Shown piece after piece: positions 1 to 64,000 of a DNA stretch of 64,000 nt. Origin of the DNA: an uncultured virus (IMG/VR IMGVR_UViG_2778261440_000004) (Duplodnaviria > Heunggongvirae > Uroviricota > Caudoviricetes). The notes under the pieces are model-generated. The model did no database searches and was not told where the DNA came from. It saw only the letters and a list, made by a program, of their open reading frames with translations. The DNA is taken from the IMG/VR virus record IMGVR_UViG_2778261440_000004, positions 1 to 64,000 of that record; one strand, 5' to 3'. Positions within the stretch are counted from its first letter, which is position 1, and every line of letters starts with the position of its first letter. A program made the translations under genes and the position numbers.

Positions 1-1305
1 ATGAGCTCTTTAGAAATCCCCTTCTATTTGAAGGATCCTAAATCAAACCACGAGACAAAAATATACATTAAGAAAAGTATTAATAGTAAGCAATTTAAAT
101 ATTACACTACTGAGTCGGTAAATCCAGATAATTGGAATTTTCAAAAACAAAAGGCTAAACTTATCGATTCAGAATCATACAGATTAAATGACTACTTGTT
201 ATACTTATCAAAAATAGTATCGTCTAAAATCAAAATATTTAAAAGACTTTATAAAGGAGATGAGATTGACTTTGATCTATTGAGAAAACACATTGATATT
301 GAGATTGAAGATAATCCTTATCAAAAGGATGAAGAAATAAAAGCTGAAATTAAAAATTCTAAAATTTCACTTTTCAGTGAGTTAGATGATTTCATATACC
401 TTAAATCTAAGAAGACTAAAGACGGTAAGATTGATAAAACTGATCCGTATTACAAGAAGTACAATAACGTTAGGAATAAACTTATCAAGTTCAATAAACA
501 CATTGGCGAAACATTGACGTTTGATCACCTTCGTAAATTTGAGATGTATGATTTGATGATGGACTTTCTTTACTATGAAATTGAGAATTCTACCAACACT
601 GCTGGAAGGTTTATCGGTTTCTTTAAAACATTCGTAAAATTCTGCAAAAGCAAGTATGTTAAAGAACTTTCTGATATAGATTTATCTCATTGGAAAAAAG
701 TAACAGAAGAAGCAGACGTTATTTTCTTTGATGAGGAGCAATTAGCATCTATTGAAAATTTTCAATACCCGGAGTTTTCTGCAAAGGATATGTGTAGGGA
801 TGTTCTAGTGTTACTATGTCACACTGGAATGAGATACAGTGATTATGAAAACTTAAAGCCATTCCATATCAAGAAAACCCACATCATAAAATCTTTCATC
901 AAAACAAAGTCAAAGAATAATCTAATTCCATTAGATGGAGTTACAAGAAGAATTATAGATAAATACCTGAAAAGGTACCGTGAAACGGGTATATTCTTTC
1001 ATAAAATAGCATTGAAAAATTTCAGTGAGCTAATAAAGGTGATATCAAAGGATGCTGGTTTAGTAGATGATATTTCCTTAGTAAGGAACTATGGCAAAGT
1101 TAGAAAAGAGTTTGTAGGGCCATTTTATAGTTTTGTGTCGAGTCATATAGGAAGAAGGACATTTATTACGTTGTCCCTACATAGAGGAATGTCAATATAT
1201 GAGGTTATGGACATTACTGATCATGCTGACGCTAAATCACTAAAGCCATATGCAAAAGTTTCTGATAAAGCTTTGATTCGATCACATAAAAATGCTTGGG
1301 ATTAG
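1..1305 (+). CDS. int: Tyrosine recombinase / phage integrase
   Basis: Catalytic motifs TGMRYSD, KTK, SSHIGRRTF, TDH and KPY; N-terminal arm-binding-like region typical of Bacteroidota integrases. Confidence 0.93.
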   Translation: MSSLEIPFYLKDPKSNHETKIYIKKSINSKQFKYYTTESVNPDNWNFQKQKAKLIDSESYRLNDYLLYLSKIVSSKIKIFKRLYKGDEIDFDLLRKHIDIEIEDNPYQKDEEIKAEIKNSKISLFSELDDFIYLKSKKTKDGKIDKTDPYYKKYNNVRNKLIKFNKHIGETLTFDHLRKFEMYDLMMDFLYYEIENSTNTAGRFIGFFKTFVKFCKSKYVKELSDIDLSHWKKVTEEADVIFFDEEQLASIENFQYPEFSAKDMCRDVLVLLCHTGMRYSDYENLKPFHIKKTHIIKSFIKTKSKNNLIPLDGVTRRIIDKYLKRYRETGIFFHKIALKNFSELIKVISKDAGLVDDISLVRNYGKVRKEFVGPFYSFVSSHIGRRTFITLSLHRGMSIYEVMDITDHADAKSLKPYAKVSDKALIRSHKNAWD

Positions 1306-1886
1306 AATTCATTACCATTTGAGTAGAATAGTTTTGTTAGTCCAACTACAGAGTTTACACCTAATTTAGTGTAAATGTTTTTTCTATAAGACCTAACAGT
1401 TTCAGATGATACATTAAGCAAGAACGAAATGTCATTGGAAGACTTATCTGCAAGTATTAACTCTGCTATTTCCATTTCTCTAGCCGATAATTTGTTTAAT
1501 TTACCGGAATGAGCATAATTGAAATACTCTTTACCTTCTAGTACTTCTTTTACTGCATTAATAAATCTCTTATCATCTTTATGGATAACTCCATTTGGCT
1601 TTAAAGTCTCAAGTTTCTTTGTAAAAGAAAATGAATGCATGAATGACATCATAACTATTTTGATATCAGCATTAATTGATCTTGCTAATTCTGCTACGTG
1701 GAACCCATTTTTATTATCGTCTAAGTTTACATCTATCAGAGCGAGTTGTATATCAAATGAAACTAATAAATCATTAGCTTCATTGTATGAATGAGCTGTG
1801 TAGCAGTTTAAATTATGCGTTTTTAAAATACTGGATAATGTATTTGCATAAATTTCATGATCATCAACTATTAGTATGTTATTCAT
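1302..1886 (-). CDS. NarL/LuxR-family response regulator
   Basis: Receiver motifs ILIVDDH, ALIDVNL, MMS, HKDD; C-terminal LSAREMEIAEL...SETVRSYRKNIYTKLGV LuxR HTH. Confidence 0.93.
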   Translation of the reverse strand: MNNILIVDDHEIYANTLSSILKTHNLNCYTAHSYNEANDLLVSFDIQLALIDVNLDDNKNGFHVAELARSINADIKIVMMSFMHSFSFTKKLETLKPNGVIHKDDKRFINAVKEVLEGKEYFNYAHSGKLNKLSAREMEIAELILADKSSNDISFLLNVSSETVRSYRKNIYTKLGVNSVVGLTKLFYSNGNEF

Positions 1887-3408
1887 TGGGTAGTTTTATT
1901 TTTAGTAAGTTGTTTGAAAAAGTAAATGAACCATTCAATGTTTTAACAATTACGTAGAGCGATTCATACTCAAGCGCAGATATTTCAAGTTGTTTATCAA
2001 AGTAGTCTTTTGCATGAATTGAAATATTGATGAAATTCGAACAACTAATATTGATGAATATTTCTTTTGATTGCTCATTTTCAGCAATGGGCATGCATGT
2101 TTCATTTATTATCCAATAACAATATTCCTTTAGCTTTTGTATGATTTTATCAGTTCCTGTACCATGGTAATTTAGCGTTACATGGTAATCATCAAATAAT
2201 ACTTTCGATAGTTCTTCAAGTGAAGATTCTAAACCAAAATCAGAAATTAATGTTGAAGGATATAATTCAGATGCAAGACTTGTAGCTGAGTTCTTAGCAT
2301 TAAGCATCAATTCTTCAAAATTGATTTGACTTCCGGAACTGGTAGCAAGGTCAATGCTAAAAAGAATATCAACTATGTCTTTTCTTAGCTTAGTAGAAAT
2401 TCTTTTCTTTCTAAGGTTTTGAATCTCAAAATTGGCTTGAATTAAACTTTTCTCAGTTCTTCTCTGCTTAGAAATCAATATCCATGAAATACTAGCAAGA
2501 AGTAGAATAAGTAAAATAATGCCTATAGAAGTAATGATAACAAGGTTTTTATTTTTGATCTCCAGCATATTCTTTATTTGAATGGCTTCAAGTTTTTCAA
2601 CCTCTTCTTCCAGGTATTTAAGATTGGCATAATTGGCACCGTTCACACTTTTATTTGAAATAGCTAAGGAATTAGATTTTTTTAAATATTCAATGGCTTC
2701 ACTGTATAATTCCAAGTCTTTCATTATAACATATAGGTTATAATAGTGAGTTTGCGCAAGACTTGGATATTTACCTTCATCAAAAATTAGATTTAGAGAG
2801 TCTATCGGATAAGTTATATCATCACTAAATCCATACATTTCATAAATGAGCGCTATTGAGTTTATTTCAGACTGTAAATAAAGTTTTTCATTATCTGATA
2901 GTTGGAAAAGTAGTTTAGCACTATCAATTTTATCCAGAGCTTTGTAGTAATTCTTTTTGTCTTTTAATATTTGGCTTTCAGTTAGTTTTAATAACCCAGC
3001 AGTATTTATGTCGTTATTTGAAAATTCTTTCTGTATTACCAGATATTTATATGCACTATCAAAAGTTTCATGATCTATATACCAACTTGAAATACATGTT
3101 GAAGATTTGAAAATGTTAATTGTGTCATCCTCTGTTATAGCAATTGAAAGACTTTTCTTAAAATATTTCAATGCTAAAATTGAATCTGTACCTAATAATG
3201 TGATTCCAATTGACCGGTTAATCTTGGAAGATTCTCTGCCGTTTAAATTTTTGAAATGATCATTTGCTGAAATGAATGATTTTACACTTTGTTCTACTTC
3301 GCCAATGCTTCTATACTTAAGGCCTTTGGAGTAGTTTGAGTCAATTGAATCTTGAGTTGACCCAGTAATATGGATCAGTAATAAGATAAAAAGCAGTAAA
3401 TATTTCAT
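1879..3408 (-). CDS. TPR-containing membrane sensor, degenerate HisKA_3/HATPase histidine kinase (pseudokinase)
   Basis: Signal peptide, TPR-like helices, TM helix LVIITSIGIILLILLLASISWILIS, RKKRISTKLRKD in place of ERxRIARELHD, ELYPSTLISDFGLESSL box; overlaps the RR start. Confidence 0.75.
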   Translation of the reverse strand: MKYLLLFILLLIHITGSTQDSIDSNYSKGLKYRSIGEVEQSVKSFISANDHFKNLNGRESSKINRSIGITLLGTDSILALKYFKKSLSIAITEDDTINIFKSSTCISSWYIDHETFDSAYKYLVIQKEFSNNDINTAGLLKLTESQILKDKKNYYKALDKIDSAKLLFQLSDNEKLYLQSEINSIALIYEMYGFSDDITYPIDSLNLIFDEGKYPSLAQTHYYNLYVIMKDLELYSEAIEYLKKSNSLAISNKSVNGANYANLKYLEEEVEKLEAIQIKNMLEIKNKNLVIITSIGIILLILLLASISWILISKQRRTEKSLIQANFEIQNLRKKRISTKLRKDIVDILFSIDLATSSGSQINFEELMLNAKNSATSLASELYPSTLISDFGLESSLEELSKVLFDDYHVTLNYHGTGTDKIIQKLKEYCYWIINETCMPIAENEQSKEIFINISCSNFINISIHAKDYFDKQLEISALEYESLYVIVKTLNGSFTFSNNLLKIKLPNE

Positions 3409-3433
3409 ATGATTAAGAGATATAATTAAGAAA

Positions 3434-3469
3434 AAAACACCGCCAAATATAATATTTTGACGGTGTTTT
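3434..3469 (-). terminator. Intrinsic terminator hairpin after the 97-aa gene; the loop region also holds a minus-strand TATATTTG -7 element (3444-3451)
   Basis: AAAACACCG...CGGTGTTTT inverted repeat with an A-tract on + (U-tract on -). Confidence 0.7.
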
Positions 3470-3473
3470 CTGA

Positions 3474-3767
3474 TTAATCCGGATATGGAGAAGTTGTTTT
3501 AACTCGATCTCCATTTTTCTTTTTAACGATGACTTCAACAGTGTTAGTGTTTTCAGCCTCCACATCAGTAACGTTAACTACATTTACATAAGTTCCTGCT
3601 GAAGAAGCATCATCATCAACTTCATCATATTCAATGGTAAAAACACCATCTAATAGATTTTTACTGATAAAATCATAATTGATATCATCAAGATGTACAA
3701 TAGAGACTTCAATGTTGTATACACCATCTGTCCCTGTAGGAATGAAATTAATGCTTGTGTCGCTCAT
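3474..3767 (-). CDS. Small acidic hypothetical protein
   Basis: 97-aa ORF with its own TATATTTG element (CAAATATA at 3791-3798) and a downstream terminator. Confidence 0.7.
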   Translation of the reverse strand: MSDTSINFIPTGTDGVYNIEVSIVHLDDINYDFISKNLLDGVFTIEYDEVDDDASSAGTYVNVVNVTDVEAENTNTVEVIVKKKNGDRVKTTSPYPD

Positions 3768-3820
3768 GGAAAAATATATTTGATTATGCCCAAATATATC
3801 ATTCTTAGAAAATTCGATCT

Positions 3821-4045
3821 TTATTTTGATGTTAATTGAATTTCTTCCTTTATGACGCTGATTAAATAGTATGCATCTCGTATGTCTTCAGAAGAATTTC
3901 CTTCATAGAATATGACTGAATCAAGCACTGTGTTAAAAGATCTTTCAATATCTTCTTTCGAAAGTTTGTCTAAAAGTCTTTCAGCGAGATCGGGTATTCT
4001 ATTTTCAGTTTGTGCGTTGTTTTCCATGACAGGAGGAATTTCCAC
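3821..4045 (-). CDS. Hypothetical protein (true start possibly ATG at 4028)
   Basis: ORF co-oriented with the repressor. Confidence 0.55.
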   Translation of the reverse strand: MEIPPVMENNAQTENRIPDLAERLLDKLSKEDIERSFNTVLDSVIFYEGNSSEDIRDAYYLISVIKEEIQLTSK

Positions 4046-4068
4046 AAAGAAAAGAGTTTTAATCGCTC

Positions 4069-4094
4069 AAAAACTCCCCCCATTTGGGGGGGGC
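4069..4094 (-). terminator. Intrinsic terminator after the repressor
   Basis: CCCCCC-ATTT-GGGGGG stem with an adjacent A-run (U-tail on -). Confidence 0.65.
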
Positions 4095-4336
4095 TAATCT
4101 TCAACTTTCCAATCTTCTGGAATTTTGTAAGGTCCTTCCCCTGTCAAAAGATAATGTAGGTTAACTGTTGGATATATTTTTTTAAGCTCAAGTAAAAAAG
4201 TCACCTCTGGGTAGTGTTTGTTTTTAACATACCTGCTTATTCTGTCACCTCTGGCATGACCTAACTTTTTTGCAAGAGTAATTTGGCTGTCACCATAGAT
4301 TGTGTAGATAATTTTTAATCTCTCTCCGAATGTCAT
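4094..4336 (-). CDS. XRE-family HTH repressor (CI-like)
   Basis: TFGERLK...SQITLAKKLG...ISRY...P...VNLHYLLTGEG pattern; divergent from the early operon. Confidence 0.88.
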   Translation of the reverse strand: MTFGERLKIIYTIYGDSQITLAKKLGHARGDRISRYVKNKHYPEVTFLLELKKIYPTVNLHYLLTGEGPYKIPEDWKVED

Positions 4337-4368
4337 TTTTCAAAAATTTGCGTGTAATAACAAAAAAA

Positions 4369-4384
4369 TACACAATCATGTGTA
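4369..4384. promoter_or_regulatory. Palindromic operator TACACA-N4-TGTGTA (copy 1)
   Basis: AAATACACAatcaTGTGTATTT between the repressor and the early promoter; recurs at 19831, 30375 and 36440. Confidence 0.75.
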
Positions 4385-4403
4385 TTTAGTATCAAACTAT
4401 GTC

Positions 4404-4411
4404 TATATTTG
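4404..4411 (+). promoter_or_regulatory. Bacteroidota sigma-A -7 element of the early rightward promoter
   Basis: TATATTTG matches TAnnTTTG. Confidence 0.6.
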
Positions 4412-4496
4412 CCAACAACAACAACAATCTGATTAAGCAAAAATAATAATGCAGATCACTCTCAACTATAAAACTCGATCATAAGTATGAATTCTT

Positions 4497-4531
4497 AGGC
4501 CAATTCTATAAACGACATATAGAGTTGGCCT
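4497..4531 (+). terminator. Leader hairpin (possible attenuator) before the first early gene
   Basis: AGGCCAATTCTATA / TATAGAGTTGGCCT 14-bp stem followed by CTTT. Confidence 0.5.
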
Positions 4532-4570
4532 CTTTAAGTTGTGGGTATTAGTGGTCCTAATACTATCTAA

Positions 4571-4822
4571 ATGAAAGAACATAAATCTGAAATTGTAGCT
4601 GGTTTCCCAGGAGAAAACTTCTACATCAGCGAAAATGAAAGTAAACTTTTAAAACAAGTTATTACTAAAGAAGACAGGTTGTCTATATCACATCAAGTTG
4701 GATACTCTTCTGAATTGGTAAGGCTGATAATACATCGTGAAAGGAAAGTGACTAAAAAGAACTACCCAGCCTTAGAAATAATGAGAAACAAAGCTAAAAT
4801 AGGGAATCATGGAGTCAAGTAA
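4571..4822 (+). CDS. Putative Cro-like DNA-binding protein
   Basis: First early gene; HTH-like ISHQVGYSSELVRLII. Confidence 0.5.
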   Translation: MKEHKSEIVAGFPGENFYISENESKLLKQVITKEDRLSISHQVGYSSELVRLIIHRERKVTKKNYPALEIMRNKAKIGNHGVK

Positions 4823-5093
4823 ATTAATTGTCATTACACCTGATCAACTAAAAAATATAATTAATGAGTGTATAGAATCACATGCAAATACTTCTAATGT
4901 TAAATCAGAAGAAATAGTAACGTATGGTTATTCTGACTTACAGCGAATTTTTTCTTGTTCAGAAAGACATGCTAAGGGTTTTAGGAATAAAATTCCTTTT
5001 GTAAAAGATGGTAAAAAGGTTTTGTTTTTGCGAAAAGACGTTGAAGCATACCTTAAAAACAACACGGTGAACTTACAAAGTCACAATTCATAG
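4809..5093 (+). CDS. HTH_17 / excisionase-like protein
   Basis: IPFVKDGKKVLFLRKDVEAYL winged-HTH motif; VITPDQLKNII N-terminus. Confidence 0.75.
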   Translation: MESSKLIVITPDQLKNIINECIESHANTSNVKSEEIVTYGYSDLQRIFSCSERHAKGFRNKIPFVKDGKKVLFLRKDVEAYLKNNTVNLQSHNS

Positions 5094-5136
5094 GTCAATA
5101 ACATTAAAATGTCTCTTAACTATAAATCTCAATAAT

Positions 5137-5679
5137 ATGTCAAAAGAAAAACAAGTTCCAATTTTATTAGGAACAGAATTGTCAGGAATTCAAAATATCA
5201 ACAGAAATGATATTGATAACATTAAACTATCGTGGGTCGATAAAATTAACAACGGTGAATGTAGAGCTGCTGAGTTATATACGGCTATTACTATCATTAA
5301 TGAAGTCTTTAATGGACAAGGTTCCGGTAAGTATAAAAAACCTGGGGTAAAAGACCTCATCAAGGACCAATTGTTAGATGAGGTAGCTAATGATAAATCT
5401 TTAACCATTGGACGTTTTAAATTTTCTTCAAAAGAAACCGGTGTAAAGTATGATTATAGCCATGATCCTGTTTGGAATGATCTGAATGAAAAAATTGAAA
5501 ATCTCAAAAGTCAGATTAAAGCACGAGAAGAAAGGCTAAAAACAGCAGTTAAGCCAGACTTAATGAGAGGTATTGAAGCTGTAACGGAATTAGATCCTAA
5601 TACCGGTGAAGTTTTTGAAGTACTTCCTCCTTCAAAAACTAGTACTACATCACCATCTGTTGAATATGTTAAACAATAA
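5137..5679 (+). CDS. Phage hypothetical protein (recombination module)
   Basis: ETGVKYDYS motif, coiled coil; lies before the AAA ATPase. Confidence 0.6.
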   Translation: MSKEKQVPILLGTELSGIQNINRNDIDNIKLSWVDKINNGECRAAELYTAITIINEVFNGQGSGKYKKPGVKDLIKDQLLDEVANDKSLTIGRFKFSSKETGVKYDYSHDPVWNDLNEKIENLKSQIKAREERLKTAVKPDLMRGIEAVTELDPNTGEVFEVLPPSKTSTTSPSVEYVKQ

Positions 5680-5691
5680 TTCACTTTCCTT

Positions 5692-6768
5692 ATGTATAGT
5701 TTAGTAATGGAAGATGAGGCTTTTGAAATCGGAAGTATCATCACTATAATATTTGGTGAGCCGGGTATGGCAAAAACATCTCTCGCTTATACATCGAAGG
5801 AACCATTGTTATTGGACTTTGATAAAGGAGCACATAGGGCTATTGGTAGAAAAAATACAATTGTAATTAGTAAGTGGGAAGATGTTGATCTTCTACTTAC
5901 AGATATTGAGAAAGGCAATCTACCGATTAATCCACAAACATTAATAATTGATACTGCCGGAACTATGCTTGACGACTTTATTGCCAAATACGTAATAAAG
6001 AATGATTTCAAGAATAGAAAAAAAGCTGGTGAAATTTCACTTCAAGGTTATGGAGCATTGAAAAATGTTGCTAATCAGTTTTTCAGCCGTGTAAAGTCAT
6101 TAAATGTTGATTTAATATTTATATGCCACACAGAACAATTCAAGGATGGAGATGAGGTTAAGCATAGACCTAAAATGACTGGAGGCTCTTATGATATACT
6201 TATTGCCAAAGCTGACATGGTTGGTTATATGGAATCTAAAAACAATAAGAGGACTCTCAATTTTAATCCAACTGATAGGCATATAGGAAAGAATACTGCT
6301 GAATTACCAATGCTTGAAATTCCTCATTACAATGATGCTTCTTTCCAAGGCTACATGGAAAAATTAATCCAGCAAACAAAAAACAAGATCACTTCAAAAA
6401 ATGAAGCTCAAGAGAAAGCAATTAAAGAACTTAATAAGTACAAAATTGAGATAAATGAGCTTGATAACGTTGAAGAAGTTCCTAATGAATTGTTTGAAAA
6501 AATTCAACAATTATCACCTAGTTATAAGTTTCAATTGAATACTCTCTTTGAGAAGAGGTACACTGAATTGTGGGAGGCTGAGTTTAGTTCAGTTGAAGAT
6601 TGTGGCGGTTTGAATAAACTATTGGAAAAATTCCCTGAACATGTAATTATCAACTATAAAAAATCATTGAAACCATTATTCGCAAAACGATCTAAGGAAT
6701 TGAATTGTGAATATGTAAAGGATGTAAATGAATACATGCCTTTGGAGGTGAAAGATGACAAAAAATAA
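5692..6768 (+). CDS. AAA_24 / Sak4-like recombination ATPase
   Basis: Walker A GEPGMAKTS, LLDFDKG, IIDT, FICH, ADMVGY. Confidence 0.82.
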   Translation: MYSLVMEDEAFEIGSIITIIFGEPGMAKTSLAYTSKEPLLLDFDKGAHRAIGRKNTIVISKWEDVDLLLTDIEKGNLPINPQTLIIDTAGTMLDDFIAKYVIKNDFKNRKKAGEISLQGYGALKNVANQFFSRVKSLNVDLIFICHTEQFKDGDEVKHRPKMTGGSYDILIAKADMVGYMESKNNKRTLNFNPTDRHIGKNTAELPMLEIPHYNDASFQGYMEKLIQQTKNKITSKNEAQEKAIKELNKYKIEINELDNVEEVPNELFEKIQQLSPSYKFQLNTLFEKRYTELWEAEFSSVEDCGGLNKLLEKFPEHVIINYKKSLKPLFAKRSKELNCEYVKDVNEYMPLEVKDDKK

Positions 6769-7438
6769 ACTGATATTATCCCCTTCCAAAATTGAGCGTT
6801 TCCGCCAGTATATGGATGGGGAGTTCAGTGATTATGTCACAAATGATATGGTCATTGAAACAATAAAAGGAGAGCAGAAATTGACTCCTAAAATGACTTT
6901 TGGTTCAGCATTTCATGCAATACTAGAAAATGGTTCTGATCCATATAATTGGGAAAAAGATCATTTGGTTATTGTAGGTGATGATTTACAGAGTGTTGTT
7001 AAAATACCTAAAAAGGTAGTAGATGTAGCTCTAAAATACCGGGATGATCATCCAAACATGGTTTTTGAAGTTAAGTTGAAAACTTGGCTAGAAATTGGAA
7101 ATCATAATGTTTTACTAAATGGACGTATGGATGGTGTAGAAGGATTAGTCCTGCATGAACAAAAGACTTCTTCAAAACCTCCTAATGTTGATTTTTACTC
7201 AAGAAGTATGCAATGGAGGTCATATTTCTTAATGAGTGAAGGGTCAAATGAGTTGATATACAATTTGTTTAACTATGATGAAACAGATCATCTAGGTGTT
7301 CCATTTGAAATCAAACACATGTCATTTAAACTGTTCCCGTATCCGGAAATGAAAGATCATCTAGTAAGGACCATTTCAGAGCTAATAAGCTTTTGTGAAT
7401 ACCATAAAATCACAGATTTCATTAAGAGTAAGTATTGA
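6755..7438 (+). CDS. PD-(D/E)xK exonuclease-like protein
   Basis: LSPSKI, FGSAFH, GRMDG...EQKT, QWRSY motifs. Confidence 0.72.
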   Translation: MTKNKLILSPSKIERFRQYMDGEFSDYVTNDMVIETIKGEQKLTPKMTFGSAFHAILENGSDPYNWEKDHLVIVGDDLQSVVKIPKKVVDVALKYRDDHPNMVFEVKLKTWLEIGNHNVLLNGRMDGVEGLVLHEQKTSSKPPNVDFYSRSMQWRSYFLMSEGSNELIYNLFNYDETDHLGVPFEIKHMSFKLFPYPEMKDHLVRTISELISFCEYHKITDFIKSKY

Positions 7439-7442
7439 ATTA

Positions 7443-8576
7443 ATGCAGGGTTGGATAGCCATACATAGATCAATAATGGATCATTGGATTGCGCAAAGTG
7501 ATGTAGACTTTTCCCGTTGGTGTAAATTAATGCTGCAGGTAAATCATAAGCCTAAGAAGCATAGGTTAGGTAATAATCTAATTGAGGTAAAAAGGGGGCA
7601 GTCTTCAAACTCTCTTAGGACTTGGGCAGACCTATTTAAATGCTCTACTAAGGGTGTGTCATCTTGGTTTAAAGTTTTGGAAGAAGATGATATGATTAAA
7701 GTTGAAACTTTAGGTTCTGGGAAACACAAGACAACCCTAGTAACAGTGGTTAATTACGACCAATATCAAGATGTTTCGGAAACACAAGAGAAACATAACG
7801 GAAACGCTAAAGATACACTACAGATACACGATGGAAACTCAATGGAATCAGAAAGGAAACTTGAACCGGATACAAACAACAATGGAAACAATGGAAACAA
7901 TGAAAACAAAGAGAACAATGAAACAAAGGAACAAGGGGGTATGGGGGAATCTCACGATTCCCAACACCCTCATTTCATAATTTTTCAACGTTTTCAAAAG
8001 AAAATTAAAGATGATTACAGAACAATTTTGAATATGCCTTCACAAATTACATTTCGTGAATTTTCAAAATTGGTAAGTCAATTCGGAGAAGAATTAATCT
8101 TCAATGAGTTATCAGAATTTTCAAAAAATCATAGTGTTTTAGCCCGTGATAGTGTCTACAGAACTCTTCTCAACTGGTTAAAGAAGGCATCAATCCCAGA
8201 AAATCAAATTGATTTTAAAAACATATTCATATACTATTATTCAAAGTATTCAAACGGTGAGCAATACATCTGGAGCTCTAAAGATGATAATAGTTTGAAA
8301 TACCTGATGGATAAAATTGAAAAATCATGGTCAAACAAAGCTTCTAACGCGGATAAAGAATTTGATCATGAACAAGCCAAGAAGACTTTAAAAACTCTCT
8401 TGGACAGATTACCGCCATTTTATCAAGATAAACTCGATGTGACTTTTTTGAATTCTGAATTCAATAAGATAGCAATTGAGGTTCAAAAATCTAAACAGAA
8501 AGGCCATGAGAACACAAGCATCTCAAGAAAAGCAAAGAAAACAGGTGAACGTAAATCCTTTGTCCCAAACGGATAA
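7443..8576 (+). CDS. Phage replication initiator (lambda O / DnaD-like)
   Basis: GWIAIHRSIMDHW N-terminus, VKRGQ..SLRTWA wHTH, VVNYDQYQ, NNNGNN linker; ATG at 7443 preferred; upstream of a DnaC-like gene. Confidence 0.8.
   Translation: MQGWIAIHRSIMDHWIAQSDVDFSRWCKLMLQVNHKPKKHRLGNNLIEVKRGQSSNSLRTWADLFKCSTKGVSSWFKVLEEDDMIKVETLGSGKHKTTLVTVVNYDQYQDVSETQEKHNGNAKDTLQIHDGNSMESERKLEPDTNNNGNNGNNENKENNETKEQGGMGESHDSQHPHFIIFQRFQKKIKDDYRTILNMPSQITFREFSKLVSQFGEELIFNELSEFSKNHSVLARDSVYRTLLNWLKKASIPENQIDFKNIFIYYYSKYSNGEQYIWSSKDDNSLKYLMDKIEKSWSNKASNADKEFDHEQAKKTLKTLLDRLPPFYQDKLDVTFLNSEFNKIAIEVQKSKQKGHENTSISRKAKKTGERKSFVPNG
7778..7860 (+). repeat. Iteron-like array, putative replication origin
   Basis: RGAWAC-like hexamer at 7778, 7789, 7800, 7811, 7822, 7833, 7844 (GGAATC) and 7855, an exact 11-bp period. 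Confidence 0.72.
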
Positions 8577-9234
8577 GGAGATGAAAGAACAATTCTGGGA
8601 CTATGCTAAGAAATATACGAGTAATACACGCGAAACAAAACTTCGTGTAAATGATGAAAATAAAGAAGTGATCAAAGCTCTGTATCAATACTTTACTAAT
8701 GATCCAGCATTCTGGGATAATAAAACAGTAATGAATGAGCCATCATTAAGGAAAGGTATTTGGCTTGCCGGTAATACTGGTTCAGGTAAAACATTATTGT
8801 TAGAGATATTTTCAAAATATAAGCTTAAGCATGTTCCTTTTGAAATGATTTCCACTCGTGAAATGAATAGAAGGTTCAATTCTAAAGGACATGATGGTAT
8901 AGCTAAATACAGCTATGATTCTGTGAGAACTAATGCAACAAGTATTACTTCAATTAATCATGTTGCATTTGATGATCTTGGTAATGAGGAATCAGAGACA
9001 GTATATTTTAATAACATCATTTCAGTGATGGAACATGTCCTTGATGAAAGATACAGGCATTTTACCAAGCATCAATTAATCACTCATGTAACTACAAATA
9101 TGACTTTGGACCAAGTTGGAGAAACTTATGGAAATAGGATAAAATCAAGAGTTAACGAGATGTTCAACATTATATATCTCGGCTCAAAAGAAAACAGTAA
9201 AGACTACAGAATAACAACAAATTCAAACAATTAA
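8506..9234 (+). CDS. DnaC/IstB-like helicase loader ATPase
   Basis: Walker A GNTGSGKT, FDDLGNE, THVTTN, YGNRIKSRVNEMFN. Confidence 0.85.
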   Translation: MRTQASQEKQRKQVNVNPLSQTDKEMKEQFWDYAKKYTSNTRETKLRVNDENKEVIKALYQYFTNDPAFWDNKTVMNEPSLRKGIWLAGNTGSGKTLLLEIFSKYKLKHVPFEMISTREMNRRFNSKGHDGIAKYSYDSVRTNATSITSINHVAFDDLGNEESETVYFNNIISVMEHVLDERYRHFTKHQLITHVTTNMTLDQVGETYGNRIKSRVNEMFNIIYLGSKENSKDYRITTNSNN

Positions 9235-9238
9235 AATC

Positions 9239-9853
9239 ATGGAAAAAATCCAAATCGTAACAAATGGAAAAGTAATTGTGGCACCAGATATCACAATAAT
9301 TGAATTCAAAGAAATAATTGAAGAAGTGTTGAACCCAAACCTTCAAGAATTCACTGGGAAAGATGAAATATATTTCACATATGTAGAAGAACCTTTTCCT
9401 TGTTACACAATTCCAGAAGGCATTACCTATAATGATCTAATTGAAATTATAGGTAGGGAATACTCATTGAAGTATCGTGCAATCAATCAAGATGATTTTC
9501 TTTTAGAAGGTACTCGTCCTAAAGAGTACAATCATACATTGACAATAGATGAACTAAAAGGTATTGCTGATCAAATGTGTGAGCAAATTGATCAAAAAGA
9601 TAAGCTTGAGATAGAAAAGAAGCTAATAAGTAAAAGACTAGGAGATCAGATTACGGAATTAGACAGTAATATACATGATCTTTCTGTAAAACATAGAATG
9701 GGGTTTGAAACACGAGAATCAAATTGCAAGGTGAGGTTAAATTTTAAAGATGGTATGAAATATTACTATGATGCTGAATCTGATGAATTAATTACATCTG
9801 AAGAGTTAACAAGTGATGATTTCCAATTAAGAATTGATTATCAGCCACTATAA
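9239..9853 (+). CDS. Hypothetical protein
   Basis: 204-aa ORF in the operon. Confidence 0.6.
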   Translation: MEKIQIVTNGKVIVAPDITIIEFKEIIEEVLNPNLQEFTGKDEIYFTYVEEPFPCYTIPEGITYNDLIEIIGREYSLKYRAINQDDFLLEGTRPKEYNHTLTIDELKGIADQMCEQIDQKDKLEIEKKLISKRLGDQITELDSNIHDLSVKHRMGFETRESNCKVRLNFKDGMKYYYDAESDELITSEELTSDDFQLRIDYQPL

Positions 9854-10242
9854 TGAATTTACAATTGCCCTTAAAAAAGCAATGGTTTGAAATGACCAAA
9901 TCAGGTGTTAAGACTGAAGATTACAGGGCGTTAAATTGCTATTGGGCAAAGAGACTGGTTTACAATCTATCGGATGTTTTGCTTCATACAGGAAGAAACG
10001 ATATCAATAATTTCGTGAATGATGATTATGCCTACAAATTCCTTGCAAATCCGAAAAACCATTTTGGATTCAAGGAATTCACAACCAATGTAATGACATT
10101 GGGATACCCTAAAAACAATGACACATCAAGAATAATAAAGCTGCAACATGAAGGAATTGAAATTGGATTTGGAAAACCAGAATGGGGAGCAGATCCAGAT
10201 AAGCTTTACTTCATAATAAAGCATGGGTGTATAGTAATATGA
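9853..10242 (+). CDS. ASCH/PUA-like domain protein
   Basis: LPLKKQWFEMTKSGVKTEDYR; GKPEWGA. Confidence 0.72.
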   Translation: MNLQLPLKKQWFEMTKSGVKTEDYRALNCYWAKRLVYNLSDVLLHTGRNDINNFVNDDYAYKFLANPKNHFGFKEFTTNVMTLGYPKNNDTSRIIKLQHEGIEIGFGKPEWGADPDKLYFIIKHGCIVI

Positions 10243-10487
10243 AAGTAGAAGAGATTATTGAGAAACTTTGCAATCACGAAATAAGTAAGTCGGATGCAAT
10301 AGATAAGATTAAGGTAATAACTGATGGACTTAGAAACAATGAATCACTTGAGTTTGTAGTTGATGAATTTGGCTCTACCGTAGAAAATAATCACGGATAT
10401 TTGAACCTAATACTGCCTTACGAATACAGCAAGATTAAAAACAAAGTTTCTAAAGGTGATAGGGTTGATGTATCATTATTACTATAG
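10239..10487 (+). CDS. Hypothetical protein flanked by a 10-bp inverted repeat
   Basis: TATAGTAATA (10230-10239) / TATTACTATA (10477-10486). Confidence 0.55.
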   Translation: MKVEEIIEKLCNHEISKSDAIDKIKVITDGLRNNESLEFVVDEFGSTVENNHGYLNLILPYEYSKIKNKVSKGDRVDVSLLL

Positions 10488-10491
10488 CGAT

Positions 10492-10875
10492 ATGAACTTA
10501 GAAGAAGAAAAAAGAGAAAGTATAAAAGCTGATGCTAAAAAAGAGATAAGCAGACTTAAGGCAATGCTCGAATTAATAAAAGGTGATGACGATTGCGAAG
10601 CTTTATTAATTATTGATGGAGTTAAGCACGCCTTTTCAAGTTCTGGAATATTTACAGATACAATAAAGGCTGAAATAAGAGAAATTAATAAAGCGGTTGC
10701 TGGCTGGCGTTCATTTGATAAAGAAAAACCTTTGGACGGCAAAAAATACTACTACACACAAGATAATCAGTTTTTTAGAGGTATTTGGAATGAAGAAATG
10801 AAAGGTTTTTTGTTAGATGGATGTGGAGATAAAATGATTAGTAAAACCTGTGATTATTTCCACGCTTGCCACTAA
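10492..10875 (+). CDS. Modular hypothetical protein spanning a cassette junction at 10696
   Basis: MNLEEE... fused to VAGWRSFDKEKP...; its stop overlaps the TAAC core. Confidence 0.6.
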   Translation: MNLEEEKRESIKADAKKEISRLKAMLELIKGDDDCEALLIIDGVKHAFSSSGIFTDTIKAEIREINKAVAGWRSFDKEKPLDGKKYYYTQDNQFFRGIWNEEMKGFLLDGCGDKMISKTCDYFHACH

Positions 10876-10929
10876 CGGTTTGAATATGGTGTCGTAGTGA
10901 GGCACGAGCTATGCACTATATTTTGTGTT
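10874..10929. repeat. attC-like hairpin
   Basis: AAC...AATATGGTG.CGTAG loop CTATG.CACTATATT...GTT, 56 bp. Confidence 0.7.
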
Positions 10930-10962
10930 GGCGTAGTTTCGGATTATAAACGAAAACATACT

Positions 10963-11211
10963 ATGGATACAGAAACAGTAACAGTGCTTCCAAAAGGTGA
11001 AGACTTTGAGATTATAGTACGACACGACCAAAGCGGAAGTGCTTACGGAATAACTCTATCGAAGAACGCATACGAGCAATTACGCCAACACTTTGTTGTA
11101 GGGCGTAACGAACAGTTAGTTTGCCCTGATTGCAAGCATAAAGCAAGGATGCAGAATGGATTTATATGGTGCGAAAATGATGATTGTGGTGGTATTTATA
11201 GGGCAAACTAA
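10963..11211 (+). CDS. Small modular protein with a C-terminal Zn-finger (CPDC...CxxxxC)
   Basis: MDTETV...LRQHFVVGRNEQLVCPDC; reads across the GTT at 11095. Confidence 0.6.
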   Translation: MDTETVTVLPKGEDFEIIVRHDQSGSAYGITLSKNAYEQLRQHFVVGRNEQLVCPDCKHKARMQNGFIWCENDDCGGIYRAN

Positions 11212-11247
11212 TTGCCTACAACGGAAAAAAATAAATACAGTAACGAT

Positions 11248-11586
11248 ATGAAAGCAGAAACTTACAAATTATTCCTTGATGTTGAACAAGGAAACTTAAC
11301 TCCAGAGGAAGCACAAACGGAGTTATTGAACTTATTGAGTGTTACCCACCGTAAAGACCAGAAAACATACATAGGTGAAGAAATGCTCAAATGTAAATCA
11401 GGTGTCTATGAGGTGTTTTGGAAAAGTGGAGGTAGCTCAATTTCAGCAATAGGAATGACATATCTTGGGCAAAGATGGTTAGCACCAACTAACTGGACAA
11501 ACGGGAACGATGAACAAGACCCAACAGGTAGACTTCACACCCAATTGGACAGTATAGATAGAATTACTCTCCTTTATAGTGGGTAA
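11248..11586 (+). CDS. Modular hypothetical protein starting inside an attC-like hairpin
   Basis: ATG in the loop of hairpin 11220-11343; ELLNLLSV|THRK junction; stop in the GGGTAAC core. Confidence 0.62.
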   Translation: MKAETYKLFLDVEQGNLTPEEAQTELLNLLSVTHRKDQKTYIGEEMLKCKSGVYEVFWKSGGSSISAIGMTYLGQRWLAPTNWTNGNDEQDPTGRLHTQLDSIDRITLLYSG

Positions 11587-11818
11587 CTCCCGTCTAAAAA
11601 CACCACAGTTAACCAACTGTAAACCACCACTAAACCCTATAACTTTTCGAAAGTTTAAAAGTGATTTTTATAAAAATATGGCTATTAAGCATTCGATAAA
11701 ATTCACATGGTAAACTAATTAATCTATAGTGTTTCACACTTATTTACAACTGTTAACTTTCATATATATAGATAGTTATGTAATTTAGAGAGACGAATTA
11801 ATTATAACTCTCGACTAT

Positions 11819-12010
11819 ATGACTAGATTTATCAAAATCGGCTATTCCAGCCGTAAGAATGCCTATCGAAGAATTTTGTTTTTTCCTAAACTTAATCTTA
11901 CCGGAAAGTGGTTTCGAGAAGTAGGGTTTGAAATAGGAGACTCAGTAGAAGTCCAATGCTCTAATGGATGTATAACCATCAAAAGATTAGAGAATGGCCA
12001 AGACTCTTGA
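11819..12010 (+). CDS. symE: SymE-family (AbrB-fold) toxin
   Basis: PKLNLTGKWFREVGFEIGDSVEVQCSNGCITIK matches the SymE signature LxGxWLxxxGFxxG. Confidence 0.75.
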   Translation: MTRFIKIGYSSRKNAYRRILFFPKLNLTGKWFREVGFEIGDSVEVQCSNGCITIKRLENGQDS

Positions 12011-12749
12011 TGTACCTGTAGAATTGAGGCAATTCAATAAATTGTTTAACGAGTTGGCTTATTACAATGATGATTCTATCGTTTTTGACGATTTCCTTAC
12101 TTATACTATTTCAATGTTCATGTTCTATGAGCATAGAGATATTGATAACCTAAACAGAATTAAATCAAATTATAAAAATGGATTTAAAGGATTCTATGAG
12201 CTGTTTAAGGAGTTAATCAACGTAATGGGAAAAATGATTACAGATGAAGGTAGTTGGTATGACCCATTAGGAGATTATTATATGATTATTTCAAGCAGAG
12301 GTAAGAAATCATCAATGGGACAATTCTTCACACCTCCAGAGATTTGTGACGTTATGACGATGCTAAATTTCCCAAAAGATCAAACTATTAAATGTCAGAA
12401 AGTATCAGATCCTACATGTGGTTCCGGAAGGATACTTTTATCATTTCATGCATTTAATCCAGGGAATCTTGTATTTGGTGACGATCTAGATCCTATGTGT
12501 GCAAAAATGTCTGTTATTAATATGGTTATGCATGGTTGTGAAGGACAGGTTAATCATATGGATAGCCTAGCAGTGAAATGGTTTAAGGGTTGGAATATTA
12601 ATCCACTTATTCATAGACTAGGAATACCTAATGTTACACCTATTAAAAATGAAGATCATGCATTTTCTGTTGAGGTGTGGGAAGCTAAAAAGAATGAAGT
12701 TGAAGAAAAAGTACCAATTGTAAAACGTGGTCAATTGACTTTGTTTTAA
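11994..12749 (+). CDS. HsdM-like N6-methyltransferase-family protein lacking the NPPY motif
   Basis: GQFFTPPEIC, DPTCGSGRIL, GDDLD, MDSL; no [DNS]PP[YFW]. Confidence 0.72.
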   Translation: MAKTLDVPVELRQFNKLFNELAYYNDDSIVFDDFLTYTISMFMFYEHRDIDNLNRIKSNYKNGFKGFYELFKELINVMGKMITDEGSWYDPLGDYYMIISSRGKKSSMGQFFTPPEICDVMTMLNFPKDQTIKCQKVSDPTCGSGRILLSFHAFNPGNLVFGDDLDPMCAKMSVINMVMHGCEGQVNHMDSLAVKWFKGWNINPLIHRLGIPNVTPIKNEDHAFSVEVWEAKKNEVEEKVPIVKRGQLTLF

Positions 12750-12830
12750 CTTATTGAAGCTCACAACATTTTTGAGAAAGAGATTGATTGTTGATATGTG
12801 AAGTTGAATAGGTGTGGTCTGTGAGTATTA

Positions 12831-12864
12831 AAACCTCTAGTGAATTATCATTAGAGGTTTTTTA
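12831..12864 (+). terminator. Intrinsic terminator
   Basis: AAAACCTCTA...TAGAGGTTTTTT. Confidence 0.72.
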
Positions 12865-12898
12865 ATTTATCAATACACCGTAAATTTTTTTAAAAGAT

Positions 12899-13342
12899 AT
12901 GAGCTTTAAATTTGGTAAAACTAGCCTTGAAAGACTTTCGACTTGTCATCAAGATTTAGTTGATATTATGAACTTGGCCATTCAAGTAAGTTCTGTAGAT
13001 TTTGGGATTGCTGAAGGTCATAGATCTGTTGAAAAACAACAGCAGTATTTCAGAGAAGATAAAAGTAAAATTGATGGCATTACCAAATTAGGTAAGCACA
13101 ATTATCACCCTTCTTTAGCAGTTGATATATACCCTTATGTCAACGGAAAAGCTGAATGGGATAATGAACACTTATCGTACTTGAGTGGTGTAATCGAGGC
13201 TTGCGCAAACATTTTAGTGCAACAAGGCAGAATTGGCCACCGTATTCGTTGGGGAGGAAATTGGGATATGGATGGAGCCATATTGATCGATCAGTCATTC
13301 GATGATCGTCCTCATTTTGAACTAATAAAAGCATATTCATGA
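12899..13342 (+). CDS. Endolysin, peptidase M15 (L-Ala-D-Glu peptidase-like)
   Basis: EGHRS..Q, KHN...AVD, WGGNW, DRPHFEL. Confidence 0.9.
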   Translation: MSFKFGKTSLERLSTCHQDLVDIMNLAIQVSSVDFGIAEGHRSVEKQQQYFREDKSKIDGITKLGKHNYHPSLAVDIYPYVNGKAEWDNEHLSYLSGVIEACANILVQQGRIGHRIRWGGNWDMDGAILIDQSFDDRPHFELIKAYS

Positions 13343-13869
13343 GCGATAAAAAAGGTTTTAAAGAAACTAAATTCGCCAATTTTTTGGCAAAGGCAGTAAA
13401 AGCTGTTCCTGATTTAGCTGAGGCTGCTATTGATGTTGCTTCCGGAGATTTAATAGGAGCAGTTCAAAATGTTGGAGAGGCTTTGAACTTAAAAACTAAA
13501 AGAGCTAACTCGTCAGAAATAACAGCACTTAAATTAGAGTTCGAAAAACTACGTGCAACATTTGAAAAAGAAATGTACGACTTAGAGATTAAAGATCGTG
13601 AATCAGCTCGAAATAGAGAGGTAGATATGGCTAAGGCTGGCAAATCAGATTGGCTAATGTATGCTTCAGGAATTACAGCTTTAGGAGTATTCTTATTTAT
13701 GGTTATAGCTGTTATTTTAAACTCAAAATTTGAGTTAGGAATTGATGATTCTCCTCTATTTCATCAACTCATGGGAATCATAGAAGGTGCATCTCTTTCG
13801 GTTTTTGGATATTACTTCGGTACTTCTAAAAGTTCAAGTGATAAAACAAAACTTTTGTCAAATAAATAA
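13339..13869 (+). CDS. Holin
   Basis: DRESARNRE, two TM helices, GYYFGTSKSS; overlaps the endolysin. Confidence 0.8.
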   Translation: MSDKKGFKETKFANFLAKAVKAVPDLAEAAIDVASGDLIGAVQNVGEALNLKTKRANSSEITALKLEFEKLRATFEKEMYDLEIKDRESARNREVDMAKAGKSDWLMYASGITALGVFLFMVIAVILNSKFELGIDDSPLFHQLMGIIEGASLSVFGYYFGTSKSSSDKTKLLSNK

Positions 13870-14028
13870 AAACTGCATGTCAAAAAATAAACCTGAAAAA
13901 CAGGAAGAAAAATCCAATAAGAAAAAGGAATCAAAGAAAAAGCCAAGAAGAATTTCTAAAGAATCCTTCTCAAGCAAAGCTTAATGATTACATTTGCGTA
14001 ACTCTCAACTATAGATATTGATTATATT

Positions 14029-14781
14029 ATGATAAACCTCGATAAACCTGTCTGTATTTATGCTATTCAAACAACTGGACAGAATCCTGAAATAGATCGA
14101 ATCATTGAAATTAGAGTTCTTAAGATAGTATCAACATCAGAAGTTAAAAGGTATCATAAGCTAATAAACCCAGGTGTTAGGATTTCTGATTATTCAACCA
14201 GTGTTCACGGTATTACTAATGAAATGGTTTCTAACAAACCAAGGTTTGAAGATATAGCTGAAGAGCTATTTGATTTCATTAAGAATACTTATTGGACCGG
14301 CTATAATAATGAACATCTGTACAATGTTTTCTTAGCAGAATCTTTTATTCGGTCTGGAATAGAAATTAGCTCACAAGATATTCACTGTATTGATATTGGT
14401 AATATCTACAAGAAGCTAAATCCAAGAAGAATTGATACATGTTACCGCGCATATACCGGTAATGAAATGTTGATGGATAATCAAACAACAACAGTTTCAG
14501 ATGCTTTAATGGAGATTTTTATATCCATGATAAATAAGCATACTGAAGAAATCGGTGAAGATGCTTCCAAATGGGAAGAATTCTCAACCAATAAACATGA
14601 AGTTGTCGACTTTGCAAGACGTTTTGTAAGAAACAAAGACGGTGAAATAGTTATCAATTTCGCTAAAAAGAAAGGGCAGATTGCAAAAGACGATCCATCT
14701 TATTTAAGATGGATATTACAAGCTTCATTTCCGGCAGATACAAAGAATTGGGCTAGAAAAATATTGCTTGGTGAAGCATAG
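14029..14781 (+). CDS. DnaQ-like DEDDh exonuclease homolog with degenerate catalytic residues
   Basis: xTTG..P..DRIIEI, INPG..I, VHGIT; D/E replaced (YAIQTTG); C-terminal F.K.KG...PSYLRWIL domain. Confidence 0.78.
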   Translation: MINLDKPVCIYAIQTTGQNPEIDRIIEIRVLKIVSTSEVKRYHKLINPGVRISDYSTSVHGITNEMVSNKPRFEDIAEELFDFIKNTYWTGYNNEHLYNVFLAESFIRSGIEISSQDIHCIDIGNIYKKLNPRRIDTCYRAYTGNEMLMDNQTTTVSDALMEIFISMINKHTEEIGEDASKWEEFSTNKHEVVDFARRFVRNKDGEIVINFAKKKGQIAKDDPSYLRWILQASFPADTKNWARKILLGEA

Positions 14782-14839
14782 CCACAACCACCTTCTATTT
14801 TCTATTTAACTCTCGATTATAACTTTTATATGTATTACT

Positions 14840-16207
14840 ATGGACTATATGATGGAAATCAATGTTGGGGATATAATAACCTCAACAAAAAATTACCGAA
14901 CAAAATTTAATGATGAATCTATTGATGAGTTAGCAAAATCAATAGAAAGAGAAGGACTATTACAACCAGTACTAATAAGAAAAGTTAATGATAACTATGA
15001 ATTAGTAGCTGGTGAAAGAAGGTTGAAAGCTGTTAAAAAATTAGGTTGGAAAACTATAACAGCTATTGAGAAAAATATTCCAGATGATGATATTGTTCAA
15101 GTACAAATCATTGAAAATTCTCAACGCGTTAACCCTACTCCAATTGAAGAATATAAAGCTTTTGATGAGTTAGTAAGATCCGGTAAAACAGTATCTGATA
15201 TTGCTGATGAAATAGGAAAGTCAATAACTTATGTGAATTCAAGATTGCAAATCAAGAAATTATCTGATAGATCCAAAGAATTACTGGATGATGATGTGAT
15301 AAATCTTTCACATGTGAAGTTGCTATCCTGTTTACAGGAGACTGATCAAGATAAGGCACTTAACAGCATTGTAAAGAACAATGGAATTCTGAAATATTCC
15401 ATGAATGCAGTTCAGCTAAAGAGATTCATTGAAAAGAATATCGAGGTTGATTTAACTAAAGCAATTTTCAGCTTAAAGGACAAAAAGTTGCATGGAGGTA
15501 GTTGCTTGAAATGTACCAAAAGAACAGGATTTAATAAACAACTGTTTGAAGATTTTCAGAAGGAAGAAACATGTCTAGATCCTCAATGCTTCATAGCTAA
15601 AAAAGAAGAGTTTCTGATTAATAAAAAAAATGCGCTTCAAGAGAAACATTCATCAGTCATAGAATTAAACAGTTGGTCCCATGAAGGTGAAGGAGATGGT
15701 AGATTAAGCTTAATGCGCGTTCTTACTTCTGAAGAGCCAACAGAAACAATAGGTCTTATTGTAAATGGAGATTTAGCCGGAAATACAGTTTATATAGTTG
15801 AAGAGGATTCAACTGAAAATGATATTGAAGCAGATGAAGAAATAGATGAGGTAGTAGAATTATGTTCTGACCTTGCACTCGATCTTATTGAGAAAGATAT
15901 TCCGTCTGATAATATTGAATTTTCAAAGCTAATACTATGGCAATTGTACTCTAGCATGGATAATATATCTCAAAGAAAATTATCTGAGCTATTTAATTGG
16001 AAATTGAAGAAATCTAATATTGATCAAAAGTTCGATTACACAAACACTAGGGAGTTTTTCATTGAAAATACCAAGAGATTGAAGGAAGATAAGATAAGGT
16101 TGCTCCAACAAATAGTTTCAATATTTCTGTTTTCAAACAATTCAAACTTAAGAATCGAAACAGCATATACCCTAATAGAGTCAGTAAAAGGAACAACGGG
16201 AAAATAA
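14840..16207 (+). CDS. ParB/RepB/Spo0J-family protein
   Basis: ELAKSIEREGLLQPVLIR, LVAGERRLKA, ENSQR, HTH, CxxC motifs. Confidence 0.88.
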   Translation: MDYMMEINVGDIITSTKNYRTKFNDESIDELAKSIEREGLLQPVLIRKVNDNYELVAGERRLKAVKKLGWKTITAIEKNIPDDDIVQVQIIENSQRVNPTPIEEYKAFDELVRSGKTVSDIADEIGKSITYVNSRLQIKKLSDRSKELLDDDVINLSHVKLLSCLQETDQDKALNSIVKNNGILKYSMNAVQLKRFIEKNIEVDLTKAIFSLKDKKLHGGSCLKCTKRTGFNKQLFEDFQKEETCLDPQCFIAKKEEFLINKKNALQEKHSSVIELNSWSHEGEGDGRLSLMRVLTSEEPTETIGLIVNGDLAGNTVYIVEEDSTENDIEADEEIDEVVELCSDLALDLIEKDIPSDNIEFSKLILWQLYSSMDNISQRKLSELFNWKLKKSNIDQKFDYTNTREFFIENTKRLKEDKIRLLQQIVSIFLFSNNSNLRIETAYTLIESVKGTTGK

Positions 16208-16277
16208 TTTATTATTTGCATTCCAGATGCACAACAGCATGTTAAATTGATTCTATATCAATAGAAAAAAAATAAAC

Positions 16278-16958
16278 ATGTCAAAGAGTATTATTTGGAA
16301 ACCCGAGGAACGGAAATTATCTGATTTGAAGGAATGGGAAGAAAACCCAAGGATTATAAGTGAGGAAAAGTTTCAGAATCTTGTTAAGCAAATTCGTGAT
16401 AAAGGGTTTACAACCCCTATTTTAATTAATACCGATAATACAATTATTGCTGGGCACCAACGTAGAAACGCATTAATTGAACTAGGTAGACTGAATGATT
16501 CAGTGTTAGTAATGGTGCCAAGTCGTAAGCTAACTAAAAAAGAATTTGAAGAGTTAGCTTTAGGTGACAATCTTAATATAGGAACATTTGACATTGATCA
16601 GCTTCAAGCTAATTTCTCTTTAGATGTACTGCTTGATGTTGGTTTTGAAGAATGGGAAGTAGGTTCGTTAGAGACAGATGTTTTTCAAATAGATAATGAA
16701 AACTCAGTTGATGGTGATACGATTGAAACAGAAGAACAAACAAATGTTTCATTTACAGCGTCACAATCAAAAGATCATACATCTGAAGATAATGTTGAAG
16801 GTGAATCCATTCAACGTATGCCATTTGAAATTCTTCTTGAAGTTGGGTTTAGAAAAGATTTTATGGATCTGTTAAGGTCTATAAAGGATGAAAATTCATT
16901 TGAAACTACACAAGAAGCGTTATTTCATTTAGCAGAATTCTATAAAGCTAACTCCTAA
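16278..16958 (+). CDS. ParB/Srx N-terminal domain protein
   Basis: WEENPR, GFTTPILI, IIAGHQR, DN motifs. Confidence 0.8.
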   Translation: MSKSIIWKPEERKLSDLKEWEENPRIISEEKFQNLVKQIRDKGFTTPILINTDNTIIAGHQRRNALIELGRLNDSVLVMVPSRKLTKKEFEELALGDNLNIGTFDIDQLQANFSLDVLLDVGFEEWEVGSLETDVFQIDNENSVDGDTIETEEQTNVSFTASQSKDHTSEDNVEGESIQRMPFEILLEVGFRKDFMDLLRSIKDENSFETTQEALFHLAEFYKANS

Positions 16959-16968
16959 TTAACTTAAT

Positions 16969-17676
16969 ATGTCAAAACACTTCACCGGTCATAAATTATC
17001 ACATGGCCTTATCTATGATTATTCAGATAATGAATTTCCTAGTATTCTTCATGGTTTTACAAGTGAAGATCAATTGTTATTAGAAAATGAAAGCTCAACA
17101 TATTATGGATATGTTCAAAGTGGGGTTGCGTACTTGTATATTAAAGAAGTATCATATCCATTATTACCAGGTATGTATTTTTCTGTTAATGGAAAATCAG
17201 ATGCTTTTATTATTGGCGGTTGTGGAATTGTTGTAGAGCGAATCGAACATTCCGGAGTAACTATTATCGGAGGACCAATCGAACAATCTGGAAGATTAAA
17301 ATACATAGATGGCTGCACCGATTCATTATTGATTCCACCTGTTAAAATGGGTGATCCATGCTTTAATGCTTTGTACTTCCCAAAAGGGATTGATCAAACT
17401 ATGCATACTCATCCTTCAATGAGGGTTGGTATAGTTACTAAAGGAGAAGGTGTATGCATAACACCTGATGAAAAAATACAATTAAAACCCGGCACTGTAT
17501 TTATTATTCATCCAGAAGGAGAACACAAATTCAGAACAATTGATAAAGAGATGGTTGTTATTGCCTATCATCCGGATTCTGATTATGGCCCAGTAGATCA
17601 ATTTCACCCTATGATAAATAGAACCATTGTGAAGGGTATTAGTGCCAATAGTTTACCAGAAATACAGACTAAGTGA
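16969..17676 (+). CDS. Cupin-domain protein
   Basis: QTMHTHPSMRVG..G.G, PEGEHKF, YHPDSD metal-binding His pattern. Confidence 0.8.
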   Translation: MSKHFTGHKLSHGLIYDYSDNEFPSILHGFTSEDQLLLENESSTYYGYVQSGVAYLYIKEVSYPLLPGMYFSVNGKSDAFIIGGCGIVVERIEHSGVTIIGGPIEQSGRLKYIDGCTDSLLIPPVKMGDPCFNALYFPKGIDQTMHTHPSMRVGIVTKGEGVCITPDEKIQLKPGTVFIIHPEGEHKFRTIDKEMVVIAYHPDSDYGPVDQFHPMINRTIVKGISANSLPEIQTK

Positions 17677-17703
17677 TTTATTATTAATTAGTCGAATAGA
17701 ATT

Positions 17704-18867
17704 ATGGCAGGAATAAAGAAGTACCTAGACAAAACGTGTGTTGAGTCAGCATATGAAAGAGTTAGAGAATGCTTTAATAGGTTTGATAAAGTTGCAGTTT
17801 CTTTTTCAGGTGGTAAAGATTCAACGGTTGTACTAAATATTGCTTATGATATTGCTAAAGAATACAACAGACTCCCATTAGAAGTAATATTCTTCGATGA
17901 AGAGGCTATACACCCTACCACCATTGATTATGTCAAAAGGGTTGCCGCAAATAAAGACTTTGACTTTAAATGGTATTGCATACCGGTAAAGCATAGAAAT
18001 GCATGTAGTAGGACTCAACCATGGTGGTATTGTTGGAATCCAGAAGAAAAGGATAAATGGATAAGGGATCTTCCTGAAAATGCAATCACTCACCTAAAAG
18101 GATTTAAAAAGGGAATGAATGTTCCTGAAGCATATCGATTAATCCATAAAGATTATGCAGGAACTATAGTTTCATTGTTGGGCATTCGTGCTGATGAAAG
18201 TCTCCGCAGATTACGTGTTGTAACACAGCGTAATGTTGAGAATTGGATAACAATGAGAGGTAAAAATGAAGGTTACAGAGCATTCCCTATTTATGACTTT
18301 GTAACAGAAGATGTATGGAATATTACAGCTCTTAAAAAATGGGACTACAACAAAACGTATGATGTTTTCAAAATGGCAGGTGTACCCCCAAGTAGCCAAA
18401 GAGTATGTCCTCCTTATGGAGAAGAACCATTAAGAGGAATTCAAGTATATGCTAAATGTTTCCCTGCCATGTGGCATAAAATGTTGAATAGAGTTCATGG
18501 AGTGGCTTCTGCTTGGAGATATTCAAATACAGATTTATACTCTGTTGGCTTAAAGGATCCTCCAAATGGGTTGTCATGGAAAAGATACCTCAGCTTAATT
18601 ATGGATTTATACCCCGATGATGATCAAATTGCTATTAAAAAGCAAGTGAATTACTTGATAAAGTATCACCACTCCAGAAGTAAAAAACCTATACATGATA
18701 GTGAAACAGATTTAATTACTGGTTGTAGTTGGAAGTTCTTGTGCCAGGTTGTTATAAAGGGTGATTTCAAAGGGAGAACATCAAACAATATGGCGGATAA
18801 AGCGGATAAAATAAGAGAGAGAAAAGGAATGTCATTAAGTAAAGCACAAAAATTATTCGGAAGATGA
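17704..18867 (+). CDS. PAPS-reductase-family protein (IbrA/YbdN-like), copy 1
   Basis: VSFSGGKDS PP-loop, FFDEE, GIRADESLRR, FPIYDF. Confidence 0.88.
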   Translation: MAGIKKYLDKTCVESAYERVRECFNRFDKVAVSFSGGKDSTVVLNIAYDIAKEYNRLPLEVIFFDEEAIHPTTIDYVKRVAANKDFDFKWYCIPVKHRNACSRTQPWWYCWNPEEKDKWIRDLPENAITHLKGFKKGMNVPEAYRLIHKDYAGTIVSLLGIRADESLRRLRVVTQRNVENWITMRGKNEGYRAFPIYDFVTEDVWNITALKKWDYNKTYDVFKMAGVPPSSQRVCPPYGEEPLRGIQVYAKCFPAMWHKMLNRVHGVASAWRYSNTDLYSVGLKDPPNGLSWKRYLSLIMDLYPDDDQIAIKKQVNYLIKYHHSRSKKPIHDSETDLITGCSWKFLCQVVIKGDFKGRTSNNMADKADKIRERKGMSLSKAQKLFGR

Positions 18868-19382
18868 TAACACAACCACTTAACAAGCTCATTTGGATTG
18901 ATAGATCTAAATTACATCCAAATGACTATAATCCAAATTACGTAGCCCCAGAGGAGTTAAAACTATTAAAGAAGAGTATTATTGAAACCGGTTGGACTCA
19001 GCCTATTGTTGTTGATAAGCATTACGTTATAATTGATGGGTTTCACCGTTATACTGTATCTGCAGATCAAGATGTATTCAAACTTACTAAAGGTAAAGTT
19101 CCTGTAGTAATAATTGAAAATATTGATGAAGCACATAGGAGAATTGCAACAGTAAGACATAATCGTGCTAGAGGTACCCATGGGGTTATTGAGATGGCAA
19201 AGATTCTTAGACAACTTGCTGAGGAACTTAATTTGTCAAAAGAAGAAATAATGTTTCGACTTGGTATGGATTCAGAAGAAGTAGATAGACTTATTACCAG
19301 AGAGGGAATGCCGGCTTTAATAAGTAAGAACTCAGAAGGATTTAGTAAGTCATGGACTCCAAACAGAAAAAAACCACGTTAA
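18864..19382 (+). CDS. ParB-like IbrB/YbdM-family protein, copy 1
   Basis: YNPN, GWTQPIV, IIDGFHRY, TVRHNRARGTH. Confidence 0.88.
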   Translation: MITQPLNKLIWIDRSKLHPNDYNPNYVAPEELKLLKKSIIETGWTQPIVVDKHYVIIDGFHRYTVSADQDVFKLTKGKVPVVIIENIDEAHRRIATVRHNRARGTHGVIEMAKILRQLAEELNLSKEEIMFRLGMDSEEVDRLITREGMPALISKNSEGFSKSWTPNRKKPR

Positions 19383-19828
19383 GTCAAGAAGATAAAGCAG
19401 CATTCATAGGAGGTTTGAAAAACGGATTTGGTCTAACTATTTCATCATCATTCATATTAGTTTCTCCCAAAGATGTATCTCTTTACATTAAAGAAAATCC
19501 TGAATTTCATCGTCAGTGCATTGAAGCGGTTAAATTTAGCTCAAAAGCATTGCTTGTAATGAGTAATTCGTATTTGGAGTCTAAGAAGTTTGATAAGTGG
19601 TTGACTCATAATCATTATGTAAGAGAATTCAAATCCAATCTAGTACTATGGGAATCTTTCTGTGAATACAGTCAAGTGAATGAGTCTATAATGGTTCAGA
19701 GCTATGTATTGTACCAAGATTTACAAGAAGCTGCAACATCGATAGGAATGCTAGAGTCAGAATTCAAGTTGAAAATATTAACCTCTAAGAAGTTGTTAGC
19801 ATATTTTAAGCGACATAAAGTTGTATAA
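19352..19828 (+). CDS. Hypothetical protein, possible HTH/terminase-small-subunit-like
   Basis: KAAFIGGLKNG...YIKENPEF pattern. Confidence 0.45.
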   Translation: MDSKQKKTTLSQEDKAAFIGGLKNGFGLTISSSFILVSPKDVSLYIKENPEFHRQCIEAVKFSSKALLVMSNSYLESKKFDKWLTHNHYVREFKSNLVLWESFCEYSQVNESIMVQSYVLYQDLQEAATSIGMLESEFKLKILTSKKLLAYFKRHKVV

Positions 19829-19830
19829 AA

Positions 19831-19852
19831 TACACAAGTTTGTGTATTTTTG
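19831..19852 (+). promoter_or_regulatory. Operator copy 2 overlapping the TATTTTTG -7 element
   Basis: AAAATACACAagttTGTGTATTTTTG; TTG about 21 nt upstream of the -7 element. Confidence 0.72.
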
Positions 19853-19876
19853 AGTTGTCACTTAATTATAAGCTAT

Positions 19877-20719
19877 ATGAATTATAACTCTCAATCACAT
19901 TCGAGCCCATATATTATACCTATAGCCAATGAAATAATTAAAACACATTCGCCAATGGTAACGCGGAAATATCAAAGGTATACAGTTACTGAAATTGAAT
20001 ACATAAAAGACAACTTTCGTTTTGTTTCCAATTCTATTATGGCCAAAATGTTAAGCCGACCTAAGGAAGGTTTAAGGAAGTTTCTTCAAGAAAAGAAATT
20101 CTACAGAACTCCGGAAGAAATAAAATCACTTGTTACAAAAATTGAACTCCGATTAAATAATGGTAAGCCTGTTTATTGGGTTGAATTAAAAGGCAAGTGG
20201 GTAGAGTACCATAAATTCATTTGGAGGTCTAACGGGTACCGAATTCCTCAGTTCACTGATTTAATATTTATTAATGGTAGATCAAATGATGTTAGAATAT
20301 CAAACCTGACATTGTCTGGTAATGGTTTTAACGGTGATGTTAAAGAAGCAAATCAAGTCCGAAACAAGCAAAGGATTACCACACCGGAAATTAAGGCTGA
20401 ACGTAAAAACTATTGGAATAAACTCCTAGACTCTAAAGAACAGAAGAGGAAGGATAGGTATCAACAAAAACTTAAGGAATCTGCTGCGAAGAAAAAGGCA
20501 AAAGAGAATCGAAAGAAAATCAGGGAAAGAAACTGGAGTAATGATTTTCTTAATGGTGATAAGGTGTTGACAATTGATACTACTTCAGGTAAAAGACGTG
20601 TGAAGGTTGATAGCCGAACTACTATTTATGTTTCTCCAGAAATATCTGATGAACAAGCAATTCAAAATTATTTAGATAAACGTAAGAAGTCCAATGAAGA
20701 ATTTCGACTTAATAAGTGA
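19877..20719 (+). CDS. HNH_3-like domain protein (start uncertain, possibly 19955)
   Basis: WVEYHKFIW...G..IP....IFINGRSNDVRISNL. Confidence 0.55.
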   Translation: MNYNSQSHSSPYIIPIANEIIKTHSPMVTRKYQRYTVTEIEYIKDNFRFVSNSIMAKMLSRPKEGLRKFLQEKKFYRTPEEIKSLVTKIELRLNNGKPVYWVELKGKWVEYHKFIWRSNGYRIPQFTDLIFINGRSNDVRISNLTLSGNGFNGDVKEANQVRNKQRITTPEIKAERKNYWNKLLDSKEQKRKDRYQQKLKESAAKKKAKENRKKIRERNWSNDFLNGDKVLTIDTTSGKRRVKVDSRTTIYVSPEISDEQAIQNYLDKRKKSNEEFRLNK

Positions 20720-20969
20720 GCAAAGTCAGGATGTCGATGAGTGTAAAGTGATCAAAAGAATCTATGGGTCTGATAATGGCGATAATAGAGTTATTGTATT
20801 TGAAACTATAGTCACACAACCAGACGGTGATCTAAAAGTAGATATGAGCCCTATTGTATTACCAAGTACAGTTAAGGATCAAAAGCAAGACAAGCTATTT
20901 AAAATCCTCATTATCTTATTTTTCGTGGTAGTATTCGTGTTAGAAATACTGATACTATCATTTATTTAG
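20694..20969 (+). CDS. Membrane-anchored hypothetical protein
   Basis: C-terminal hydrophobic helix. Confidence 0.55.
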   Translation: MKNFDLISEQSQDVDECKVIKRIYGSDNGDNRVIVFETIVTQPDGDLKVDMSPIVLPSTVKDQKQDKLFKILIILFFVVVFVLEILILSFI

Positions 20970-21001
20970 TAATAAATCTCTCAATCATAATTATTAACTA
21001 T

Positions 21002-21229
21002 ATGAACAATATTATTGAAGTAAAATTTGTTCGAATTGAATTCGAATTAATTAAAGACCGTAAAATTATTCCTTCTCAAGGAATCAGACATGTCCCTCAG
21101 ATTGGTTCTAAAATTCATCCTGATTCTTTCCAAGAAATTCAAGGCATAACTCAAAAGTTGTACGAAGTTAAAGACGTAGTGCATAAGTATAGTAATGGTT
21201 TTGAGTGTATAACAGTATTACTATCTTAA
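21002..21229 (+). CDS. Hypothetical protein
   Basis: ORF preceded by the CTCTC leader motif. Confidence 0.55.
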   Translation: MNNIIEVKFVRIEFELIKDRKIIPSQGIRHVPQIGSKIHPDSFQEIQGITQKLYEVKDVVHKYSNGFECITVLLS

Positions 21230-21245
21230 TTTAATCACATACTTT

Positions 21246-22985
21246 ATGACATTGTTATCTCCTCTAATCCTTGAAGGGTTAGACTTGTTTTGTGGTGCTG
21301 GTGGTACCACAACAGGAATTGAATTTGCCAATATTGAAGGGGTTAAAATTGCTAAAGTTATTGGATGCATTAACCATGATCCATTAGCAATATCAAGCCA
21401 CAGTGCAAATCATCCTGAGACGAAACATTTTATCGAAGACATTAGATTATTTGATACATCACTTTTACCTAAGAAGTCCGTTAATGCTAAAACATTTCTT
21501 TGGGCTTCGTTGGAGTGTACAAATTTCAGTAATGCTAAAGGGGGGCAATCGCGTGATGCTGACTCCAGAACTTTAGCTAATCATCTATTTAGATACATTG
21601 AATACTGGAAACCTGATTACATTCTGATTGAAAATGTCCGTGAGTTTATGGCCTGGGGACCACTCCGGGTTAAGTGTTCTAAAAAACATAATGATCGATC
21701 AGACTTAGCAATTAATAAGGATGGTCAATATGTTATGATTCCGGAGTCAAGAACAGCAGGTGTTGATTATCAGAGATGGGTGAAGAAAATCAAAGATTAT
21801 GGGTATAACTATGATAAGCGTTTGTTAAATGCAGCTGACTTTGGTGCATATACTTCACGTATCAGATACTTTGGAATGTTTGCTAAGAAAGGACTTCCAA
21901 TGGCATGGCCACAACAAACGCATGCTAAGAAACCTATAGGTCATTTAAAACCATGGAAGCCTGTTAAGGATGTTCTGGACTTAAATGATCATGGTGCATC
22001 TATTTTTTCAAGAAAAAAGCCATTATCTGAAAATACACTAAAGAGAATATATGCCGGTCTAGTGAAATATGTAGCTGAAGGTGATGAATCATTCATTAAG
22101 CAATATAATGGTGGTGGAAATGATCAACGAGTTTACTCTAATGATAGACCTATTACTGCTATATCAACAAACAACAGACATGCAGTTGTAACGCCTCATT
22201 ATATTGTAGACTATTACGGAAATGGAAGAACATACACCGGTGACTTACCATTAGGAACAATTCTAACTAAAGATAAATTCTCGTTCGTAACACCTGAGTT
22301 TTTACAAAAGTACCATGGTAATGGTGAAAACCTTGTTCCTCTAAATGGTCCTGCTAGTTCATTAACTACAAAAGATNGGTTGGCCATAATAAATGCACAA
22401 TGGCTAGATAAACAGTATTCAGGTGAATCAAACCATCAAAGTATAGATAAACCATCCGGCACTATTGTTACAAACGATAAACATGCTTTGTTTTCAGCTG
22501 AGCAACCATATTTACTTCAAACTAATTTCAATAATAATCCTAAGTCTATTAATGAGCCATCTGCAGCTATACTAGCATGTAGAAAAGCTCAGTATTTAGT
22601 TAATCCACAATTTACTAGCAAAGGATCCTCTATTGATAACCCATGTTTTACATTGATTGCAAGAATGGATAAAAGACCACCATCAATAGTTACAACAGAA
22701 CATATTGAATATGGTTACCCTGCAATTATTGTATTTGATGAAGATTCTGAAATCATGAAGAAAATAAAATACTTCATGGCGTACTTTGGAATTGCTGATA
22801 TCAAAATGCGTATGCTTAAAATAGTTGAGCTAAAACGTATTCAAGGGTTTCCTGATGACTATGTATTACACGGTACTCAGGCAGATCAAAAGAAGTTCAT
22901 TGGAAATGCTGTACATTCTATAATACCTAAAATGTGGGTAGAAGCTATTTATTCTTCGTTAAGTAGGAAAATGGATTTATCTTAA
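21246..22985 (+). CDS. C5-cytosine DNA methyltransferase
   Basis: DLFCGAGG, SLECTNFS, ENVREF, RIRYF, RIQGFP, IGNAV; repetitive TRD; one N base at 22377. Confidence 0.92.
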   Translation: MTLLSPLILEGLDLFCGAGGTTTGIEFANIEGVKIAKVIGCINHDPLAISSHSANHPETKHFIEDIRLFDTSLLPKKSVNAKTFLWASLECTNFSNAKGGQSRDADSRTLANHLFRYIEYWKPDYILIENVREFMAWGPLRVKCSKKHNDRSDLAINKDGQYVMIPESRTAGVDYQRWVKKIKDYGYNYDKRLLNAADFGAYTSRIRYFGMFAKKGLPMAWPQQTHAKKPIGHLKPWKPVKDVLDLNDHGASIFSRKKPLSENTLKRIYAGLVKYVAEGDESFIKQYNGGGNDQRVYSNDRPITAISTNNRHAVVTPHYIVDYYGNGRTYTGDLPLGTILTKDKFSFVTPEFLQKYHGNGENLVPLNGPASSLTTKDXLAIINAQWLDKQYSGESNHQSIDKPSGTIVTNDKHALFSAEQPYLLQTNFNNNPKSINEPSAAILACRKAQYLVNPQFTSKGSSIDNPCFTLIARMDKRPPSIVTTEHIEYGYPAIIVFDEDSEIMKKIKYFMAYFGIADIKMRMLKIVELKRIQGFPDDYVLHGTQADQKKFIGNAVHSIIPKMWVEAIYSSLSRKMDLS

Positions 22986-23003
22986 ATATTTAGGATTAAT
23001 TAT

Positions 23004-23048
23004 TTGTTTTTAATGGTAGTATATGCTACCTTTGTTTTATCAAACAAA
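23004..23048 (+). promoter_or_regulatory. Promoter/operator repeat A (TTG...TACCTTTG with a GGTAG-N6-CTACC palindrome)
   Basis: Near-identical copy at 28151-28194. Confidence 0.72.
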
Positions 23049-23055
23049 TGAAATT

Positions 23056-23370
23056 ATGATAACCAAGAACGAAATCAATACACTGTTAGAAGACATTTTC
23101 AATCAAAACAATCTTAAAGAAGTAGACCTCATCAATATTGAGGTAATGGACAGAGATGATTGGGAATTCCAGTTTGAAGAAGATGAAAATGATATTTGGG
23201 ATTCAATTGAAAATTGCTACGATGACGGTGTAAAAAGAAAAGCAATAGTAATTGTTTCCTTCTCAGGTTATTCTGATTATGCAATAGTTCATGAACATAT
23301 GAATATATCAGATGCCAAGCAAGAAATAGTGAATTGGTTAACTGATGTTGTTCACCTTCTTCCTGTTTAA
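23056..23370 (+). CDS. Acidic hypothetical protein
   Basis: ATG downstream of the promoter repeat. Confidence 0.55.
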   Translation: MITKNEINTLLEDIFNQNNLKEVDLINIEVMDRDDWEFQFEEDENDIWDSIENCYDDGVKRKAIVIVSFSGYSDYAIVHEHMNISDAKQEIVNWLTDVVHLLPV

Positions 23371-23415
23371 ATCATACGGAATTTTTCCGTCTCTCAATTA
23401 TAATATCTCAACTAT

Positions 23416-23892
23416 ATGAAAAATTTATCAATTCAAGAATTAGCCGACAAAATGGGCGGCAAGTACTGGGAAAAGTACGGTAAAAAACGTGTTTATCTAG
23501 AAAAAGGGTTTAATACCAAAAAAATGTCAACAAATACATACATTGAAGAAGTTAATGGCCAATATGTTGTTAAATGCTTTATTGAATGTGAGAATCAACC
23601 CTATGAATTCATTAAATCTCAACAGGAAATTGTAATTCAAGGTGTAGAAGAAGATCTTGAAATTGCTCTAGCTACAGATGTATATCTTATTAAAGATCAG
23701 TCAACAGGTTTATTTGTGAATTCAAGCCCAGATACTTTTGATAAGTTGGATATCTGTACAGAAGTATTCTATTCAGAAGAAAAAGCTGATACTTTCCTTG
23801 AAGATGAGGTCAAAGATTGGAATGCAAACTCCGGAAAAGATCTCATAGTAGTTAAAATGGATAAATCAGAATTCGAAATTGCTATACAATGA
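23416..23892 (+). CDS. Hypothetical protein
   Basis: WEKYGKKRVY motif; CTCTC leader. Confidence 0.6.
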   Translation: MKNLSIQELADKMGGKYWEKYGKKRVYLEKGFNTKKMSTNTYIEEVNGQYVVKCFIECENQPYEFIKSQQEIVIQGVEEDLEIALATDVYLIKDQSTGLFVNSSPDTFDKLDICTEVFYSEEKADTFLEDEVKDWNANSGKDLIVVKMDKSEFEIAIQ

Positions 23893-24176
23893 TCATTGTA
23901 AAGGAGGTCAGAATAAAATTTGACCGTTTTTATCATGATACCGGTAAGGCTATTTTAATAGGTATTGGACGAAAAGAACATTGGTTGCCCAAATACCTAT
24001 GTAAAAACATAACTGTAAATAAAAAGCTTAAAGGGCATGTATGCCTTCCGGTATCAATATGCGATGAAAAGGGTATCTATTGGGATGAATCAGATGCTAC
24101 TGTGAAAATAGAGAAGCATATTCCCGATAAAATAGAAATCACCAATCCTATTCCTGACAAAGACTTAAAAAGATGA
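23889..24176 (+). CDS. Hypothetical protein
   Basis: TGKAILI...HWLPK motif; ATGA overlap. Confidence 0.6.
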   Translation: MIIVKEVRIKFDRFYHDTGKAILIGIGRKEHWLPKYLCKNITVNKKLKGHVCLPVSICDEKGIYWDESDATVKIEKHIPDKIEITNPIPDKDLKR

Positions 24177-24565
24177 ATTCACTGACATACATCTATGACT
24201 TTGATAAAGTAAGGAAGGGGAAGAAAAGTGTTTTGGTTAGGATTTTCTTTGATGTATATGAAGAAAAATTTCATTCATATTGGGTTAGCCAAAAACAATG
24301 GGAAAAGCTCTGCTCAGCATGGGAAGAAAAGAAGAAAAGTAGAGTTGGTCCAGTTTCATTATTAGCAGTATTCGACAAGAATAGGTTTGTATGGTGTGGG
24401 TTAGAGTATCCTGATTATTCAGATAGAGAATTCTTGGAAGAAAATTTTGAAGCTGAATGGGTTGATGAATTTGAAGTTGTAGAAGTAAAGGAAAGCCATT
24501 TTCCTAAAGCATTAGAACCTGAAAATAAAGATCCTGATGAGAGTCTTATTAGAGGATCAGAGTAA
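24173..24565 (+). CDS. Hypothetical protein
   Basis: ATGA overlap, in operon. Confidence 0.55.
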   Translation: MNSLTYIYDFDKVRKGKKSVLVRIFFDVYEEKFHSYWVSQKQWEKLCSAWEEKKKSRVGPVSLLAVFDKNRFVWCGLEYPDYSDREFLEENFEAEWVDEFEVVEVKESHFPKALEPENKDPDESLIRGSE

Positions 24566-25760
24566 AGCCATAAATAAACTTAGTAAGTTCAAGGTAGGTG
24601 CTCTATTCATGGAGCCAGGTACAGGCAAAACAGCAACTGCATATGAATTTGCAAAAGGAATACCGGATGTAGATTACATATTATGGTTTGCACCATATAG
24701 AACAATTCATGCTCCGGAATATGAAAGTAGTCTTCCTTATGAACTTGAAAAGTGTGGTGGTATATGGACGAAATATGATTTAGTAGGTATTGAGTCGATA
24801 AGTAATTCAAGTAGGATTTACTTAGAATTACATACTAAACTAAGTGAAGCCAAGAAACCTTTGATAATTGTTGATGAGAGCTTAAAAATAAAGAACTGGG
24901 AAGCAAAACGTACACAGAGGATCATAACGCTAGGTAAGTTAGCTGAATATAAGATGATACTCAATGGTACACCTATAAGCAGAAATTTACTTGATGTATG
25001 GTCACAACTAGAATTCTTAAGCCCTAAGATTCTTAAAATGAGTTTAGGTGAATTCAAACAAAACTATTGTGAGTATACTACTGTAACAAAAAATGTGAAC
25101 GGATATAAGGTTAAAAAGGAATTCATAACAGGATTTCACAATATTGATCATCTCTACTCTATCATTTCTCACTACGTGTATGAATGTGATCTGAAATTAG
25201 ATGTTAAAAAGAGGTATAATAGTATTCGTTACACAGTTGGTGTAGAAGAGAAGAAAGAATATGAGTATTGGAAAGAATTTTTCTTAAAGCTTGAAACCAT
25301 GATGATGTATGACAATAATATTTTCATACGTATGGTTCAGAAGCTTCAACATTCATATTGTAAGACACAAGACAAGGTTGATAAACTATTTGATCTGTTT
25401 AATAAAACACATTCTCAGAATCAGACTATTATTTTCTGTAAGTATAGGGATAGTGCAGAACTATGTAGAAATTCATTTCCGGAATCATTAGTATTGACTT
25501 ATGGTAAGCATACCTATGGGTTAAACCTGCAGAATAGGAATGTAACTGTATTTTTTGATAAAACATGGGATTATGCTCAGCGTTTGCAAGCTGAAAACAG
25601 AACGTATCGTAACGGTCAATTTGAAGATTGTTTGTTCTATGATTTGGATGGGAACATCAATCTCGATAATTTAATAGATTCTAATATTGCACGTAAAGAG
25701 TCAATGTTGGAGTATTTTAGACGCGTTGGATTACGAGAGTTTAAGCGAACACACAGATGA
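24537..25760 (+). CDS. SNF2-like helicase/ATPase
   Basis: MEPGTGKT, IVDES, LNGTP, GLNLQ, QAENRTYRNGQ. Confidence 0.85.
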   Translation: MRVLLEDQSKAINKLSKFKVGALFMEPGTGKTATAYEFAKGIPDVDYILWFAPYRTIHAPEYESSLPYELEKCGGIWTKYDLVGIESISNSSRIYLELHTKLSEAKKPLIIVDESLKIKNWEAKRTQRIITLGKLAEYKMILNGTPISRNLLDVWSQLEFLSPKILKMSLGEFKQNYCEYTTVTKNVNGYKVKKEFITGFHNIDHLYSIISHYVYECDLKLDVKKRYNSIRYTVGVEEKKEYEYWKEFFLKLETMMMYDNNIFIRMVQKLQHSYCKTQDKVDKLFDLFNKTHSQNQTIIFCKYRDSAELCRNSFPESLVLTYGKHTYGLNLQNRNVTVFFDKTWDYAQRLQAENRTYRNGQFEDCLFYDLDGNINLDNLIDSNIARKESMLEYFRRVGLREFKRTHR

Positions 25761-26200
25761 TCGAGAAAATAAAAGGTGATAGCCCTGATGTATACCGGTT
25801 GATAGCACCGTATGCAATGGATAGGAAATACATTCGAATGAATGACAATGTTATTACTACAAGCCCAAGTGATACATGGTACCTATTACTAGGTGATAAA
25901 AATGAGCTATTAGCATTTTACGCTGTATTTGAACACAAGAATAATAGCATTAAAGCTCACTCCTATTTACCTGTAAACATTGATTGGAAAAAAGGTCTAA
26001 ATATCCTATTAAGTGAAATTGTTTCCGATTTCAAATCATCTGATCACAATAGACTTTATACTTTCGGGAAAGATGAGTACCTCAGCATTTACAAGAAATT
26101 AGGATTTAAAATTTCAAACCGAAGAAAAGAATGGCACACACTAGAATTGGTAAAACGTACAAGGAAAAAAACGTCTACGAAGCAGCCAAAGAAAGAATAA
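25757..26200 (+). CDS. GNAT-like acetyltransferase
   Basis: LLAFYAV..., GLNILL, IYKKLGF C-terminal GNAT motif. Confidence 0.55.
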   Translation: MIEKIKGDSPDVYRLIAPYAMDRKYIRMNDNVITTSPSDTWYLLLGDKNELLAFYAVFEHKNNSIKAHSYLPVNIDWKKGLNILLSEIVSDFKSSDHNRLYTFGKDEYLSIYKKLGFKISNRRKEWHTLELVKRTRKKTSTKQPKKE

Positions 26201-27447
26201 AGTTTCTTTTCAATGAGTTCGAACAGATCGTTGTTTCATTTTCAGGAGGTAAAGACAGTGGTATTGTTCTGAATATGGTTCTTGAGTATGCTAATGATAA
26301 CTCTATGCTTGACAAGGTGTGTGTGTATCATATGGATTACGAAGCCCAATATCAGGCAACTACAGATTTTGTTACTGAAACTTTCAAAAGTCTACCCAAA
26401 CAAGTCTCAAAATATTGGGTATGTCTTCCAATAAAAGCTCAATGTAGTACATCAATGTTCCAAACGTATTGGCAACCTTGGAAGAAAGAAGACCGGGATA
26501 AGTGGTGTAGAGAACTACCAGAGAACTGTATAAATGAAGATAACTTCCCATTTGATTTTGATTATGAGATTTCTGATTATGACTTTAATCTCAAATTCGC
26601 TAAAGCTTTATCAAAGGAAAAACACACATGTTTCCTAATAGGTATTAGAACTCAAGAAAGTCTTCATAGATATAAAGCAGTAACAAAATTAGAGGACAAC
26701 AACACTTATAAAGGAATTAACTACACAACTACAATAAATTCAAATTGTATCAATGCTTATCCAATATATGATTGGCTTGTAGATGATGTATGGATTGCAT
26801 ATGGTCGTTTTAATTGGAAGTATAACAATATTTATAACCTTATGCATTTAGCAGGCCTTACACCTCATCAAATGAGAGTGGCAAGTCCATTTAATGATGC
26901 TGCACAAGAAAGCTTGAAACTATATAAAGCTTTAGACCCTAATAATTGGGGTAAATTGATTGGTCGCGTTAATGGAGTGAACTTCACAGGTCTTTATGGT
27001 GGTACCACTGCAATGGGATGGAATAGTATTTCTAAACCTGATCATTTTACGTGGAAGGAGTACATGTATTTTCTGCTTGAAACATTACCTGAAGATATAC
27101 GTGATAACTACCTCACTAAGCTAAAAACATCTTTTGCATATTGGTTAGAAAAAGGTGGGGCTCTTCCTGTTGAAACATTCAATGAATTACCATCTGATTT
27201 AGAATTTGAAGATTTGGGAAAGCCTCAGACAAAGAGGAAATACACTCAAGAATATAGAGTAGTAAAATTCAAAGAATATCTAGATGAGATTGAAATTAAG
27301 AATCCAAACCTTCTACCTACCTATAAAAGAATGTGCATAGCTATTATGAAAAACGATACCAGTTGTAAAACTCTTGGATTCGGACAAACAAAAGCTGAGC
27401 TGCAAAGAAGAAAAGATATTATGACAAAATACAAATCACTATTATGA
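26131..27447 (+). CDS. PAPS-reductase / DUF3440 protein (IbrA/YbdN-like), copy 2
   Basis: VSFSGGKDS, DYEAQY, GIRTQESLHR, YPIYDW, MRVASPF, RVNGVNF. Confidence 0.9.
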   Translation: MAHTRIGKTYKEKNVYEAAKERIKFLFNEFEQIVVSFSGGKDSGIVLNMVLEYANDNSMLDKVCVYHMDYEAQYQATTDFVTETFKSLPKQVSKYWVCLPIKAQCSTSMFQTYWQPWKKEDRDKWCRELPENCINEDNFPFDFDYEISDYDFNLKFAKALSKEKHTCFLIGIRTQESLHRYKAVTKLEDNNTYKGINYTTTINSNCINAYPIYDWLVDDVWIAYGRFNWKYNNIYNLMHLAGLTPHQMRVASPFNDAAQESLKLYKALDPNNWGKLIGRVNGVNFTGLYGGTTAMGWNSISKPDHFTWKEYMYFLLETLPEDIRDNYLTKLKTSFAYWLEKGGALPVETFNELPSDLEFEDLGKPQTKRKYTQEYRVVKFKEYLDEIEIKNPNLLPTYKRMCIAIMKNDTSCKTLGFGQTKAELQRRKDIMTKYKSLL

Positions 27448-27959
27448 AAAGCCCTGTATATAATGTTATCCCAGTACCAATTGATAAGATTAGAGCAAAT
27501 AGTTATAATCCAAATAGTGTAGCTCCTCCGGAGATGAAACTTCTTGAAACATCAATTTGGGAGGATGGGTATACAATGCCTGTTGTTTGCTATTACATAC
27601 CTGATGATGACATGTATGAAATTGTAGATGGGTTTCACCGGTATACTGTTCTTAAAACGAGTAAAAGGATTTATGAACGTGAAGATGGTAAGCTTCCTGT
27701 TGTAGTTATTGATAAAGACGAAAGTAATAGAATGGCTTCCACTATACGTCACAACCGGGCCAGAGGAACTCATGATATTTCTCTAATGGTAAATATTGTT
27801 GCAGAACTTAAGAAGGCTGGACAAGGTGATGCTTGGATAATGAAGCATATTGGAATGGATGCAGATGAACTACTTAGACTTAAACAACTAAGCGGTTTGA
27901 CAGAATTATTTAAAGATAAAGACTTTTCAAAATCATGGGAGTTAATAAGGAATCAATAG
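27444..27959 (+). CDS. ParB-like IbrB/YbdM-family protein, copy 2
   Basis: YNPNSVAPPEMKLL, DGYTMP, VDGFHRY, STIRHNRARGTH. Confidence 0.9.
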   Translation: MKSPVYNVIPVPIDKIRANSYNPNSVAPPEMKLLETSIWEDGYTMPVVCYYIPDDDMYEIVDGFHRYTVLKTSKRIYEREDGKLPVVVIDKDESNRMASTIRHNRARGTHDISLMVNIVAELKKAGQGDAWIMKHIGMDADELLRLKQLSGLTELFKDKDFSKSWELIRNQ

Positions 27960-28147
27960 AAGAGCTTAATAAACAGCAGCTTCAAATTAAAGCCAAGGAA
28001 ATCTCGAATGAACTTGGAATAACAAGAGATGAGCTTAGTGAACGTTTTGGTTACGGTAGTTGGCGTAGTTTTTCAAGGTCTGCTGCATTCGTTAAAAGAA
28101 TGAATGGTATTGTCTGGATTTATGATGAACTAAAAAAAACTAATTAA
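27935..28147 (+). CDS. Small HTH DNA-binding protein
   Basis: ELGITRDELSERFGYGS HTH-like. Confidence 0.55.
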   Translation: MGVNKESIEELNKQQLQIKAKEISNELGITRDELSERFGYGSWRSFSRSAAFVKRMNGIVWIYDELKKTN

Positions 28148-28150
28148 CTA

Positions 28151-28194
28151 TTGTTTTTTAAGGTAGTGTGTGCTACCTTTGATTCATCAAACAA
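28151..28194 (+). promoter_or_regulatory. Promoter/operator repeat B
   Basis: TTGTTTTTTAAGGTAGTGTGTGCTACCTTTGATTCATCAAACAA, direct repeat of 23004-23048. Confidence 0.72.
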
Positions 28195-28207
28195 ACCTAT
28201 TAAAGCA

Positions 28208-28609
28208 ATGATGGATATCACAGTAAATCAATTTAGAAGTTGGAATGGGAAGAATTACAACGGTTCAATCTACATCGATGGAGTGAAGATAGAAAATGCT
28301 ACAAAATTTTTGACAGCTCAAAAAATGCAAAAAGAATACTACTCTTTTTTAGAGGGTATAAAAAATTATTACGGTGATAGTAATTTGTTTTCACAAGTAA
28401 AAAATCTTGTAGAAAAATATTGTGAACCATTAATAATTGCATTTGTAAACGAACTTTCTGAAAATTTCAACGATGATGGAGGGTTATTGGCGAGAACTGT
28501 ACAGCAAAGAATTGATTACATCATTGGCAATAAAATTATGCCTCTAGAATCTGTAACAGTAGATTATATTGTCAAATCTGTATTAGGTTCTTACATGTAT
28601 TCAGAATAA
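28208..28609 (+). CDS. Hypothetical protein
   Basis: ATG downstream of the promoter repeat; FRSWNG motif. Confidence 0.55.
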   Translation: MMDITVNQFRSWNGKNYNGSIYIDGVKIENATKFLTAQKMQKEYYSFLEGIKNYYGDSNLFSQVKNLVEKYCEPLIIAFVNELSENFNDDGGLLARTVQQRIDYIIGNKIMPLESVTVDYIVKSVLGSYMYSE

Positions 28610-28629
28610 ACAAAACAAAACAAATCATC

Positions 28630-28893
28630 ATGAAATTAACTGAAATGAAAATAGAAAGAGCTGAGGAAGTTCTATTTGACATAGTAACTATATCTATGGC
28701 AGTACAATTTGAAAATAAAGAACTCATAGGTAGGATTTTATCCGGTGATAAATTGATCACATCAATAAAGGAGGTTAAATCTGTTTCTGATGATGTAGAA
28801 GGTAACTCTTATGGTTTTATAAGAGATAGACAGTTGAAGCATTTTAAAGATGATATTAACAATGTTAATACATTTTTTAAGCAACTTAATTAA
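28630..28893 (+). CDS. Hypothetical protein
   Basis: ORF with an A-rich leader. Confidence 0.55.
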   Translation: MKLTEMKIERAEEVLFDIVTISMAVQFENKELIGRILSGDKLITSIKEVKSVSDDVEGNSYGFIRDRQLKHFKDDINNVNTFFKQLN

Positions 28894-28921
28894 ACACTGA
28901 ACCAATAAATAAACTATTAAA

Positions 28922-29272
28922 GTGGAAAGATTAACACTAAAGGATTTAGCGATAGAACACGATTATTATTGCAGTGGAAGTAATTACTACAGTAATGAGC
29001 CAGAAATGAGCTTTGAAACTTTTGCTGAGTTTTATGAAGAGTTTCACGATGCAGATGTAGATATGAACTTAGTTTTTAGATGGGATTTGCGCAAGAGTGA
29101 GGAAAGCGAAATACATTACTTGGAAATATTTATGATGCAACAACGAAGAGGGATATTTAAACCTATACAAATAGAGTCGTTTTATGAAAGCGATATTGAA
29201 CTTTTTGTTAAATACTTGAAGCCACATATTGAAAAACTAAAAGCGATTTGGAAACCGTTTGAATTAAATTAG
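28922..29272 (+). CDS. Conserved phage hypothetical protein
   Basis: HDYYCS.SNYY, DVDMNLVFRWD, QQRRG motifs. Confidence 0.65.
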   Translation: MERLTLKDLAIEHDYYCSGSNYYSNEPEMSFETFAEFYEEFHDADVDMNLVFRWDLRKSEESEIHYLEIFMMQQRRGIFKPIQIESFYESDIELFVKYLKPHIEKLKAIWKPFELN

Positions 29273-29415
29273 CATCATATGCGAATTTTTTTCGCAATCA
29301 TAAAAACCACAATTACAAAACGTTATAGTTCTATTTGCGAAGTCTGCAAACATCATTTTCGCAAAGTTCGCAGAGATTCAATAAATTCTGATTCTTCCAT
29401 CGTAAAATTTGAGAA

Positions 29416-30354
29416 GTGTCAGAAATCGATCCCAAAAAAGCACTATCAGCCATTTGGCTAAATGAATACAGCGTTAAGGTTATTGTTCCTAAAAACCTTG
29501 TGTTCAAAGTGCGTCTTCTAAAGAAGATGTGGGAAAGCCTTAATAACATCGATTCTAAAACAGAAAGAGATAAACTTCTAGGTAGTGTATGTCAAGGTTC
29601 TTCAACTAGAGCTATTCAAGGGTATAGAAAAACTAATTGGAAAGTTGAAGAGAATAGCCGTGTTAAAATCAATCATGAAGATTGGAATCAATCATTTGAC
29701 GTATACCTCACCTCTGTTGATCGTAAGAAACGATATTCATTCACATTCAATGATCAAGTCGAGTCCCTTAAAATATCCGATACTGTAGAGGAAAAAGTAA
29801 ATGCAATAACGATCCAAAAGGTAGCAGAGCGCAAAAGACAAATTGAGGAAAGCTATCAGGAAATTGAAATTAATTCAGAAGAAGAACGAGAAGAGATTGC
29901 AAGAAATATACTTCTTGACTACTCTACCGGTATGATGGATATAACAGAGGCGTGTATGCGAAATAACCTACGTTATAGTGTTTTCACTCAATGGATATTC
30001 ACGTCACCTGTTATTAGGGAAATGTTCAATGAGGCAAGAAATATTCTAAGTGCAGTATTCACTGTACGAATGGAAAGAAATATTGATAGACTGATATTAG
30101 AGAAGCTTGAAACCGGATTTACTAAGGTCGAAAGAATCAAATATGATTATGTGACAGATACAGAATCACTTGAAACTATTCCAGTAGAAGAAAGTAAAAT
30201 AGAGGAGCATAAAGAGATCACAATTACTGAGTTAACAAATCTACGTAAGTTGCTAGGTGACTATGATCCTCTCAAATCTAAATTACCTAACGAATTCAAA
30301 GATTGGTCAGAAGAGAAGCTTAAAAAGTTTATTGGAGAGTCAAGCAATAAATAA
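29416..30354 (+). CDS. Possible terminase small subunit-like protein
   Basis: ILLDYSTG..ITEAC...FTQWI...REMFNEAR resembles the TerS HTH. Confidence 0.45.
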   Translation: MSEIDPKKALSAIWLNEYSVKVIVPKNLVFKVRLLKKMWESLNNIDSKTERDKLLGSVCQGSSTRAIQGYRKTNWKVEENSRVKINHEDWNQSFDVYLTSVDRKKRYSFTFNDQVESLKISDTVEEKVNAITIQKVAERKRQIEESYQEIEINSEEEREEIARNILLDYSTGMMDITEACMRNNLRYSVFTQWIFTSPVIREMFNEARNILSAVFTVRMERNIDRLILEKLETGFTKVERIKYDYVTDTESLETIPVEESKIEEHKEITITELTNLRKLLGDYDPLKSKLPNEFKDWSEEKLKKFIGESSNK

Positions 30355-30374
30355 TTATTGTTGTTGTTGCAAAA

Positions 30375-30396
30375 TACACAAGATTGTGTATTTTTG
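30375..30396 (+). promoter_or_regulatory. Operator copy 3 overlapping the TATTTTTG -7 element
   Basis: AAAATACACAagatTGTGTATTTTTG; TTG at 30367. Confidence 0.72.
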
Positions 30397-30428
30397 AGTC
30401 AAGTTAATCAATTATAACTCTCAACTAT

Positions 30429-30899
30429 ATGATAGCTAGACCATTTTCAGAATTGGCAAACACTGAATATCCAGTTCTTACATACCCAGATAGAGGAAAA
30501 GAAAAAACGGATAAAGTACTTCATTTATTTACTAGGTTTCAAGATTTACAAAGAACATTCACAGAAGGGCTTTCAAAAGATAAGTTTATAAGGACTTTCG
30601 AAGGTTTTAAAGGGCTAAATAAGTTGCCAGAAGGTATTTTGCCAATTGGTGAGTTTAATATCCCTAACGGGGCTTTTGCTGTAATAAGTGAAGATGGCAA
30701 AACACTTATCTATATAACACAGAGAACTATTGATTTTGGGTGCCGTAGAAGTTCTAAAGTACCTTTTGAATTAAAGTTCACTACTTCTTTCCTATATCAG
30801 AATGGATGTATTGATTTAGATACATTCATACATGCATGTAGGCAGGTGAAAAACTGCTCCCTTACATTCACATTAGATTTTACTAAACGCTTTTTGTAA
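30429..30899 (+). CDS. Hypothetical protein
   Basis: ATG overlaps the CTCTC leader motif. Confidence 0.6.
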   Translation: MIARPFSELANTEYPVLTYPDRGKEKTDKVLHLFTRFQDLQRTFTEGLSKDKFIRTFEGFKGLNKLPEGILPIGEFNIPNGAFAVISEDGKTLIYITQRTIDFGCRRSSKVPFELKFTTSFLYQNGCIDLDTFIHACRQVKNCSLTFTLDFTKRFL

Positions 30900-30942
30900 A
30901 GGCGTAACAATTCTCTCAATTATAAATTCTCAATTATTAAAC

Positions 30943-31173
30943 ATGGCAGTACTAACTGTAAATGTTTCGCTTATATGCCGCGAATCGAAAAAGAAAATAG
31001 AAGGTTTTACAAGTCAAATGACAAGAGATGAGGTTTTAGAACACCTCAACATGTACAAAAAAACATTTGACATGCATTCGAAATGCTTCTACAAACTAGA
31101 TGGAGGCGTGGAAATATTCTTACTCAATAAGCAATACATTATCATAGGTAAGGCCTTAAAATTAACAACATGA
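30943..31173 (+). CDS. Hypothetical protein
   Basis: CTCTC leader. Confidence 0.55.
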   Translation: MAVLTVNVSLICRESKKKIEGFTSQMTRDEVLEHLNMYKKTFDMHSKCFYKLDGGVEIFLLNKQYIIIGKALKLTT

Positions 31174-31379
31174 TCATGTCGTTAGAAACAAAGATCAGAA
31201 CTATTGATAAAGCTGTATTTGTTCTGGTAACCGTATTGATATTTTTTGCAGCGTATATCCATAATTATGCAATTACCACCATTCGAAACCCATTAGAATG
31301 GCCTTTGCCACTTTTCGTATTGACAATAGTGTTAGTCGCTGTTGTAGCATATGCAGCATACATTTTAATCGTGAAATAA
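31170..31379 (+). CDS. Two-TM membrane protein
   Basis: Two hydrophobic helices; ATGA overlap. Confidence 0.6.
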   Translation: MIMSLETKIRTIDKAVFVLVTVLIFFAAYIHNYAITTIRNPLEWPLPLFVLTIVLVAVVAYAAYILIVK

Positions 31380-31642
31380 TGAGGATAATCACACCGGCAC
31401 AAGCTACAGTGAAACTAAAAGGATTCATTGAACGTGTAGATAGAATCAAAGCAGATTCATACAAGAGAAAGGCTTCTAAAACATACGACAAGAAAACGAT
31501 ACTGTGGGAAATGAGTAGAGTTGGTTTATGGGCTTCAATAGCAAAGTTTAGTAAGAATTCAGACAATGCACAAAATGTAATAGATAGAGTGAAAAATGCT
31601 CACCTATTTGTCTCAAATATGATTTTCGATGGAGAGCTTTGA
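31379..31642 (+). CDS. Hypothetical protein
   Basis: TAATG coupling with the upstream gene (MRIITPAQ...). Confidence 0.5.
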   Translation: MRIITPAQATVKLKGFIERVDRIKADSYKRKASKTYDKKTILWEMSRVGLWASIAKFSKNSDNAQNVIDRVKNAHLFVSNMIFDGEL

Positions 31643-34133
31643 TAAAAACATACTCTATAAACAGTTTCTTGAATCTAAGATTATCACAACCCAAAACTAT
31701 GGGTTTGTTCCTGATACATTACACTCCTCATTATATCCACATCAAAAAGATGTTGTCACGTGGTCATTAGAAGGAGGTAGACGAGCTATATTTTGCAGCT
31801 TTGGGCTAGGTAAAACAGCCATGCAACTAGAAATAGGAAGACAGGTTGTTAAGTATACTAAAAAGCACTTCCTAATAGGAATACCTCTTGGTGTACTTGG
31901 TGAATTTAAAGATGATGCCAAAGATCTGTTTGGTATGAACATTCACTATGTAAGGGATATGGATGATGTGTTCATGATAAATGAACCTTCAATTCTGATA
32001 AGTAATTACGAAAGGATCCGTGAAGGTAAATTTACACCTGATATTTTCGGAGGTGTTTCCTTTGATGAAGGAGATGCAATCAGAAATCTTGATACAAAGA
32101 CTTCTGACTATATCATAAATGAAATGTCAAGAATTCCTTTGCGATTTATTGCTACTGCTACTCCAGCACCAAATGAATACACTGAAATTCTAAATTATGC
32201 TCATTTCCTAGGTGTGTGTGATAGAGGTCAGGCATTGACTAGGTTTTTTCAACGTGATAGTAAAAAGGCAGGTAATCTCACCTTATACCCTCATAAAGAA
32301 CATGAATTTTGGTTATGGGTTAGAAGTTGGGCAATATTCATAGAATATCCTTCTGATTTAGGTTATTCAGATGAAGGTTATAAACTACCTGATTTCAAGA
32401 TACACTATCATCAAATTGAATTAAAAGATAGGAAGCTGATTGTTGATCGAGATGATCAGATTAAAATGTTTGCGGATGCTAGTAAAGGCCTTTCTGAAGC
32501 TGCTAGAGAAAAGAGAGAAAGCTTGTTTGCTCGATGTGTTAAGTCTGTTGAAATAGTAAATAAACATCAGAATGATCATTTTATCCTCTGGCATGATTTA
32601 GAAGATGAAAGAAAAGTTATTCAAAACTTACTGCCTGGTGTTAATACTGTTTATGGTTCTCAGAAGAATGAGCAAAAAGAGGAGTTACTAAATCAATTCA
32701 AGCACGGTAAATACCAATATCTAGCAACTAAACCTAGTATTGCTGGTGCAGGTTGTAACTTTCAGAAACATTGTCACAATGTTGTGTTTGTTGGAATAGG
32801 ATATAAGTTCAAAGATTTTATTCAAGCAATTCACAGAGTACTTCGATTTGGTCAAATTTTTAACGTTAACATTCATCTTGTTTATACTGATGCTGAGGTT
32901 GAGGTCCTAAAGAAATTAGAATCTAAATGGACCAAGCATAAAGAAATGATTGCTGAAATGACCAACCTTATGCGTAAATATGGATTATCACAGCGTGATG
33001 CTATCAATGATCTAAAGAGAACTATACAAATAGATCGTGAAGAGGTTTCCGGAGATAAATTCACTTGCATTCATAATGATGCTGTTGAAGAGGTTAAAAA
33101 TATGTCGGATAACAGCTTAGATATGATCTGTTCGTCTATTCCATTTTCTGATCAGTATGAATATTGTGAAAGCTACAGAGACTTTGGCCACAATAATGGT
33201 AATGAAGGGTTCTTCAAGCAAATGGACTACTTAACTCCAGAGCTTTTGAGAATAACTAAACCCGGTAGAGTTGCTGCAATACATGTGAAGGATAGGATCC
33301 AGTACAGTTATCAAAATGGAGTTGGTTTCACATCATTAATAGATTTCTCTGGTTTAACGGTTCAACATTTTGTTAAGCATGGTTGGCACTTATTAGGTAA
33401 ACACATTATCACAACAGATGTAGTAAGTGAGAATAACCAAACATATCGATTAGGATGGTCAGAACAATGTAAAGACGGTACCAAGATGGGTGCCGGTTCT
33501 CCTGAATACTTATTGATATTCAGAAAGCCTCCAACTGATATGAGTAATGCATATGCTGATGATCGTGTAGTAAAAGATAAGAAGCATTATTCAAGGGGTA
33601 AATGGCAATTGGATGCACATGCTCACTGGCATTCTAATGGTAATAGATTATTGACACCTGAAGAATTGAGAAAGATGAACCTTTCACAAATCGGTAAATG
33701 GTGGAAACAATATTGTCAGGAAAATCCCTATGATTACGATACACATGTTAAGCTGTGTGAAACTCTTGATGAAATAGGTAAGCTACCTTCTAAGTTTATG
33801 GCCATACCTCCTCCTAGTAAAAGTGATGGTGTTTGGACTGATATAAACCGTATGCACACTCTTAACACAAGTCAAACTAATAGGAAGCAAGAAAAACATG
33901 TATGTCCATTGCAGTTTGATATTGTTGACCGGTCAATTATTAGATATAGCAATGAAGGAGATACTGTTTATGATCCTTTCGGTGGTGTTATGACAGTTCC
34001 TTTCAGATGTATCAAATTAAATCGAATTGGAATAGCTACAGAGCTTAATAAAGGGTATTGGAAAGATGGTGTTAACTACTGCAGGGAAGCAGAGTACAAA
34101 AACTCAATACCCACTCTATTTGACACATTTTGA
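31629..34133 (+). CDS. SNF2-helicase / N4-N6 DNA methyltransferase fusion
   Basis: FGLGKT, FDE, ATATP, QAIHRVLRFGQ; SSIPF, HVCPLQ, YDPFGG. Confidence 0.88.
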   Translation: MESFDKNILYKQFLESKIITTQNYGFVPDTLHSSLYPHQKDVVTWSLEGGRRAIFCSFGLGKTAMQLEIGRQVVKYTKKHFLIGIPLGVLGEFKDDAKDLFGMNIHYVRDMDDVFMINEPSILISNYERIREGKFTPDIFGGVSFDEGDAIRNLDTKTSDYIINEMSRIPLRFIATATPAPNEYTEILNYAHFLGVCDRGQALTRFFQRDSKKAGNLTLYPHKEHEFWLWVRSWAIFIEYPSDLGYSDEGYKLPDFKIHYHQIELKDRKLIVDRDDQIKMFADASKGLSEAAREKRESLFARCVKSVEIVNKHQNDHFILWHDLEDERKVIQNLLPGVNTVYGSQKNEQKEELLNQFKHGKYQYLATKPSIAGAGCNFQKHCHNVVFVGIGYKFKDFIQAIHRVLRFGQIFNVNIHLVYTDAEVEVLKKLESKWTKHKEMIAEMTNLMRKYGLSQRDAINDLKRTIQIDREEVSGDKFTCIHNDAVEEVKNMSDNSLDMICSSIPFSDQYEYCESYRDFGHNNGNEGFFKQMDYLTPELLRITKPGRVAAIHVKDRIQYSYQNGVGFTSLIDFSGLTVQHFVKHGWHLLGKHIITTDVVSENNQTYRLGWSEQCKDGTKMGAGSPEYLLIFRKPPTDMSNAYADDRVVKDKKHYSRGKWQLDAHAHWHSNGNRLLTPEELRKMNLSQIGKWWKQYCQENPYDYDTHVKLCETLDEIGKLPSKFMAIPPPSKSDGVWTDINRMHTLNTSQTNRKQEKHVCPLQFDIVDRSIIRYSNEGDTVYDPFGGVMTVPFRCIKLNRIGIATELNKGYWKDGVNYCREAEYKNSIPTLFDTF

Positions 34134-34228
34134 AATTTCAAACTAATAAAACTGATTTACATGGAATGTGTCATTCACGGAGGTCTAGACGAAAACATTG
34201 TGGATGAAAAACAACGAGCCTTGCAACT

Positions 34229-34353
34229 AACGTGCCTAGTATAAAAGCTGGCGGGGAATGAACGGCAAACACTTTCCCGAAAGCTCAAAACTTACTTAAA
34301 CATCCGAAGCGGTCAAAAAGACACTGCAACCCCGCTTGATTTTATACTGTGTT
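34229..34353. repeat. attC-like hairpin
   Basis: AAC..AGTATAAAA..GCGGGG ... CCCCGC..TTTTATACT..GTT. Confidence 0.75.
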
Positions 34354-34369
34354 GTGGTGCGTTTTTATT

Positions 34370-34570
34370 ATGGGAAAAGGATTTGCAATTTTAATTTGGG
34401 ACGATTGGGGTTCAGGATTGGTCAGAATAAACCCACGACTGTTAGACAATGGGCACACTGACATATATGGCAACCCAAACAACTGGTTTCCCTACAAAAC
34501 GGAAGAACAGAAGCAAGAAATGATTAAAGAATTGGTTGGTGATAGTAAATACTATGTTGTGATTGACTAA
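34370..34570 (+). CDS. Cassette-borne small hypothetical protein
   Basis: Single ORF filling GTTGTGGTGCGTTT...AAATGCACCACAAC. Confidence 0.65.
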   Translation: MGKGFAILIWDDWGSGLVRINPRLLDNGHTDIYGNPNNWFPYKTEEQKQEMIKELVGDSKYYVVID

Positions 34571-34579
34571 ATGCACCAC

Positions 34580-34665
34580 AACGGCCTTGATAAAAAATCG
34601 GGCGCAAACCTGAACCTTGGAAACTGAGCGCAAACGCTGCCTGCGCCTGTTTTTTATCTTTTGTT
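34580..34665. repeat. attC-like hairpin
   Basis: AAC..GATAAAAAA..GGGCGCA ... TGCGCCT.TTTTTTATC..GTT. Confidence 0.75.
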
Positions 34666-34686
34666 GGCAGCAGTTAATTCAAGATT

Positions 34687-35523
34687 ATGGAAACATTGAA
34701 ATTACATCACATTGCACCTTACTTGCCTTATAAGTTAAAGTGCCTAACAGTTGATAAAGGTGAAATAGTAATATCTGAGCTTAACGCTGCATATTCTGAC
34801 AACTCCTATACGTTTATGAATATCGTAGAATCTTATAAAGGATTTGAAGACATTAAACCATTATTGAAACCCATGAGTGCTTTTGATAATGGTTATGTAG
34901 CAGAATTAGCTAGATATGTATCTACTATTGACGATAAGTACACTATTGAAAGTGCTTGGACAATGATTGAGGAACGAATATCAAAGCCTTTGAATATGCC
35001 TTACGTTATTGTTAAGAGATTACTCCGATGGAAATTTGATGTATTTGGATTAATTGATAAAGGTCTTGCTTTGAATTCAGACTTATTTGTTAATGATCAT
35101 ATTAAAGAGGAAGATTCCGTCTACATTAGGTCAGACAATTACCCTAATACTATCGATCAATTCAAAGCAATTGTTTCACCGTATCAGTTTATTGGTAATG
35201 AAGTTCGGCCTCAAGATCCTGACGAACACAAGTATGATGAGTGTATAGATAAAACACAATCTAATTCAGATATGGTTGAAAAGAAAACATGGCCAGAATT
35301 CAGGAGTACTGGTCTAGTTTTGATTATTAATCAATTATTACATGTTTTTGGTTGGTCCATTGTTTTTGAAATAGAAAATGATGAAGTGAGAAGTGTTTAT
35401 CCTGCAAGGGTTAAATTTAGAGGGTTTGATAACAAGACTACTTCTTACAATTATCAAAAAGTTAGCGAATACCTAAAAGAACATGCAAAAGAGCTGCATA
35501 ATGAAGTAAAAGATCACATTTAA
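34687..35523 (+). CDS. Bacteroidota-phage-type hypothetical protein (probably two fused modules)
   Basis: APYLPYKL, IKPLLKPMS, FDVFGLIDKGLA; second module WPEFRSTGL...PARVKFRGF. Confidence 0.65.
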   Translation: METLKLHHIAPYLPYKLKCLTVDKGEIVISELNAAYSDNSYTFMNIVESYKGFEDIKPLLKPMSAFDNGYVAELARYVSTIDDKYTIESAWTMIEERISKPLNMPYVIVKRLLRWKFDVFGLIDKGLALNSDLFVNDHIKEEDSVYIRSDNYPNTIDQFKAIVSPYQFIGNEVRPQDPDEHKYDECIDKTQSNSDMVEKKTWPEFRSTGLVLIINQLLHVFGWSIVFEIENDEVRSVYPARVKFRGFDNKTTSYNYQKVSEYLKEHAKELHNEVKDHI

Positions 35524-35538
35524 ATGTAATTTCATCTT

Positions 35539-35913
35539 ATGAAATATGAATTGATCCACAATGAAAAACAAGAAGGTGATATATCCGGAGTAGATTTATT
35601 ACCAATTGAAACTTTCGTGTCTGTTGATATAAAAGAATATGCTCAACATTTTGTGTTTTCTGAATTAAGAGAAGGTAGCATTTGGACCTACACAATTGAA
35701 CTTTTAATTTCTGGCCGAAATTGCAAATCAATAGTTAAGGTAACTAACTTTACCCATCCATTGGGAAATGACGAGTCATATAGGACTTACGGGGGTGGTA
35801 CTCAATTAAACTGGATAATCGATGTAGAGGATGATATGATATATTACTTGCAAAATTTAGCAGCTGAAGCTTTGAATTATTTCATAAGTGAAACAATGCC
35901 AGCCAGTTTTTAA
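35539..35913 (+). CDS. Hypothetical protein
   Basis: ORF in operon. Confidence 0.55.
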   Translation: MKYELIHNEKQEGDISGVDLLPIETFVSVDIKEYAQHFVFSELREGSIWTYTIELLISGRNCKSIVKVTNFTHPLGNDESYRTYGGGTQLNWIIDVEDDMIYYLQNLAAEALNYFISETMPASF

Positions 35914-36041
35914 AAGCAAAGGAGAATAAAACAGAATCATATCAAAAAATTGATTATATCTATAAGAAGTTGAAATACTTGGCAGATTTTTAGATTACTG
36001 GGGCACATCAAACGTTAATTTCCTTGGAAAAAGGAGGTGAA

Positions 36042-36194
36042 ATGGTTCTAGCAAGTCAAAACCCGCAAGAGTCAAAAGAAATTTTCAAGCGATTTACAGG
36101 CCGTGAAATTGATCTTATTCCAGATGGTGAAAGTGTTGGTTTCATTGTTAAGTTGATTCCAGATAAAAAATGTACACAATCGAAAAGCAAATAG
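36042..36194 (+). CDS. Small hypothetical protein (50 aa, below the ORF-track cutoff)
   Basis: MVLASQNPQESKEIF...; preceded by AGGAGGTG. Confidence 0.4.
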   Translation: MVLASQNPQESKEIFKRFTGREIDLIPDGESVGFIVKLIPDKKCTQSKSK

Positions 36195-36343
36195 CTGATA
36201 AGTGGCATTTCGAAGCTTACGAATATGAACTCGAAATTGCTATAGCTAAGTGCAACGAATTGTTTGAAGCATCGCCCGGACGTTACCGCGTTTTCTCTAC
36301 TAGAACCAAGAAAAATGTATACAATGTAACCAACGACTTTTAA
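36170..36343 (+). CDS. Small hypothetical protein (57 aa, below the ORF-track cutoff)
   Basis: MYTIEKQIADKWHFEAYEY...TNDF. Confidence 0.5.
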   Translation: MYTIEKQIADKWHFEAYEYELEIAIAKCNELFEASPGRYRVFSTRTKKNVYNVTNDF

Positions 36344-36439
36344 ACGTTTCTGAATTCTGCATTGATGCTTTACAATTAACAGACTTCATTAAACAGGTGA
36401 CTATTATTTGGATTTTTTTTTCAAAAAACACATCCATTA

Positions 36440-36455
36440 TACACATAATTGTGTA
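36440..36455. promoter_or_regulatory. Operator copy 4
   Basis: TACACAtaatTGTGTA followed by a TAATTTAG -7 variant and the CTCTC motif. Confidence 0.68.
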
Positions 36456-36507
36456 ATTTAGCGACACAATTAACAACTCTCAACTATAACTCTTAATTAT
36501 TATTCTT

Positions 36508-36729
36508 ATGAAATCTCACTCAAGAGCTAACATTCTTGATGTTATTCAAAAAGTTCAAGAAGCTCAAATTCAAAACGAAGGTTTATCTCCTCATTTCAAT
36601 AGAGAAAAATACTGTGGAACTTGTTTGTCACATGATAAAGCAGCTCACCCTGAAACAGATAAGTGCTTTCATTGTGATTCTGATAATTGGATAAGTCAAC
36701 AAGAGTATAATTCAAGATTAGCTAAGTAA
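36508..36729 (+). CDS. Small Zn-finger-like protein
   Basis: CGTC...CFHC. Confidence 0.6.
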   Translation: MKSHSRANILDVIQKVQEAQIQNEGLSPHFNREKYCGTCLSHDKAAHPETDKCFHCDSDNWISQQEYNSRLAK

Positions 36730-37079
36730 TGGGACAACCAAAAAACGGTGAACTGTGGCTTTTAGAGTTTAAAAGCGATGGTGCTAAAACAGCTATGTTC
36801 TACAACAATGGACATTGGTATTCACGTGATAATCATTCTACAGCATGGGATGAGCAATTTGAACTTGTTGAAAAGCTTAAGGATGCTCCAAATAACAAAC
36901 CAAAAGACAAAGAAGTCTGGCTAGTAGAAAATAAAGGAAGGATGGCATTTGCTGTTTACAACGCCAATTCAAAAAGATTATACACAACATTCACTAAAGA
37001 TGGAGATCTATCATTCGAGCTTAGTAAAACTACTAGTCCCGTTAAACTACTTTTTAAAAGCTTGGAGGATGTGATATGA
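36729..37079 (+). CDS. Hypothetical protein with an internal repeat
   Basis: PKNGELWLLE / PKDKEVWLVE duplication. Confidence 0.6.
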   Translation: MGQPKNGELWLLEFKSDGAKTAMFYNNGHWYSRDNHSTAWDEQFELVEKLKDAPNNKPKDKEVWLVENKGRMAFAVYNANSKRLYTTFTKDGDLSFELSKTTSPVKLLFKSLEDVI

Positions 37080-37363
37080 TGATTTTTAAATTTGATATCA
37101 ATCTAAAAGTATACTCATCTAATGTTTTGCCGGTTCCATCTGCAGATGATACAAAATATAGTGTAGATGTGGTAATAGTAGATGAAGATAATATGTCTGG
37201 TCTAGCATTTTATTCATTTTCTAAAGGTGAATGGAAATTTCATACAGATACAATGTGTGATGATCATGAAAATGGTAAACCAAAACAATTCTGGTGGTAC
37301 TATCCCCCTATCCTTAAAACAACTGGAAAAGCTCAGTTGATTGTAAATCCAAAACATGTTTAA
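37076..37363 (+). CDS. DUF551-like hypothetical protein
   Basis: LP...S.DV....AFY....W...WYYP pattern. Confidence 0.5.
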   Translation: MMIFKFDINLKVYSSNVLPVPSADDTKYSVDVVIVDEDNMSGLAFYSFSKGEWKFHTDTMCDDHENGKPKQFWWYYPPILKTTGKAQLIVNPKHV

Positions 37364-37586
37364 AATGGATCATTTGACTATAAAGATAAATGGTATTGAG
37401 CTAGAGGTTGGTTACAAATTCATAACTGGCACACCGAATAGTGAATGGACTGGTGATGGAGCTACGCCAGGTATTCCGGATAGCGTAGAAATACAAGAAG
37501 TGTACCTACAAGACGAAGACATAACAAGCTTAATTAACAAAGAATCATTTTCCTCAATTGAGGAAGAGGTTTTGAAAATGCATTGA
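37356..37586 (+). CDS. Hypothetical protein
   Basis: PG.PDSVEI..V....DIT motif. Confidence 0.6.
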   Translation: MFKMDHLTIKINGIELEVGYKFITGTPNSEWTGDGATPGIPDSVEIQEVYLQDEDITSLINKESFSSIEEEVLKMH

Positions 37587-37775
37587 ATGATGGATAAAGA
37601 ATCTCAATTTGTAGAACTTATGCGAACTTCAAACAGAATAGCAGTTGCTAAAAACCACTGCAAAATTAATCCTGTATTCTCAGATAAAATTAAACCATTT
37701 AAAAATCGTACATACAATAGATTGACTCAAATGCAAGAGTCAATAGGCGTGCAAGTAAATGAGTTGTATTGGTAG
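37587..37775 (+). CDS. Hypothetical protein ending at a cassette core
   Basis: Stop followed by TTATTGCTGCCAAC. Confidence 0.5.
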   Translation: MMDKESQFVELMRTSNRIAVAKNHCKINPVFSDKIKPFKNRTYNRLTQMQESIGVQVNELYW

Positions 37776-37786
37776 TTATTGCTGCC

Positions 37787-37876
37787 AACCTGTTCTAATA
37801 AACACATGTGGCGCAACTCACGCCACTTTAATAGGATGCAAAACGACAACTTGCGCCGTTGGGTTTATTTATTGTT
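37787..37876. repeat. attC-like hairpin
   Basis: AAC..AATAAAC..GGCGCAA ... TTGCGCC..GTTTATT..GTT. Confidence 0.7.
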
Positions 37877-37895
37877 GGGATTTCGTTTTTGAGCG

Positions 37896-38123
37896 ATGGG
37901 ATTAAATGGACAGCAAGTAATTAGAGGATTGAAAAGAGATAGCGACAACTATGTAAAGCACTATCTCGGTAATATTTGCCTACACAACAATGAAGGCGAC
38001 AATTTAGGGCAAATTAGCTATAGAGTATTTGACAACTTACTAAAGAAAGGCGAAATTAAACGAGTAGCCTTATCTAAGGAATTTTGGTCTGATGGATACT
38101 ATCAACTGAGCGTGGGCAAATGA
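37896..38123 (+). CDS. Cassette-borne hypothetical protein
   Basis: Lies between GTTGGGATT (37874) and AATGCCAAC (ends 38131). Confidence 0.6.
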   Translation: MGLNGQQVIRGLKRDSDNYVKHYLGNICLHNNEGDNLGQISYRVFDNLLKKGEIKRVALSKEFWSDGYYQLSVGK

Positions 38124-38337
38124 ATGCCAACGGTTTAGCTATGCTATAGCACCATTATAACTCACAGATAAACAGACATGCTAAATAAGTGTATAATAAA
38201 ATGAAACTACACTTTGAAATAGAGTTGTTTAAATAATGCTACTTCTAATTTTAGAATTAGTGGCAATAAACAATATTTTGCTATTTTTTTATAAGTAAAT
38301 ACAAGTAAAGTAAAGTAAAGTGAATATATTTGTCCCG

Positions 38338-38446
38338 TATTAATAAAAAAAGACCGAGCTCCAACAGAACTCGATCTTAGCATTACTGAATGTATGTCTA
38401 AAGACATTTAAAAGCGAATTCTGAGCCTAAAAGGATTCGCTTTTAT
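38338..38446 (+). ncRNA. Candidate antisense sRNA
   Basis: TATATTTG at 38325-38332, GACCGAG/CTCGATC hairpin, terminator AAAGCGAAT...ATTCGCTTTT 38411-38444. Confidence 0.45.
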
Positions 38447-38530
38447 CGTTATGGACTTAGGCCTAAACATCACTAGAATAGGCAAGGCCATTTTAACTGC
38501 ATCAAAATGTTCGATTATAAAATCAAACAT
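38408..38530 (-). CDS. 40-aa peptide, candidate type I toxin
   Basis: MFDFIIEHFDAVKMALPILVMFRPKSITIKANPFRLRIRF; minus-strand TATATTTG at 38631-38638. Confidence 0.4.
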   Translation of the reverse strand: MFDFIIEHFDAVKMALPILVMFRPKSITIKANPFRLRIRF

Positions 38531-38951
38531 TGACACTTCACTTTATCCTTCTCAAAATATATACAGTGCATGATGTTGGCTTTGCACTATAATATTCTAA
38601 GTGAATATTCATTGGTAAAAACATTAAACACAAATATACAGGATTAATAGGCTTATTCTACCCTGTATGATCTTCAGCATTCATATTTCCCCTTAAACTA
38701 TAATTATTGTTAATAAATAGCGATTGATATACATGACTATTAATTCGTCATTAATGCCTATATTAGCGTCATATCTCGATCATAAATACTCAATCACATG
38801 TTAATTACTGAAGGTTTTCAACTGTTGTGCACATTATCGCATTTTTATCAACATTCCTATTGTTCATTTCTAGTTAAACAATATACTGTTTATGTATTTT
38901 AAATCATACGCATTTTCATGTGCGTCTCTCGACTATAAACTATCAATTATT

Positions 38952-39389
38952 ATGAAAAAAATGACCTATGCCCAAGCGCGGGAATGGGTTAAACTTAATC
39001 TAAAGCCAATTGGTATTAACACCAAGAAGAAGTTCATTGATTATATGACTTCAAATGGATACTTACCAGAAGGTTTTCCTAAATCACCTTATTATCATTT
39101 CAAGTCCAAACATAAGGACCCGCGCAATGTGTCTTGGATAAGCTGGAAAGACTTCTTGTCATATGGTGAACAACCAATTCAATCAAAGGAAATAATAGAA
39201 TTTGATAGAAAGTATCTTATCACTTCTTCCGGTGAAATTATTAGTAACAGAAAAAGCCAAAAAGGACGAAAGCTTAAGGTCTATTACTCAAAAAAAGGAG
39301 AGCCTAAAGTAAAAATCAGGCTAAACTATGCAAAGTATGCTGTTATTGATATCAATCAGCTTATGCAAAAGTATTTCCCTAAAGAATAG
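38952..39389 (+). CDS. Integrase-repeat-like plus NUMOD4-like DNA-binding protein
   Basis: YAQAREWV...P..P...W.SWKDFL; YLITSSGEIIS...KLK; ATG follows the CTCTC motif. Confidence 0.55.
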   Translation: MKKMTYAQAREWVKLNLKPIGINTKKKFIDYMTSNGYLPEGFPKSPYYHFKSKHKDPRNVSWISWKDFLSYGEQPIQSKEIIEFDRKYLITSSGEIISNRKSQKGRKLKVYYSKKGEPKVKIRLNYAKYAVIDINQLMQKYFPKE

Positions 39390-39392
39390 AGC

Positions 39393-39728
39393 ATGTCCAG
39401 ATACACTCAATATTTCCTCATTAATTATTACATGAAAAATGAATGTAATAAATGCTTTCTGTATCGACAGAATGAGAGTATTGACGAAGTGATGAATATG
39501 GTGTTCGATATCAATTCGAATATTGAAAATAAGTATGTGGACTGTCATATTTCACTATTAGGTTCTTGGGAATACTATCAATTAATTGATCATTTAATCA
39601 CAATTGATTCACCACAGGAGGCTTATATAACAATTATTAAAGAGTTTAAATCCAGAAGGAACTATGTTGGTACAAGTATTAAACGTAAAAGACGCATTTG
39701 GCCAGTTCTTAAAAAGTCTTGCATATAG
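39393..39728 (+). CDS. Hypothetical protein
   Basis: ORF in operon. Confidence 0.5.
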   Translation: MSRYTQYFLINYYMKNECNKCFLYRQNESIDEVMNMVFDINSNIENKYVDCHISLLGSWEYYQLIDHLITIDSPQEAYITIIKEFKSRRNYVGTSIKRKRRIWPVLKKSCI

Positions 39729-40089
39729 TAGGTACAAGAAAGGAACTGTAGGAAGTTGGGTGACAAGATTCAATAATAATGAGTTAAAGATTGAATTCAT
39801 GCATGATAAGCTTATTGAGAACGGATATATTCGAACTGATCAAGGATATATTCAGCCTCCTGACAAAACTATTGCATTGAATAAGATTAGATCTCTATCT
39901 AATGACATTGTAAACCCTCAATGGTTCAGTAATAAAGTAAGCTCAATATTATTATTGAATGAAAGTGAATTCATAGAACTGCGTGATATGTATGTGGAAG
40001 ATTATGAAGGGATAGAAAATTCTAATTTCCTAATGCTTGAGTACGGTGAAGATGATGTGTTTGTAATTCTTAATAGTGATAGGTTATGA
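39664..40089 (+). CDS. Hypothetical protein
   Basis: ORF in operon. Confidence 0.55.
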   Translation: MLVQVLNVKDAFGQFLKSLAYSRYKKGTVGSWVTRFNNNELKIEFMHDKLIENGYIRTDQGYIQPPDKTIALNKIRSLSNDIVNPQWFSNKVSSILLLNESEFIELRDMYVEDYEGIENSNFLMLEYGEDDVFVILNSDRL

Positions 40090-40126
40090 GTAAGTCTATT
40101 AATCTTTAACACATAAACTTCCATAC

Positions 40127-40160
40127 CTTTTTGTTGAAGCAACACATTTTCAACAAAAAG
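40127..40160. repeat. Perfect 12-bp inverted repeat before terL
   Basis: CTTTTTGTTGAA / TTCAACAAAAAG. Confidence 0.7.
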
Positions 40161-40164
40161 ACAA

Positions 40165-41814
40165 TTGTTTTTATTCGAAACTAAATTACATCGGGCTAAA
40201 CGTGAGTTAGCGAGTAGGGTTAGTAATAAATTCTACCAAAAGGATCCTATTGCTTGGTACTGTGATAAGTTCGGAGAGGATATTAAGAATCTAAAATGGT
40301 CTGAATATCATTTTTACGATGGCCATGTATGGGATGGTACTCCGGATCCTTTCTATCAAACTTTCGTTTCATTGGCTGAAAAGCGTTGGGTAGGTATTGA
40401 ATCTGCAACCTCAACCGGTAAAACCTATATGCTTCCACGTATTCTAATGTGGTTTCTAGATGTTTTCCCAGAAGCTTCTGTAATTACTACAGCTCCTAAA
40501 GAAGGACAGCTAAAAAATATCCTTTGGAAAGAAATAGGAAGAGCTTATCCAAAATTCAATAGAATACGTCCACATTCAGAACTGCTTACATTACGTCTTA
40601 AAGTTGACACCAGAAGAGCTAAAGAGCAATTTGAAGATGAAGTCGTTTACAATCTTAATGTAGGGCATGAAGCTATAGGATTTGTTTCGGGTGTAGGAGC
40701 TGGTGAAGAATCAGCAGTTAAAATGCAAGGTTTTCATGCGGAAAACATGCTATTTGTTCTTGATGAAATGGCTGGTATTCATCCAGCAGTATTAAAAGCG
40801 ATTATTAATACATCCACTGGTTCAAATAACCTTGTAATTGGAATGGGTAACCCGGATAGTCAGATTGATCCATTACATGAGTTCTGTGATTTAGATAAAA
40901 CGGACCATATCATTATTAGTGGTTATGATCATCCTAATATTGTCAATAAGGAAAAAAGGGAAATTATACCTGGAGCTGTTAGTCAACAATCAATTGATTT
41001 AAGAGAATCAGAGTATGGAAAAGAAAGCCCATTTTTCAAGTCTAGGGTTAGAGGGATAGCGCCAACTCAAGGAACTGATTCTTTATTTAGATTAGAATGG
41101 CTAGAAAAATGCCTCATTGATGATGAAAAATTCCATGGCAAAAAACGTAGATATGGTTATGATGCATTAGCCATTGATGTAGCACAATCAGAAGCAGGTG
41201 ATAAAGCAAGTTACGGTGCCGGAAAATCAAATGAGATTTTGTATTTAGATAGTTTTCCATGTCCTAATGCATTGCATCTTGCATTTAACTTTATGATGGA
41301 AAACCATGATCTAGATGCTAAAGAATACCATAATTATGATGTTATAAAGGTTAAAGACTTTAATCTGTACTCACACAATATAGGTGTTGATTCTGTTGGT
41401 GTAGGTGCTGCAACTGTTGACGGTTTCTTAGAAAAGGGTGTTGAGGTAATTGGTTTAAATGGAGGCCAATTAGAAGATGCTATTCCTTTGGATAATGAGG
41501 AAAAGCCTTTGTATCAATTTAACAGCCTAAGAGCACAGATGTATTGGCAATTGAGAATTGATCTTGAAAGAAATGAAGTAATAGTCAATTTACTTTCTCA
41601 TCCAAATTACATTAACATCATTAAGCAACTGAAAAAAGAGCTTGTTCAAATTAAGTACCATATTAAAAGCGGTAAGATTGGTATTGAATCAAAAGATGAT
41701 ATCAAAAAACGTTTAGGAGGTAAATCACCTGATCTATTGGACGCTTTTGTGTATTGGAATTGGATGCGTCATAACTTCTACGATAATTCAGGAATAGGTA
41801 TTGTTTCGGCTTAA
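40165..41814 (+). CDS. terL: Terminase large subunit
   Basis: SATSTGKT Walker A, VLDE Walker B, GNP, AIDVA, VDSVGVG, KSPDLLDA nuclease motifs. Confidence 0.92.
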   Translation: MFLFETKLHRAKRELASRVSNKFYQKDPIAWYCDKFGEDIKNLKWSEYHFYDGHVWDGTPDPFYQTFVSLAEKRWVGIESATSTGKTYMLPRILMWFLDVFPEASVITTAPKEGQLKNILWKEIGRAYPKFNRIRPHSELLTLRLKVDTRRAKEQFEDEVVYNLNVGHEAIGFVSGVGAGEESAVKMQGFHAENMLFVLDEMAGIHPAVLKAIINTSTGSNNLVIGMGNPDSQIDPLHEFCDLDKTDHIIISGYDHPNIVNKEKREIIPGAVSQQSIDLRESEYGKESPFFKSRVRGIAPTQGTDSLFRLEWLEKCLIDDEKFHGKKRRYGYDALAIDVAQSEAGDKASYGAGKSNEILYLDSFPCPNALHLAFNFMMENHDLDAKEYHNYDVIKVKDFNLYSHNIGVDSVGVGAATVDGFLEKGVEVIGLNGGQLEDAIPLDNEEKPLYQFNSLRAQMYWQLRIDLERNEVIVNLLSHPNYINIIKQLKKELVQIKYHIKSGKIGIESKDDIKKRLGGKSPDLLDAFVYWNWMRHNFYDNSGIGIVSA

Positions 41815-41844
41815 ATTAACGTTGAACTCGTTAATTATTTTCAA

Positions 41845-44211
41845 ATGGCATTATTTCCGGATATTGACACAAGCAACTTAAATAGTAGATCATCAAACAA
41901 ATCTAAAAATACAGAAGAAGTTGCCAATATTGTTTCAAGTGGTAGGTCTTCTATACCTGACTACCCTACTCTAGGATCAGTAAGTAATAAAATTGAAATT
42001 ACTCCAGAGTTCAATATCAATATTCTGGAAACCATGGAGTATTTAGCTGTAACAAATGGGAGTTTTACTCAAGCCCTAGACAACATTGTTCAGTTAGGTA
42101 ACACCGATCATGAAATTGAATTCTCCAATAATGCGTCTGACTCTATTCAAAGAGAAATTATTGATATTCTTGATGAAGCTGAAAATAGATGGTATGAATT
42201 TGCAGAAGGTAACCAGTCATTAAAAGGAGATTTACTAGCTCAAATGGTAATCAATGGATGTTTATCTGCTGAATTTATACCAGATAAATTTGCTTTAAAA
42301 CGAATTGAAAACATAGTTAGAGTAAGACCAAAAAACATTCGATTCGTTTACAATCCTGATACTACAAAACATGACCCTTATCAAAGATTAGGTTTTTCAA
42401 GTAGTGAAGTAAATGGATTGAATAAGTTGAATACTCTTACTTATACGTACATAGCATTAAGGCGTTATTTTGAGTCACCATACCCTACTCCTCCATTTTT
42501 AGCTTCTATACGTTCCTTAATGATCAAGGATGCAATGATTAACAACTTCGAAACTATCATGAAGATGATGGGGATGTTTGGAATCGTATCAGTTGAGGTT
42601 AAAAAGCCACCTAAAAAAATCAGTGGAGAATCAGATGAACAATACTTGGATAGATGTTATCAGCATTTAGAAAACAGGATTAATCCCAATGTTAAAAAAA
42701 TGCTTTCATCTGGATTTATTACTGGTTACAAGGATGACATGGTAATGAATGTTAATTCTGCAAGTAATAATGCAAAAGGTGCAGCTGAAATGATGAAGCT
42801 CATTGACCTAACTATTCTGCATGCATTAAAGCAGGACCCAAACATGAACGGCCTTAATTTCTCTACCACTGAAACATTTGGTAAAATCATCATGGAGAAA
42901 ATGGTATCACAAACCGGTGAATATCAAAATGCAATTGATGGGTTTTTTAGAAAGGGTTATAAGCTTGAACTTCTTCTTCATGGAATAGACCCACGATTAA
43001 TAAAAAATGTAAAATCTAAGGCACCTAGAGTAAGAGACGAGAAAGCTAAAGCTGAAGCAGATGAAATTAATCAACGGGTATGGTTGGGAGACTATAATCA
43101 AGGTTTAATTGGTCAACAAACTTTAGCTAGATTAAGAGGGTACGACAAACCAGATCAAGAAGGGCCAAGAACTAATGCTTCTGGTACTAACGAAGAAGAT
43201 CATGAAAAAGAAACGCAAGATGAAGAGGATGAAGAATCAAACATGTCAAGTAGATTCAGAGTATTAACAGAATACCAATATGAAATACCTACTTCATGTA
43301 ATGATCATGATGAAATTTCATTTGCAAAGGTGTTACCAGGCAATAAAGGTGATTTGTACCGTAAGTATCTTAAAGACTCTTTAAAACACTTCTCTAATGC
43401 GATTGATAGTGTATCAGATATTGTAATTGATAATTTATCAAAACTCGATATACTGCCATCTAAAAGTGAAACTGCAAAACTCGTATTTGACACGATATTA
43501 AATAATTGGGAAACTCAGTATATCGCAAATCAGGATATAACAACAAGTAATTATATACCTCAACTATGGGACCAGTTTAGAAAGGATAAATCGTGTTTTG
43601 GTGTAAAGACAAACTCATTTGCAGAAAACTTTGAAATTCCGGATGCTGTTTTTGATATGGATGATTTCCGAGCAATGCAATATTTCACAGATTCAGATCA
43701 GCTCTATTTAGGTAAATTCATCAACGATAAAGCAACCAAGAAAAGATTATATCAATTCATTTTCGATGAACATGTTAATGGATCAATTCCTATTGGAGAA
43801 GATCCTAGTGCAAAATTCAAAAATAAATTCAAAGACTTATTAAACGGGGAGTCTTATAAGATCAGTCGCATTATTGATACTACTGCTAATCGAATAAGAA
43901 ACAATTCTGCAATCTATTACATGGATCAAGCTGGAGTTGAAGATTACAGGATAAATGAGATTAATGATAACCTAACATGTGAGCACTGTTCAGTAATGGA
44001 CGGAAAGAAGTTTGAAGTTGGTAAAACTAAAAGCAAGCTAAAGGATGTTATGGAATCAAAACCTGAAGATGTTTCAATCAAAAGTCCATTCGCTACTACA
44101 ATTGGAATAGATGAATTACGTGGAATGACAACTAAGGAAATGGAAAAAGCAGGCATTGACGTTCCTACCTATCACCCTAAATGTAGAGGGTTTGTTACGG
44201 CTGTACTGTAA
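41845..44211 (+). CDS. Portal protein fused to a MuF-like head morphogenesis domain
   Basis: Follows terL; portal-like N-terminus, acidic linker, C-terminal TCEHC..MDGK and P.YHPKCR MuF motifs. Confidence 0.75.
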   Translation: MALFPDIDTSNLNSRSSNKSKNTEEVANIVSSGRSSIPDYPTLGSVSNKIEITPEFNINILETMEYLAVTNGSFTQALDNIVQLGNTDHEIEFSNNASDSIQREIIDILDEAENRWYEFAEGNQSLKGDLLAQMVINGCLSAEFIPDKFALKRIENIVRVRPKNIRFVYNPDTTKHDPYQRLGFSSSEVNGLNKLNTLTYTYIALRRYFESPYPTPPFLASIRSLMIKDAMINNFETIMKMMGMFGIVSVEVKKPPKKISGESDEQYLDRCYQHLENRINPNVKKMLSSGFITGYKDDMVMNVNSASNNAKGAAEMMKLIDLTILHALKQDPNMNGLNFSTTETFGKIIMEKMVSQTGEYQNAIDGFFRKGYKLELLLHGIDPRLIKNVKSKAPRVRDEKAKAEADEINQRVWLGDYNQGLIGQQTLARLRGYDKPDQEGPRTNASGTNEEDHEKETQDEEDEESNMSSRFRVLTEYQYEIPTSCNDHDEISFAKVLPGNKGDLYRKYLKDSLKHFSNAIDSVSDIVIDNLSKLDILPSKSETAKLVFDTILNNWETQYIANQDITTSNYIPQLWDQFRKDKSCFGVKTNSFAENFEIPDAVFDMDDFRAMQYFTDSDQLYLGKFINDKATKKRLYQFIFDEHVNGSIPIGEDPSAKFKNKFKDLLNGESYKISRIIDTTANRIRNNSAIYYMDQAGVEDYRINEINDNLTCEHCSVMDGKKFEVGKTKSKLKDVMESKPEDVSIKSPFATTIGIDELRGMTTKEMEKAGIDVPTYHPKCRGFVTAVL

Positions 44212-44240
44212 ATTACAGTAAACAGCTAATATTTTTTACA

Positions 44241-45779
44241 ATGCCGACAAAAATATCTAAGCTGACCTTATTTGCTCCTCCTAGTAGGTATGTAAAGGTT
44301 GGTGAATCAGGAAATGATAAAAATTTCAAACCATCATTCAGTTGGGATAATGAGGATTATCGTCAAAACAAAGTCAATAAGGATGGTAAAGATTTAGCTA
44401 TTCCAACAGAAGATGACTATGTGAAAATTCCTATTCGTCATTTATCTGCCGGCATTGTGGCTGGAGGTACATGGAGATCAACGGAGTTTCCGGAAAAGAT
44501 CCTTAAGAAATCTGCATCATTATTGAAGCATAAACCAATGTATGTTAACCATGCAATTGAAATTGGTAACAATGTTGGATTAGTTGGTGATGTTGTTTGG
44601 GTGCCTTCTAAGAAAGAAGTTGATAAGGTTATTCCTGGGGGGCTTGAAGCTCCAGCTATTATTGATTCTAAGTTGCACACTGATTTATGTAGAAAGCTTT
44701 TAGCATGGCCAGTTCCTCATATTCAAAGCGTGTCTGTAACTGTAATCTATGAATGGGAGCCATCGCACGAATTCAAAAACGCTGAAGGTGACTATGATTG
44801 GTTTGAATTTGACAGGCATGTAGGAAAGATTGTTAAAGGGAAAATGGTCCGTAGAATAGCTACTAAGATCATTGATTATATAGAATCATCTTTTGTCTAC
44901 TTAGGAGCTGATCCATATGCTAAAATTAAAATCGGTGATGATCTATTCAATATCGATTGGCCTTCTGTAGTTAATCCAGAAGCTTTCGAAACTGATTCAA
45001 CAAGAGAGTTGTACGAAAAATCAGGCCATTACTTTGTTTCACTTGAAAAGGAAAGCTGGACAAGTCATATTTCACATAACTTAAATGTAGAAGGGTTGTC
45101 AAAAAATACAAAGACGCCAATAGAACCATTTAAAAGTAGCGATCAAAATATCAGTGTAATGGAAAAAGAAATTTTAGAATTACTATCAAAACTAACAGGT
45201 GTTCCACAAGATGAAATTACACCTGATGTGCTTAAAAAGTATTCGTTTATTAAGAAAACATCATTTTCAAGCCTTCCTGAGATTAAAGGGATTGATTCCA
45301 ATATCACCGGAATGGAATCTTTGAAAACTGCAATCGAAGGTGTTAATGCTAGAATTGAAGCATTAGAAAAAGATAATAAAGATAAATCTGAAATTATCGA
45401 AGTGCTAACTGAAAAAGATGCAGAAGGTAAATCACTTCCTTTCACTAAAACTACTGCACAAGAGCTTATAGATAAAGCTAACTACGGTTCAAAGCTTGTT
45501 GATTCAAATAAGAAAGAATGTGAGAGGCTTTACAAGGTGTCTGTTGGAGAAGGTAAAGAGGATCCTGAAATTATTAAGTTGATCAATAAGTCAACTCCTG
45601 TTGAAGTTGTTTCCCTTTTGAAACAATATGGAGGAAAAGCAGCAGAAGAGTTTAGTATTAAAATTGAAGAAGACGGTAGTCATTCATTCCGTCAATCAAC
45701 TCCTGAAGGTGGAAATGGTTCTGGTGATGAACAATCCGACCAGTATCAAGCAACTTATTTAGGAGATTATCATTTGTAA
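44241..45779 (+). CDS. Prohead protease/scaffold protein
   Basis: KPMYVNH, SVSV, ESSFVYLGAD protease-like motifs; coiled-coil C-terminus; position. Confidence 0.68.
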   Translation: MPTKISKLTLFAPPSRYVKVGESGNDKNFKPSFSWDNEDYRQNKVNKDGKDLAIPTEDDYVKIPIRHLSAGIVAGGTWRSTEFPEKILKKSASLLKHKPMYVNHAIEIGNNVGLVGDVVWVPSKKEVDKVIPGGLEAPAIIDSKLHTDLCRKLLAWPVPHIQSVSVTVIYEWEPSHEFKNAEGDYDWFEFDRHVGKIVKGKMVRRIATKIIDYIESSFVYLGADPYAKIKIGDDLFNIDWPSVVNPEAFETDSTRELYEKSGHYFVSLEKESWTSHISHNLNVEGLSKNTKTPIEPFKSSDQNISVMEKEILELLSKLTGVPQDEITPDVLKKYSFIKKTSFSSLPEIKGIDSNITGMESLKTAIEGVNARIEALEKDNKDKSEIIEVLTEKDAEGKSLPFTKTTAQELIDKANYGSKLVDSNKKECERLYKVSVGEGKEDPEIIKLINKSTPVEVVSLLKQYGGKAAEEFSIKIEEDGSHSFRQSTPEGGNGSGDEQSDQYQATYLGDYHL

Positions 45780-45797
45780 ACCAAAAAACTTAATAAA

Positions 45798-46241
45798 ATG
45801 ACAGGATCTATTCATAATGCGTCAGTTACAGTATTCCAAGATCAAAAACATGACGCGTTACAACTTGGATTCACTAATGATAGTGGAGGTGATTTAGTTA
45901 AAGGCCAAGAAGTTTATTTAAAGTCTGCTGGTGGAGTGGATAAACGGACGGACGGTTCTACAATACCGTTAGGCGTAGTTATAGTTGGTGCGGAAGATGG
46001 TGAAAAGGTTACAGTTAGAACATTTTTCACCGTATCAGTTACCGGTGTAGCAAAAACAAATGCTCTTAATTATGGTGTAGCAGTAGTTCCTAATGGCACT
46101 GTAGATTCATCAGGTAGACCGGAGTATGTGGCAGCTGGTGCCTCAGTAAATTATTGTGCAATTACAATCAAAGGTGGTGCAGCCGATAGTGAAATATTGG
46201 TGGGTATTTTGGATTCTTTCCATACTACTCCATCTGCTTAA
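45798..46241 (+). CDS. Head decoration/cement protein
   Basis: Gly/Val-rich small protein directly before the MCP. Confidence 0.65.
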   Translation: MTGSIHNASVTVFQDQKHDALQLGFTNDSGGDLVKGQEVYLKSAGGVDKRTDGSTIPLGVVIVGAEDGEKVTVRTFFTVSVTGVAKTNALNYGVAVVPNGTVDSSGRPEYVAAGASVNYCAITIKGGAADSEILVGILDSFHTTPSA

Positions 46242-46262
46242 TAACTTAAAAATTGAATAAAA

Positions 46263-47561
46263 ATGCCTAGAGTAGAGAAGGAGAAGTTGAAGAAGGTGTT
46301 CGAGCACAACCGTAAAGTTGCTGCTGGATCAATGGGTAGTATGAAGCCTACAGAAGTTAGAGATATCGTTGAAAAAGATATGGAAGACTTGAGTAGATTA
46401 GTGCATTTGACTAGGTCAGGAAAAGCAGTAGATTCAAAAGGTAATCAAGTACCTGCAGATGATGTTTCATTGTCAGTTGCTGTTAAGAATCGATATGGTT
46501 TTGATAGTGTAAATCAATATCTTAAATCAATCGGCATTTACACGAATGCAATGACTTTGAACCAGGCAGCAAGACAACTAGGACATGATAACTTAACAGA
46601 ATCAAGTCTTGAAAACTTGTTGATTTCCAATTCTAGTATCGCTTTGGCAAGTGATACCTCGGAAGTACCATCAGAATACAGATTTATTATCCCTGAGTTA
46701 TTCATGGAGGCCATTCGTATTGGTTATGAACATTCAAGTTTAAATCAAAACTGGATTGCCAATACCATTCAATTGACTCAAAAGGATGTTAAAATGCCAC
46801 AAATCAAACGTGGTAACATGACACCTAGAAGAATTGGTGAAGCTGAAAGTATCCCATTTGGTTCATTGCAATTTGGCCTTAAATCAGCATCTACTTTCAA
46901 AATAGGTATTGGTTATAAGATAACTGATGAGTTGGTTGCTTCAAGTAGAATTGACATGATGAATCAATCATTAAGAGAACTTGGAAATGATATGTCTATT
47001 GCTGCTGATGTTGAAGCAATCAATATTCTTATCAATGGTGAGCAAGAAGACGGTTCAGAAAGTGCACCAGTGATTGGAGTTGAAAATACAACAAACAACA
47101 TTGCGTATGTTGATTTGATTACTGCCGTTTCTCGTATGAGACGTCTTAAAAAAGAACCGGGTAGATTGATTACCAATGAACAAGATTCCATTGATATAAA
47201 TTTATTGGACGAGTTTAAAGGTTTTGATGGCGTTGCAGTACTCGCATTGATGAACAGCATCACAAAGAAACTTCCGAAATTTGAAAACGATTTGTTTTTA
47301 ATGCCAGAAGATCAAATCATGTTGCTCAATAAGGCAACTGCTATGTCTAAGTTTAAATGGATCGGCATGAAAATGGAAAAACGTAGAAATCCACAAACAC
47401 AAGAAGATGAGATGTTTGTTAGTGATTATCTAGGTTATGGCATTATCAATAGAGATGGAAGATTGATTATCGATGGATCTCTTGCTTATGCATCTAATGG
47501 GTTTCCTGACTACATGGATGTTGATTCCAGAATTAACCAACAATTTAAAACTATCAATTAA
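46263..47561 (+). CDS. Major capsid protein (HK97 fold)
   Basis: FIIPEL, IGEAESIP, KIG..KITDEL, AINILINGE. Confidence 0.85.
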   Translation: MPRVEKEKLKKVFEHNRKVAAGSMGSMKPTEVRDIVEKDMEDLSRLVHLTRSGKAVDSKGNQVPADDVSLSVAVKNRYGFDSVNQYLKSIGIYTNAMTLNQAARQLGHDNLTESSLENLLISNSSIALASDTSEVPSEYRFIIPELFMEAIRIGYEHSSLNQNWIANTIQLTQKDVKMPQIKRGNMTPRRIGEAESIPFGSLQFGLKSASTFKIGIGYKITDELVASSRIDMMNQSLRELGNDMSIAADVEAINILINGEQEDGSESAPVIGVENTTNNIAYVDLITAVSRMRRLKKEPGRLITNEQDSIDINLLDEFKGFDGVAVLALMNSITKKLPKFENDLFLMPEDQIMLLNKATAMSKFKWIGMKMEKRRNPQTQEDEMFVSDYLGYGIINRDGRLIIDGSLAYASNGFPDYMDVDSRINQQFKTIN

Positions 47562-47568
47562 TTGAGTT

Positions 47569-48021
47569 ATGGCTAAAATTTATGTAAAAAACGCGGCTAA
47601 TTCACATATGTATTATGAAGGTGGTGTTAAAGTTGCCGGTAACAATGTGGTTGAAGTTGAAGAAACCGATTTAATTAAAAAAGCTTTAAAAAAAGGTAGA
47701 CTGGACAAAACAGATAAAGCTGATTTTGAAAAGGCTAAAAAAGCTAATGCAGGAAAACCTGTTGATTCAGAAACATCTTCTTCAAATACTATTGTTAAGG
47801 AGGTGGAAGTTGAAAAAGAAGTTGATCTTACTTCATTTATCAAACTTGTCAAAAAAGGACTTGAGTCTGGTACTTTGAAATCTGAAAAAGGTGGGTGGAT
47901 CAAATTAGATGACCTCAACCTTGGTAGAACAGAAGAAGAAGCCGCTAAAAAGGTTTATTCAGATCCTTCATTATTTGAAAAACTAGCAGATTCATTTTCA
48001 CTTGAAAAAAGTGATAGTTAA
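47569..48021 (+). CDS. Post-capsid hypothetical protein
   Basis: Position after the MCP. Confidence 0.6.
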   Translation: MAKIYVKNAANSHMYYEGGVKVAGNNVVEVEETDLIKKALKKGRLDKTDKADFEKAKKANAGKPVDSETSSSNTIVKEVEVEKEVDLTSFIKLVKKGLESGTLKSEKGGWIKLDDLNLGRTEEEAAKKVYSDPSLFEKLADSFSLEKSDS

Positions 48022-48068
48022 TAAAAATTTGTCACCTAATCTCTCTAAAGGTGTCATTTGTGTGTAAT

Positions 48069-48096
48069 AAAAGCCGTTCATTTTGAGCGGCTTTTT
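48069..48096 (+). terminator. Intrinsic terminator
   Basis: AAAAGCCGTTCA/TGAGCGGCTTTTT. Confidence 0.78.
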
Positions 48097-48130
48097 ATAT
48101 TTGGTACAATAACTGATACAAAAACAAACC

Positions 48131-48550
48131 ATGAAAATATATATCCTAATAACGTTAGTATTATCTCTGTTGACAATAACATCCTGCGTATTAACCGGAG
48201 AAAATGATGTTGTGATAAATGAGTTAGAATTGAACCAAGAAGTGAATTTAACTTTAGGAGGTTTTCAAGGGTTGACAAATGTTAGAATTAATTCAGTTTC
48301 CGGAAATAACATTTATATCGATGCTTATACATCTGAAGATTTATCGAAAGAATCTGCAAAAGAGTTGGGAGATTCTGTTATAAGACAATACATCATGAAT
48401 GCTGAACCAGAATCTAAATTAGGTAAGGAGTTTGGTCCTACATCTTACACCTACATTGTTCGCGTATTTGATAATGGTAATGATATCATTGTTAAAGGTG
48501 AGAAAAGAAGATTTAACGATGTTATAGATTGGGACTGCTCTATCTGTTAG
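48131..48550 (+). CDS. Lipoprotein moron
   Basis: Lipobox signal MKIYILITLVLSLLTITSC; own TATATTTG at 48096-48103. Confidence 0.7.
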   Translation: MKIYILITLVLSLLTITSCVLTGENDVVINELELNQEVNLTLGGFQGLTNVRINSVSGNNIYIDAYTSEDLSKESAKELGDSVIRQYIMNAEPESKLGKEFGPTSYTYIVRVFDNGNDIIVKGEKRRFNDVIDWDCSIC

Positions 48551-48587
48551 TTGTGTATATTAAGTGAAACACTCACTTAATATTACA

Positions 48588-49067
48588 ATGGCAACAACAT
48601 TTGATGTAAATAATCTAGTATATTCAACATTACCATTTCTAGTTAATAGTACAGAGACTGATGATCTAATCGAAGTATTTAAGACCAAATCAATAAGTCT
48701 CATTGAGAGTCAACTTGATTTAGATGATCCTTATGATGAATCAAGCTATTCTAATCTTCAGATTTCTTTTATTTCTGAATTAACATCCTATGAACTTGTT
48801 AACCGCAAGATATTAGAAAATACTGGCGGTATTAATGGTGAAACAACTACCGGTGCAAAAGGTGTTAAGAAAGCTAAAGCTGACGTAGTTGAGGTGGAAT
48901 ATGAATTCTTCAAAACAGGTGTTAATTTAACAGAAGAAGCATCTAAGATAGTATCAAGACTATCAAAATCAATTTGCCAAACTGCTACAGTTTTAAATAT
49001 ATCACTTCCTATGTGTTCTACTCAAGATACAACAGGAGGAATATTCATGTTTAATACTTTCAACTAA
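48588..49067 (+). CDS. Head-tail adaptor/connector
   Basis: Position; GVKKAKADVVEVEY motif. Confidence 0.55.
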   Translation: MATTFDVNNLVYSTLPFLVNSTETDDLIEVFKTKSISLIESQLDLDDPYDESSYSNLQISFISELTSYELVNRKILENTGGINGETTTGAKGVKKAKADVVEVEYEFFKTGVNLTEEASKIVSRLSKSICQTATVLNISLPMCSTQDTTGGIFMFNTFN

Positions 49068-49510
49068 TGGCTGAATTATTCGGTGATAGTGTATTCAATG
49101 ACATACTTAGTAGTGTTGGAGATGTTATGGATTCTTTTGCTAAAAGAGATGTACATATAGAGTATTCAACTGTTGCGCAATTCTCAAGGGATGGTAGGGA
49201 TAATACTAACGATTTAAACGTGACCTTGCCAGCAGTTATTAAGTGGGAAAATAGCTCTGATACCGGTAAATCAAAGATTGACAAGAAAGGTAAGATTGAC
49301 GATTATGATGGTTATTGCCTTATTGATTATGCCAAGTTTAAAGATAATGGTTTAGTTGAAGATGGTGCAAAATTCATCATTGATGAGGGTAACTCAAAAA
49401 TAACTGTAGATAGTAGGATTTGTCAAATACTATCTATTATTCCTGTTGGGCACACTGGAGATACATACGCGTTGATTAAAATTTATTTTCAAAAGTTAAT
49501 CGATGCTTAG
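49067..49510 (+). CDS. Head closure/neck protein
   Basis: Position in the neck cluster. Confidence 0.5.
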   Translation: MAELFGDSVFNDILSSVGDVMDSFAKRDVHIEYSTVAQFSRDGRDNTNDLNVTLPAVIKWENSSDTGKSKIDKKGKIDDYDGYCLIDYAKFKDNGLVEDGAKFIIDEGNSKITVDSRICQILSIIPVGHTGDTYALIKIYFQKLIDA

Positions 49511-50000
49511 TGTTGGTAAAAGTGGAGATTGGGCCAAAGCAAAGCTTTTAAGTACTACACTTAAAAGCACAATGAAATTAAGTGCGGATCCGGGTTTTTC
49601 TTCTCTGGCATTGAAAGGGGAATCACTGATGAAAAGGTATATACGTAAACAACCTACTTCATGGCCAGCTTTAAGTACAAAATATAAACAGGGTAAATTG
49701 AGGCAAGGTAAGTCTGATAAGATGTTAATCAGAACCTCATCAATGTTGCTTTCCATTAAAGGATTTTCAGCCAATAGTAATGCTTACATAGGTGTTAAAA
49801 GAAATGCAGAGAATGATGAAGGAGAAAAGTTAGCGAACATCGCTGCAATTATGGAAAAAGGGTCAAAGGTTAGAAACATACCTGCAAGACCTTTTATAGA
49901 GCCAGTTTACAAGCACTTAATAAGAAGAATAGAAAAAGATGGGTTATTCCATAAATATCTTAAGATGGAAATGGAGCGTAAATACGGGATAAAGCTATGA
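49503..50000 (+). CDS. Virion morphogenesis / tail completion protein
   Basis: WPALS..Y, LIRT, IMEKG...IPARPF. Confidence 0.7.
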   Translation: MLSVGKSGDWAKAKLLSTTLKSTMKLSADPGFSSLALKGESLMKRYIRKQPTSWPALSTKYKQGKLRQGKSDKMLIRTSSMLLSIKGFSANSNAYIGVKRNAENDEGEKLANIAAIMEKGSKVRNIPARPFIEPVYKHLIRRIEKDGLFHKYLKMEMERKYGIKL

Positions 50001-50659
50001 GAGTTTCAGTTAAACAGGTAATTGATGGGTTATATGAGACAATTAGGTTGAAGTTGGTTGAATTAGGTAGATTGCCAGATGTTAAATCATACCTTCCTTC
50101 AAATCCTGTTGGCTACAAAACAGAATTGGACACATTACGTGAAAATGGTGAATTAATTTACATAGTGAATGATTCTCATCACACTGAAAGAGGTAAGGTA
50201 AAACAGAATACAATTTTTATTTCCTATAAAGATTTAGAATCTGCAGATAATGGACGTCTATCTGATTACCTATTTACTAAAATAGAAGATTCTAGTGAGG
50301 ATTATCACTACGAGAAATACAAGACACCAAATGGAGTTTATGATGTGTTAATAGATGTTAGATTTGAGACATACAGTACAACTATAAGTTACTTCATAGA
50401 TGAATTATTAATTGATTTGTTTAAATCTCAAATTGTTAAACCTTACGATATGGATAGTGATGTGTATTTAGAACAACATCTTGAATGCATTAGAGAAAAC
50501 CCATACAACGTAAGTGATGTTAGCTTCATTGAAAAAGGTTCTCAGTATAGGGTAAAAGATGTTGACATCATTGGAAATGTTCTAATAAGAGATGATGTTG
50601 CTGTTACTTCTGATTTCAAATTATCAACAGATCCTCAAGTAGATTCAATAGAAGATTAG
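49997..50659 (+). CDS. Tail terminator-like protein
   Basis: Position before the sheath. Confidence 0.5.
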   Translation: MRVSVKQVIDGLYETIRLKLVELGRLPDVKSYLPSNPVGYKTELDTLRENGELIYIVNDSHHTERGKVKQNTIFISYKDLESADNGRLSDYLFTKIEDSSEDYHYEKYKTPNGVYDVLIDVRFETYSTTISYFIDELLIDLFKSQIVKPYDMDSDVYLEQHLECIRENPYNVSDVSFIEKGSQYRVKDVDIIGNVLIRDDVAVTSDFKLSTDPQVDSIED

Positions 50660-50701
50660 GTAAATTATTGTCACGGTATTAATAAAAATCAAAAGTAAAC
50701 C

Positions 50702-52630
50702 ATGGCAAAACAAAATCTTGCAGGTGCACCAGGTACTTACATGCAGATTGTAGACCTGTCTCAAATACAAGCAAACATTCTTAAGGGTATTATTTGTACT
50801 CAAGGAATTACAAGCCGAGGCGAACCCGGCAAGAACTACTTAATAGGTTCATGGGCTGAATACAAAGCAGAGCTTGGAGGGTATGTTGAAGGTGATGACT
50901 TCGCTAAATATGCTAAAAGAGCAATTCAAGGAGGAGCAACATTAAGAATTACACCAGTTTATCATTTTGATGACATTGATGATATCACCTCTATAGAAGG
51001 AGTTAAGGCTACTGGAAAAGTACTAACAACAGCTGAGGTATTAGCAACCACACCAGGAGAAATAACAGCTATGGGTACAGCTGGAGATTCTGTAACATTG
51101 AGTGTTGATTTAAATGATGGTAATGGAGCTATACAAATTGGAACGTACACTAAGTTGTCAGGAGATTCTGAGTCAGTAACAGCTGCTGCATTAATCCAAA
51201 ATGTTAATGACAATACAGCAACTCATGGTTTTACCGGTAGTGTGAATTCTGCTGAGTTTACAATTACAGCTCCTTCTGGTACCGGTTCATCAGGTAACAC
51301 TTACGATGCATCAATAGTAGTTACGGGTACATTAACAGCAACAGTAGTGCAAGATTTCACAGGAGGAATTGATGAAGAGTCTATTGAATTTGAAGCAGTT
51401 GTTCCATCTGAGGGTTATAATGGGACTACAATTGTTGTCAGTGATGCTAAAAGTGGTGATTCATCAAAATGTGATTTGAAAATCTCTTTGTATGAAAGCC
51501 CTATTTCTCAAGAAATTTTGAGTGTGAATAGAACGCTTACAGCTCAAAATGTAACTGACCTTAACAATAAGTTGAATCAATTAAAAATCACTACTGCTCA
51601 AGGTGGACCATTAACAAATGGAACATATTCTATGTCAGGTGGATCTAGAACTATTAGTAATGTAACTGATGTTGACTGGAAAGGATCTGATATTACAAAA
51701 ACAGGGTGGCATGCATTTGATGATGTTGAAGATTCAATGAGAATTGTTCTTTTCCTAGATAATAATGCGAATAGAGAAGCAGATTTAGGAATCTACCTCA
51801 CTAATAGAGGAGATATGGTAGCACATGTACCGGTTCCGTTAAATCTTAGCATTTCAGAAATAAATGATTATCGCGATGGTACTGGAGCTTATGCGCATTC
51901 TCCTTTGAACAATGAGTTTGTTAGGATGGTGGTGTCTGATATGGATATTTCTGATGATGAAGACACCGATATCAGACGAATAATGTATGGTACTGCTGAC
52001 ATTGCTGCAATTCAATCCAAAAAGGATAATGACTTTGGAGAATGGTTTTCTGGCGCAGGTTATTCTAGAGGTTTAATTCCAAACAAAAATAATGGGGTTA
52101 GAATTAATCTAGCAGGTAAAGGTAATAAGACACAGTTTGATCAAATATATGAGAAAGGAGTTAATGCTATTGTTGTGAATAGCAAACAAACTATGTATTG
52201 GGGCAACAGAACTACACTATTAGATAAAACATCTCTTCTTTCAAAAGAGAATGTTGTTGACTTATGTGTATTTATTGTAAGGGTAATTGAAAGTATTGCT
52301 AAGAAGATGGCTTTTGAACCAAATGACCCTATTATGTGGAATCAATTATACAGAGAAGTAAGGCCATTCATTACAGATACATTATGTGCCAATAGAGCGA
52401 TTCATTCTAATGACTCTCAATCTAAAGGTGAAAATGAACTTTGGTTTTGGGAAGGAGATCAATTTGCAAAAGACGTAAATGATATTTCTTACAATGTTAA
52501 GTCAGAAATTAATGCAGGTAAATACAGAGCTAGATTTGTATTTATTCCAATTGTAGCTACAGAGTATATAGGGATAGAAGTCTCTCCTACTGATTCTGGA
52601 ACTATGGCAACAATTATTCAAAATCCATAA
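50702..52630 (+). CDS. Contractile tail sheath protein
   Basis: PGTY N-terminus, GVNAI, WGNRT, FEPNDPIMW. Confidence 0.92.
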   Translation: MAKQNLAGAPGTYMQIVDLSQIQANILKGIICTQGITSRGEPGKNYLIGSWAEYKAELGGYVEGDDFAKYAKRAIQGGATLRITPVYHFDDIDDITSIEGVKATGKVLTTAEVLATTPGEITAMGTAGDSVTLSVDLNDGNGAIQIGTYTKLSGDSESVTAAALIQNVNDNTATHGFTGSVNSAEFTITAPSGTGSSGNTYDASIVVTGTLTATVVQDFTGGIDEESIEFEAVVPSEGYNGTTIVVSDAKSGDSSKCDLKISLYESPISQEILSVNRTLTAQNVTDLNNKLNQLKITTAQGGPLTNGTYSMSGGSRTISNVTDVDWKGSDITKTGWHAFDDVEDSMRIVLFLDNNANREADLGIYLTNRGDMVAHVPVPLNLSISEINDYRDGTGAYAHSPLNNEFVRMVVSDMDISDDEDTDIRRIMYGTADIAAIQSKKDNDFGEWFSGAGYSRGLIPNKNNGVRINLAGKGNKTQFDQIYEKGVNAIVVNSKQTMYWGNRTTLLDKTSLLSKENVVDLCVFIVRVIESIAKKMAFEPNDPIMWNQLYREVRPFITDTLCANRAIHSNDSQSKGENELWFWEGDQFAKDVNDISYNVKSEINAGKYRARFVFIPIVATEYIGIEVSPTDSGTMATIIQNP

Positions 52631-52644
52631 ATTTTTAGTTAGTC

Positions 52645-53082
52645 ATGAGTGTTTTAACAAATTATAGATTCGGAATTGAAATTGCTGGTGTAATTCAAGC
52701 ATATTGTCAAACAGTTCAACCGCCAGTTGTTGAACATAAAGAATTGCAATATGGAACTCCTGGAAATAGTACTAATACGAAAGTGCCTGGTGGTAAAACT
52801 GTTGGCGATCTTGTATTGACATCAGTAGTGCCAGAAACTGGGAGTGATCCACTTATCTGGACAATGTTTGAAGCTGGTATAGCAGGTTTAAGACCGGTGT
52901 ATATTTCTAGTGGGTTTTTGATTCAATACAATTCACAAATGATTGAAACGGAGAGATATTTATGTGAAGACATATGGATTAAAAAGCTTGAGACAAGTGA
53001 GTTTAATTCAAATAAAGAGAATTCAGAAAAGACAATCAGGACTATGACATGGTCTGTAGGTGATTATTACCGAGTTGTTTAA
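52645..53082 (+). CDS. Tail tube protein (T4 gp19-like)
   Basis: YRFGIEIAG, KVPGG...GDLVL; follows the sheath. Confidence 0.85.
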   Translation: MSVLTNYRFGIEIAGVIQAYCQTVQPPVVEHKELQYGTPGNSTNTKVPGGKTVGDLVLTSVVPETGSDPLIWTMFEAGIAGLRPVYISSGFLIQYNSQMIETERYLCEDIWIKKLETSEFNSNKENSEKTIRTMTWSVGDYYRVV

Positions 53083-53189
53083 AATTTTTCTTGATAGCTT
53101 AGGTCGAATTAGTAGTGTGAGAGGCCCTGTCCGTAAATGGATGTGGCTTTTCTGTAATTTATAGTTAATCACACTTAAAAATAATAAAC

Positions 53190-54113
53190 ATGAGCAACTT
53201 TAATGCATTCAAGAAATTAGCAAGAACAGCGTCATTTATACTTCCAAGTGGTATTGAAGCTGAGATAAAAGAGCCGATGGGCTCACACCAATCTTTGATT
53301 ACAAAGTCAGATTCTAATAAGAAGAAAAAGGGTATTATGAAAATGCTTCAAGATTCTATTGTTAGGATTGGGGACAAAACGCACATTGACAATGTATTCT
53401 TTAAGAAGCTTTTATCAGAAGATGTAAACTTCTTGTTATTTAGGTTAGGATTACTTTCAAATCCTGATAAAGTTGAAGAAGGCGAAGTAGAGACACTTCG
53501 TTTCAATTACGAATTCCCTGTAAAGGGCGGACGTAAAGTTGTAGAACAAGTTGAAATTGAAATTGACGATGAGAATTTTCCAATTCAACCTTACTCATGG
53601 GTTAAGCCATTGATGATAGCTCAATGGAAAGAGGATAATGAAGTTGATGAATCAATTAAGTTATCTGAAGATCAAGAACTAGAAGTCTTTAAAAATGGGT
53701 TTATTCCAGTGTATGATTCCTATGAAGAAATGCTAGAAGATCAATATGAGAGGGTATATACTATCTCTGGTGATGATATTGAAAACATTGATGTTGACTG
53801 GAAATTGTTAAACATGAAGACTCAAGAAGAAAACGGAAGATTATTGGAGTCAGATGATGTAAACATTAACACCATTTTGAAAATGAGGAAGCCAACTTAT
53901 TTAATGGAAACAGAAGGTGGACCAACAAGAACATCATTGCCGATAGATTCAATTCCAAGTCATATTGTAGAAGGTCTTCGGAAAGATATTCTTAAAACAG
54001 AAGCAAATATCAATACAACTTTTGTTGTAGGTAGTAAATCAGATCCTTCACTTCAACAACAGTTGAATCTGATTAGTACACCGGCTTTTTTCTTCCGCAG
54101 TTTGGGGATATAG
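53190..54113 (+). CDS. Tail assembly chaperone
   Basis: Between tube and tape measure; ends in AFFF at a slippery site. Confidence 0.72.
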   Translation: MSNFNAFKKLARTASFILPSGIEAEIKEPMGSHQSLITKSDSNKKKKGIMKMLQDSIVRIGDKTHIDNVFFKKLLSEDVNFLLFRLGLLSNPDKVEEGEVETLRFNYEFPVKGGRKVVEQVEIEIDDENFPIQPYSWVKPLMIAQWKEDNEVDESIKLSEDQELEVFKNGFIPVYDSYEEMLEDQYERVYTISGDDIENIDVDWKLLNMKTQEENGRLLESDDVNINTILKMRKPTYLMETEGGPTRTSLPIDSIPSHIVEGLRKDILKTEANINTTFVVGSKSDPSLQQQLNLISTPAFFFRSLGI

Positions 54114-54268
54114 AAGATGTCTTTTTCAATTTGAATTACTCCGGATTAGGTATTTCACTAGACGAAGTTTTGGAGCTTCCATATTCTGTTATTCTGCATC
54201 ACATTAACAGAATGACAGAGCAAAAAGAGAGGGAGAACAATGAGATGAGAAAGAATACAGGAAGATAG
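54086..54268 (+). CDS. -1 frameshift extension of the tail chaperone (gpGT / gpE+E'-like)
   Basis: T TTT TTC heptamer at 54086-54092; -1 frame open to TAG 54266-54268, next to the tape measure ATG. Confidence 0.72.
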   Translation, partial: FFLPQFGDIEDVFFNLNYSGLGISLDEVLELPYSVILHHINRMTEQKERENNEMRKNTGR

Positions 54269-56791
54269 ATGGTTTTTGGAGGTGGAAATATAGGGGGGTC
54301 AACCTTAATTGGTGCTGGAATTGTATTCACATTGAAAGACATGTTTTCCCGGACTGCGGATAATATAATGCGCAAATTCGGAAATCTAGAAGGTGTAACT
54401 GATAGAATGGTTACACGAGTGGAACGAAATGCAAAACGTCTTAAAGCAGGATTAACTGCTATGGCTTTAGGAGGGGCATTGTTAATGCCCTTTAGCAAAG
54501 CCACTCAGACATCTATGGAATTTAATTCTGTAATGTCTGAAGTAATTTCCAAAACACATGAAGGTGCCAAATATGCTGATCAACTTAAGAATAAGGCAAT
54601 AGAGTTAGGTAAGGCTACTAAGTTTTCAGCAATGGAAGCTGGACAAGGTATGACCTATCTAGCAATGGCAGGTTTTGATGCAGAAGAACAGATGCAAGCT
54701 ATGCCAGGTTTATTGAGTTTAGCAGCTGCAGGAAATACTGATCTAGCCTTATCTGCTGACATTGTATCAGACACTTTAACTGCAATGGGGTTGAAGGCAA
54801 AAGATACAGGGGATATTGCAGATATCATGGCTTTAGGAGCCAATAGAGCAAACACATCCATTTCATTAATGGGTGAAACATTTAAATACGCTACTGCTAC
54901 AGCAAATCAACTTGGAGTTAGTATGTCTGAACTAACTGCAATGACAGGCATGTTAGGTGACATTGGTTTAAAGGGTTCTATGGCTGGAACCGCAATTAAT
55001 CAAATGTTATTGGGCTTAACTCAAATAGGTGGTTCAGAAAAGGCACAAAAAGCTCTTGGTAAATTAGGGTTAACAATGTCTGATTTAACCGATTCTAATG
55101 GTAATTTAAAGCGTGTAACAGATATCATTCCACTACTTGCAAATAGACTAAAAGGTATAGAGGGCAATGTCACTCAAACTAATATCATGCAAGATATTTT
55201 TGGTATTAGAGGAGCTAAAGGCTTTGCAGCGTTTACAAAAGAAGGGGCTAAAGATTTCAACGCATTTGTAGAAGAATTGAGAAATAGCTCTGGTTCAGCA
55301 AATCGTATTGCAGAAGAGATGCTTGATAATTTAGCTGGAGATGTTACAATATTCAAATCTACTTTAGAATCTACAATGATTACTATAGGTAGTAAACTTG
55401 AACCTATACTACGGCCAGTTGTGAAAATGTTTACAGGTCTGGTTGATTTAGTTGGTAGATTCATTGAAACTCCAATTGGCAGATTTGTAATGTACCTAGT
55501 TGTTGCATTTGGAGCTTTGTTATTAGTTGGCGGAGCTTTGATTTCAGTAGTTGCAGTGTTGGGGATGTTATCTGCTCAAGCTGCTATCGGTTTTGGTGCA
55601 ATGGGAATGGCTGAAGTTTCAGCAGCTTTTGCGACCGGAGGTTTAACGGCTGGAATGTCTGCGCTTGGTGTTGCAATTTGGACAGCATTAGCTCCATTGT
55701 TGCCTTTTATTGCAGCTATAGTAGGTGTGATAGCTGTTGTGGGAGGTGCTGTTGTTGCAGCCAAGAAAGCAAATAATGAATTCCAGAAAGTACTTGAAGA
55801 TAATACCAAAGCTGAAAAAGGATTTAAAGGATTTGTTCAACGTGTTGGAGGAGTATTTGAGGGTATAAAACATATTTGGAGAAGTGCAACAGAAGAAGGA
55901 TTTACATTAAGTGACAAAATGCATAGTGCATTAGAAAGTCTTGGTATACTTGATTTTGTTGTAAACCTTGGAACATGGATTGTAAGGATAAAGAACTTTT
56001 TCAGAGGAATCAAAGAGACATTCACAGATGCTTGGGATATGGTGAAAATGTTTGCTAAACAAGCATGGTCTTATTTAAAACCTTTGATAAATAATGTGTT
56101 TGACAAGCTTGGATTCTCATTAGATAAAGCAACTTCCAAAATGGAATATTGGAAGAAAGCAGGTAAAGCAGTTGGTGTTGCCTTGTTGATTTTCTTAGCT
56201 CCTGTGTTTTTGACATTGCTATCTATAGCTATTACATTAACAATTACAATAGGATCTGTTGTTTTAGCGATGTATCTAATATACAAAGCAGCAATGTTTG
56301 TTTGGTCTGGGTTTAAATTTATGTTTAAAAACATCGCTATTGGGTTTCAGCTCGTTTGGGACATTATTAAATCTTTTTATCAATTCTTCGTTGATATTTG
56401 GAACGGTGAAGGAGTTAAAGAAGCAGGCAGTAACCTTGTAAATAATCTATTGAATGGAATCAAAGGAGCTTGGGGTAAGCTTAAATCAAATTTGATACAA
56501 TTGGTTTCAGAACTTCCTTTTGGTGATAAAATACTCGGTTCATTAGGTGTTGAAACTGATAATGAGTTGTCTAATGTTACCAAAACAACAGATCCTGAAG
56601 GTGGTCCAATTGAAAAATTGAAGAATGCTACTACAGAGAACAATAATTTAAGATCGGAAAAAACTCAACCGCAATTTATTGACCGTACGATAACTAAAGA
56701 AAGGTTAGTTAATCAAACTATCTTACTTGATGGAGATCGTATCGCTAAAAAAGTAACAGAGAAGATTCAAGAAGAAGTAACTAGAGGATAA
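54269..56791 (+). CDS. Tape measure protein (TP901-type core)
   Basis: ATKFSAMEAGQGMTYLAMAGF, ANRANTS, GLKGSMAGT, MLDNLAGD. Confidence 0.93.
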   Translation: MVFGGGNIGGSTLIGAGIVFTLKDMFSRTADNIMRKFGNLEGVTDRMVTRVERNAKRLKAGLTAMALGGALLMPFSKATQTSMEFNSVMSEVISKTHEGAKYADQLKNKAIELGKATKFSAMEAGQGMTYLAMAGFDAEEQMQAMPGLLSLAAAGNTDLALSADIVSDTLTAMGLKAKDTGDIADIMALGANRANTSISLMGETFKYATATANQLGVSMSELTAMTGMLGDIGLKGSMAGTAINQMLLGLTQIGGSEKAQKALGKLGLTMSDLTDSNGNLKRVTDIIPLLANRLKGIEGNVTQTNIMQDIFGIRGAKGFAAFTKEGAKDFNAFVEELRNSSGSANRIAEEMLDNLAGDVTIFKSTLESTMITIGSKLEPILRPVVKMFTGLVDLVGRFIETPIGRFVMYLVVAFGALLLVGGALISVVAVLGMLSAQAAIGFGAMGMAEVSAAFATGGLTAGMSALGVAIWTALAPLLPFIAAIVGVIAVVGGAVVAAKKANNEFQKVLEDNTKAEKGFKGFVQRVGGVFEGIKHIWRSATEEGFTLSDKMHSALESLGILDFVVNLGTWIVRIKNFFRGIKETFTDAWDMVKMFAKQAWSYLKPLINNVFDKLGFSLDKATSKMEYWKKAGKAVGVALLIFLAPVFLTLLSIAITLTITIGSVVLAMYLIYKAAMFVWSGFKFMFKNIAIGFQLVWDIIKSFYQFFVDIWNGEGVKEAGSNLVNNLLNGIKGAWGKLKSNLIQLVSELPFGDKILGSLGVETDNELSNVTKTTDPEGGPIEKLKNATTENNNLRSEKTQPQFIDRTITKERLVNQTILLDGDRIAKKVTEKIQEEVTRG

Positions 56792-57264
56792 TGGGGTTTA
56801 ACACTACAAATAATGAACTGATATTAGTTGAATTAACGGAACCATTCGAAAGATTGTTCATTCAATTTGTACCCCATAAGATTGAACCTCATCGAACTGC
56901 AAATTATGCATCTATTGCTCCTGTAGGGAGAAACAATGCTCTTATGCATTATACAGGAGGGGCTGATACCTTACCATTATCGCTTGACTTTTATTCTGAT
57001 GATGAAAAGCGACAAGATGTAATCAAGAGTGTCAAATGGCTACAGTCTTTAGCTATGAATAATGGCTACTTGAGTCCAGCACCTAAGGTTAAATTAATCA
57101 TGGGTGATTTATTTGAATATGAAGTTTGGAGAGTAACTTCAGTTAAAGCATCAATGGAAGCTTTTGATCAAGGTAATGGATGGCTTCCAATGAGAGCATC
57201 GGTACAACTACAGTTACAATTAGTAACAGATTTCAATTTAGAATTTGAAGATGTTAGAAGATGA
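56791..57264 (+). CDS. Tube initiator / GpU-like protein
   Basis: QFVP, GRN....YTGG, LPMRA; position. Confidence 0.7.
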   Translation: MGFNTTNNELILVELTEPFERLFIQFVPHKIEPHRTANYASIAPVGRNNALMHYTGGADTLPLSLDFYSDDEKRQDVIKSVKWLQSLAMNNGYLSPAPKVKLIMGDLFEYEVWRVTSVKASMEAFDQGNGWLPMRASVQLQLQLVTDFNLEFEDVRR

Positions 57265-57575
57265 GTGTAAAGGTCAGACAACATGAGCTATATTATGACG
57301 CTGAATTGATTCAGTTACCAGATGGTGAATTTATTCTGGAACGAGTGCCAATTGAATATGAAAATAGTATTAATGATCGTTACCACTCTGTTAAAATAGA
57401 AGATTCACTTGATCATATATCATGGAGTTATTACAAAGAACTTGTCGATAAATCAGAATATTATTGGTGGGTTATTGCTGAAGTTAATGACATTGAAAAT
57501 CCTTTTGATTTGACTGACTACATAGGTCAGAAAATATTAATTCCAGACATTCTAAAAATCATCATACAACGTTAA
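57261..57575 (+). CDS. LysM / tail X baseplate protein
   Basis: DSLDHISWSYY...WWVIAEVNDIENP...GQKILIP. Confidence 0.8.
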   Translation: MSVKVRQHELYYDAELIQLPDGEFILERVPIEYENSINDRYHSVKIEDSLDHISWSYYKELVDKSEYYWWVIAEVNDIENPFDLTDYIGQKILIPDILKIIIQR

Positions 57576-58750
57576 TGGCATCTCCTTTTTACAGAATAGA
57601 AACAGAATCAGGTATTGATATTACTGACTTAGTAGATAGTATAGATTTTGATGATTCGTCAGAGAAGGATAACATGATGAGTATTCCTTTAAAGGGAATT
57701 TCAAAGGATGAATTCAGTAAAGAAGATTATCAAAAAGGAAAAGAGATCACCTTCTATTTTGGTTATTTATCTGGAAAACGATCAAGAACAAGAAGAGTAG
57801 TTATAGATTCAAGGTCATTTTCATACGTAGGTGAAAATTCAGTCACTTTAAAATGCAGAGATCATGGATCGCTCTTGAAGAAAAATACTTCTTCTAAAGT
57901 ATTTAAGGAAAAGACAATTAGTCAAATTGTTAAGTTAATTGCAGATGATTATGGGTTTGATTCTGAGATTGATGAAACACAAAAGGTTTATGATAGTCTA
58001 AGTGTAGGTAACAAAGATTACTACAGCTTTTTGTGTGATTTAGCTCTTAAGGCCTCAACTGATACAAAAGCAATTCAATTCAAGCTTGTTGACAATAAAA
58101 TATTCTTTACGTCTAGAGATATCAGTAAAGAACCAATCAAAACATTTACATACCAGAGTGACGGGTTTGTATCATTTAAAATTGACGAAAAATCAGATGA
58201 TGATTCATCAGGAGTGTCGGTAACCTCTTCAAATATTGATGATTCAACTGGTGAAACTATTTCTTCATCAAGTGAAGACTCCGGAAATGAGGTTTCAACA
58301 GGTAAATACAAAATGTCTTATGATGTGGATGGAAAAGGAAAAAAGATAGTTGATAAGGCAGTTGAAGTTGGAAAAAAAATCATTGTATCAGGAAATGATA
58401 AATCTGAATTGAAATCAGCAGTATCAAAAACAAATAAAGATGCAGAACTAGATTCAGAAAATGGAACTATGGAAGTTCCTGGTGATCCATATTTAGAACC
58501 AGATGAGATTATCACATTATCAAACTTATCAGATATACATTCCGGAAACTGGAGAATCAAATCTGTTAGGCATACAATACAAGGAGGTGGTTATTTGAGC
58601 GTGATTACAGTATCTCGAAATGGTAGCAAAGTAGAAAGTGGTAATAGTAGAGTAAACACTACGGTTAATGATAATATTGGTCCAGATGATACCGATCAAT
58701 CTAAAGAATTAAAAACACATGTATACAATGTGAATGGAGTGGAACAATAA
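57575..58750 (+). CDS. Baseplate hub (late control D / GpD-like)
   Basis: FGY, TISQIV..IA..YG, GDP.L.P, SGNWRIKSVRH. Confidence 0.82.
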   Translation: MASPFYRIETESGIDITDLVDSIDFDDSSEKDNMMSIPLKGISKDEFSKEDYQKGKEITFYFGYLSGKRSRTRRVVIDSRSFSYVGENSVTLKCRDHGSLLKKNTSSKVFKEKTISQIVKLIADDYGFDSEIDETQKVYDSLSVGNKDYYSFLCDLALKASTDTKAIQFKLVDNKIFFTSRDISKEPIKTFTYQSDGFVSFKIDEKSDDDSSGVSVTSSNIDDSTGETISSSSEDSGNEVSTGKYKMSYDVDGKGKKIVDKAVEVGKKIIVSGNDKSELKSAVSKTNKDAELDSENGTMEVPGDPYLEPDEIITLSNLSDIHSGNWRIKSVRHTIQGGGYLSVITVSRNGSKVESGNSRVNTTVNDNIGPDDTDQSKELKTHVYNVNGVEQ

Positions 58751-59466
58751 TGAATTTTATCAAATTTTTCAATGAATTCACAAGACGAGGACTCGAATAT
58801 TTTGGGTTATACTACTCGAAGTATAGGGGGGTTGTTACATCTGTAGATGATCCAGAATCAAGAGGTAGACTTAAGGTAAATTGTCCATCAGTATTTGGAG
58901 ATTCAGAAAGTGATTGGTGTTTACCGTGTGGAATGTTTTCAGGAAATAACATAGGCGCATGGGCTTTACCACAAAAGGGTGACATGGTATGGATAGAATT
59001 TGAAGCAGGAAATGTAAATCATGCTATTTGGTCATATGGATGGCATACTAAAACATCTACACCTCAAGAATCATTAAAAACTAATTATCACATTAAAACA
59101 TCTGGTGGTCATTCAATTCTAGTTAATGATGTAGATGGTATAATTCAAATAAAAATTGAGGGAGGTAAAACTTTTACTATAGACGAAAAAACCATAGTTC
59201 ACGGTAACGGCAATGAGCCGGCTGTTCTTGGAAATAAAAATGAAGATGCTTTGAACTTACTTAGTACACAAGTATCTCAAATATATACGTCAATTATGAC
59301 TTTTTGTGCAGCTCAATCAGCTGCTTCATCATCAGGTGTACTAAATCCTCTCAATGCTGGTTACACAAGTTTGAATACTTCATTAACTACTTATAGTAAT
59401 GCTTTCACAACAGAAAAAGACACCACCATTTCAGCAACCAAAAGCGAGATTGTAAAGCTTGATTAA
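58750..59466 (+). CDS. Baseplate spike (GpV / gp5 OB-fold)
   Basis: YRGVV...DP...GRLKV..P, P..GD.VWIEFEAG. Confidence 0.87.
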   Translation: MNFIKFFNEFTRRGLEYFGLYYSKYRGVVTSVDDPESRGRLKVNCPSVFGDSESDWCLPCGMFSGNNIGAWALPQKGDMVWIEFEAGNVNHAIWSYGWHTKTSTPQESLKTNYHIKTSGGHSILVNDVDGIIQIKIEGGKTFTIDEKTIVHGNGNEPAVLGNKNEDALNLLSTQVSQIYTSIMTFCAAQSAASSSGVLNPLNAGYTSLNTSLTTYSNAFTTEKDTTISATKSEIVKLD

Positions 59467-59501
59467 ACCCTTTAATTTATTGGTAATAACCAGTAAATTT
59501 T

Positions 59502-59891
59502 ATGAAGGGAATTGATTATTTCTTTGGAGTCAGTTATCTATATCCGAGAGAATTTAATGAAGACGGAAGTATTGCGTTAGCTGGTGGACTGGAGTCTGTA
59601 AATCAAAGTATATACAGTAGGTTAATAACTCCAAAAGGTTCAAGGTTTATGAGTAGGGAGTATGGAAGTTATCTTCATTTACTTGCCTTTGAACCAAATG
59701 ATGCTGTGTTACATGGATTGTTGAAATATTTCATTCCAGAAGCATTGTCAGGTGAGAAAAGAATCAGGTTCAGATCAGTTGACATTGTTAATTCTTCTGA
59801 AAATCAAGTTGATTGTTATGTGAATTATACACTGAGATCAACTCAAGAACAAGGAACACTAATTTATCCATTTTATAAAGGAGATCAATGA
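59502..59891 (+). CDS. Baseplate wedge GpW/gp25
   Basis: QSI...L.TPKGSR....YGS.L...FEPN, EKRI. Confidence 0.87.
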   Translation: MKGIDYFFGVSYLYPREFNEDGSIALAGGLESVNQSIYSRLITPKGSRFMSREYGSYLHLLAFEPNDAVLHGLLKYFIPEALSGEKRIRFRSVDIVNSSENQVDCYVNYTLRSTQEQGTLIYPFYKGDQ

Positions 59892-61525
59892 GTTGGGTAG
59901 GTTATAAAGTTAGAAGTGCACAACAGATTTTTGAAAATCTTAAATCAAAAATATCAAATCCAACTTCAGGATTACCGGAAGTAACAGATTATACTGAAAG
60001 CAATTCATTAATTAAGGAGTTGTTAATATGGTCTGGAATAGCTGAACACCTCAACTATTACATAGATTTCAAGGCAAGGGAGACATTTCTTATTCATCAA
60101 AAACTTTATAAGAATGCTTGGGCCAAGGCTCAGGAATATGACTATAGAATTAAAGGAGTTTCAGCAGCATCCGGAGAAGTACGATTCTTTATTAATCAAT
60201 CTTCACTTGTTGATATTACAATACCATATGGTACTGAATTAGAATCTGATTTAGGTGAAATTGTACTTACAATTGAGTCATGCATTATTTATGCGGGGGA
60301 ATTATATGCAGACTGTAGAGTAAAACAATGGGTCAAAAAATCAAATGAGGTTATAGGACAAAGTGATGGTACTGCTAATCAAAGTTTTGTAATAGCTTCA
60401 AATGTTGTTGATCAATCTATCAGTCTTAGTGCTGGTTCAATACCATACGAAACTGTTGAAAGTTTTGTTTTTTCTGATTCTGATGATTATCACTTTAGGT
60501 CCACACTAAATATTGATAGAGATATTATTGTTGAGTTGGGAGACGGCATTAATGGTAAAATACCACAAAGCGGTGATGATATTACAGTTGATTACTATGT
60601 AAGCAATGGTGAAAATATTGGAATAGGGAGAATTAACAAAATAAATACAAGCCCTACTCTACCAACCGGAATTGAAATATCGGTATCTAATATTTATGAA
60701 ATAACAGGCGGAGGTGATAGGGAAGGTTTAACAGATATTCAAGCTAATATACCAAAGCAAAATAGAACCAATAATAGAGCTGTTTCAGATCAAGATTACA
60801 TTGATATAGCAGAATTATATACCGGTGTTGAGTTAGCAGGTATTGGTGATAAATGTGGTAAAACATTCAAACTGTACATTTATCCTGAAGGAGGTGGAAT
60901 AGCATCTCAAACACTTCGTGATGAAGTATATAACTACTTTGATGATAAGAGAATGAATACAAGTAAACTTGTTGTTTATTCTGCTGGAGAGGTAATTGTA
61001 CAATACAATGTTGATGTAGTTGTACTCAATAATTTTAATCAAACAGCAACTGAAAACAATGTGATTAGTGCATTACTGGACTACCATTCAGAAATAAGAA
61101 AGGTAGGAGGTGTACTAAGACAAGGCAATATTTACCAATTAATTGAAAGTGTTACTGGTGTAGATTATTGCATAATTAATGAAATAATTGCTATTCCATC
61201 ACCTATACCTTATGATTCAAGTACACCAGATATTAGCTGGGATGTTCAAATTGATTCTAGTATTATTTCATCTACTTGGAAAATCAAATTTGATTCTACT
61301 ACAGGATTCAAAGTGTTTACTGGTACCCAATTTATTGGTTCTTTCCAAGTTGGAGATGTTGTTGAAAAACATGGTTTGACTTTTTCAATTCTTCAAAATT
61401 ATCAATCTGGAAACACATGGACTTTCAATACTTATGAAGTGTCTACAGGTTTAGAGTTGGATGAACCTTCGGTATTGAATACAAATACAGCTTCAATAAC
61501 TCTAAATATGTCAGGAGGTATATAG
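59888..61525 (+). CDS. Baseplate J-like protein
   Basis: ARETFL, GDGINGKIP, GGGDRE, RAVS..DY. Confidence 0.87.
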   Translation: MSWVGYKVRSAQQIFENLKSKISNPTSGLPEVTDYTESNSLIKELLIWSGIAEHLNYYIDFKARETFLIHQKLYKNAWAKAQEYDYRIKGVSAASGEVRFFINQSSLVDITIPYGTELESDLGEIVLTIESCIIYAGELYADCRVKQWVKKSNEVIGQSDGTANQSFVIASNVVDQSISLSAGSIPYETVESFVFSDSDDYHFRSTLNIDRDIIVELGDGINGKIPQSGDDITVDYYVSNGENIGIGRINKINTSPTLPTGIEISVSNIYEITGGGDREGLTDIQANIPKQNRTNNRAVSDQDYIDIAELYTGVELAGIGDKCGKTFKLYIYPEGGGIASQTLRDEVYNYFDDKRMNTSKLVVYSAGEVIVQYNVDVVVLNNFNQTATENNVISALLDYHSEIRKVGGVLRQGNIYQLIESVTGVDYCIINEIIAIPSPIPYDSSTPDISWDVQIDSSIISSTWKIKFDSTTGFKVFTGTQFIGSFQVGDVVEKHGLTFSILQNYQSGNTWTFNTYEVSTGLELDEPSVLNTNTASITLNMSGGI

Positions 61526-62199
61526 TGGGGATATTGAAAGATAAAATATTCAGCTTTTTTGATTACAGGGATGATGTAGAGGATCTGTATCCGGTAGATG
61601 GTAAAGGTTTTGAGCAACGATTTCAGGAGTTAATAGCAGGTGAAATTGATGATAACGAAGTTGATTCAATTGACAATTTCAATGATAACTTAATTATCCC
61701 TGAACAAATGATAAACTCATACTTGATAGATAAACAAGTAGAGAAAGGTATTGATATTGGAATTTCAAATGATGATGATGTCAATAGAAAACTAATACGA
61801 TACTCCCAAAGTATCATAAGCATCAAGGGAACTAAAAAAAGCTATAAGGTACTATTTAAGCTATTGGGATTAGAATGCGATATCATAGAACATAATATTG
61901 TTTCAGGTTTTGATTCTGGCAATTTAGACAACCCGTTACGAAGATTTGATAGTAAATGTGCTAGTTGTAGCGATTACACGGTAATTATTTATTCTACTAA
62001 AACACCTCAACTGGAAAGAGCTGTAAATAAAATAATTGATTTCTGTGAACCAATTGATGCAAAACTTAGAGAGCTTATATTCTCAAGTTCAGGTCTGCAA
62101 ACTGGTGGAATAAATTCAAATCTTCAAAACTTCCCAACTGTACATTTAGGAGGAAATAACACTGTAAATATTAGTGCAACACTTCAAACTGGTAATTAA
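61525..62199 (+). CDS. Baseplate/tail protein I-like
   Basis: IKGT..S...LF.LLG, P..A motifs; follows J. Confidence 0.72.
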   Translation: MGILKDKIFSFFDYRDDVEDLYPVDGKGFEQRFQELIAGEIDDNEVDSIDNFNDNLIIPEQMINSYLIDKQVEKGIDIGISNDDDVNRKLIRYSQSIISIKGTKKSYKVLFKLLGLECDIIEHNIVSGFDSGNLDNPLRRFDSKCASCSDYTVIIYSTKTPQLERAVNKIIDFCEPIDAKLRELIFSSSGLQTGGINSNLQNFPTVHLGGNNTVNISATLQTGN

Positions 62200-63206
62200 T
62201 GCAAGCACAAAACGTCAGAAGAATAGAAAAATACACCACTACTTCGGGTGAATCAGCGACTATTCCATCTAGTAATGATCATACAGATGGGACATGGATA
62301 CCTACTGATATTTATGAAGGAGAGTTGTTTATAAACCTAATTGACGGAATTGTATTTACCCGTGAAGGAAGTAACATAATTGCTTTAGGAAGAATAGTTA
62401 AAACACAAAATTCAATTACTGTTACAGGTCAAGATATAGGTGGTTATTCTGATGGTGATATTATTCCTATTGGCACTAATTTAGAAACAATTTTAAAGAC
62501 AATCCTTACTACTGTTATTCCGGCAGTATATGTACAACCTACAGCATCAATAGTACTGAGTGGAGTATCTACTACAGTTGAAGTAGGAGAAGAATTTGAC
62601 GCAGAACTTACTGTTACATTTAATCAAAATGATGCTGGATCATTAGACAATATTGATTATTTGGCAAATGCAGTTGTCATCGAATCTAGTGCTGTTTTGA
62701 ATTATACTCATTTGGCCCAAAAAGAAACAATACCTACAACTATAACATATAAGGCAGATGTAGAATATTTAATTGGTCCTCAGAAAAATGACAACCTTGG
62801 TAATCCATCCGGTATTCCAATAGCAGCAGGTACAATATCTACTAACTCTATTAGTATTAAAGTAAGGTACAAAACATGGTATCAGAAAAATATTGCTGCA
62901 CCATTAGATTCAACAGAAGTTAGGTCAATGACAAGTAATGTATGGGATAATGTAAATACCATAAACATAGCTATTGTATCCGGTGATAGTAGTGTGTGTT
63001 TTGTTATACCGCCTAATAAGACACTTGATTCTGTGATGTTTCAAGGTACGTTAACGGTTGATCAGACAAGTGTTTTCCAAGCTACAGAAGTTTTGATTGA
63101 TGTTACTGGAGCTGATGGTAATAATCCAGTAACATATAAGATGTACAGATATGAGCCATCATCTGCATTTGGTAGTAGTGCAAATTATGAAATCACATTA
63201 TCATGA
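62199..63206 (+). CDS. Tail fibre-associated structural protein
   Basis: EGELFINLIDG (Mtd-N-like), YVQPTAS, beta-rich. Confidence 0.6.
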   Translation: MQAQNVRRIEKYTTTSGESATIPSSNDHTDGTWIPTDIYEGELFINLIDGIVFTREGSNIIALGRIVKTQNSITVTGQDIGGYSDGDIIPIGTNLETILKTILTTVIPAVYVQPTASIVLSGVSTTVEVGEEFDAELTVTFNQNDAGSLDNIDYLANAVVIESSAVLNYTHLAQKETIPTTITYKADVEYLIGPQKNDNLGNPSGIPIAAGTISTNSISIKVRYKTWYQKNIAAPLDSTEVRSMTSNVWDNVNTINIAIVSGDSSVCFVIPPNKTLDSVMFQGTLTVDQTSVFQATEVLIDVTGADGNNPVTYKMYRYEPSSAFGSSANYEITLS

Positions 63207-64000
63207 GTAATAATATAGCTAAAGCAGACTTCCCGGGTCAAATAAGTAGAGTTGAAGCTGTACCTCTACAACCACATGAAATAGTTGGAGACCTATCTAT
63301 TTGTGAGTTTAGTTCTAAAGAAGATATTCCATCATCTATTAGGTATATAGGAATGGAAACTACCGAGATAATTACCGGTGTAGAAAAAAAATATCGATTA
63401 AAAACAGGTATTCTAAATTCAAATTGGGAACCTGATCTTAATAAAGATGATGTTGGTTTAGACCAGGTTGATAATACCAGTGATATCGATAAACCTGTAT
63501 CAACAGCTACACAATTAGCTCTAAATAACAAAGTGAATATATTCCAATCAACTAGTGTTATACATGATGTTACCGGTGGAATAACTCTTGATTTTGATTC
63601 ATTTCAATTTTATGAAATCAGTATGGAAACAGATATTACTTCACTTTCTATTACTGGTGGTAATGTAGGAATGATTTATCAATTTTTGATTACTCAATCA
63701 TCTGGGGGTAATCATTTACTTGATTTAGCATCACCATACCCTTCTACTGGAACAAATATTTCCCAAGGTGAATTGTACATACATGAGTACTTAGATGGTA
63801 ATGGGTATATAGAAATGACTAGGGTATATTCTGTCGTTTCTGATTATTCAACTATTGATATTGATACAGATATTGATAATGGAGATTTAATTCCTGTTTA
63901 TTTTTTACCTGATGGAGTTAAACCATTTCTATCAACTATTGAGGGAAGAAAAGACATGTTTTCAATAACAGTAGTAGGTGTTGGGAAATATGTCATTACT
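63203..64000 (+). CDS. Tail fibre protein, truncated by the window end
   Basis: ATG 63203 (MSNNIAKADF...), open to the end; KDDVGLDQVDNTSDIDKPVSTATQLALNNK fibre repeat. Confidence 0.75.
   Translation, partial: MSNNIAKADFPGQISRVEAVPLQPHEIVGDLSICEFSSKEDIPSSIRYIGMETTEIITGVEKKYRLKTGILNSNWEPDLNKDDVGLDQVDNTSDIDKPVSTATQLALNNKVNIFQSTSVIHDVTGGITLDFDSFQFYEISMETDITSLSITGGNVGMIYQFLITQSSGGNHLLDLASPYPSTGTNISQGELYIHEYLDGNGYIEMTRVYSVVSDYSTIDIDTDIDNGDLIPVYFLPDGVKPFLSTIEGRKDMFSITVVGVGKYVIT

Follow-up and report, generated by a model that had tools for sequence, protein, structure and literature searches.

Small open reading frames (ORFs) in the early operon of a prophage from a marine Bacteroidota bacterium are bounded by short complementary sequences, and the locus raises the question of whether protein modules are exchanged there at junctions that are read in frame. 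The original prediction for this part of the window (the whole stretch of 64,000 nucleotides that was analysed) described four consecutive segments with complementary ends and three ORFs crossing a GTT as an in-frame Val codon. All four pairs of ends were recovered, and ORF A, ORF B and ORF C (Table 1) each cross a GTT as a frame-0 Val. The stop codons, expected in or just before the AAC cores, do lie there: counted back from the final A/C base of each AAC core, the TAA ends at a distance of 1, 11 and 1 nt, respectively. We conclude, with a probability of about 60%, that the 10.4-11.6 kb region belongs to an integron-like array of cassettes, lacking an integron integrase, in a temperate Bacteroidota phage, in which modules are shuffled in phase with GTT.

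Table 1. Positions of ORFs, cassettes and hairpins of the two arrays in the window.
Feature	Position	Strand	Details
ORF A	10492..10875	+	127 aa; alternative ATG at 10468; N-module aa 1-68/71 followed by start-less C-cassette from Val69
Hairpin within ORF A N-module	10600..10694	+	Arms 10600-10614 / 10680-10694; perfect 12 bp core; z -2.75
Cassette A_C	10696..10876	+	5' arm GTTGCTGGCTGGCGT, 3' arm ACGCTTGCCACTAAC; TAA 10873-10875 inside CTAAC
Spacer (L-type) hairpin, AAC 10876 to GTT 10927	10883..10922	+	z -2.04; 8/200 shuffles as good
Leader unit B_N	10925..11091	+	Arms GTGTTGGCGTAGTT / AATTACGCCAACAC around ATG 10963 and 43 codons
ORF B	10963..11211	+	82 aa; beta-beta-beta-alpha N-domain, junction linker, Zn ribbon
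Cassette B_C (Zn ribbon, no own start)	11095..11222	+	Outer stem 11095-11102 / 11215-11222; inner stem 11113-11127 / 11200-11214
Hairpin upstream of C_C	11230..11336	+	Arms 11230-11244 / 11322-11336, 12/15; ATG 11248 in loop
ORF C	11248..11586	+	112 aa; 31-aa leader and cassette C_C
Cassette C_C	11341..11587	+	Arms GTTACCCACCGTAAAG / CTTTATAGTGGGTAAC, G.T at position 11; TAA 11584-11586 inside GTAAC
Whole-ORF cassette of the same kind	34351..34582	+	Arms GTTGTGGTGCGTTT / AAATGCACCACAAC; ATG 34370; 66 aa
Spacer hairpin, AAC 34582 to GTT 34663	34589..34658	+	z -3.25; 0/200 shuffles as good
Arm pair GTTGGCAGCAGTTAA ... TTATTGCTGCCAAC	34663..37789	+	Small ORFs occupy the 3.1 kb between the arms

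Each cassette is closed by arms of its own, 8-15 nt long and of the form 5'-GTTR...YAAC-3', which vary between cassettes, and a hairpin sits between the AAC of one cassette and the next GTT. All 26 units examined have the same orientation as their ORFs. Counted from the letters, the ends of A_C (10696-10710 / 10862-10876) form 11 Watson-Crick pairs at 15 positions, or 13 with G.T; those of B_N (10927-10935 / 11081-11089) pair at 9/9, extendable to 14 nt at 93%, and those of C_C (11341-11356 / 11572-11587) at 14 of 16. Cassette B_C, with its stop codon at 11209-11211, is paired at 8/8 positions in 11095-11102 / 11215-11222 and at 12/12 in 11116-11127 / 11200-11211, and its end-to-end fold was matched by none of 200 shuffles (z = -3.84). 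The sequence 11326-11340 agrees with the left-flank consensus TTnnnnTATAnnnnT that precedes GTT. The hairpin within the ORF A N-module stops 1 nt short of the GTT at 10696; it sits in conserved coding sequence and could have arisen by chance. A search of 9000-13000 against Rfam returned no family at E <= 1. In the second array, the arm pair at 34663 has near-identical counterparts at locus L019, where they enclose a 90-aa ORF.

Counts of perfect inverted repeats across the window are close to those in shuffled sequence (126 versus 117.5 at >=9 nt, 34 versus 34.0 at >=10 nt and 4 versus 2.4 at >=12 nt); the 1.3 kb at 10400-11700 hold 5 of those at >=10 nt and 2 of those at >=12 nt. Helix scans at a loose threshold (>=11 of 13 or 15 pairs) gave 162 hits against 120 expected and were swamped by background, and a strict scan at spans <= 2.5 kb gave 7 against 2.75 expected (3.24 per 64 kb genome-wide). 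Units that came from the strict scan, such as 39783-40110 and 36135-36334, were set aside in view of this background. Related loci totalling 40.4 kb contain 23 canonical units (5.1 expected), and a hairpin of at least 11 pairs ends 0-3 nt upstream of 20 of 32 unit GTTs, compared with 19% of 393 control GTTs. The strongest argument against chance is comparative, in that different cassettes stand behind the same upstream module with ends that differ and yet remain self-complementary, the covarying arms being GTTGTAGG/CCTACAAC, GTTAGTGG/CCACTAAC, GTTAGCGGT/ACCGCTAAC, GTTATGCCT/AGGCATAAC, GTTGTAAAAC/GTTTTACAAC and GTTAGCGGA/TCCGCTAAC. When the arms were set from the ORF alone, cognate ends paired at positions 4-10 with a mean of 4.5/7 versus 2.62 for 84 non-cognate pairs, and pairing was poor in 4 of 10 B-family cassettes (2, 2, 2 and 4 of 7). 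At stem position 11, 15 units from related loci have a G in the 5' arm facing a T in the 3' arm; these are the units without a mismatch at positions 4-10 and with both flanking pairs.

Homologs had been predicted to switch partners exactly at the Val codon. This was strongly borne out for ORF B, whereas ORF A switches within about two codons of it and ORF C does so in only 2 of 12 near homologs. Among 120 listed proteins, B_N was present in 98, where at least 40 clusters of tails follow it and Val comes first in 94, and the Zn-ribbon cassette was present in 20, with at least 14 N-partners besides B_N; these counts of fused proteins are biased, since protein searches detect in-frame products only. 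Some tails of B_N are short and apparently untranslated by design (VMLSCRIIK, VSGCPASQI). The four Cys residues of the Zn ribbon are invariant in 18 sequences. In an AlphaFold model of ORF B the junction is a lower-confidence linker joining two folded parts, and Foldseek returned nothing for this model from the PDB at E <= 0.001. None of the three ORFs matched a Pfam or PHROG family. In the 3' arm of B_N, CAA takes the place of the TAA present in other 3' arms, and five nucleotides, ACTTT, preserve the frame; the segment 10927-11089 fits a hairpin unit with a leader better than a cargo cassette.

The upstream hairpin or unit was further proposed to supply the start codon and N terminus, and the cassette the C terminus. 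This division holds for ORF C, and the same geometry supports placing the start and N terminus of ORF B in the loop of a hairpin upstream of GTT; free exchange of the parts is less evident in ORF C, whose leader and domain are usual partners even in distant homologs that have no Val. The two near homologs with switched partners match aa 30-111 (P0143) and aa 1-35 (P0144), each joined to another partner. The hairpin claimed around the ORF C start does have complementary arms that enclose the ATG, but this pairing is absent from the minimum-energy fold of 11223-11340. The halves of ORF A are found apart: of 12 homologs, six match aa 4-71 alone and six aa 60/69-127 alone, in each case with other partners. 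Exchange in ORF A maps 3-8 nt into the arm (between VAG and W) and not between the G and TT of GTT. Relatives of ORF A read VSGW at the junction, and from this peptide we infer an arm GTTAGTGGC able to pair with GCCACTAAC. For relatives of ORFs A and C, and for the Zn-ribbon cassette behind N-partners other than B_N, searches at the DNA level gave 0 usable loci among viral contigs and 0/67 in an order-level search of other genomes, so the exchange points of ORFs A and C are placed from protein sequences. Among cultured phages, ORF A and ORF B had no match and ORF C a single one, at 32%, in a Citrobacter phage; in the phage's own genome the junction peptide motifs and cassettes are absent elsewhere.

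At the DNA level, the B_N unit is present in 12 loci, and in their 66 pairwise comparisons similarity stops exactly at the end of GTT in 30 and within 10 nt of it in 48. L005 and L017, whose hairpins are 'empty', diverge directly after ...CCCTACAACG, and one contig from another study equals the window up to 11587 (AAC) and then continues differently. Taking locus and protein comparisons together, breakpoints occur at GTT, at AAC and inside arms. As they fall at both AAC and GTT, the hairpin/leader units move independently of both neighbours, which a single integron-type crossover between G and TT does not predict. The exchanges within arms comprise that of ORF A, the hybrid arms of L016 (GTTGTAGG as the 5' arm and CCACTAAC as the 3' arm) and similarity extending 29-41 nt into otherwise different Zn cassettes; these fit homologous exchange. 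Logan contigs of four sequencing runs contained no circles, joints, indels or variants and one loose end, at 11587, although assembled contigs are uninformative on absence.

The frame at the junctions is not random: GTT is in frame in 11/11 independent read-through units, made up of 8/8 outside the B family, all in frame 0, and 3/3 in Polaribacter phage P12002L (gp37, gp59 and gp60). In eight self-starting cassettes the GTT phases are 2, 2, 1, 0, 2, 1, 2 and 2. Because GTT is always in phase 0 in the read-through units, leaders and start-less cassettes can be joined in any combination. The system had also been set apart from classical integrons, whose cassettes carry whole ORFs, and here the original prediction needs correcting: most cassettes hold a complete ORF that starts at an ATG of its own, 19-47 nt past GTT, and module fusion thus forms a regular sub-class within the cassette system and is not a different system.

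We looked for an enzyme that could act on these sites. The integron integrase model TIGR02249 had 5 matches in the genome of the window, none of them over the cut-off (best 78.5 versus 265 bits), and the sole tyrosine recombinase of the window is a prophage integrase at 1-1302 with a weak Pfam match (23.4 bits). A related viral fragment of 22.9 kb has no tyrosine recombinase. Judged from their anatomy, the junctions have the attC architecture R''(..AAC)-L''-loop-L'-R'(GTT..) and could fold as single strands; on this anatomical reading, at least 4 candidate sites lie at 10.7-11.6 kb and more at 34.2-38.2 kb, with no IntI. Sites resembling attC have already been published for P12002L, and IntI1 is reported to have recombined one of them, P12002L_attC2 (PMC9892861). 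The P12002L_attC1 primer sequence of that paper maps to a junction AAC-g-hairpin-att-GTT that separates two methyltransferase cassettes.

The helices might instead be features of a polycistronic early mRNA, long-range stems around cistrons that serve processing, stability or translational coupling, in which case breaks at the stem feet would be only apparent, recombinants that keep both arms being the survivors. The G.T at position 11, a wobble on the coding strand only in those 15 units, is as compatible with an RNA helix as with single-stranded DNA, and the co-orientation of all units with their genes, the 5' arms 19-47 nt upstream of ATGs and the stops inside 3' arms also agree with such stems. 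We nevertheless consider this explanation unlikely, since the ends of similarity at a 3-nt GTT (30/66 pairs) and at AAC are too exact for selection alone, a processing cut in the 5' arm would destroy the message of read-through ORFs, and the 'empty' hairpins of L005 and L017 speak against it. The conserved GTTR/YAAC feet and R-L-L-R layout are moreover shared with attC sites, one site of this type from P12002L was recombined by an integron integrase (PMC9892861), and the lack of an Rfam match weighs weakly in the same direction.

Relaxed homologous or microhomology recombination at short conserved linkers, driven by a phage Sak4-type annealase and an exonuclease, would make the inverted arms a side feature. 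The window does encode a Sak4-like annealing protein and a PD-(D/E)XK nuclease-like protein, different Zn-type cassettes have in common a conserved stretch of 30-40 nt (GGGCGAAGCGAACAGTTAGTTTGC), and both the L016 hybrid and the ORF A junction lie within arms. Most junctions, however, share GTT or AAC only (30/66 pairs), which is too short to anneal, and the cassette-specific complementarity of ends and the fixed phase would be left unexplained; we hold this route to be improbable. Inverted repeats within coding sequence also recall the sfx sites in pilV of shufflons, and C termini could in principle be switched by shufflon- or Gin-like inversion between the arms. This model was rejected as very improbable: the reverse complement of 11095-11222, read from the letters, gives VVGN and then a stop, 26/26 units are co-oriented with their ORFs, and the contigs of the four runs have no strand-changing joints.

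The cassette anatomy, partner switching, breakpoints and phase rule are demonstrated. The exchange is probably a site-specific recombination of folded single-stranded DNA by some recombinase, and the fused proteins are presumably translated. A circularised cassette would have an attC-like layout of R helix, bubble, L hairpin and variable loop. Cassettes are of two types, with either a whole ORF and its own ATG or no start. For the start-less type, the ATG and the leader or N-domain lie in the loop of the upstream hairpin; translation would pass through the hairpin 3' strand (L-x-x-x-x), cross the GTT (Val) into the cassette and end at the TAA within the 3' arm. Exchange at the helix feet would then shuffle protein modules, because GTT is always in phase 0.

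Integrons are known for shuffling whole genes, and in-frame cassette junctions would extend this to protein domains. We put forward, as a somewhat doubtful generalisation, that Bacteroidota phages possess a counterpart of phase-compatible exon shuffling, with translated folded sites, phase-0 start-less cassettes and site-specific exchange by a non-integron recombinase. The products would be combinatorial libraries of small early proteins, which may serve in host takeover or against host defences. If true, this would be a route to rapid protein innovation so far tied to eukaryotic exons or a few dedicated inversion switches, and it would account for some of the many small, mosaic ORFans that phage early regions contain. 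Module boundaries can be found by simple sequence rules, namely arms of the form GTTR...YAAC, junctions reading L-x-x-x-x-V and a TAA within the 3' arm, and the idea can be tested at the bench, as the cultured Polaribacter phage P12002L has the same architecture. In the literature covered, which lay outside bioRxiv supplements and subscription journals, neither in-frame module junctions nor long cassette-specific arms are described for phage cassette arrays.

Among systems that shuffle phage genes, PeSLs are used in homologous exchange of whole genes. They are conserved promoter-terminator stem-loop motifs, and the PeSL cassettes of T4-type phages resemble the present ones in containing small genes without known function that lie in plastic regions between repeated stem-loops proposed to serve modular shuffling (PMC2839356, PMC4122927). 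In PeSL cassettes one conserved promoter and stem-loop motif recurs in direct orientation between genes; here the arms are inverted and cassette-specific, have GTT/AAC feet and can lie inside reading frames. Shufflons and the Gin and Cin systems invert a few segments within one clone by means of a dedicated recombinase. They too join a constant N-terminal part to alternative C-terminal segments through an in-frame recombination site (PMC5430464). In contrast to them, there is no sign of inversion here, and the alternative segments occur in many different phage genomes.

Integron cassettes have a split-site property, in that the 5' end of a cassette pairs with its own 3' inverse core; this is also the case here, and as in integrons the stop often lies within ...TAAC. 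Integrons and phage CALIN arrays, as described in PMC9892861, likewise consist of small co-oriented cassettes with GTT (R') and AAC (R'') bounds and, in attC, an L''/L' hairpin between these bounds with unpaired spacers of about 1-6 nt; one published P12002L 'attC' is a junction of exactly the type seen here. Unlike integrons, which have a generic 7-nt core and an IntI, this array has cassette-specific R helices of 8-15 nt, a conserved G.T at stem position 11 and breakpoints at AAC as well as GTT. Its hairpin loops hold start codons and leaders at junction phase 0, so that protein modules and not only genes are exchanged. Translation from an upstream start across a junction, with fusion of neighbouring cassette ORFs, is also known from class 1 fused cassettes and the ORF-11/attI1 start (PMC4670013, PMC8876359). 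Those fusions are described as rare accidents of attC loss (PMC4670013), whereas here the site is intact and would itself be translated (L-x-x-x-x-V), with a phase fixed across unrelated cassette families. The new element with respect to known integron-like cassettes is this in-frame rule at the junctions.

The complementary end pairs that the original prediction had described were all found at ORFs A, B and C, three small ORFs of the window that are each read across a GTT, with matches of 11/15; 9/9 (to 14 nt at 93%); 8/8 plus 12/12; and 14/16. The accompanying reading of GTT as an in-frame Val codon was likewise correct in all three, and the TAA stops, placed by the prediction in or just before the AAC cores, end 1, 11 and 1 nt ahead of the last base of AAC in A, B and C, respectively. 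The hairpin proposed to carry the start of ORF C was borne out in part: its arms (11230/11322) match at 12 of 15 positions with the ATG in the loop, but it is absent from the minimum-energy fold. Inverted repeats over the whole window showed no excess compared with shuffles. The 1.3 kb around ORFs A-C hold 5 of the 34 window repeats of at least 10 nt and two of the four of at least 12 nt, and the cassette at 11095-11222 folds end to end (z = -3.84). The cassette-end pattern at ORFs A-C is real and beyond chance.

Such cassettes, units with self-complementary ends (arms), recur in related loci, where we counted 23 units in 40.4 kb versus 5.1 expected, with six or seven within 3 kb of one locus (L019). 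The usual arms read 5'-GTT R N6 G TT / AA T N6 Y AAC-3', position 11 being a G opposite T; such a conserved G.T is compatible with a folded coding strand, either RNA or single-stranded DNA. Most units contain a whole ORF, whose ATG lies 19-47 nt past GTT. The 15 nt preceding each GTT (consensus TTnnnnTATAnnnnT) pair with a segment soon after the previous AAC, and the junction order is therefore AAC, a few nt, hairpin, 1-4 nt, GTT. The peptide L-x-x-x-x/V (slash, module junction; LRQHF/V, LNIPV/V, LSIAD/V, LRQTD/V, LNLLS/V) is the translated 3' hairpin strand plus GTT, and the ATG sits in the hairpin loop in ORFs B and C and in five more read-through ORFs, which enter a start-less cassette from an upstream ATG (loci L011, L012 and L019). 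In a second array of the window, the spacer motif AACGTGCCTAGT (34229-34243) is identical to the AACGTGCCGAGT that stands ahead of the B leader in seven or eight further loci. In the window it comes after an orphan 3' arm (..TTGCAACTAAC), for which no 5' partner was found. Perfect GTTR..GT / ..AT..YAAC arm pairs also occur elsewhere in the host genome (contigs C25:162541-164620, two adjacent; C28:13871-15782; C1:200153-201564). On the + strand, the sole strand scanned, no ORF of at least 50 aa fills these units, and the second C25 unit has a 63-aa ORF overlapping its start.

A junction frame that is random across homologous loci would have spoken against modular assembly. It is not random: GTT was in frame 0 in 8/8 read-through units outside the B family, and the phases of eight self-starting cassettes, which carry their own ATG, were 2, 2, 1, 0, 2, 1, 2 and 2. 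This count leaves out a doubtful unit at window 39783 (phase 2), the L012 unit at 470, whose ATG overlaps GTT, and seven B-family cassettes with a phase set by the B leader unit. The cultured Polaribacter phage P12002L follows the same rule in 3/3 cases (gp37 ..LLNLHV/VGSS.., gp59 ..ALFING/VGKC.., gp60 ..AFSLNG/VGCS..). The probability of 11/11 in frame 0 is about 6e-6 if phases are equal and about 5e-4 with phase 1 excluded, where arms like GTTAG make a stop. The B leader has CAA in place of the TAA of other 3' arms, then a 5-nt spacer, and thus keeps the frame into any following cassette.

We compared the DNA of the B N-module, the part before GTT, among 12 loci from metagenomes, IMG/VR, MAGs and one Pelobium prophage; all 66 pairs align over the module. 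Similarity ends exactly at the last T of GTT in 30 of the 66 pairs and within 10 nt of GTT in 48; in five, all with locus L006, it ends 6 nt before the GTT end, and it runs more than 12 nt past GTT in the 13 with related downstream cassettes. At the 12 loci the following cassettes have their own arm past GTT and its inverse near the stop (see table), and an 'empty' hairpin, GTTGTAGGGC-N15-GCCCTACAAC (translation VVGQNRSLRPTT), is present in two loci (L005, L017). With arms set from the ORF alone, cognate pairing averaged 4.5/7 versus 2.62 for non-cognate pairs, and pairing was poor in 4/10 cassettes. One contig of another study matches the cassette of C up to 11587 and then diverges. Exchange points inside an arm were seen in ORF A (VAG/W) and in locus L016, with hybrid arms; hairpin and leader units have break points at both AAC and GTT.

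Among proteins, the predicted switching of partners at Val was strongly upheld for ORF B, held to within about 2 codons for ORF A, and was seen in only two of 12 near homologs for ORF C, the other 10 being collinear. Half of the 12 ORF A homologs match aa 4-71 only, then have a short tail (..AVAGKKNKWE); the other six match aa 60/69-127 only, after short unrelated leaders (..LNIPV/VSGW..). For ORF B we found 153 proteins and counted modules in the 120 matches listed. Among these, 98 contain the N-module (80-94% identity), followed after ..LRQHF by tails of at least 40 unrelated clusters whose first residue is Val in 94/98, and the Zn-ribbon tail occurs in 20, behind at least 14 other N-terminal parts. 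In P0093 and P0128 no stop ends the Zn-ribbon cassette after ..YRAK/..YRVN and reading continues; the extra tail of P0093, QLIKQATEL, is found again in P0071, where an unrelated tail closes with ..KQLIKQATDL. These observations may point to chains of three modules or to a spacer that is translated. As modelled by AlphaFold (mean pLDDT 80), B begins with three strands and a helix and ends in the Zn ribbon, and pLDDT falls to 65 in the block with the junction (residues 41-50); the model had no fold match in the PDB. Two near homologs of ORF C differ in the N-part (P0143) or C-part (P0144), breaking at aa 30-35. The C-part of ORF C, a small domain of wide occurrence with 598 representatives, often stands alone in distant homologs and often comes after a C_N-like helix without any Val. 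ORF C is thus the weakest of the three cases for module exchange.

The window lies on contig C13 of a 4.49-Mb genome and belongs to a temperate phage of about 33% GC, which also encodes a Sak4-like annealase, DnaD/DnaC-like loaders, ParB-like proteins, PAPS-reductase/DUF3440 proteins, methylases, and capsid and tail proteins. Among cultured phages, nucleotide matches to it were confined to Cellulophaga and Flavobacterium phages and lie outside the ORF A-C region. The SymE-type and methylase-like ORFs lie directly downstream of the cassette array, beyond a 230-nt non-coding stretch. The two PAPS-reductase/DUF3440 loci may be parts of a duplicated DNA-modification module. The C-5 cytosine methylase ORF contains a single N at 22377.

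Features of the window, and arm pairs of cassettes following the B N-module
Feature	Position in window	Family or 5' / 3' arms
Tyrosine integrase	1-1302	
ORF A	10492-10875	no Pfam or PHROG family
ORF B	10963-11211	no Pfam or PHROG family
ORF C	11248-11586	no Pfam or PHROG family
63-aa ORF, with the N6-adenine methylase-like ORF whose start it overlaps	11819-12749	63-aa ORF: SymE-toxin domain (type I TA), E 2e-11
PAPS-reductase/DUF3440 gene, first	17704-18864	
Gene directly after the first	18864-19379	ParB-N domain
PAPS-reductase/DUF3440 gene, second	26131-27444	
ORF after the second	27444-27956	no Pfam match
Second array	34.2-38.2 kb	
Cassette after B N-module		GTTGTAGG / CCTACAAC
Cassette after B N-module		GTTAGTGG / CCACTAAC
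Cassette after B N-module		GTTAGCGGT / ACCGCTAAC
Cassette after B N-module		GTTATGCCT / AGGCATAAC
Cassette after B N-module		GTTGTAAAAC / GTTTTACAAC
Cassette after B N-module		GTTAGCGGA / TCCGCTAAC

A circularised cassette would have the layout of an attC site (R helix, bubble, L hairpin, loop). One study (PMC9892861) reports attC sites (CALINs) predicted in phages including P12002L, and recombination of P12002L_attC2 by IntI1. The P12002L attC1 primer sequence given there falls on a junction of the AAC-hairpin-GTT type between two methyltransferase cassettes. The approximately 70-nt sequence published as P12002L_attC2 has two copies in that phage (NC_028924, 29170-29245 and 37200-37270), both in antisense downstream of a cassette that carries a DNA-modification gene; they share ..CCGTTGTTA and then differ. 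Our literature search found no report of long cassette-specific arms or in-frame module junctions. What can be said of the recombinase, of the strand used and of DNA versus RNA function, we infer. The system acts like an integron cassette array but stands outside that family, because the window's genome has no IntI, the arms are long and cassette-specific, hairpin and leader units break off at both AAC and GTT, and some exchanges fall inside arms. The cassettes are an integron-like variant with translated, phase-locked junctions.

Follow-up and report, generated by a model that had tools for sequence, protein, structure and literature searches.

In integron gene cassettes, a conserved family of sites, attC, carries unrelated compact ORFs whose stop codons lie in or beside the site. 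AAC and GTT cores close an imperfect hairpin made up of an outer box, a spacer, an inner box, and a variable tip, while the bases past GTT are already part of the next unit and pair with those preceding its AAC. These sites are about 57–141 nt long, usually lie 3' of the ORF, and recombine at G|TT. In the Xer-dependent dif modules of Acinetobacter plasmids, inverted tyrosine-recombinase half-sites bound gene modules, forming an inverted repeat of ~11 bp; the centre of the dif sites is fixed at 6 bp, and their arms are conserved in sequence. Qi et al. 2023 (PMC9892861) report that phages carry attC clusters lacking an integrase (CALIN). In T4-type phages, small stem-loops (PeSLs) flank non-essential ORFs in plastic regions and mark the ends of insertions, deletions, and replacements between close relatives, implying circular intermediates; PeSLs are described as sequence-conserved promoter and terminator units exchanged by homologous recombination (Arbiol et al. 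2010, PMC2839356; Comeau et al. 2014, PMC4122927).

The window, i.e., the whole stretch of DNA analyzed here, comprises 64,000 nucleotides from an uncultured virus (IMG/VR IMGVR_UViG_2778261440_000004) and contains the following features:

1..1305, + strand: prophage tyrosine integrase, not IntI; the sole recombinase found in the window besides the Sak4-like annealing protein
5692-6768: Sak4-like annealing protein
10873..10930, + strand: hairpin h0, TAAC-ggttt-GAATATGGTG...CACTATATTT-tgt-GTTG; of the type of the hairpins of Polaribacter phages P12002L and P12002S, by comparison with P12002L intergenic hairpins
10927..11089, + strand: h0 arm pair, GTTGGCGTAGTT (10927-10938) and AATTACGCCAAC (11078-11089)
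34228..34354, + strand: hairpin h1, from a family of conserved ~125-nt elements (model R1; 153 bits, E 1e-29)
34351..34364, + strand: 5' arm of unit A, GTTGTGGTGCGTTT, conserved jointly with h1 in subfamily a
34370..34570, + strand: cargo ORF A, 66 aa, without a match in Pfam or PHROG; homologues on contigs L056, L058, L059, L060, and L061
34569..34582, + strand: 3' arm of unit A, AAATGCACCACAAC, overlapping the stop codon TAA
34579..34666, + strand: hairpin h2, CAAC-ggcctt-GATAAAAAA...TTTTTTATC-tttt-GTTG
34663..37789, + strand: unit B, with 5' arm GTTGGCAGCAGT, about ten + strand ORFs (34687-37775), and 3' arm ATTGCTGCCAAC (37778-37789)
37786..37877, + strand: hairpin h3, CAAC-ctgttct-AATAAAC...GTTTATT-tatt-GTTG
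37874..38131, + strand: unit C, with 5' arm GTTGGGATTTCGTTT, an ORF at 37896-38123 (75 aa, no family), and 3' arm AAATGAATGCCAAC; weak pairing
38129..38135, + strand: array-end junction AAC-G-GTT, cores without a hairpin between them; a like form occurs in L058 and P12002L
38892..39389, + strand: HNH/NUMOD4 endonuclease gene with weak family matches, 760 bp beyond the array end

All four hairpins span YAAC to TGTTR. The initial annotation had described three of them as an integron-like array, and their core coordinates are confirmed (AAC at 34229, 34580, and 37787; GTT at 34351, 34663, and 37874); h0, which has the same build, had been overlooked. The AT-rich outer stem ascribed to h1–h3 is present in each (h1 AGTATAAAA/TTTTATACT; h2 GATAAAAAA/TTTTTTATC; h3 AATAAAC/GTTTATT), and the GC-rich inner stem in h1 and h2, while that of h3 is instead a local GTGGCG/CGCCAC hairpin. 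The hairpins were also said to be otherwise unrelated in sequence, which does not hold for h1 and h0, both members of conserved families. With lengths of 58, 127, 88, and 92 nt (h0 to h3), they fall inside or at the edge of the attC size range, and they share the attC-like layout described above; the AT-rich inner stem is 7–10 bp, and the unpaired spacer is 5–7 nt on the 5' side and 1–4 nt on the 3' side. AAC and GTT occur in 4/4, always as YAAC and GTTR, and the remaining positions of RYYYAAC/GTTRRRY fit partly (e.g., GTTGTGG, GTTGGCA, GTTGGGA, and GTTGGCG). The cores depart in part, as previously noted, from the 7-nt attC consensus given in section 3.4 of PMC9892861, of which just YAAC/GTTR is kept.

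The + strand fold energies of h1, h2, and h3 are unexceptional (z = -1.13, -2.12, and -0.63 against 200 shuffles); even so, just one 110-nt fold in the window is more stable than h2. None of h1–h3 has a second copy in its own genome, a simple scan called none of them a + strand terminator, and a search of Rfam (E<=10, region 33500-39000) gave no relevant match. Sigma-70-like promoter matches are at background (22 vs 19.2) in a scan of a type that leaves out Bacteroidota promoters. The promoter and terminator composite that defines PeSLs was thus not found in h1–h3 by genomic copy or by this sigma-70-type scan.

As in attC arrays, the bases past GTT pair with the bases preceding the next AAC, spanning the gene or genes between. 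The arms of unit A, GTTGTGGTGCGTTT (34351) and AAATGCACCACAAC (34582), form 13 Watson-Crick pairs and one G:T, and those of unit B, GTTGGCAGCAGT (34663) and ATTGCTGCCAAC (37789), form 11 pairs and one G:T. By chance, a GTTR/YAAC pair specified in advance would reach a score of at least 13 in the window with a probability of 5e-5, and of at least 11 with a probability of 6e-4. Two of the three cross-segment pairings originally proposed are therefore far beyond chance; the third (37874/38131, given as 8/9) is not above chance on its own, since it scores 6.5 ungapped and the control pair 34663/38131 scores 7. Allowing a 1-nt bulge, this third pair has a CGTTT/AAATG end with a G:T, as in other pairs. 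The h0 arms GTTGGCGTAGTT/AATTACGCCAAC score 11, so the signature is seen in three pairs (scores 13, 11, and 11; per-pair chance 5e-5 to 6e-4), with the fourth at 6.5. The h0 3' arm lies within an ORF (10964-11211), which makes its status as a cassette end uncertain. The flanks of one and the same hairpin pair over just 3–5 bases, in agreement with the earlier statement that they do not pair. GTTR...YAAC inverted repeats are weakly enriched window-wide (22 observed with a score of at least 11; shuffled mean 10.2, maximum 17); the signal is the position of the arm pairs, not their number.

Stop codons said to sit just before the AAC cores lie within the 3' arms or directly ahead of them (TAA 34568-70, TAG 37773-75, and TGA 38121-23), except that the first AAC has no real gene stop upstream. 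The middle "cassette," unit B, fits the claim as written less well: it is 3.1 kb long, holds about ten ORFs, and includes, within 36344-36507, an internal operator/leader motif that is characteristic of the phage.

We searched IMG/VR with a 20-nt pattern from the 3' end of h1 and found 17 matching loci, giving 18 rows with the window; two are duplicates of other loci, and contig L048 accounts for one. In 13 of the 18 rows (12 of the 17 loci), a complementary arm (score at least 12) ends 11–13 nt past the stop of the first ORF. The cargo of these arm-bearing rows falls into nine unrelated ORF families (all-against-all blastp, E 1e-3), each framed by the same arm pair, with the stop falling within the 3' arm. 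One locus, L143, carries a compensatory arm variant (GTTATGGTGCG/GCACCATAAC), and in two, L134 and L136, h1 is present and the partner arm was not found. In this family, the cargo follows the hairpin and its 5' arm. The flank ahead of the hairpin is variable (14 of 15 aligned sequences), while the downstream arm stays linked to the hairpin; a gene is accompanied by its upstream hairpin. The window and L048 share h1 along with 11 nt ahead of it. The ORF A homologues (50–59% identity) have arms that diverge in sequence yet stay complementary (GTGGTG/CACCAC, ATAAAA/TTTTAT, AGGCA/TGCCT, and ATGCAT/ATGCAT), apart from L059, where ORF A is present and neither arm nor hairpin was found. Another cassette, 92% identical between L046 and L047, has different neighbours in the two and ends in both exactly at ...AAC; its common left end is GTT, not AAC.

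Polaribacter phage P12002L has the window architecture throughout its early region. Its common blocks with P12002S are 95–99.7% identical, and the two phages differ by cassette swaps. Comparison of this natural pair reveals gain and loss at the AAC cores: of 6 indels examined, 5 have their breaks at YAAC, no more than 2 nt from AAC and at hairpin/arm junctions, as PeSLs also mark the ends of indels and replacements. One P12002S-specific unit, consisting of a hairpin, a methyltransferase gene, and an arm, is inserted exactly between two YAAC| points. The breakpoint is YAAC| on the coding strand (the AAC side) and not G|TT, as had been claimed. Not conforming is BP0 of P12002S, which falls in an A/T-rich leader. 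The junctions have 6 nt, TAACGT, in common. In P12002L gp36 the 5' arm is chimeric, while in P12002S the homologue's pairing closes around its own hairpin. HattCI predicted attC sites of this hairpin type in P12002L, just two according to Qi et al. 2023 (PMC9892861); in section 3.4 of that source, P12002L_attC2 is recombined by IntI1, and P12002L_attC1 is the single site out of six to fail the IntI1 assay. P12002L_attC1 (Table S3 of PMC9892861), whose hairpin core is identical to that of L047 hp1 adjoining a window-gene homologue, is of all published sites the nearest to the present hairpins. The array-wide arm pairing and the P12002L/P12002S cassette swaps go beyond section 3.4 and supplement file 1 of PMC9892861.

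No integron integrase accompanies these sites, in contrast to integrons. The window integrase is not IntI, as reported, and matches Xer-type models best, far under their cut-offs. A host-encoded IntI, suggested earlier, was found neither in the host genome, where the best TIGR02249 match is 78.5 bits against a cut-off of 265, nor in 68 genomes of the host order, where 0/68 exceed the cut-off. Because the window prophage shares only an endolysin-like protein with P12002L and P12002S, no common phage enzyme is visible.

The best explanation, in which we have moderate confidence, is a prophage-borne, integron-like array of mobile gene cassettes that recombine at the 5' YAAC once the sites are folded, each ORF lying downstream of its hairpin. 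This retains the original idea of an accessory region built from circularly permuted units joined at AAC/GTT hairpin cores, on the evidence of nine cargo families, covarying arms, 5/6 indels at YAAC, and the attC predictions in P12002L. On the coding strand, a unit would read YAA|C, structured hairpin, T-GTTR, 5' arm, short T-rich leader, ORF(s), and 3' arm overlapping the stop, followed by the next YAA|C. Were a unit closed into a circle, its arms would pair and lengthen the hairpin to one long imperfect stem-loop with the attC layout of outer AAC/GTT box, unpaired spacer, inner AT-rich box, and variable tip. The coding strand would fold as single-stranded DNA: of 39 non-Watson-Crick positions across 26 arm pairs, 19 are G (5' arm) opposite T (3' arm), 13 of these at arm position 11, with just 1 T:G and 1 A:C, which points to coding-strand folding. 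A recombinase reading this structure and the AAC/GTT core would cut at the 5' AAC, and units would leave as circles and insert at other such sites; because they would insert as circles, each 5' arm is complementary to the arm behind its own cargo and not to the arm ahead of its hairpin. The anatomy, its repeated occurrence with unrelated cargo, the covarying arms, and the YAAC breakpoints between natural phage pairs are observed; the single-stranded fold, the circle, and the enzyme we infer. Candidates for the enzyme are an Xer-type recombinase of the host, some other tyrosine recombinase, the prophage integrase, or another enzyme.

These arrays differ from typical cassettes in that the hairpin precedes the ORF and the breakpoints are YAAC| on the coding strand, in place of a site 3' of the ORF and a G|TT crossover; with attC polarity as we take it to be, the ORFs are presumably inverted. 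In contrast to attC, the arms are 12–30 nt with a conserved G:T at position 11, and hairpin interiors are conserved across phages. The likeness to Acinetobacter dif modules lies in gene modules flanked by inverted repeats of site halves; here, however, 1 to ~120 nt separate the cores, and the arms vary freely provided pairing holds. The lack of IntI and of a phage enzyme common to the window and P12002L/S, the cores that match the consensus just as YAAC/GTTR, the IntI1 assay failed by P12002L_attC1, the loci with h1 or ORF A that lack arms (L134, L136, and L059), the unremarkable folds, the 3.1-kb unit B, the misfit breakpoints, and the conserved h1 interior count against an array.

That last point bears on whether the hairpins act on RNA. 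Conservation of the h1 interior is strong and extends to its loops. Its internal helices covary, and the 5' arm can pair instead with a ...YAAC segment inside h1, a competing structure followed by a T-run right ahead of the start codon; the interior looks more like a functional RNA than a variable attC tip. Related elements also sit between chromosomal genes in three host-family genomes. The hairpins could be leaders or processing signals, the transcript's 5' leader (hairpin and 5' arm) pairing with its own 3' end as a panhandle in stability, processing, or translation control, in line with the 19-to-1 excess of G:T over A:C arm mismatches, and with breakpoints at unit edges reflecting selection against broken units, not a cutting site. 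As the whole explanation we regard this as distinctly unlikely: it leaves unexplained nine ORF families exactly between the same arms with the stop inside the 3' arm, the clustering of breakpoints at AAC within 50–125 nt hairpins, and invariant bases that equal the integron core AAC/GTT, it has no matching Rfam family, and it would still require a DNA-level cassette mechanism. Within a cassette array, the hairpins may also act on transcripts.

Exchange without a dedicated site-specific recombinase is unlikely. Hairpins and arms would be PeSL-like composite stem-loop (terminator/leader) motifs, and general or annealing-type recombination, by host RecA or the phage Sak4-like protein encoded in the window, would swap arms and make mini-circles, with exchange between the short loop YAACG(T)GTTR or between whole conserved hairpins. 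T4-type phages shuffle ORFs by conserved promoter/stem-loop motifs and form mini-circles (PMC2839356, PMC4122927), closed arms resemble an A-tract/stem/T-tract stem-loop, and the 50–125 nt hairpin families common to phages would supply homology; the TAACGT common to the junctions, some breakpoints within arms or leaders, and the failure to find a common recombinase, also fit. However, arms differ between neighbouring units, so that homology at most junctions is just 4–6 nt, and 5/6 indels still fall within 2 nt of AAC. Unlike in PeSLs, arm complementarity is kept by covariation, and no hairpin promoter or + strand terminator was identified for h1–h3 in scans that leave out Bacteroidota promoters. 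Very improbable is that the hairpins are small non-autonomous MITE-like elements inserting at AACG|TGTT in existing palindromic intergenic stem-loops, with cross-gene pairing left over from earlier rearrangements. There are "empty" junctions (AAC-G-GTT and AAC-GT-GTT), a given hairpin type can be bordered by one arm pair in one phage and by another elsewhere, and the 11 nt that L048 shares ahead of h1 would suit it, but insertion in a palindrome would leave a hairpin's flanks mutually complementary, which in the window they are not, and h1 is tied to its downstream arm, not to its variable upstream flank.

We favor the cassette array. In this prophage of a marine Bacteroidota-like bacterium, small genes are framed by integron-like hairpin sites that resemble and behave like integron recombination sites with no integron integrase present, and the same framing is seen around unrelated genes in many other phages.

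Three hairpins, each opening with YAAC and closing with GTTR, are present in the window where an integron-like cassette array had been proposed in the initial annotation. They lie in the interval from the helicase-methylase gene to the packaging genes of a prophage (G+C ~33%) within contig C13 of the host genome (4.49 Mb in 37 contigs). The prophage also carries genes for replication, Sak4-like annealing, ParB-like nuclease, PAPS-reductase-like, and DNA methyltransferase proteins.

Features of the hairpin array and its surroundings (window coordinates)
1-1305, tyrosine integrase, first gene of the window
10873-10930, hairpin h0
31629-34133, helicase-methylase fusion gene
34228-34354, hairpin h1
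34370-34570, ORF A (66 aa)
34579-34666, hairpin h2
34663-37789, unit B
34687-35523, gene for a 278-aa protein
37786-37877, hairpin h3
37896-38123, ORF C
40165 onward, terminase, portal, and later genes

Hairpins h1 to h3 share one layout: YAAC, 5-7 unpaired nt, 7-10 bp of AT-rich stem, an interior that is GC-rich in h1 and h2, 1-4 unpaired nt, and T-GTTR. Their fold energies are ordinary (z = -1.13, -2.12, and -0.63 for h1, h2, and h3 on the + strand), and h2 is the second most stable 110-nt fold within the window. The bases following a GTT (5' arm) were compared with those preceding the next AAC across the cargo (3' arm). The h1-GTT and h2-AAC arms score 13 and the h2-GTT and h3-AAC arms score 11, while the chance per pre-specified GTTR/YAAC pair in the window is 5e-5 for a score of at least 13 and 6e-4 for at least 11; the left and right flanks of any single hairpin pair over only 3-5 bases. 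The third pairing originally reported (37874/38131) scores 6.5, below the 7 of a control pair, and so alone provides no evidence. The cross-gene pairing is thus real for two of the three cases, beyond chance in both, and the wider comparisons below strengthen it. A further hairpin of the same build, h0, has an arm score of 11, with its 3' arm within an ORF.

Window-wide, GTTR...YAAC repeats are about twice as numerous as in shuffles. The architecture alone was rejected as specific: a generic detector (AAC, spacer, stem of at least 8, spacer, GTT) found 11 matches versus 2-11 in shuffles and missed h3. The case for cassettes therefore rests on position and comparison, not on window-wide counts. 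A search of the host genome found no second copy of h1, h2, h3, or any of the cassettes, and an Rfam search gave no relevant match. None of the eleven array ORFs belongs to a Pfam family (0/11), and only the 278-aa protein has PHROGs matches, all of unknown function. All or part of the stretch occurs, always as contigs, in 6 of 11 listed sequencing runs from 3 studies, with no RNA data listed among them; no joints were found in the 4 runs aligned to it. Run X4 lacks cover over 34208-34669, but no contig spans the gap, so it is uninformative as a deletion. In metagenome run X2, summed contig depth is 584 in the bin 38212-38365, which holds (GTAAA)n-like short repeats near 38296-38320, versus ~5 elsewhere, indicating that a short sequence there is common in that sample.

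Unit B spans 3.1 kb and contains an operator/leader motif used elsewhere by this phage. The palindrome ATACACA-n4-TGTGTAT followed by the leader TCTCAAYTATAA is repeated ahead of gene blocks and resembles a set of operator and promoter/leader elements belonging to this phage. In the window, a PAPS-reductase-like gene and a ParB-like nuclease gene form a pair that occurs as two paralogous copies; with two more ParB-like genes and one for a large DNA methyltransferase, these make up a heavy load of genes that probably serve DNA modification. The intergenic stretch 4028-4093 terminates in the homopolymer hairpin CCCCCCATTTGGGGGGGG.

Repeated motifs and modification genes in the window
Within 4337-4570, 19829-19876, 30355-30428, and 36344-36507, palindrome plus leader TCTCAAYTATAA
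Near 5094-5136, 11790-11818, 14000-14028, 14782-14839, 23371-23415, and 30900-30942, leader TCTCAAYTATAA alone, before genes
17704-19382 and 26131-27959, also 14840-16958 and 21246-22985, PAPS-reductase-like/ParB-like pairs, further ParB-like genes, and methyltransferase

No close DNA relatives of the window exist among 3 genus genomes or 58 family genomes, and the phage collection matches only the helicase-methylase gene (at most 67%). Loci encoding the helicase-methylase protein were rejected for indel mapping, being all distant (at most 52% identity), many of them in Proteobacteria; the terminase led to a single locus at 50% identity. ORF C has no relatives in IMG/VR, and tblastn found none of ORF A in the phage collection. 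A 15-nt arm pattern matched 56 IMG/VR loci, only two of them real (L076 and L065), both duplicates of loci L046 and L047.

The h1 element itself proved to be a family. A 20-nt pattern from its 3' end matched 17 IMG/VR loci, including two duplicates of others, one on the L048 contig, and L131, in which the pattern is present only in its 3' portion; L131 lacks a complementary arm and is not a real h1 element. In an alignment of 15 sequences, which omits the duplicates and L131, the ~125-nt element is well conserved (76% mean column identity) and divides into two subfamilies whose stems differ by compensatory changes. It is always followed by the 5' arm of its subfamily, GTTGTGGTGCGTT or GTTGTGTGCAGTT, while the sequence ahead of it is variable, mostly ending in YAAC. 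The complementary arm ends 11-13 nt past the stop codon of the first ORF in 13 of 18 rows, window included; it is weaker in L137 (score 9) and absent from L134 and L136, and L141 is too short to judge. The framed ORFs, which lie downstream of the hairpin, fall into nine families without mutual blastp match at E 1e-3. The site is thus conserved while the cargo varies and fits it tightly, as in integron cassettes. An h1 covariance model scores the window copy at 153 bits and has three weak matches among 57 other family genomes, situated between chromosomal genes.

Chromosomal relatives of h1 in three host-family genomes, of the form YAAC-G...GTATAAGAGCAGTAGCGG...CCGCTATTGCTTTTATAC-T-GTTGG
L147, ~1116-1267
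L148, ~1501-1652
L149, ~1501-1651

The cargo genes also recur. Relatives of ORF A occur on five other contigs at 50-67% identity, and in three (L056, L058, and L061) GTTR...YAAC arms again surround the homologue. The inner arm bases, GTGGTG/CACCAC in the window, are ATAAAA/TTTTAT, AGGCA/TGCCT, and ATGCAT/ATGCAT in the homologues, changed yet complementary. L058 and L061 have a hairpin immediately upstream of the homologue, while L059 has neither arms nor hairpin. In L046 and L047, the 278-aa protein is represented by its N-terminal part alone, encoded as a separate gene. At the DNA level these copies are 92% identical, and the arms GTTAGCTACTGGCAC / GTGCTTGTAGCTAAC frame them; the shared stretch runs precisely from GTT on the left to ...AAC on the right, beyond which the neighbouring genes have nothing in common. 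The first hairpin of L047 shares its core with P12002L_attC1 of Qi et al. (PMC9892861).

Qi et al. 2023 describe integrase-less attC clusters in 17 phages, including Polaribacter phage P12002L (PMC9892861), so the kind is already known. In coding orientation, the early region of P12002L repeats the window architecture many times, in the order stop codon, arm, YAAC, hairpin or short linker, TGTTR, arm, leader, ATG, with each 5' arm complementary to the next 3' arm across the gene. Hairpin h0 is similar in sequence to those of P12002L and its relative P12002S. The sole protein in common between the window prophage and these phages is endolysin-like.

Arm pairs in P12002L
GTTACCTA/TAGGTAAC, framing a methyltransferase gene
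GTTACCCA/TGGGTAAC, framing a Mom-like gene
GTTAGGCAC/GTGCCTAAC, framing a second methyltransferase gene

The common blocks of P12002L and P12002S are 95-99.7% identical, and their early regions differ by inserted or replaced blocks. Six of seven length differences were examined as indels, the seventh falling within the tape-measure gene, and in five of the six the limit of identity lies at most 2 nt from a YAAC; the other, BP0, lies in an A/T-rich leader without AAC/GTT cores. In the clearest case, P12002S alone carries, precisely between ...CAGGTAAC| and the hairpin that follows, an inserted unit composed of hairpin, arm GTTACCTGGCG, methyltransferase gene, and arm ...TTGCTAAC. This is consistent with a crossover on the AAC side but not with one at G|TT of the coding strand, the point first suggested. 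In one cassette (P12002L gp36 / P12002S gp38), the 5' arm is chimeric or "unshifted". Behind many early genes of both phages comes ...ATTAC-nnn-CAAC and, after it, the conserved motif GTGATTGTGTAT...TAGYGCG, and several intergenic hairpins have the common loop TCGTTTTAATG with covarying stems. The attC2 element of Qi et al. has two copies in P12002L (29172-29239 and 37200-37265), each at the downstream end of a methyltransferase/modification cassette block; on its left it ends at a breakpoint between P12002L and P12002S.

The coding strand reads YAAC-G...T-GTTR, like the forward oligonucleotides in Table S3 of that work (PMC9892861). Among 26 arm pairs there are 39 non-Watson-Crick positions; at 19 of these a 5'-arm G faces a 3'-arm T (13 of the 19 at arm position 11), versus one T:G and one A:C. 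This excess indicates that the coding strand pairs better, as single-stranded DNA or RNA. The integron integrase, IntI, cleaves the attC bottom strand at its 5' AAC, and we take the Table S3 forward oligonucleotides of Qi et al. to be bottom strands. If this strand assignment holds, polarity, breakpoints, and wobble are mutually consistent, and the ORFs run in the opposite orientation to those of usual cassettes.

No IntI was found in the host (best match 78.5 bits versus a cut-off of 265) or above the cut-off in any of 68 genomes of its order, and the published site closest to the window hairpins was negative in an IntI1 assay (PMC9892861). Both findings speak against simple membership among integron attC sites, as do the lone protein shared with the Polaribacter phages and the length and operator/leader motif of unit B. 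Of the 68 order genomes, 27 encode a tyrosine recombinase of ~385-510 aa (loci L125-L128; 405 aa in L126) that matches the IntI model over its N-terminal half at E<=1e-30. These matches reach 155 bits, under the 265 cut-off, and many of the genes lie 370-900 nt from contig ends, as expected of multi-copy elements; the host genome itself has no such match at E<=1e-30.

The best single explanation, to which we give an even chance, is an integron-like cassette array with its polarity corrected and its recombinase left unnamed. The cassette logic of the original reading is borne out by the h1 family and the P12002L/S swaps; its polarity is not, given hairpins upstream of the cargo and breakpoints on the AAC side. 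Block exchange resembling that at promoter-early stem-loops (PeSL) is an unlikely alternative. Pairing of the arms at the RNA level is improbable as the whole account. The conserved loops of h1, its covarying internal helices, and an internal competitor for pairing with the 5' arm speak against simple attC membership and suggest that h1 also functions as RNA. Insertion of the hairpins themselves is very improbable. As a specific form of the cassette array, it is possible, though doubtful, that Flavobacteriia phages have their own IntI-free integron-like system. Conserved folded sites such as the h1 family, measuring ~150 nt in closed form and marked by the YAAC/GTTR core together with a G:T pair fixed at position 11 of the arms, would capture and shuffle single ORFs, including DNA methyltransferase and modification genes, through a novel or host Xer-type recombinase acting on the coding strand.

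To our knowledge, integron cassettes are known almost only together with IntI, and the question of how ORFs come to be linked to attC sites is unsolved. In the literature consulted, including passages of PMC9892861, we found no description of conserved site families with framed cargo, of a fixed G:T in the arms, or of the P12002L/S cassette swaps at YAAC. The present loci provide a phage-borne, IntI-free attC-like set with clear family structure, in which one site serves nine unrelated ORF families, and a natural phage pair distinguished by whole cassettes, the exchanged genes including DNA methyltransferase and modification genes as annotated in the records. If the exchange is site-specific, it would represent a new recombinase-site pair and a route for accessory-gene exchange by phages; if not, these phages would be a second clade with PeSL-like modular shuffling.
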